Source of the DNA: an uncultured virus (IMG/VR IMGVR_UViG_3300042898_003498) | Lineage: Duplodnaviria > Heunggongvirae > Uroviricota > Caudoviricetes | IMG/VR virus record: IMGVR_UViG_3300042898_003498 | Strand: one strand, 5' to 3' | Length of the DNA: 20,000 nt | In this document: positions 1 to 20,000 of the stretch, in pieces | Layout of the letters: each line of letters opens with the position of its first letter | Position numbering within the stretch: the first letter of the stretch is position 1 | Notes under the pieces: model-generated | The model's database searches: none | The model's input: the letters and a program-made list of their open reading frames with translations, nothing else | What the model was told of the DNA's origin: nothing | Program-made: the position numbers and the translations under genes

Positions 1-636
1 GCCCAAGAACTGCTGACACAATTCTTTCTTAGGTAATCCGCTGCCCGCAAAGTGAATTAAGAAGTCACCTGGTGTCCATTGTCCGCTATTGCCAGTCTTG
101 TCGATATCACTGCGATAAATGTTCCAATACAATTGTCTGTACAAGAAACTGTTAAAAGTTTTCTGCGGAACAAACTTAAACAAGTGACCATATGTATGCA
201 TGTTATCAATCATGGCCTGCTGTTCCCACCACATGTGTGTTTGATACTTTTCAACTTGTGTCCACAGAAATGCAAAGTACTCTCTGCTTTCTGGACTATT
301 CTTAATCATAAAACTATCAGCATTGATATCGTTAATATCTTTAGCCATAACAATATGGTAATCTTCGTCAATGAAACTCTCTAGTTTGATGTAGAAGTTA
401 GTGATTAATGTATCAGCACCTGCCCAATACAACCAATCGTATTCAGGATGTTCATTCATAACGTCCAGCATGAACTTGATCTTCTCGTAGCTAGGGCAAT
501 AAGTGAACCCATCTGTCTTAACGTGATATGGATAACCCCAATGATCACAATATAGTTTCTTATTTTGTGTCCAGCTTACGTCAGCTAGGGCTTGATAGTT
601 ATGATCCCATAACTGGCATACTGCAATTTTTGTCAT
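1..636 (-). CDS. GT34 (GMA12/MNN10-like) glycosyltransferase, runs off the window start
   Basis: Not in the ORF track; translated by hand from ATG at 636, which overlaps the rmlC stop. MTKIAVCQLW...NKKLYCDHWGY...EKIKFMLDVMNEHPEYDWLYWAGADTLITN...DINADSFMIKNS...WEQQAM...WTPGDFLIHFAG matches the GT34 motif order. Confidence 0.8.
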   Translation of the reverse strand, partial: MTKIAVCQLWDHNYQALADVSWTQNKKLYCDHWGYPYHVKTDGFTYCPSYEKIKFMLDVMNEHPEYDWLYWAGADTLITNFYIKLESFIDEDYHIVMAKDINDINADSFMIKNSPESREYFAFLWTQVEKYQTHMWWEQQAMIDNMHTYGHLFKFVPQKTFNSFLYRQLYWNIYRSDIDKTGNSGQWTPGDFLIHFAGSGLPKKELCQQFLG

Positions 637-1196
637 AATGTTCCTTGAAATTTGTAACAGTCATTCCAGCTTGGATGCTTTTTATCTCGCTCACTTATTA
701 CAAGTGATTGATCAGCAAGGAATGGCCATTGAATGTTTAGTGTAGCATCTTCTGCATCTATGCCACACTCTGCTTCGGCATTGTAATAGTTGTCTAATTT
801 GTAATTAACATAAGTGTTAGGATCTAATGTTAGGAATCCGTGATAAAATCCACGAGGGATATACACGATGCTCGGCTCGTCTTTTGATATAACCACTTTG
901 CAAGATTGTCCATATGTAGGACTATCTGTTCTAGCATCTACTAACACATCTAATATACTTCCGTTAAAAACACTAACTAATTTAGCCAATGGTGCAACTG
1001 CTGATTGAGAGTGCATACCTCTTAGTGTATTTGCATTTGCACTAAAGCTAGTATAATCAAATATAAACTTACTTGCAATACCTGCATCTTCCAACCAGCT
1101 TTGTCTAAAGTCTTCAGTGAACCATCCACGACTATCACCTAGTCGTTTTAGTTTAAAGACCTTAGCATCCTTTAACGGTAAGTCATAATATTCCAT
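633..1196 (-). CDS. rmlC: dTDP-4-dehydrorhamnose 3,5-epimerase
   Basis: GDSRGWFTE, TLRGMH, KLV..G.ILDV.VDAR..SPTYG, YIPRGFYHGF and ISERDKKHP motifs. Confidence 0.93.
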   Translation of the reverse strand: MEYYDLPLKDAKVFKLKRLGDSRGWFTEDFRQSWLEDAGIASKFIFDYTSFSANANTLRGMHSQSAVAPLAKLVSVFNGSILDVLVDARTDSPTYGQSCKVVISKDEPSIVYIPRGFYHGFLTLDPNTYVNYKLDNYYNAEAECGIDAEDATLNIQWPFLADQSLVISERDKKHPSWNDCYKFQGTL

Positions 1197-1996
1197 TAGA
1201 AATAAAATCCATTAACTCGTGGAAACCAAACATCGCCCCAGCCGTGCGGGCTGCGATAATTGTCATAGTCTTTTCTATTCTCACACCAAAATGTTTTGCC
1301 AAGGCCGATAGCCAATGCCATTACAATACTTTGATTAGCCATTACCTGTTCAGCACCCTGAATGATCTGTGCCATTTCGTACATATCACGAACTGGATGG
1401 TAAGGAACATTGCAGTTAAATTGTTTGTTAAATGCCGCATGTTCTTCTTCTGTGCCAAGGAAGATAGCGACATCTTCAAGTCCTTCTTCTACCCACTTGC
1501 GCCAGGTTGGGCTATTAGGATCACTGCCTTGTAGATATCTAGGAGTCCTGTTAATTACAATAGGACGCCCGACACATTGCATAGGTTCGACATTGTCGAG
1601 CCATGGCTCGATTAGTAATTCTTTTTTGTGTTGATTAATATCAATTCCGCAAACCATTGCTGCGCATTCAGTTTGATTGCCTTGCCATCCTTTTGGACCA
1701 GTGGTGTATTTGTAGTGGTCAGCTAGGTCGTGATCTACAGTTTCATTTCGCCAAAGATCTAGTTTATGAATATAGCTTTGTTTCTCTAGCAATGGAAATA
1801 GAAAGTCTATGTCAGCTTGTGTGTAGCGGCCGGCATGTGGGCCTGCGTTTGGTGCGCCAAACGCATTCCAAGATACCTCATTCATTCCGTTAAGTTTAAT
1901 ATAAACGTCACCGCCACCTAGTAATTTAACAGGGCACATGCTATATATAGTATCGCCAAATGTGCCGCTATGGCTGAAAGTTAATCGCTTAGTCAT
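1196..1996 (-). CDS. GT9/heptosyltransferase-like glycosyltransferase (GT-B)
   Basis: N-terminal SGTFGDTIYS and C-terminal EMAQIIQGAEQVMANQS..MALAIGLGK resemble the GT9 motifs GD and L..LI..A..FIGNDSG..H.A.ALG; it sits in a sugar operon. Confidence 0.6.
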   Translation of the reverse strand: MTKRLTFSHSGTFGDTIYSMCPVKLLGGGDVYIKLNGMNEVSWNAFGAPNAGPHAGRYTQADIDFLFPLLEKQSYIHKLDLWRNETVDHDLADHYKYTTGPKGWQGNQTECAAMVCGIDINQHKKELLIEPWLDNVEPMQCVGRPIVINRTPRYLQGSDPNSPTWRKWVEEGLEDVAIFLGTEEEHAAFNKQFNCNVPYHPVRDMYEMAQIIQGAEQVMANQSIVMALAIGLGKTFWCENRKDYDNYRSPHGWGDVWFPRVNGFYF

Positions 1997-2017
1997 TGAA
2001 TCCTCATTTTTGTGCAG

Positions 2018-2023
2018 TATTTA
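2018..2023 (-). promoter_or_regulatory. T4-late-like promoter core (TAAATA)
   Basis: TTTAAATA lies upstream of the GAGGA SD and the ATG at 1996. Confidence 0.45.
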
Positions 2024-2051
2024 AATTATTTTTTTCTGCAACGTAACAAAT

Positions 2052-2080
2052 ATGATACAGCCTTGATTTGCATCTGTCAA
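2052..2080 (-). promoter_or_regulatory. sigma70-type promoter for the glycosylation operon
   Basis: TTGACA-N17-TATCAT on the minus strand. Confidence 0.65.
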
Positions 2081-2103
2081 GCATTTGTATAATAAGTAAT
2101 GAT

Positions 2104-2817
2104 ATGAAAACATTAGTATTTTGCACCTCTTACTCAAACGATCAAGCACGTTGGGACGGCCTATTTGGGCGTTGGATCAACGCTTTGGAAAACAGCAAAC
2201 TTGAATATGATCAACTATTATTAATCGATGATGGTAGTGCTATTATGCCCGGATGGGAAGGCGTAGAAGTTATTCAAGAAAATCAACTACCCGAAGAATG
2301 CCCGGACAGTCGCGGAATCATTTACCACTTTGAACAAAACTTAGGTTATAGCGGACATGCTGTATATCCAGGTTGGTACAGGAGTTTTATGTTTGCAGCG
2401 GCCTATGCAGAGAAATACGGGTTTGAAAAAATCATTCATGTTGAATCCGATGCATTTCTAATCACAGATAGAATACAAGAATATGTGAATTCTTTGGAAT
2501 CAGGATGGACTACATTTTGGTGCCCTCGACATAAGTTCCCAGAGAATAATATTCAGATTATTGCAGGCGATTCAGTTAAGAGATTTATTCAATGGAATAA
2601 CGATCAAGTGCCGTATTCTACATATCAAAACATTTGTGCAGAATTCTGGACTCCTTACACACATGTAAATAAAGAGTTCAAGGGCGATCGTTGGGGAGAA
2701 TTTGCACCAGGTATGGCTGCTGTTCCTGACCCTAGCTGCCCTCCGGGCGTCCCTAAAGATGCTGATTTTGTATGCCAAGTGCGGGCCGAATCACCCGCTT
2801 GGTGGTTAGAAGAATAA
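2104..2817 (+). CDS. GT-A fold glycosyltransferase-like protein
   Basis: ATG at 2104 (MKTLVFCTSY) preferred over TTG 2068; LLLIDDGS, NLGY and KIIHVESDAFL (DxD-like ESD) motifs. Confidence 0.6.
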   Translation: MKTLVFCTSYSNDQARWDGLFGRWINALENSKLEYDQLLLIDDGSAIMPGWEGVEVIQENQLPEECPDSRGIIYHFEQNLGYSGHAVYPGWYRSFMFAAAYAEKYGFEKIIHVESDAFLITDRIQEYVNSLESGWTTFWCPRHKFPENNIQIIAGDSVKRFIQWNNDQVPYSTYQNICAEFWTPYTHVNKEFKGDRWGEFAPGMAAVPDPSCPPGVPKDADFVCQVRAESPAWWLEE

Positions 2818-2848
2818 ACTACATACTTTTTCTCTAGTTCATTAAGTG

Positions 2849-2854
2849 TAAATA
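2849..2854 (+). promoter_or_regulatory. T4-late-like promoter core (TAAATA)
   Basis: TGTAAATA upstream of the GGAGG SD and ATG 2876. Confidence 0.5.
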
Positions 2855-2875
2855 TTATGGACTGGAGGGAACAGT

Positions 2876-3154
2876 ATGGGAGATTTCTTAAAATTAGTAG
2901 CAGAGTTAGGCTTCCCAATTGCGGGAGCATTGGCTGCTGGATACTTTGTTTTCCTAACATTGAAATTTATTCTTGCTGGAGTAACATCTAGCGTAAATGG
3001 CATGGGCGGCATTATCAAAGGGTTGGATAGTCGGGTTGATACCATGACTAACCAGCTACAGCGTATCGATGTTAAGGTAAGCCATGCACTAGGATTACAA
3101 CCAGACTACGATCGTATTGCTCGTGCAGATCAAGTCGATCAAAGGAAAGACTAA
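2876..3154 (+). CDS. Small single-pass membrane protein with coiled coil (GFPI motif, YvrJ/holin-like)
   Basis: GGAGG SD; ELGFPIAGALAAGYFVFLTL hydrophobic helix followed by a heptad-like segment. Confidence 0.75.
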   Translation: MGDFLKLVAELGFPIAGALAAGYFVFLTLKFILAGVTSSVNGMGGIIKGLDSRVDTMTNQLQRIDVKVSHALGLQPDYDRIARADQVDQRKD

Positions 3155-3303
3155 TGACAGCACCTATTAAAGACCTACAAACAGGCTTAGCTTATGATTT
3201 AGTTAAACTTGAAGATAGTGAAATAAGTGAAGAACATTTACAAATGATTGAGGATACCTACGAACAAGTATATCTTATTCTTAACAAGGCAAACAAGGAG
3301 TAA
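3154..3303 (+). CDS. Small acidic hypothetical protein (49 aa)
   Basis: Below the ORF track cutoff. TAATG overlap with the upstream stop, AAGGA SD, MTAPIKDLQTGLAYDLVKLEDSEISEEHLQMIEDTYEQVYLILNKANKE; it fills the gap between the two membrane genes. Confidence 0.65.
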   Translation: MTAPIKDLQTGLAYDLVKLEDSEISEEHLQMIEDTYEQVYLILNKANKE

Positions 3304-3306
3304 TAC

Positions 3307-3666
3307 ATGGATCTAGTAGAAATGATCAACAAGTACGGATTCCCTATCGTTGCTGCTGGCGGAATGGGATACTTCATATACTACGTATGGACTTGGGTAA
3401 CTACAGAGATTAAACCAGTTATAGGCCAAGCTAATGGAACACTGATAGCTCTCATTGATCGTATCAGAATGTTGGACAATGATCTTATTAGATTAAATCA
3501 GAAAGTAGAGACAGTAATGGAACTACGTGGTAAGACCATTGAGAAAGAACGTATTGCTGCTGATGCAAGTATTAACAAAGAACCTGAACCAGTTAAATCA
3601 CTATCTCCCATACCTCAAAGGAGATTTACACAACAAGAAATTAATGGTGCATCAGGTGATGATTAA
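3307..3666 (+). CDS. Small membrane protein, paralogue of 2876-3154
   Basis: AAGGAG SD; KYGFPIVAAGGMGYFIYYVW, then LIDRIRMLDNDLIRLNQKV aligns with LDSRVDTMTNQLQRIDVKV. Confidence 0.78.
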   Translation: MDLVEMINKYGFPIVAAGGMGYFIYYVWTWVTTEIKPVIGQANGTLIALIDRIRMLDNDLIRLNQKVETVMELRGKTIEKERIAADASINKEPEPVKSLSPIPQRRFTQQEINGASGDD

Positions 3667-4197
3667 TACCTGAGAGGGTATCCAGTTTTGTTAGATTGTG
3701 AAGCCATACGACACCCTCTTCGGAGGGTGATCTTTTGTGTTTGTTGAGTTGCTCGGCACACACTGAGACAATAGGTATTTAGATTTCCACGCTTCTGGGC
3801 TCTGTACCTTACCCAACCTATTACGACTTTTAAACTAACTGCGGTGTCACTGTTAGTATGAGCGTGTAGGAAATCGTTTCAACTGTTACGACTATTCAAA
3901 TGTTTCGTGCCACTGGGCAGACATTTAAGCATCCTTTCGGGTAGTGAATAGAAGCTGCCTTCGCAATGAGGCTAATGTCAGTGGGTCGCTTGTTAAGAAC
4001 CTTGACCAGCAGAGGATCAACTGGCGCTGCTACGCCTTCTGTTGCGATGATAGGAGTATGTAAATGTATGTTACTACATTGTACAGGTGATCCAAAATGA
4101 TCACAATGGAGATCCAAAGTTTGGAGGTCTTTTAGATTTTGTTATTTTGGGCGACAACTCATCAGTTCTTTGAACTTATCTTTGTGCCCTCCTATTG
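3667..4197 (+). ncRNA. Candidate large structured non-coding RNA (family not recognised)
   Basis: More than 12 stems including nested long-range helices (3782-3793/3861-3875, 3892-3898/3945-3951, 4048-4056/4189-4197), GAGA and cUUCGg tetraloops, and G-U pairs consistent with the + strand; no credible CDS. Confidence 0.6.
3712..3736 (+). terminator. cUUCGg hairpin; possible intrinsic terminator of the + operon or part of the ncRNA
   Basis: CACCCTC-TTCG-GAGGGTG followed by ATCTTTT. Confidence 0.45.
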
Positions 4198-4209
4198 AGA
4201 AGTACGGCC

Positions 4210-4242
4210 AAAAGTATGCTAAGACGCACAGCCTAGCATACT
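4210..4242 (-). terminator. Intrinsic terminator after the adenylate cyclase gene
   Basis: Minus-strand AGTATGCTA...TAGCATACT stem followed by a T run, about 20 nt past the stop. Confidence 0.6.
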
Positions 4243-4260
4243 CGTCTAGCAGATCTTCCA

Positions 4261-6324
4261 TCACTTTGATGTTGCCTTGTAGGTACCATCCCAGTCACTA
4301 GGCAAATCTCTTGAGCGCATGTCAGCAATACGCTCTTGCCACAATGCATAATACTCATCCATCTTGCCATCGAACTCTCCTACTAGATCTTGACAGATAG
4401 TAATAGCCTTGTCCCATTCCTGCTTGCGATAATGTGCCAACATTAAATCGTGCATTTCACGAGCCATGATCCAATCTGCTGCTACTGTAACATCGGGATT
4501 GTAAAACACTGTGTAGATCGTAACTCCGATGCTCTTGCCTTTAACAGCAATAGTATCTAGTTCAATAGTAAAGTATTCATCACCTACTCGAGCCTGTGTA
4601 AATTCGCTAATGATGATTAATACACCGTAGTTCTTAGTTTGGCTTTCTAAACGAGCGGCGAGACTTACGCTGTCACCGAGTACGTCATAACCAAAGCGAT
4701 CCTTCGATCCAATGTTACCGATTAGTGTAGGGCCTGTGTTAATACCTAATCCGCAGCCAACTAAGGGCTTGCCTTCTTTGGTAAGTTCAATGTTAAACAG
4801 TTCAACAGCATGTAGCATTTCAAGTCCGGTGCGCACAGCGGCCAGCACATGATCTGGATCTTGTTCTTCTTGAATTGGAGCACCATGAACGTGCAATGAC
4901 GCATCACCGATGAACTTGATTAAACAACCGTTGTTGCGTAAGATGGGCTCTGCAATAGCAGTCATGTAACGATTCATAGTATGAGTAAATGCCACAACAT
5001 CATCGCCGTAGGTTTCGCCCAGGCCAGTGAAGTTACGCATGTCACTCATAATGATACTCAAGTCTTTCTTTTCGCCTCCTAGTTTAATAAAGCTAGGATC
5101 TTTTTGTAGTCGTTCAACAATTATGGGATTTACATATCCACCGAACTGTTTCTTGATTTGTTGCTTTTGGAAGAACTCATCAAGGAATTTAACCACATAG
5201 GCGTGTAATCCAACCAATACAACACCGCAGACAAAAGCAGTAGTATCAAACAAAATACCGTAGCCATTATAAGCCCATATACTACCACCGATGCTAACCA
5301 AAACAAGACCAACCATAAATCCAATACCAACATACATCCACCTTGTTAAAAATAGTAACAATAAGCCTGCTGCTATAATAGCTGCCACTTCTAAGTCATC
5401 TGCATATCCGGGTCGTTGTATTGCAGTATCCGATAACAGGGTACCTAATAAACTAGCCTGCATGTCCTGCGGCCAAATCTCGCCACGAGCAGTGGCCACC
5501 GGCTGAACTAGACCTGCTGCACTTAATCCCACAATAACAACTTCACTGTTAAAGTCTTTGGGCAATTTAGCAAGACTGTGTTGCTTAGGTTGCTGACTCC
5601 AATCAATCCATACACGACTCAATGGATCTACGTTGATGCGATTCAGTTTAGGAATACGCACTGCCTCGACGCCCATATCTGTGATCTTAGCCTGTATCCT
5701 AGTGTCACCTGCTGCTAGTCTAAGTGTTTCTAATCCAATAGCAGGATGCACAGTTCCACTGCTTAGTATTAACAATGGCATACGACGAACAACACCATCT
5801 ATTTCAGGAAAGGTATTTACAATGCCCGTGCCGGCTGCACGTTCTTCCAGCATAGGGACGTTAGCGATAATGCCTGGATATTCTACCAGACTACCTTGCG
5901 GATCGACACCTACGATCTGCACAGGACTTCCGAACGTCTTATTCTTCCCTGTGGTGCTGGCAACCTGTGGCAGCACTGCTGGATATTTTTCTAATGCTTG
6001 GGCCAGTTTATTATCTTGACCAAACCTATCTGCTTCAGGCATAAGGATATTGAGCACAACAAGGCCAGCGTTTCTGTCATATAGGTCTTTAATAATGTCA
6101 GCATATAGTCCTCGAGGAAATGGGAATTGTCCATACTTGTCTAATGCAGCCTCATCTATATTGACAGTATGTACAGGGATGTCTTGTGTAGGTTGGCTAG
6201 TGATCAGTTGATCAAAATAGCGTAGTCTAACTGATTCCACAAATGCAGGATCTGCAAATCTAACACCTGCTACTAATAGTAATGTGATTAGGGCCAACCA
6301 CGGGCTTAATAAAATCTTCTTCAT
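4261..6324 (-). CDS. CHASE2-domain membrane class III adenylate cyclase
   Basis: N-terminal TM; CHASE2 (VNIDEAAL..YGQFPFPR, DGVVRRMPL); three TMs; cyclase motifs MSDMRNFT, KFIGDA, GINTG...GNIGS..RFGYDVLGD, AARLE, VKGK; C-terminal TPR-like WDG tail. Confidence 0.93.
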   Translation of the reverse strand: MKKILLSPWLALITLLLVAGVRFADPAFVESVRLRYFDQLITSQPTQDIPVHTVNIDEAALDKYGQFPFPRGLYADIIKDLYDRNAGLVVLNILMPEADRFGQDNKLAQALEKYPAVLPQVASTTGKNKTFGSPVQIVGVDPQGSLVEYPGIIANVPMLEERAAGTGIVNTFPEIDGVVRRMPLLILSSGTVHPAIGLETLRLAAGDTRIQAKITDMGVEAVRIPKLNRINVDPLSRVWIDWSQQPKQHSLAKLPKDFNSEVVIVGLSAAGLVQPVATARGEIWPQDMQASLLGTLLSDTAIQRPGYADDLEVAAIIAAGLLLLFLTRWMYVGIGFMVGLVLVSIGGSIWAYNGYGILFDTTAFVCGVVLVGLHAYVVKFLDEFFQKQQIKKQFGGYVNPIIVERLQKDPSFIKLGGEKKDLSIIMSDMRNFTGLGETYGDDVVAFTHTMNRYMTAIAEPILRNNGCLIKFIGDASLHVHGAPIQEEQDPDHVLAAVRTGLEMLHAVELFNIELTKEGKPLVGCGLGINTGPTLIGNIGSKDRFGYDVLGDSVSLAARLESQTKNYGVLIIISEFTQARVGDEYFTIELDTIAVKGKSIGVTIYTVFYNPDVTVAADWIMAREMHDLMLAHYRKQEWDKAITICQDLVGEFDGKMDEYYALWQERIADMRSRDLPSDWDGTYKATSK

Positions 6325-6327
6325 ATT

Positions 6328-6615
6328 TTATTCCTCGCAGTTCCAGCGGCTTAGTGCTTTGGCTTTTGGAGTAGGACGACCTTTCTCATCCTTCATAGGG
6401 CCTTTATTGCCACTCATTCTAGCACAGAAACTCTTACGGCGTTTAGCATCTTTGCTACCTGCTTTTAGTTTGCTAGGTTTAGTAGTGACCGCAGTCTTTA
6501 ACTTGCTACCTGGATTCTCTCTACGATAAGCATTAACAGCTTTTTGACTGAGTCCGTCCGTCTTGTCTTTCTTATTGACCTTGTTCCAGTCTTCTAAAAG
6601 TTCTTGAATCTTCAT
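6328..6615 (-). CDS. Basic phage protein (DUF6321-like)
   Basis: YRRENPGSKLKTAV...RRKSFCARM...ALSRWNC, a pattern typical of T4-like phage proteins; N-terminus MKIQELLE. Confidence 0.75.
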   Translation of the reverse strand: MKIQELLEDWNKVNKKDKTDGLSQKAVNAYRRENPGSKLKTAVTTKPSKLKAGSKDAKRRKSFCARMSGNKGPMKDEKGRPTPKAKALSRWNCEE

Positions 6616-6809
6616 TTCTTTTTAGCCTTCCCTGCTTTCATATTGGCCAGCCAATGTGCCATACGCTGCTTTTCACCTGAACTGTTTTTAGCAGTTTTAC
6701 GTAAGCTACTAACGCTGGCTTTGGTATTTACTCCGCTGCGTTTAGCCAATCCTTTACGTCCAGGATTTTTGCCATCTGCAAAGTTTTCTAATAGCTCACT
6801 TACCTTCAT
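6612..6809 (-). CDS. Small basic phage protein
   Basis: MKVSELLE N-terminus, Lys/Arg-rich, overlaps both neighbours. Confidence 0.72.
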   Translation of the reverse strand: MKVSELLENFADGKNPGRKGLAKRSGVNTKASVSSLRKTAKNSSGEKQRMAHWLANMKAGKAKKK

Positions 6810-7242
6810 GAGGTTTCTCTCCAGTCATGTAAGGAAGCCCAAACCATAATTTAAACCATTCTGCATCGCCAGGTTTAATATTGTGTTTATGCATTATGTT
6901 AGTTTTTTCTTGACTTGCTTGTCCAAACGTTTCACCATAGCTGGTAGAATGTTTACTTTCTTCTACTCCGCCGTCACCGCTGTAGCTAGCGTCATAACCG
7001 TACCATCCGTAAGGGCCTGGACCGTAAGCTGCATTTTTAATTTTTTTACGCTTACGTTTACGTTCTTCAATTGGGGCTTCTTCTAAACTACCGCCGCCTT
7101 CCATAATAGCCCATTCTACTGCTGTGAATTTAGGTGTAGGTTTTGCAGACATTTCAGCATCAAGTTTAGCTTGTAAACTTTCTGTATAGGTTAACGGCTT
7201 CTGCGGTTTGGCAGGTTTCTTAATAAGGTCGTCGAATCGCAT
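6796..7242 (-). CDS. Hypothetical phage protein (modular, low complexity)
   Basis: ATG at 7242 (MRFDDLIK) lies 4 nt after TATAAATA and is preferred over the track start 7281, which lies inside the upstream gene; IKPGDAEWFKLWF motif. Confidence 0.72.
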   Translation of the reverse strand: MRFDDLIKKPAKPQKPLTYTESLQAKLDAEMSAKPTPKFTAVEWAIMEGGGSLEEAPIEERKRKRKKIKNAAYGPGPYGWYGYDASYSGDGGVEESKHSTSYGETFGQASQEKTNIMHKHNIKPGDAEWFKLWFGLPYMTGEKPHEGK

Positions 7243-7246
7243 CGAG

Positions 7247-7254
7247 TATTTATA
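7247..7254 (-). promoter_or_regulatory. T4-type late promoter TATAAATA
   Basis: Exact T4 gp55 consensus in a 13-nt intergenic gap. Confidence 0.7.
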
Positions 7255-7255
7255 G

Positions 7256-9130
7256 TCAATTGCCCTGGGTGACGCTAACACTGCAACCAGAAAGGGTAGC
7301 GCATTGTTGTGTAATATTGATGTTCTGTGCTGTTGTACCCTGTTGAACTAGATTAACTGTACTAGCACCACCTGCATTGGTTAAGTTAATAGTGGCTTTA
7401 TGACTGCCCGCATCCTTCTGATTAGCAGTAACTGAATGTCCGTTACCAGTTAAACTCAAATCAAGGTAACTTATTGATCCCTGCTGTGTAACGTCAAACA
7501 CATTACTATTGCCGTTGACTATGCCAAAGAACGTTTTTTCACCGTTACCTGTTTGCCTTAATGTAGCGTTGTTACCGTTGCCTGTAACATCAACATAGGC
7601 AAAATGACCGCTTGAGCTTCCACCGTCATTACTCTGTCTTAGATTTGATGTATTGCTGTTACCAGTAATTTTTAAACCTATATAATGGCCGCCACTTTCG
7701 CCGCCGTCTTGTAGACCAGTTGAGGGATTACGTGCTTGCCATATACTGACATTATTGCTGTTACCAGTTACATTAAACTCAATTAAGTTCTTGCCCAGTG
7801 TGTCACCTTGCTTGATGTTCAATGTATTGCTGTCACCGTCGATGATAGCATAGTCAGTACCGCCTATTCCAGAGATCTTGTTGTAGTTGCCAGTTTGTTC
7901 GATGTTTACTGTATTGCCACTGCTACCAATCTTCTGATCAATGTAAAGGCTGTTGCCTAATACAACATTACTAACACGATTCTTTGCAGAATTTTTCTGT
8001 GCTGTCTGTCCGACAGTAATATCACTAGTTGCTGGCCAACTAGGAGCACAGTCTGCACAGACACTGCCTGCTTGTCCAGGATTACTAGGAGTAGATCCTG
8101 CTGCTTGATCTGTGCTGGTTACACCGTCGTTCAAATCATAGTAGTATGTAACTTCGGAGATTTGAACACTGTTACCGCTGTCGTTTTTAATACTGGGAAA
8201 CTTTATAAAGTAATAGACATAGGCAGTGGTGTTGTCCACTGATATTTCGCCACTGACGCTAAATCTACTGTCGGATAAACTTAATGGTCCTTCTTTAATT
8301 AAAGTCCAGTTAACTCCATTATTTGAACCGTATAGTTTGTAACTAGCAGGATCGCGCTCAACTGCATCATTGGCAGTGGTTATTGTGAATTTTCGAACCA
8401 CACGTCCTTGACTTAGTCTTACAGTAACACCTGCATTCTGTTTATCAAAATTTAGATACTTGGTATTGACATTACCGTCAAAGGCATTAGCCGCACCTTC
8501 GTTACTAGGGCTATTATTGCTGGTAGGAAATATATTGCTGATAACAACTGGAGTACTGTTAGTTCTAATCATCTTCCAGTCTACTACTGGTGCGGCTGGC
8601 TGTGCTGTTTGTCCTGCTGCCAACGGTGTTGAACTTGGGGGTGTGTATGCTTGTAACTGTGCATTATTCGGGTTGTCCTGGGTCACTGCCCAATTGCCAC
8701 TTTGTCCGTTGTTGTATCCCTGACCAGTAGTAATCAATGTTCCCCACATGCCGTTACCATTATAGAAGATGGCACCGTCTGCCAGGGCACGGAAAGATCC
8801 TGTGTTGTTGATAATTTTGTAGACGCTGCCGTTACTGTTAAAAACAGCCATACCATAAGTACCGGGATTGGTCGTGCTGTTGAAAAATCCAATATATCTA
8901 CCATTGCTGTTAGCATCCTGTGTCTGTGCTAAGGTCCAACGAGCCGCACTGTTAGTTTGAGTAGCATAGTTTACACTTGAATAGATGTAGTTGAATCCGC
9001 TGGCATACAATCTGCCTCCGCTAACATACCATTGCACATCAAAAATCTGTGCTGTACTAAGTTTTAGATCCGTAATAGCACCAAAGACATTTGAGCATAA
9101 AAACATTAAAGCAAATAATATCTTTTTCAT
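7256..9130 (-). CDS. Secreted protein: unknown N-domain + F5/8-type C (discoidin/CBM32-like) domain + C-terminal curlin-like repeats
   Basis: Signal peptide; NAFDGNVNTKYL...PASYKLYGSNNGVNWT...YYFIKF...VQISEV; repeats NIEQTGNYN, NIKQGD, LRQTGNGE, DVTQQG, NLVQQG. Confidence 0.8.
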   Translation of the reverse strand: MKKILFALMFLCSNVFGAITDLKLSTAQIFDVQWYVSGGRLYASGFNYIYSSVNYATQTNSAARWTLAQTQDANSNGRYIGFFNSTTNPGTYGMAVFNSNGSVYKIINNTGSFRALADGAIFYNGNGMWGTLITTGQGYNNGQSGNWAVTQDNPNNAQLQAYTPPSSTPLAAGQTAQPAAPVVDWKMIRTNSTPVVISNIFPTSNNSPSNEGAANAFDGNVNTKYLNFDKQNAGVTVRLSQGRVVRKFTITTANDAVERDPASYKLYGSNNGVNWTLIKEGPLSLSDSRFSVSGEISVDNTTAYVYYFIKFPSIKNDSGNSVQISEVTYYYDLNDGVTSTDQAAGSTPSNPGQAGSVCADCAPSWPATSDITVGQTAQKNSAKNRVSNVVLGNSLYIDQKIGSSGNTVNIEQTGNYNKISGIGGTDYAIIDGDSNTLNIKQGDTLGKNLIEFNVTGNSNNVSIWQARNPSTGLQDGGESGGHYIGLKITGNSNTSNLRQSNDGGSSSGHFAYVDVTGNGNNATLRQTGNGEKTFFGIVNGNSNVFDVTQQGSISYLDLSLTGNGHSVTANQKDAGSHKATINLTNAGGASTVNLVQQGTTAQNINITQQCATLSGCSVSVTQGN

Positions 9131-10296
9131 CTGAAGTTCTGATTGATAACAATCTGTCCTTGTGGTTTACCTGCTGAAAAATTCCAACTGTTGGTCTGCA
9201 TGTCTTGTGTAACAACTACCAATGCCTGTGTGTTCAACGGCATAACAACATTAGCATAGTTACGATTGTTTGGGCTTAGACTTTCATACATCCAACCAAT
9301 CTGTTGTGTTTCACTTTTGTCTTTAAACAGTTTCTTCACGTAGGGATTGTCTGTTTCGCCCACTGCCGCTACATCATTAATTGCGGCCTCTTTGTTTGTC
9401 TTTGCGTCAACTCCTACCTTAGTTCCGTTAGCAGCTTCCTCATCGCTCTCATTAGCACTTCGTCTTTGTCTTTGAGACCTATTACTCTCACCTTCTTGCT
9501 TGCCTGCTACATGTTGCTTCTCTTGATCTTTGGCATCATCCTTGTCTTCTTTTTTATCTCTGTTATCAGATCTTCTAGCATCACCAGTGGCCACTGCGGC
9601 AGCACGAGCCGCTGCTATCACATTTACGCCAGTAGTTGTTTGTGGAGGACTAACCATTAGGTTATTGCCAATAGCCATACCATTAAGAGCAACAACGACA
9701 GCAGGACTCGGAACACCGTTTAGAGTTTCAACTAGTGTAGCTTGATAAGGACGAGTTAGTTGAACTATGCCAGACGGAGTTTCTACATCAATAGCACCAC
9801 TACCGCAGGATAATCCTTTTAAGTTTATGTTCTGTTCTAATTCGCAAGTGGGCATTAGCATGATCATACTGGCACCAGTTTCACTAACAGCCATAACAAA
9901 GTCAGTGCCACGAACAGCAATGGCTGCTGTGGGTGTGTTGATTTTTACATTCTTAGGGTCTTTGGCTATGCTACCTGATACGTATCGAACAGTTCCTGCG
10001 GCTGCTTTAAGTCCCAGCTTGCCTGCTCCGCTCTTAGGATCATATACGAAATCATCAATAACAAGACTACTCGACTCAGTAACAGTGACATTTGTATCGT
10101 CTTTAAAAACAATCTTGACTCGACCGTTTTTAGTTTCAACTCGATCATTAGTTTTGATTTCAGTGCCTTTAGCAACTTGAATAGTATCCTTACCGCGTTT
10201 GATAATGGCCGTGCCCGTAGCTTCGGTAACACTACCGATATCTGCCCAGGCTGATGTAGCCAGCAGCAGGCCCGCGATAAGAGCAACAACTCTCAT
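9127..10296 (-). CDS. Secreted FecR-domain protein
   Basis: Signal peptide (AWA-D); DRVETKNGRVKIVFKDDT...INTPTAAIAVRGTDF FecR signature; charged linker and C-terminal domain. Confidence 0.85.
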   Translation of the reverse strand: MRVVALIAGLLLATSAWADIGSVTEATGTAIIKRGKDTIQVAKGTEIKTNDRVETKNGRVKIVFKDDTNVTVTESSSLVIDDFVYDPKSGAGKLGLKAAAGTVRYVSGSIAKDPKNVKINTPTAAIAVRGTDFVMAVSETGASMIMLMPTCELEQNINLKGLSCGSGAIDVETPSGIVQLTRPYQATLVETLNGVPSPAVVVALNGMAIGNNLMVSPPQTTTGVNVIAAARAAAVATGDARRSDNRDKKEDKDDAKDQEKQHVAGKQEGESNRSQRQRRSANESDEEAANGTKVGVDAKTNKEAAINDVAAVGETDNPYVKKLFKDKSETQQIGWMYESLSPNNRNYANVVMPLNTQALVVVTQDMQTNSWNFSAGKPQGQIVINQNFR

Positions 10297-10305
10297 TGCC
10301 GCTCC

Positions 10306-11094
10306 TTAGTTCTTCTGCGTGATATTGAATGTACCGCTGTTGCTTACACTCTTGATATTGATAACGTTGTCGATAGTTCCAGTTTGGCTCATAGTTAAAC
10401 TATTGCCGTTACCAGCCAAGTCAACCCAAATGCTACTTCCGGCAGCACCAGTACTACGTTGATTAATATCGAATGTATTAGTGTCGCCCACTACTTTAAT
10501 AGTTTGTGTGTGCTTGTCACCGATGGCATCAATACGGAATACGTTGCTGTCACCCGATACATCGACGGCACTCTTAAGGTCACTACCTGTACCACGGAAC
10601 TGTAGGTCGTTACTGTCGCCAGTGAACTTCCAATTAATATCTGCAGCATTGGCTGCTGTTAACGCTGGAGTACCAGTTGAAGCATTGCCGTATCCTAATG
10701 CGGCATCAACTTTGTTATTATCACCGATCTGTTGAATAGTAATGTTTACACCTTTACCGGTACCTGTAGTGTCGTTCGATGCTTCTAACATAATTTCATT
10801 GCCTACGCCAATTTGACGAGTAACAATCGTTTGATCAATACCACGTAGGTATACCGGACGAGCAGTACTTCCTGCCTTGTTACCAGTACCATCTTGTGTC
10901 ATGTTGACATTAGGATTGTCACCGCTTTGGTCAATAAAGATACGGTTAGTTGTAGCAATGGCCAAAGCGGCTGTCGCGTTAGGGCTAACTGTGGCCATTG
11001 TAGGTATTGTTGGTGCTGACGGTGCCGATACCGCAGTCTGTGCAAAAGCCGGTAGTGTTGCGGCTAATATAATTGCTAATAGTGTTTTTTTCAT
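10306..11094 (-). CDS. Curlin-like (CsgA/CsgB-like) secreted repeat protein
   Basis: Signal peptide (AFA-Q); QxGxxN repeats IDQSGDNPN, TQDGTGN, RQIGVGN, QQIGDNN, SQTGTIDN. Confidence 0.8.
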   Translation of the reverse strand: MKKTLLAIILAATLPAFAQTAVSAPSAPTIPTMATVSPNATAALAIATTNRIFIDQSGDNPNVNMTQDGTGNKAGSTARPVYLRGIDQTIVTRQIGVGNEIMLEASNDTTGTGKGVNITIQQIGDNNKVDAALGYGNASTGTPALTAANAADINWKFTGDSNDLQFRGTGSDLKSAVDVSGDSNVFRIDAIGDKHTQTIKVVGDTNTFDINQRSTGAAGSSIWVDLAGNGNSLTMSQTGTIDNVINIKSVSNSGTFNITQKN

Positions 11095-11111
11095 GTTGTT
11101 GCTCCGGTATA

Positions 11112-11285
11112 TTAACCAGTATCCTTATTTTGTTGTTTGGATCCTGCTGCCTGATCCGTCGGTAGCATTCCAACTACCCGCTTCTTTGTTTCCTCCAACA
11201 ACCTTTCCGTTGCCGGACTGTGTTGATGGTGAGGAAGGTGCTTTGGCGGTTCCTTCACGTGGGGTTTCCTTTTGAACCAACTCAT
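11112..11285 (-). CDS. Possible overprinted small ORF (57 aa) in the csgG 3' extension
   Basis: AAGGAG SD a few nt before ATG 11285; MSWFKRKPHVKEPPKHLPHHQH..., in a different frame from csgG. Confidence 0.3.
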   Translation of the reverse strand: MSWFKRKPHVKEPPKHLPHHQHSPATERLLEETKKRVVGMLPTDQAAGSKQQNKDTG

Positions 11286-12087
11286 TAGGTTTCTCCTTGA
11301 ATTTCCACAAGTTTTGACGTTCACCTTTGTTGATCAACTCTATAACTGCGGTTTCAATAGCTGAACGCAGTGCATAGTTACCTGGCTCATTAAATGTTTG
11401 GCTACTGTCAAATTCAAATGCTCGTGTTGCCTGGTTGAAAAATTTCAACGCAGTGGTGCCATCGGCAGTACTGAGCAAGTTCTTTTCCACTGTAACAGTG
11501 GTCAATACTTCCCCAGTTTGAACACTTACTAGGCGTAGGCTGATAACCACGATGTCTTGAGTATAAGCAGTTTGTGCTCCAATACCTAACCAACGTGCTC
11601 CAGTTCCGCCTGTTAGTGTGTTACTGTTGTAGTCAATGATGCCGCCTTCTAGTATAACGCCGGCCATTTGTAATGGAGGTAGCATCTTGGCGTTAGCACC
11701 GTCATAGATCTCGCGTGTCTGCTTAATCATCTGACGCTCTTTTAATAAGTTGTCCAACCCTACTCGTTCAACAACTGTAAACCATTGACGGTTGCCAACT
11801 TCTTGCAGACTCTTCATTAGGTATGCTTCAGCACCTTGTGTAACTGCTGTAGAGAACAAGCTCAATGTACTGCTTGGTTTGCGCTGTCCTGTTAGGTCTT
11901 TGAAACCATATACAGCCACTGTGACTGCTGGGCCAGCTGGACTAGGCACATTGGCAAAACTTTTATTGATTGTTTCGCTTACTCGAGCTTCTTCTTTAAT
12001 AGCAACTTCGCCCCATGGACGTACTGTTGAACAGCCAGCTAGTGTTGCGATTGCTAAAGTGATTAAGGATAATTTAATTGCTTTCAT
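11125..12087 (-). CDS. csgG: Curli secretion channel lipoprotein CsgG
   Basis: Lipobox LAGC; VAVYGFKDLTGQRKP, STAVTQGA, WFTVVERVGLDNLLKERQMI, EGGIIDY, GGTGARWLGIG, LRLVSVQTGEVL. Confidence 0.93.
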   Translation of the reverse strand: MKAIKLSLITLAIATLAGCSTVRPWGEVAIKEEARVSETINKSFANVPSPAGPAVTVAVYGFKDLTGQRKPSSTLSLFSTAVTQGAEAYLMKSLQEVGNRQWFTVVERVGLDNLLKERQMIKQTREIYDGANAKMLPPLQMAGVILEGGIIDYNSNTLTGGTGARWLGIGAQTAYTQDIVVISLRLVSVQTGEVLTTVTVEKNLLSTADGTTALKFFNQATRAFEFDSSQTFNEPGNYALRSAIETAVIELINKGERQNLWKFKEKPNELVQKETPREGTAKAPSSPSTQSGNGKVVGGNKEAGSWNATDGSGSRIQTTK

Positions 12088-12096
12088 ATTTTCTCC

Positions 12097-12582
12097 TTAA
12101 AAACTAAAACTGGCAATTGGAACAACTACAGTAGTTACTGTGCCCTTGGCATCTACCACAGTTAGTGTAACTTTGTCATTAGCCTTGCGCCAAGTAACTG
12201 TATTGCCGTCTAGCACAAAATTACCAGTGTCTGGATTTACACAGCCAGGAATTGCTGTGCCATCTGCTGCGGCACATCGGTTAGTGAACAAGTTGTTGCT
12301 CAACTGTGTTGCCAACTGAGCATAAACTTGACTTTGGAATAGACCCATAAATCTATTCAAAGGTGTATTTAATAAGTCAGCTTCTGCTTTGGCAATAGCT
12401 GCTTTTTTATCTGCTGCAATAGCATCACGACGTGACTTTTCAATGCTGTCTATCGTTAAGACATGGCTGCTGAATCCAATGCCGCTAAAAGCTGGATTTT
12501 TGAATTGTTGTACCAATTCTGCATTAACTGAAGTAGCGGCTAGTGTGAGCCATACTCCTAATGCTAGTATATGTTGTTTCAT
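12097..12582 (-). CDS. csgF: CsgF-like curli assembly factor
   Basis: ATG 12582 with GGAG SD; signal peptide, then ELVQQFKNPAFSG (CsgF FxNPxFxG); directly upstream of csgG. Confidence 0.8.
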   Translation of the reverse strand: MKQHILALGVWLTLAATSVNAELVQQFKNPAFSGIGFSSHVLTIDSIEKSRRDAIAADKKAAIAKAEADLLNTPLNRFMGLFQSQVYAQLATQLSNNLFTNRCAAADGTAIPGCVNPDTGNFVLDGNTVTWRKANDKVTLTVVDAKGTVTTVVVPIASFSF

Positions 12583-12606
12583 TGTTCGCTCCAATGTCCT
12601 CTATCA

Positions 12607-12612
12607 TATTTA
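12607..12612 (-). promoter_or_regulatory. T4-late-like promoter core upstream of the curli-like operon
   Basis: CTTAAATA about 25 nt upstream of the csgF ATG. Confidence 0.5.
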
Positions 12613-12658
12613 AGGACCCTTAGGCGAAGATTATATATGTAGTTTTCTTTAATCTAGA

Positions 12659-13030
12659 TTAAGGAACTAGCAAATACCATATCATCCATATGTATGTGAC
12701 TTGGTGCGCTAGTTGATCTAGACCAAATTGTGTCCAGAAGACGGGTTTAGTATTGTCCTTGCAGCCGTACTTTACCTTGCTGTAATCCACAAGATAATGA
12801 ACAACGCCTTCAATAAAGGTTACTAAAATTATAGCAATTGCACTGACAGGAACAAAGAAGCTGAAAATCAGCATTGCTACCAAAGTGCAAATCATATGAT
12901 CTGTTGTGTGACTGATTCCCGTGGGATCCAACCATACACCTTTTTTAACAGTCTGTATGTAGGTCTGCATGACAAAATCAGCATAACAATGCTTGATCTG
13001 TAAGAGGAGGAGCAAGAACAGTAATTCCAT
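12659..13030 (-). CDS. DUF3307-like membrane protein
   Basis: KH..ADF..QT, HYLVDY.K and GLDQLAH conserved His/Asp pattern; hydrophobic helices. Confidence 0.8.
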   Translation of the reverse strand: MELLFLLLLLQIKHCYADFVMQTYIQTVKKGVWLDPTGISHTTDHMICTLVAMLIFSFFVPVSAIAIILVTFIEGVVHYLVDYSKVKYGCKDNTKPVFWTQFGLDQLAHQVTYIWMIWYLLVP

Positions 13031-13060
13031 CGTTAAGTATTTATGTATCTACTTAACGAT
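13029..13060 (-). promoter_or_regulatory. 11-bp inverted repeat enclosing a late promoter (ATAAATA) and the start codon
   Basis: ATCGTTAAGTA-gatacataaa-TACTTAACGAT(G) on the minus strand. Confidence 0.6.
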
Positions 13061-13068
13061 AGAGATAA

Positions 13069-14451
13069 TTAATTGAGTTTCCAGGTCATAGCACTATCCC
13101 ATTTTGGAGCAGGATCTTTGTGCTCAAATGTAATAGTTCCGCCTACTTTTGACGGCCACTTTACGTCTGTTATAAATTGCTTATTTTTAATAGTAGTCTT
13201 TAATAAAACAAAGTTCTGTCCTAACAGTTCAATCATACGATTCGAAAAATTAGGAATAACTCCTTTTTTAACAGCACTATGAATTACATCCTTAACATAA
13301 TATCGCAAATAGTACCATAACGGATGTTTAGCACTTACAGAAGTTTCCACTAACTTATACAGTTCTTGGAATTCTCTTGGAATTTGATCTAGTGTTTCAG
13401 GGACACCTTCATTTCGAGATTTTAGAATAGTGGACAAATATATAAACAATTCGTCAGTAAATGGTAAAAATTTACCTAATTCACCCATTGAACCCGGATA
13501 ATTTTCTTCTAACCAGTTTGCAGCATAGAACGGTTGTATCCATGCTGGTTTGGCATTTTGTTGCAACATGTCAATAAATGTAATTGCAGGATCCTTGCCA
13601 ATCATTTTTCTCATACTGTCAGGAATCTTTAACGCAGTTACACTACTTGGCATTCCACCACCTGCACCTTTACTGCTGATAAAAATAGTATTTTCAGTTG
13701 CTCTGTTAACAAGAGCGTAACTATCTGCTACAGGATTACTAGAACTGGCTGGGAAATATAATACTAGTTCTTCTAAGTTGCCGCCTACATGTTTATAAAA
13801 TGCTTCTGAATTTGGAAAATTCGCAACACCCTTGATTAGTGCCTGCACTCCTAGATATTCAAACCCATAGTTTTGAATGTTGCCAATTTCTGATTTGCTG
13901 AGATCAGGGACTGTGGGAATTTGTCCGGCATCAATTGCGCGGGCAATTTCTTTAACAGCGGCCCCTGCTGCACCTTGACTGTCAAGATGTGCATTCGATT
14001 GTATCTTTTGCCCCAATTGTCCCGCAAGAAATGCTCCTAACTCCAAGGCAAGTTCAGGTGTTAAATTTTGATCTTTACTTGGGTCGCCATGCTGGAAGAC
14101 CTGCCCCGGCCTAAGACCAGCAACAGGAACTGCACCTGTATCTTGTTGACCAGGCGGAACACTTTGACCACCGTATTCTTTTGTTTTTAAGAATGATCCT
14201 AATGGATAGGGTTTTTGATCTGCACCTAGTAGTGTTATAGTACCAGCAAATTTTCCCTGATCAAACAGTGTTTGCAAACGTTGTGCTTCTGTTTTTTTAA
14301 TAACAACAGGAGTACCGTCTTTTAAGTATAAAGGGTTGCCGGCAGTAATATTAGCAATGAGCCTATCAAACCGTGCCATATCTTTTGTCAGTTTGTTAGG
14401 ATTGAGGGTTTGCTCGGATTCTAATAGGGTTAAAAATTCACGTGATCGCAT
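13069..14451 (-). CDS. Hypothetical phage protein, possible PD-(D/E)xK-like nuclease fold
   Basis: 460-aa ORF with GFEYLG...FP.SSSNPVADS...ISSK pattern; MRSREFLTLLE N-terminus. Confidence 0.55.
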   Translation of the reverse strand: MRSREFLTLLESEQTLNPNKLTKDMARFDRLIANITAGNPLYLKDGTPVVIKKTEAQRLQTLFDQGKFAGTITLLGADQKPYPLGSFLKTKEYGGQSVPPGQQDTGAVPVAGLRPGQVFQHGDPSKDQNLTPELALELGAFLAGQLGQKIQSNAHLDSQGAAGAAVKEIARAIDAGQIPTVPDLSKSEIGNIQNYGFEYLGVQALIKGVANFPNSEAFYKHVGGNLEELVLYFPASSSNPVADSYALVNRATENTIFISSKGAGGGMPSSVTALKIPDSMRKMIGKDPAITFIDMLQQNAKPAWIQPFYAANWLEENYPGSMGELGKFLPFTDELFIYLSTILKSRNEGVPETLDQIPREFQELYKLVETSVSAKHPLWYYLRYYVKDVIHSAVKKGVIPNFSNRMIELLGQNFVLLKTTIKNKQFITDVKWPSKVGGTITFEHKDPAPKWDSAMTWKLN

Positions 14452-14458
14452 AATAAAC

Positions 14459-14464
14459 TATTTA
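14459..14464 (-). promoter_or_regulatory. T4-late-like promoter core TAAATA
   Basis: Overlaps the upstream stop codon, 7 nt before ATG 14451. Confidence 0.5.
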
Positions 14465-15133
14465 GTGAAATTCTGGGAATAGTATTTCCTGAACAAATTT
14501 TTTCATAGTATCTTCAGGTATGCCCATGCTGATCATACTCTTAATAACATGGGGGTTTTGCTTTTGCCAGTGACAGTATCTATTTTGTGCCATATGAAAG
14601 TCAGCTACATCTTGTTGATCATGTCCTACTTTGCTTAGATAAAAATCCAATGTAGTCAGTGCTGTACTGCACAGTTGATCAATTTCTGCTTCATCTTGTA
14701 AGTTGCCTGCGGCAACCATTGCAGGGCTAAAGATTTGCTGTGCCCATTCAGGCAGCTGCCTGGGCTTATTCCATTCTAATCCATGTACCTTGGCTTTAAA
14801 CCAAAGATACATAAAACTAGTAGGATCCCCTGCATGACTAAAGTCATGGAAAGCACCTGTTATTTTGTTAGGGCCGCACACAGCATCAAACCCATAGATA
14901 GGGCTAGGATCGTTAAAGTGTGGAAATACTGTACAATGAAGAATGTAGATATTGTAGGTTTCACGGAAGTCTACAATTTCTACATGTGCCCTACGAAAAC
15001 GATCACTAGTCCATATAGTGTTATGCCAACCGTACTGATGTGCAGCATCACTATTGACTACTGTACCTGCGGCATTGAACTTTTCTGTAAGGTCTGCGGC
15101 TAACTTACTAACTTTATCCCAAACTACTGTCAT
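14462..15133 (-). CDS. Ferredoxin-dependent bilin reductase (PcyA/PcyX-like)
   Basis: FRRAHVE, ILHCTVFP, PIYGFD, AFHDFS, RQLPEWA..IFS and QNRYC..QKQN motifs; adjacent to heme oxygenase. Confidence 0.9.
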   Translation of the reverse strand: MTVVWDKVSKLAADLTEKFNAAGTVVNSDAAHQYGWHNTIWTSDRFRRAHVEIVDFRETYNIYILHCTVFPHFNDPSPIYGFDAVCGPNKITGAFHDFSHAGDPTSFMYLWFKAKVHGLEWNKPRQLPEWAQQIFSPAMVAAGNLQDEAEIDQLCSTALTTLDFYLSKVGHDQQDVADFHMAQNRYCHWQKQNPHVIKSMISMGIPEDTMKKFVQEILFPEFH

Positions 15134-15650
15134 AGTCCCTCATCATGCGTATTGCCCAATCAAAGGCTACATTGGCTTCATCGCCCATGCTGTCGTCTAA
15201 CTTAGCACGAATATTGGTCATTAGTGTGCGGGCATCTTCGAACTCTAAGTTACGATGTGCGCCCGGGACAATCTTCTTAATCATTTGGCCACCGAACATG
15301 TCGCCCATGTGCCATGTATATAAGTGCGCCATAATCTTATTAGGATCTTTGCTGATACTCAACAGGTAGTTGTAGTATTCAATGACAATAGGTCGAAACT
15401 CGTGACGGGGATTTTTACCGTTCATTTCAGCATAGTCCATTGCTAGATAAAACGCACGACGTAAATCTGGCAAGTCTCCTAACAATCTATTAGCACCTGC
15501 GGCACCTTCAATGGCTCCATAGAAAAGCCACTTTTGATATGTCCAATCTACCCACAAATCAAAAGGCAGGGTCCTTGCGAACACTGCCTTCATAAACGGA
15601 GTAGATTCAGCCTCTGCATGTTTTGCAGCGGTTAAATCTTTTAAACTCAT
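15114..15650 (-). CDS. Heme oxygenase (HemO/Ho1-like)
   Basis: LKDLTAAKHAEAE (proximal His) and AHLYTWHMGDMFGGQMI (distal helix); EANVAF. Confidence 0.92.
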   Translation of the reverse strand: MSLKDLTAAKHAEAESTPFMKAVFARTLPFDLWVDWTYQKWLFYGAIEGAAGANRLLGDLPDLRRAFYLAMDYAEMNGKNPRHEFRPIVIEYYNYLLSISKDPNKIMAHLYTWHMGDMFGGQMIKKIVPGAHRNLEFEDARTLMTNIRAKLDDSMGDEANVAFDWAIRMMRDYDSSLG

Positions 15651-15657
15651 TATTACC

Positions 15658-15963
15658 TCATTCTGGTTCTACTTTAATTATCAAAGGATAGCCGCTAGAA
15701 CGAGCAAGATTGGTTGCGTCTAGAGCTTTTTGTTCTGCAACTTCATAGTTAAAAATTCCAGCAACCGCACTGCCGCTATTATGGATCTTTAGAGTTAATT
15801 CTAGTGCAGATTTATCATTGTGCCTAAACACTGCGATAAGCATGGAAATTACAAACTCAACAGGAGTTACATCGTCGTTGCATACAACGACTTTAAACTT
15901 ACCTGGTTCTTTAACAGAATCGGTAGTCCTAGTTTTCTTTTCATTAATAGTATCAGTTGCCAT
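15658..15963 (-). CDS. clpS: ATP-dependent Clp protease adaptor ClpS
   Basis: KVVVCNDDVTPVEFV...IHNSGSAVAG...EVAEQKA...GYPL. Confidence 0.92.
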   Translation of the reverse strand: MATDTINEKKTRTTDSVKEPGKFKVVVCNDDVTPVEFVISMLIAVFRHNDKSALELTLKIHNSGSAVAGIFNYEVAEQKALDATNLARSSGYPLIIKVEPE

Positions 15964-15988
15964 TGTTTTAAATTTATTAGGGTTAATA

Positions 15989-16008
15989 CTAGGGGCCGAA
16001 GCCCCTAG
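15989..16008 (-). terminator. cUUCGg hairpin after hsp20 (terminator or stabiliser)
   Basis: CTAGGGGC-TTCG-GCCCCTAG on the minus strand; weak U-tract. Confidence 0.6.
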
Positions 16009-16011
16009 ATT

Positions 16012-16452
16012 TTACTCAGCTGTGATCTTCAATTGACGCGGTTTCAACGCTTCGGGAACAACACGAGTTAGAGGAATAGTTAAAACACCATTCTTGATCT
16101 TACCTTCTCCTACTTCCATGTGCTCTGCAAGAGTCCATGTACGAGTGAAGTCGCGTGTAGCAAGGCTACGATGCAAGTATTGTGTATCTGAGTCATCGTC
16201 TTGAGCACGTTGGCCTTTGACGATTAATTGATTCTGATCGATTTCAACAGTAATTTCCTCTGGTGCAAATCCAGTAACAGCAACTTCGATCTCGTAAGAG
16301 TCTTCGCTGTGTTTTAGAATATTGTATGGAGGGTAACTGTTGTTAATTTGATTTGAAAAACGTTGTTCGAAGTTATCAAACAGGCTGTCAAATCCTAGAA
16401 GTGCTTTGTTTAAAGCGTTGGTATCGAATCGAACTAATTGATGATTTGTCAT
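16012..16452 (-). CDS. Small heat shock protein (Hsp20/IbpA-like)
   Basis: ATG 16452 with AAGGAG SD; SYPPYNI, EVAVTGF, YLHRSLATRDFTR, NGVLTI and KPRQLKI motifs. Confidence 0.93.
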   Translation of the reverse strand: MTNHQLVRFDTNALNKALLGFDSLFDNFEQRFSNQINNSYPPYNILKHSEDSYEIEVAVTGFAPEEITVEIDQNQLIVKGQRAQDDDSDTQYLHRSLATRDFTRTWTLAEHMEVGEGKIKNGVLTIPLTRVVPEALKPRQLKITAE

Positions 16453-16528
16453 AATTTTCTCCTTATTAAGTAAGACAATCTGGGCGCTATTGCCCTGTAC
16501 TAAACCTTTAAAGTATTCAGTACATATA

Positions 16529-16559
16529 TATTTATACACAGAATATCGATCTTTGTCAA
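16529..16559 (-). promoter_or_regulatory. Composite sigma70 + late promoter for hsp20
   Basis: TTGACA-N17-TATAAA, where the -10 is part of TATAAATA. Confidence 0.7.
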
Positions 16560-16563
16560 ATAT

Positions 16564-16836
16564 TTAATCTTCAACTTGATCTGCTTTTGGGGCATTATGA
16601 TCTAGATATTTTTCTTTATATGCAAGTTTTCCTGCTTCTGCATCGTACGGAGCAGCAGTAGATCTAATTTCAGTAAAGATAGGGTGCAACAATTTATCAG
16701 TTATTCTTTTGGACATTCGTTCTAATGTACTATCAATTGGATCACCTTCTGCAATACGTTGCATAGCCCAGCCGTGTTCATACATTTGAACACGCTTGCA
16801 CCATTCTTCGTAATTTTCACCTTCCTTCATTTTCAC
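16564..16836 (-). CDS. Small protein resembling the glutamyl-tRNA reductase (HemA) dimerisation domain
   Basis: E..WAMQRIAEGDPIDSTLERMSKRITDKLLHP resembles the HemA C-terminal E..RA..RL..G.D...VLE.LSR.LTNKLLH; start GTG 16836 or ATG 16830. Confidence 0.6.
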   Translation of the reverse strand: MKMKEGENYEEWCKRVQMYEHGWAMQRIAEGDPIDSTLERMSKRITDKLLHPIFTEIRSTAAPYDAEAGKLAYKEKYLDHNAPKADQVED

Positions 16837-17051
16837 GACAATGAACCTGTAATCTCAGCATTCCATCTCAAACACATAAGCAGTGCATCTTTAGGACTGT
16901 TAAAGTGAAATTCCATATAATCTACATTAGCAGACGTAGAAAATCTGTGTCCGGGCAAACCAAAATATTCAATTGCCCAGGCACAGACTTCGTTCCACAT
17001 ACTTTGGTTATCGTACTCACGACTCCAATGGATTCTAACAGTGGCGGTCAT
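16833..17051 (-). CDS. Hypothetical phage protein
   Basis: 4-nt overlaps with both neighbours; WNEVCAWAIEYFGLPG...F.F....DA....LRW pattern. Confidence 0.75.
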   Translation of the reverse strand: MTATVRIHWSREYDNQSMWNEVCAWAIEYFGLPGHRFSTSANVDYMEFHFNSPKDALLMCLRWNAEITGSLS

Positions 17052-17902
17052 ACTTCAATAATCTTAGTAATGTCCCAACCACTGTCTTCACAGTACCCGT
17101 CACTTTCGTAACCACGGGGGTTGCAGACAATGCGAGTTCCTCCTATGACATAGTCAAACGGATGATGTGTATGTCCGTGTGTCCATAGTTTGATCTGCGG
17201 ATGGTCCATAATGAATTCACTTAAATCACTACTGTAGGCACCGTTCATAAGATATTGAGATTTATACTGCTCGTGTGTGCTCATCTTGCTAGGTGCGTGA
17301 TGTCCGACAACTACACACTTCTTGTCCTTATTCTCACTGACAATGTGTTTGATGTATTGCAGTGTCTCACGATGACGAATAGCAGTATCAGCAGGCTTCA
17401 AAGGTGTATAACCTTTTTGATCGTTTTTAATGATGCGGAAGTCGTTCATCATATCACGAACAGAGTGAAGCGTTATAGGATCGCCTTTATTCATGTCAGT
17501 CCACAGTGTTCCGCCCACAAACACAACATCGTCGATAATCTTCATGTCTTTTTCCAAGAAATAGACATTTTCATGCTTGGCGCACTCATCACGCAGGTAC
17601 TGAATGCCCTTATAAAACCCGCCGTTGTAGAATTCGTGGTTGCCAGCAACATAGATCACGTGAGGGAACTGAAAAGCACACCGCTTCAGGAAATCACGAA
17701 AACGAGCAACTCGTTGTAACTTGCGACCAAGATCTGCCAATGCCCCGTTACTGTAAGGACTAAAATCTGCGGCATGATGATCGTGCAGATCCTGAGAGAT
17801 CATAATGTCTCCGGAAAGAATCAGCACATCTGCGCCTTCGTCATTTGGAATCGTAATGTCACTAAATTCCAAATGTAGATCTGATACAAGTTTGATTTTC
17901 AT
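17048..17902 (-). CDS. Calcineurin-like metallophosphoesterase
   Basis: SDLH, GD, GNHE, GHH and HGHTH motifs in canonical order. Confidence 0.92.
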   Translation of the reverse strand: MKIKLVSDLHLEFSDITIPNDEGADVLILSGDIMISQDLHDHHAADFSPYSNGALADLGRKLQRVARFRDFLKRCAFQFPHVIYVAGNHEFYNGGFYKGIQYLRDECAKHENVYFLEKDMKIIDDVVFVGGTLWTDMNKGDPITLHSVRDMMNDFRIIKNDQKGYTPLKPADTAIRHRETLQYIKHIVSENKDKKCVVVGHHAPSKMSTHEQYKSQYLMNGAYSSDLSEFIMDHPQIKLWTHGHTHHPFDYVIGGTRIVCNPRGYESDGYCEDSGWDITKIIEV

Positions 17903-17908
17903 AAGTAC

Positions 17909-17937
17909 ATTATACAGTATTTTATCTCTGTTGTCAA
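17909..17937 (-). promoter_or_regulatory. Perfect sigma70 promoter (early), likely leaderless transcript
   Basis: TTGACA-N17-TATAAT, with 6 nt between the -10 and ATG 17902. Confidence 0.8.
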
Positions 17938-17940
17938 GGT

Positions 17941-18360
17941 ATGAATAAAATTAAAAAAGCAATTTGGTTTAGTTTAGGAATGATATTATTAGGTGTAGCC
18001 TACATCGGCGTAGTAACTCCGGGAATCCCATGGAGTACTCCCACTGTTGGTGCTGCATATTGTTTTGCCAAAAGCAGCGAGCGATGGCATAACTGGATAA
18101 TGAATCATAAACTATTTGGACCGTTCTTACGAAACTGGAGTGAAAAAAGAGTATTTCCCACTACCGGAAAGTGGGCAATGATTATTACCATGGATATAAG
18201 TCTAATCATCCTTTGGATCACTACACAAAATTGGAAGCTGGTATTAGGAGTAGGAGTCGGAATGGCACTCTGTGCAATCTGGGCCTTGCGCTACCCTGGC
18301 AGTGTAGAAGAATATGAGAAAAGAAAAGCCGACGGTATTAAGGTCGGCTGGTTCAAATGA
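17941..18360 (+). CDS. YbaN/DUF454-family inner membrane protein
   Basis: LG...LG.AYIGVVTPGIP.ST....AAYCFAKSSERWHNWI.NHKLFGPFL.NW pattern. Confidence 0.88.
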   Translation: MNKIKKAIWFSLGMILLGVAYIGVVTPGIPWSTPTVGAAYCFAKSSERWHNWIMNHKLFGPFLRNWSEKRVFPTTGKWAMIITMDISLIILWITTQNWKLVLGVGVGMALCAIWALRYPGSVEEYEKRKADGIKVGWFK

Positions 18361-18368
18361 CACGTTAA

Positions 18369-19475
18369 TTAAAACGCATCCATATAGTTGTAGTACTTTT
18401 CTTTAACGCGGTTCAGTGTCACACGGTCACCTTCTGCGTTAATGAATACAAACTTACCAGACTGTGGGTCAATCTGCTTGAGATCTTCTTGACCAAAGCG
18501 AGCATCTTCCCAATTCCAATCTGCTTCAATAGCTTCTAATCCATTGAGTGCTGGTTCGCTAGTCTTTGCATCTTCAAAGACCTTGTAGTCAATGCTGACA
18601 CGATTGGTCAGTGGGTTACCTGTCCAGACCTCTTGCTCGATCAGTTCTGGGTCAATGTCCAGACCGTTGATCTGCAAGGCAACCTTGTACTTGCTGTCAC
18701 CACCAAATTCTGGCTTGGCGTTCAGCATACGCATTGCTTCGCTAGCAGACTCTTCGTATCGATTCATTTCTTCAACAAGTGCTTTCAGCATGTCAAAGTT
18801 AAACTGATCAAACATTGCCGCAACTCGGCACACACTGGCGATATGATCAACATTGTCTAGATTGTCGTTGCAGTACTCGATGATAAAGTCCTGCTCCAGA
18901 CCTTTGAAGTCCAATGAGTAGAAGATACGACCAGGACGGTTGCGCATGTGGCTATCAATGCGCCACTTGTCGTTGCAGGTCAGGATAAACAGCTTTTTGC
19001 TGGGATACACACCGTCCAGCAGAGTCAGCATCTTTTCTTGGTCATCCTTATCATATACCTTTTCGAACTCGTCGAACAGGATTACAGTGGGTTGTTCAAT
19101 CATCTGCATGAAAGCATTAAAGCCTTCACCGCACCATGGCTCGTTGATAACGATAGTTGGCACTCCGGCTTCTGCGGCGGTCACTGCCAACAGTTTGGCC
19201 AACAGTGTCTTGCCAGAACCTTTTTCACCAGTAAGCATTACACCAGTGGAGGCAGTGCGGTCATTGAAGGTGTTGAGAATACGCTGGCTCTGCTTGCGGG
19301 TATCTCCGTAGATCTTGCCGCGGATCTCGAATGATTCAATTTGTTCAAGATAGAAGCAACCGGCCATCTTGTCAAATTTAACAGTGTAGTTGCCAGCGGG
19401 CAGATGCTCATGCAGATCCATTGCTTCCTTAGTGGAAACATTAAACCGTGTGCCCGACTTCATGAAATATGTCAT
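18369..19475 (-). CDS. AAA+ ATPase
   Basis: Walker A GEKGSGKT, Walker B ILFDEFEK, LLDG, LTCN and NRPGRI arginine finger. Confidence 0.9.
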   Translation of the reverse strand: MTYFMKSGTRFNVSTKEAMDLHEHLPAGNYTVKFDKMAGCFYLEQIESFEIRGKIYGDTRKQSQRILNTFNDRTASTGVMLTGEKGSGKTLLAKLLAVTAAEAGVPTIVINEPWCGEGFNAFMQMIEQPTVILFDEFEKVYDKDDQEKMLTLLDGVYPSKKLFILTCNDKWRIDSHMRNRPGRIFYSLDFKGLEQDFIIEYCNDNLDNVDHIASVCRVAAMFDQFNFDMLKALVEEMNRYEESASEAMRMLNAKPEFGGDSKYKVALQINGLDIDPELIEQEVWTGNPLTNRVSIDYKVFEDAKTSEPALNGLEAIEADWNWEDARFGQEDLKQIDPQSGKFVFINAEGDRVTLNRVKEKYYNYMDAF

Positions 19476-19507
19476 AGTGTCTTTCAGTGTGTTGTTGCGA
19501 TAGATAA

Positions 19508-19536
19508 ATTATACAATAGTAACAAGGGGTTGTAAA
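19508..19536 (-). promoter_or_regulatory. sigma70-type promoter for the AAA ATPase gene
   Basis: TTTACA-N17-TATAAT. Confidence 0.7.
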
Positions 19537-19548
19537 GCCCCTTGTTAC
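19519..19548 (-). terminator. Hairpin after NAMPT (probable terminator)
   Basis: GTAACAAGGGG...CCCCTTGTTAC perfect 11-bp stem directly after the stop. Confidence 0.6.
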
Positions 19549-19551
19549 ATC

Positions 19552-20000
19552 TTACTTGCAAGCGTTAGCTCGAACTGTGGCAAAGTCAATTTCTTTGATC
19601 AACTTACCATTACGGTAGACTTCTTCCAATGCTTCAGTCCAACCGCCGATACCACGATCGGTCCAACCTGTGGGCTCAGTTACACCAGTGGCAAACTCAG
19701 CACCGCTGTTAGTCCAAAGTGTAACACGACCTGCTTTAGACTTCTTGCCAGGATCGGTAATTGGGTCTTTGACAACATCATGCCATTCAGTTTTCCAACC
19801 AGATCCAAGATCACCGTCTTCGACCCAAACATCACGACTCATTGCCGAACACTTCATAGCAAACTTCTGTGTATCGCGATCCACAATCTGTAGCAGTGCG
19901 CCGCCCATACCAAACGCAATGTTATCGGCACTCCAGCCCATAGCCATGAACGCACCAAGGATACTGCGAACAGTGAGTTCGTTGATACCGTCACCTTGGA
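19552..20000 (-). CDS. nadV: Nicotinamide phosphoribosyltransferase (NAMPT), C-terminal part
   Basis: The frame is open to the window end: QGDGINELTVRSIL...WSADNIAFGMGGALLQ..DRDTQKFAMKCS...KDPITDPGKKSKAGR. Confidence 0.92.
   Translation of the reverse strand, partial: QGDGINELTVRSILGAFMAMGWSADNIAFGMGGALLQIVDRDTQKFAMKCSAMSRDVWVEDGDLGSGWKTEWHDVVKDPITDPGKKSKAGRVTLWTNSGAEFATGVTEPTGWTDRGIGGWTEALEEVYRNGKLIKEIDFATVRANACK

What the first reader, a model, noticed from the sequence alone, without database searches (positions are those of the whole stretch)
3667..4197. About 530-nt densely folded intergenic region: candidate novel large phage ncRNA
Seen: this is the only long non-coding gap in an otherwise tightly packed window, and nearly all of it can pair. 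Stems are TACCT-GAGA-GGGTA (3667-3680); CACCCTC-TTCG-GAGGGTG (3712-3729); TGTTGAG/CTCGGCA (3742-3758); long-range GATTTCCACGCT/AGCGTG..GGAAATC (3782-3793/3861-3875) enclosing ACTAAC/GTTAGT; a three-way junction CTATTCA/TGAATAG (3892-3951) holding AAATGT/ACATTT+TGCC/GGCA and ATCC/GGGT; GCCT/AGGC; GGTC/GACC; CAGCAGA/TCTGTTG (4007-4044); and a domain closed by TGATAGGAG/CTCCTATTG (4048-4056/4189-4197) holding AATGTA/TACATT, GTGATC/GATCAC, TCCAA/TTGGA, GGGC.ACAA/TTGTGCCC and AGTTC/GAACT. Mismatches read as G-U on the + strand. Established: large ornate ncRNAs such as GOLLD and ROOL occur in phages. Inference: this is a functional RNA of a class I do not recognise; a structured DNA element such as an origin is an alternative.
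Basis: partly seen in the sequence, partly recalled or inferred. Interest (0 to 1): 0.85.

Follow-up and report, generated by a model that had tools for sequence, protein, structure and literature searches.

The report
Large structured phage RNA, opposite strand
The gap holds a real, widely conserved, roughly 390-base folded non-coding RNA gene of uncultured T4-like water phages. It is read from the opposite strand to the one proposed, is distantly related to a known orphan RNA motif, and carries two copies of a short word that always change together.

Summary
The folded element is real, but smaller than described and on the other strand. It spans about 3680-4071; nhmmer places it at 3682-4067.

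**Distribution.** Its 20-base core occurs in 47 IMG/VR stretches and 108 metagenome stretches. I found it in no cultured phage.

**Structure.** On 38 distinct sequences, a 17-helix model with one pseudoknot is 91.4% paired against 77.4% in shuffles (0/500). Of 83 pairs, 53 show changes on both sides.

**Strand.** The minus strand is favoured by:
- G-U over A-C cells in helices, 193 to 37, and GNRA loops in 20 of 21 copies of an accessory hairpin;
- a sigma-70-like -10 box upstream in 24 of 38 sequences, against 2 of 38 on the other strand.

Against this, the window's own folding z-score is better on plus (-1.90 against -0.32).

**Relatives.** The 5' domain is a distant relative of Rfam Polynucleobacter-1 (RF01718), which covers only the first part of a longer RNA.

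**Oddest feature.** Two 6-8 nt words flank one hairpin. They are identical to each other in 94 of 96 sequences, while the word itself differs between lineages.

**Function.** Unknown. My best guess is a free-standing trans-acting RNA whose words set its target specificity.

The part from 4072 to 4260 is promoter, spacer and the cyclase gene's terminator, not RNA structure.

The parts
4078..4106 (-). Sigma-70-like promoter of the RNA: -35 TTGTGA (4106-4101), 17-nt spacer, -10 TACAAT (4083-4078). The predicted start near 4071 is inferred, not mapped.
   Evidence: Promoter scan. A -10-like TGnTAyAmT lies 15-110 nt upstream of the conserved AAGG on this strand in 24 of 38 relatives, against 2 of 38 on the opposite strand of the same stretch.
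3680..4071 (-). Body of the structured RNA, about 390 nt. Both ends are inferred. This subgroup has no clear terminator of its own.
   Evidence: nhmmer places the family profile at 3682-4067. Relatives align over this stretch. Covariation. RNA-library contigs lie at 3744-3896 and 3872-4013.
4006..4034 (-). Helix H1 of the 5' domain (CUAGCAG/CUGCUGG) with a conserved GCCRG-containing loop.
   Evidence: helix 2: 98.4% paired; 2 pairs with changes on both sides. It corresponds to the first hairpin of RF01718 in the cmscan alignment.
3957..4008 (-). Helices H2 (two-tier, 4008-3976) and H3 (hairpin 3972-3957).
   Evidence: helices 3-5: 94.7%, 80.5% and 72.6% paired; 11 of 13 pairs show changes on both sides. 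Alignment here is imperfect.
3892..3951 (-). Three-way junction. The closing helix is 3951-3945 with 3898-3892. One arm is ACCC-GAAA-GGAU (3942-3931, GNRA loop on this strand). The other is AAAUGU...ACAUUU with an inner GC helix (3926-3899).
   Evidence: helices 6-9: helix 6 is 98.5% paired and 7 of 7 pairs covary. This is the part that matches the RF01718 core CACUAYCC...GGAYG.
3786..3871 (-). Central domain. A long helix (3871-3869 and 3865-3861 with 3793-3786) encloses hairpin 3857-3834 and the invariant block GGGUAAGGUACAGAGCCCAG (3814-3795).
   Evidence: helices 11-13 and 15. The 20-mer is exact in 47 viral stretches and 108 metagenome stretches.
3771..3821 (-). Pseudoknot: AUAGGU (3821-3816, inside the central domain) pairs with ACCUAU (3776-3771, outside it).
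   Evidence: helix 14: 99.1% paired; 4 of 6 pairs with changes on both sides.
3739..3751 (-). Word copy 1 (DR1): CAACUC followed by the word AACAAAC.
   Evidence: The first six letters of the word equal those of copy 2 in 94 of 96 distinct sequences.
3709..3732 (-). Hairpin Pa between the two word copies (stem 3729-3712). In this subgroup it also reads as an intrinsic terminator for the + strand 119-aa gene (hairpin plus T run, 3712-3739).
   Evidence: helix 17: 91.9% paired, with 48 G-U cells on the - strand against 8 A-C cells. Terminator scan on the + strand. Its 3' arm is also complementary to the loop of hairpin 3857-3834.
3685..3697 (-). Word copy 2 (DR2): AAUCU followed by the word AACAAAAC. 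It marks the 3' edge of conservation.
4209..4242 (-). Intrinsic terminator of the cyclase gene, not part of the RNA. Stem AGUAUGCUA/UAGCAUACU, 12-nt loop, then UUUU.
   Evidence: Read from the sequence. The consensus scan did not list it.

Best explanation
Window about 4071 to 3680, - strand, encodes a free-standing structured non-coding RNA of about 390 nt.

**Architecture.**
- It has its own sigma-70-type promoter, which would make it an early gene read by host RNA polymerase.
- In most relatives it also has its own 3' hairpin module and terminator. The window's subgroup lacks these.
- It has a 5' multi-hairpin domain with a three-way junction. This domain is distantly homologous to Rfam Polynucleobacter-1.
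- It has a central pseudoknotted domain with a 20-nt invariant core.
- It has a 3' part in which hairpin Pa is flanked by two copies of a 6-8 nt purine-rich word.

**Context.** It sits among auxiliary 'moron' genes at changing positions in uncultured T4-like phages related to HTVC008M and Melnitz. More distant relatives lie in Polynucleobacter chromosomes and MAG contigs, beside a DUF6641 gene (7 of 8 loci) and, in one locus, an integrase.

**Mechanism (inferred, not shown).** It acts in trans as a stable RNA. The conserved core binds an invariant partner, either a host or phage factor or the RNA's own tertiary fold. The two identical, lineage-specific words are exposed recognition sites. They would pair with one and the same co-varying partner sequence and so set target specificity. 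Pa may toggle with an alternative pairing of its 3' arm to the loop of hairpin 3857-3834.

**My odds:**
- real structured RNA family: 0.95
- - strand: 0.85
- homology to RF01718: 0.8
- trans-acting with the words as a specificity code: 0.35

The overall confidence given for this explanation (0.5) weighs the well-supported identity against the inferred mechanism.
For: **Family and covariation.** The 20-mer core occurs in 47 viral stretches and 108 metagenome stretches. Members are 54-88% identical to the window. The structure is 91.4% paired against 77.4% in shuffles (0/500). Of 83 pairs, 53 change on both sides, against 37.7 expected. That amounts to 450 cells against 131. Slid controls give 37-42% paired.

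**Strand.**
- G-U to A-C is 193 to 37 in helices. GNRA loops (GCAA, GUGA, GCGA, GUAA) occur in 20 of 21 accessory hairpins.
- The - strand folds more stably in 28 of 40 members. RNAalifold gives -43.5 against -31.3.
- The promoter motif occurs in 24 of 38 against 2 of 38.
- In many relatives the upstream gene's terminator precedes the promoter, and a terminator-like hairpin with a U run follows the RNA.
- The upstream gene is co-directional in 30 of 40 loci. Both neighbours are co-directional in 15 loci, against 6 for the other orientation.

**Free-standing gene.**
- Its position differs between relatives.
- The commonest neighbour families occur in only 8 of 42 loci.
- Of 35 flanking ORFs scanned against Pfam, those with matches include rubrerythrin, redoxin, a fatty-acid desaturase, NUDIX, GTP cyclohydrolase I, UvdE and a cyclase.

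**Expression hint.** Two short contigs from RNA libraries of two studies lie wholly inside the element. None lies on the flanking genes.

**Words.**
- The first six letters are identical in 94 of 96 distinct sequences, across 9 word classes.
- The same rule holds in Polynucleobacter-type relatives, read by eye: AGCGAAA, AUCAAAAG, GGAGAAAG, GCAUAAU and AGCGAUG.

**RF01718 link.**
- RF01718 hits the - strand at 17.5 bits in the window and 24.2 bits in L067.
- My 5'-domain model R1 hits L100 at 51.8 bits (E 3e-15).
- R1 also hits RF01718 sites in L097, L095, L092 and L096 at 14.2, 13.3, 11.6 and 7.4 bits, on the same strand. The L092 hit covers only the 3' two-thirds of the site.
- In six chromosomal loci, conservation continues to about +450 nt from the motif start and then drops to about 0.35 identity.
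Against: **Strand and structure.**
- The window's own sequence folds no better than shuffles on the - strand (z -0.32; 33 of 100 shuffles as good). It folds better on + (z -1.90).
- 12 of 40 members, including the window's subgroup, are more stable on +.
- Two invariant U-G pairs (+ reading) at helix ends become C-A on the - strand.
- The loop of hairpin 3834-3857 reads as cUUCGg or cUGCGg on + in many members.
- The structure was predicted on the same sequences it is tested on, which inflates the contrast with slid controls.
- All members were fetched through one exact 20-mer.

**Expression.**
- No strand-resolved transcript data exist. The RNA-library contigs give no strand and could be DNA carry-over.
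- The 3' end in the window's subgroup is undefined, and the promoter is a consensus match only.

**Words and function.**
- I found no partner for the words. There was no cis complement within 900 nt and none in the neighbouring tmRNA of L067. Five relatives' contigs gave only the self site plus chance-level one-mismatch hits.
- The alternative Pa pairing has only one covarying pair.
- Function is therefore inference.
Confidence: 0.5

Rival explanations
1. The RNA is made from the + strand. It would be the structured 3' extension of the 119-aa gene's transcript.
For: - The window's own z-scores favour +.
- 3712-3729 plus its T run is a canonical + strand terminator with a UUCG loop.
- Two invariant U-G pairs appear in the + reading.
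- 12 of 40 members are more stable on +.
Against: - Family-wide G-U to A-C is 193 to 37 for the - strand, and GNRA loops appear only on -.
- There is no conserved promoter-like motif on + upstream of the element. In several relatives an ORF stop lies about 10 nt from the element's edge.
- In L011 the + reading would need a promoter inside the divergent cyclase gene.
- A terminator at 3729 would cut a + transcript after only 45 nt of the element.
Confidence: 0.1
2. It is a self-processing or mobile RNA. The two identical words would be twin processing sites, for cleavage or ligation, recognised by one active site. Processing would release or rejoin the Pa-containing segment of about 55-70 nt.
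For: - Word identity together with similar 5' flanks, CAACUC and CAAUCU.
- An invariant pseudoknotted core is typical of catalytic RNAs.
- The gene changes position between genomes.
- In one distant relative a SegE-type GIY-YIG homing endonuclease gene ends 11 nt upstream.
Against: - No internal guide complementary to the words was found.
- There is no match to any Rfam ribozyme or intron family.
- One search shows no joints, but the two contigs do not cover the word region (3685-3751), so this says little.
Confidence: 0.15
3. It is a cis-regulatory leader or trailer, riboswitch-like, of a neighbouring gene such as the CHASE2 cyclase.
For: - Weinberg et al. 2010 (PMC2864571; table passage seen) flagged RF01718 as probably cis-regulatory.
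- In the window and L005 it follows the cyclase, and in L011 it precedes it.
- Two segments compete for one partner, as in an expression platform.
Against: - Only 3 of 39 cyclase loci have it within 4 kb.
- Flanking genes are unrelated between loci.
- It has its own promoter after the upstream gene's terminator, and in many relatives its own terminator.
- 13 of 42 loci are convergent junctions with no downstream gene to regulate.
Confidence: 0.07
4. It is a DNA-level element, such as an origin, recombination site or protein-binding array, and the structure signal is incidental.
For: - Direct repeats and hairpins occur at origins.
- T4-type origins use a promoter plus a downstream unwinding element (recalled, not tested).
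Against: - Compensatory changes keep pairing across 17 helices and a pseudoknot.
- The strand asymmetry of G-U pairs and the GNRA loops have no meaning for duplex DNA.
Confidence: 0.03

Closest known systems
Polynucleobacter-1 RNA motif (Rfam RF01718; Weinberg et al. 2010, PMC2864571: table passage and seed-alignment excerpt seen)
   Same: - Same strand and same order of elements in the 5' domain. There is a first hairpin with a GGCC/GCCGG loop, then further hairpins, then a junction with the core CACUAYCC...GGAYG closed by a covarying helix.
- Reciprocal weak model hits fall at the same places, and an intermediate (L100) scores 51.8 bits with my model and 25.8 bits with RF01718.
- Full loci share the twin words after AACUC and AAUCU. 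They also share a hairpin between the words and a 3' hairpin with a GA/GAA internal loop followed by a terminator.
- Function is unknown in both.
   Different: - The window scores 17.5 bits against a gathering score of 37. nhmmer finds no similarity between the window's family and true RF01718 loci.
- RF01718 models only about 141 nt. The RNA it belongs to is conserved for about 450 nt or more.
- The window's family has the invariant 20-mer pseudoknot core.
- The window's own subgroup lacks the 3' module.
- The window's family is in T4-like phage contigs. RF01718 is patchy in Polynucleobacter chromosomes (7 of 61 genomes), next to DUF6641.
GOLLD, ROOL and OLE-type large 'ornate' bacterial and phage RNAs (bioRxiv 10.1101/2024.12.08.627333: search listing and start of abstract seen)
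   Same: All are large, multi-domain, covarying non-coding RNAs of unknown biochemical function, carried by phages or mobile elements and found by comparative analysis.
   Different: - There is no Rfam match to any of them.
- This RNA is smaller, about 390 nt in the window's family and longer in the Polynucleobacter-type relatives.
- Whether it forms RNA-only multimers is untested.
- The twin covarying words have no counterpart that I know of.
Phage immunity RNAs with short specificity sequences (P4 CI RNA with seqA/seqC; P1/P7 C4 RNA). Recalled from memory, no call.
   Same: A conserved RNA scaffold carries short words that differ between close relatives. In P4, two near-identical direct repeats flank the RNA on one transcript and pair with one complementary word.
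   Different: - Those RNAs are under 100 nt, and the complementary word lies between the repeats.
- Here no complement lies between or near the words.
- The resemblance is a lead for how it might work, not evidence of membership.
Phage-encoded permuted tmRNA (present in Melnitz and in relative L067)
   Same: It is a structured RNA gene carried by the same phage group. In L067 it lies about 1 kb downstream of the element.
   Different: ARAGORN finds no tmRNA in the window. No tmRNA model matches the element, while true tmRNAs score 61-113 bits. They are distinct genes.

Membership tests
Rfam RF01718 Polynucleobacter-1 | Covariance-model score at or above the curated gathering score (37 bits). 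| tested here: not met
   The window scores 17.5 bits at 3889-4035 on the - strand. The best family member, L067, scores 24.2 bits. 9 of 11 sources tested gave no hit at E<=1.
Rfam RF01718 Polynucleobacter-1 | Shared architecture and core sequence (hairpins, then a junction with CACUAYCC...GGAYG) on the same strand. | tested here: met
   The cmscan alignment spans the full model, 1-141. My model R1 hits RF01718 sites in 4 of 8 true loci (E 0.003-0.5; the L092 hit is partial). It also hits an intermediate locus at E 3e-15.
Rfam RF01718 Polynucleobacter-1 | Same downstream architecture in full-length loci (twin words, hairpin between them, 3' module). | tested here: met
   Read by eye in L092-L100. 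Conservation continues to about +450 nt. It was not tested with a model.
GOLLD / ROOL / OLE / HEARO / raiA large RNAs | Match to the family's Rfam covariance model. | tested here: not met
   There were no hits at gathering score over the window. None appeared at E<=10 over 3500-4400, and none at E<=1 in 10 relatives.
tmRNA (standard or permuted) | tRNA-like domain plus tag reading frame, as detected by ARAGORN or Rfam. | tested here: not met
   ARAGORN found 0 genes. No tmRNA model hit the element. Positive controls were Melnitz at 113 bits and L067 at 61.5 bits.
Group I intron | P3-P7 pseudoknot with a P4-P6 domain, interruption of a host gene, and an Rfam Intron_gpI match. | tested here: not met
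   The pseudoknot topology is superficially similar. However, only about 8 nt lie where P4-P6 should be. The element is intergenic, and there is no Rfam hit.
Independent bacterial-type transcription unit | Own promoter upstream and own terminator downstream. | tested here: inconclusive
   A promoter-like motif is present in the window and in 24 of 38 relatives. Terminator-like hairpins are seen in many relatives by eye, but not in the window's subgroup. No transcript ends have been mapped.

The most novel reading that the evidence does not exclude
The RNA would be a programmable recognition device of a new kind. A conserved, pseudoknotted scaffold presents two copies of one lineage-specific word, with at least 9 words in this family and 5 more in distant relatives. 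The words would pair with a co-evolving nucleic-acid target and so set specificity. Possible roles include competition or exclusion between related phages, control of a phage transcript, or capture of a particular host RNA such as a tRNA. On the tRNA idea, positions 3-5 of the words read CAA, CGA, AUG, UGG, AGA or AUA, and in 13 of 14 words a purine follows (the exception is AGCGAUG). That resembles a T-box specifier, but this is an untested observation of mine. The Rfam motif Polynucleobacter-1 would then be only the 5' third of a class of mobile-element RNAs several hundred nt long.
Probability: 0.25. Interest if true: 0.85.

Novelty: new variant of a known kind. Interest (0 to 1): 0.68.

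Why it matters
Large structured RNAs without a known function are rare, and they have repeatedly led to new biochemistry. This one matters for four reasons:

- It is abundant in environmental phage sequence: 47 viral stretches and 108 metagenome stretches carry its exact core.
- It has strong covariation and a pseudoknotted invariant core.
- It links an orphan Rfam motif from 2010 to a much longer RNA carried by phages and chromosomal islands.
- Its twin words change in lock-step, which gives a direct experimental handle. Change one word or both, and look for the partner.

It also corrects the annotation of this locus: strand, extent, promoter, and two terminators belonging to the neighbouring genes.

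Tried and rejected
**Searches that found nothing**
- Rfam at gathering score and at permissive thresholds. Only noise appeared, apart from the weak RF01718 hits.
- ARAGORN.
- blastn of the gap, and of the 95-nt core, against 50,697 phage records. There was no match, or only chance hits at E 0.9.
- BLAST of the element against the whole Melnitz and HTVC008M records. All hits had E >= 0.58.
- nhmmer of the family profile against true RF01718 loci.
- The search of earlier findings by place and by sequence.

**Leads rejected**
- The Roseivirga MAG hit to the 18-mer is a chance match inside what looks like coding sequence.
- tmRNA identity was considered because Melnitz carries a tmRNA near the homologous genes. 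It was rejected.

**Hunt for a partner of the twin words**
- No cis complement lies within 900 nt, with G-U allowed.
- MI analysis gave only lineage-level correlations.
- There is no complement in the tmRNA of L067.
- An 11-mer complement searched in five relatives' contigs gave the self site plus chance-level one-mismatch hits.
- The window scan with 2 mismatches was at chance level: 7 hits against 9.9 expected.

**Other negatives**
- A constant neighbouring protein gene: none. The best clusters occur in 8 of 42 loci.
- An ORF reading was considered. The gap holds only short ORFs of up to 73 aa. Conservation follows helices, but I ran no codon-level test.
- The RNA-library contigs left the flanking genes uncovered. 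I do not count this as evidence of absence of their transcripts.

**Errors and corrections**
- No whole genome is held for the window.
- One genome search had a wrong 'of' argument. It was corrected.
- My first word census used a flawed rule, taking the last ATCT. I replaced it with a first-match rule.
Full report
**Setting.** The window comes from a T4-like phage related to Pelagibacter phage HTVC008M and Methylophilales phage Melnitz (Kyanoviridae).
- The CHASE2-adenylate cyclase (4261-6324, -) has its closest cultured homologues there, at 36-40% identity.
- The small protein at 3307-3666 does too, at 56-62% identity.
- The window also carries the same curli-like CsgF/CsgG/FecR module, plus heme oxygenase, a bilin reductase, ClpS and Hsp20.
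- The gap 3667-4260 lies between convergent genes.
- No whole genome is held for the window.

- Whole gap: z -3.38 on +, -2.03 on -.
- Part 3680-4071: z -1.90 on +, -0.32 on -.
- Part 4072-4260 on +: z -1.87.

Comparison between sequences is what settles it.
- BLAST against loci fetched through the cyclase gene found the stretch 3684-4102 in three relatives. It lay at three different positions relative to the cyclase.
- With the family profile, only 3 of 39 cyclase loci carry it within 4 kb. The window has one copy, at 3682-4067.
- An invariant 20-mer from its centre is exact in 47 IMG/VR stretches.
- It is also exact in 108 metagenome stretches.
- The 18-mer matched three genome-collection contigs. 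Two are real members on short MAG contigs and one is a chance match.
- Members are 54-88% identical to the window.

**Structure.** I aligned 38 distinct sequences with MAFFT (A3). I dropped two very divergent rows (L064, L071) and two truncated ones (L069, L084). The structure came from block-wise RNAalifold, helix scans and a hand-added pseudoknot.

The pair-count tool gives:
- 83 pairs in 17 helices;
- 91.4% of cells paired against 77.4% in shuffles (0 of 500 reach it);
- 53 pairs with changes on both sides against 37.7 expected;
- 450 such cells against 131;
- 37-42% paired and 18-25 covarying pairs when partners are slid by 1-3 columns.

The best helices are:
- the three-way-junction stem (7 of 7 pairs covary);
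- the long helix of the central domain (5 of 5);
- hairpin 3834-3857 (6 of 6);
- the pseudoknot 3816-3821 with 3771-3776 (4 of 6; 99.1% paired).

Two caveats apply. The structure was derived from the same sequences it is tested on. All members were fetched through one exact word.

Its 4007/4044 pairing is not. The covarying partner of 4006-4012 is 4027-4034 instead. Its 4048-4197 domain is also not confirmed, because relatives share nothing beyond about 4102.

**Strand.** The family evidence points to the - strand.
- In the helices, G-U cells outnumber A-C cells 193 to 37. For Pa alone the figures are 48 to 8.
- An accessory hairpin present in 21 of 38 members, though absent from the window, has GNRA loops in 20 of 21 when read on -.
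- The - strand is more stable in 28 of 40 members, and RNAalifold gives -43.5 against -31.3.
- A -10-like TGnTAyAmT with a TGAC-type -35 lies just upstream of the conserved body on - in 24 of 38 members. It occurs in 2 of 38 on the other strand. In the window this is TTGTGA-17-TACAAT at 4106-4078.
- Many relatives show the pattern of upstream-gene terminator, then promoter, then RNA. They then have an A-rich linker, a hairpin with a GA/GAA internal loop, and a terminator-like hairpin.
- The upstream gene is co-directional in 30 of 40 loci.

Some evidence points the other way.
- The window and its closest relatives fold better on +.
- Two invariant U-G pairs of the + reading become C-A on -.
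- Some loops read as UNCG on +.

The first of these has a likely reason. In this subgroup a convergent gene ends 10-18 nt from the RNA's 3' edge. Hairpin Pa (3712-3729) has there become a GC-rich UUCG or UACG hairpin followed by a T run. That is a + strand terminator for the convergent gene.

**Expression.** One search found two RNA-library runs from two studies. Laid on 3400-4500, each gave one short contig wholly inside the element, at 3744-3896 and 3872-4013. They differed from the window at only 3 and 6 letters (95-99% alike). Neither run gave anything on the flanking genes. Contigs give no strand and may include DNA, so this is only a hint.

**Relation to known RNAs.** No Rfam family reaches threshold. 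The only recurring weak hit is Polynucleobacter-1 (RF01718), on the - strand. It scores 17.5 bits in the window and 24.2 bits in L067, with a full-length alignment through the junction core.

True RF01718 RNAs score 75-102 bits. They occur in 7 of 61 Polynucleobacter genomes searched, with 1-2 copies each.

My covariance model of the window family's 5' domain (R1) gives:
- 51.8 bits (E 3e-15) at a chromosomal locus (L100) that RF01718 scores at only 25.8 bits;
- hits at the RF01718 sites, same strand, in 4 of 8 true loci (14.2, 13.3, 11.6 and 7.4 bits), the L092 hit covering only part of the site.

Reading the full loci shows the same downstream plan:
- AACUC plus a word, then a hairpin, then AAUCU plus the same word;
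- an A-rich linker;
- a hairpin with the GA/GAA loop;
- a terminator.

In six chromosomal loci, identity stays at 0.73-0.90 to about +450 nt from the motif start. It then falls to about 0.35.

The 2010 seed alignment covers only the first 135-170 nt (PMC2864571, supplement excerpt). The paper's table lists the motif as probably cis-regulatory, from Burkholderiales and fresh water. A full-text search for the motif name found only that paper.

I conclude that the window's RNA belongs to a superfamily of which RF01718 describes the 5' piece of a distant branch. It fails the family's own score threshold.

**Twin words.** Hairpin Pa is flanked by CAACUC plus a word (3751-3739) and AAUCU plus a word (3697-3685).

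I took the first match to each flank motif in 96 distinct sequences. The first six letters of the two words are identical in 94.
- One exception is a mis-hit of my rule in a divergent member.
- The other is a single mismatch.

The word itself differs between lineages. The classes are AACAAA (window), AGCAAA, AGCGAA, AACGAA, AGCGAG, AGAUGAA, GGAUGAA, AGAUGAG and AGUGGAA. The distant relatives add AGCGAAA, AUCAAAAG, GGAGAAAG, GCAUAAU and AGCGAUG.

This needs repeated parallel changes, so identity is under selection. I could not find a complementary partner.

There is a second case of two segments matching one partner. The loop of hairpin 3834-3857 (UGACACC) and the 5' arm of Pa are both complementary to GGUGUCG (3715-3709). 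The loop pairing is 99.6% complementary, but only one pair covaries (AU 29, GC 7, GU 2).

**Context and likely role.** Neighbours differ from locus to locus.
- Of 35 flanking ORFs scanned against Pfam, those with matches include rubrerythrin, redoxin, a fatty-acid desaturase and NUDIX.
- Others include GTP cyclohydrolase I, UvdE, DUF4337 and a cyclase.
- The commonest neighbour clusters appear in only 8 of 42 loci.

This fits a free-standing 'moron'-type gene.

In Polynucleobacter genomes the relatives sit divergently next to a DUF6641 gene in 7 of 8 loci. One locus has an integrase nearby, and one MAG contig has a SegE-type GIY-YIG endonuclease.

I infer a stable trans-acting RNA made early by host polymerase. 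Its invariant pseudoknotted core would bind a constant partner or build a tertiary fold. Its twin words would be a lineage-specific recognition code. This last step is inference (my odds 0.35).

The rivals, with my odds:
- a self-processing RNA with twin processing sites (0.15);
- a + strand RNA (0.10);
- a cis-regulatory element (0.07);
- a DNA element (0.03).

**Verdict.** The RNA is real, widespread and unusually informative. It is not wholly new, because it extends an orphan Rfam motif, so I class it as a new variant of a known kind. Interest 0.68.

Noticed in passing
window 4261-12594 (- strand): A phage-borne curli-like secretion module runs from CsgF (12097-12594) and CsgG (11125-12087) to a FecR-domain protein (9127-10296). 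It continues with a curlin-repeat/F5_F8 protein (7256-9130) and ends with a CHASE2-adenylate/guanylate cyclase (4261-6324). Melnitz and HTVC008M have the same gene order, but there the small phrog_18771 genes are co-directional with it. In the window the module is inverted relative to those genes.
   Followed up: partly
window 14462-16539 (- strand): Auxiliary genes typical of cyanophage-like myoviruses lie here. They are a ferredoxin-dependent bilin reductase (14462-15133), heme oxygenase (15114-15650), ClpS (15658-15963) and Hsp20 (16012-16539).
   Followed up: no
window 2876-3154 and 3307-3666 (+ strand): Two paralogous small proteins of PHROG 18771 (unknown function) lie just upstream of the RNA gene's 3' edge, separated by a 49-aa ORF.
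   Followed up: no
L001:14-447 (Melnitz record): The permuted tmRNA of Melnitz (113 bits) is followed directly by a glutamine riboswitch aptamer (52.8 bits) inside the span annotated as tmRNA.
   Followed up: no
L067:3078-3407: One relative carries a permuted tmRNA (61.5 bits) about 1 kb downstream of the structured RNA, on the same strand.
   Followed up: partly
L045, L048, L050, L065, L072, L079, L081: 5' leader between promoter and conserved AAGG: In one clade the leader holds 3-4 repeats of AGGCA or AGGCU spaced 8-12 nt apart. In the window's subgroup the leader is instead CA-rich (ACAUACAUUUACAUAC). They may be protein-binding repeats.
   Followed up: no
relatives, 25-60 nt downstream of the second word copy (e.g. 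L051, L063, L070; also L092-L099): A conserved small hairpin has a covarying 5-bp stem, an internal loop 5'-GA/GAA-3', a 2-bp stem and a 4-6 nt loop that is often GNRA-like. A terminator-like hairpin follows. The module is absent from the window's subgroup.
   Followed up: partly
L093-L100 (Polynucleobacter genomes): A DUF6641 gene of about 145 aa lies divergently upstream of the RF01718-type RNA in 7 of 8 loci. A segment GGUUUCGC about 70 nt upstream of the Rfam motif start is complementary to a third word-like copy (GCGAAACC). It changes with that copy in L096 (GGUUUUGC with GCAAAACC), so the RNA may start upstream of the Rfam boundary.
   Followed up: partly
window RNA, - strand: about 3889-3885, 3827-3823 and 3711-3707: The motif UCGUA recurs three times, each just 3' of a helix: AAUAG-UCGUA, AAAAG-UCGUA and GGUG-UCGUA. 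It may be a repeated tertiary or protein-binding motif.
   Followed up: no
window 1-1196 (- strand): A GMA12/MNN10-type glycosyltransferase (1-636, runs off the window) and dTDP-4-dehydrorhamnose 3,5-epimerase (633-1196) lie in the phage.
   Followed up: no
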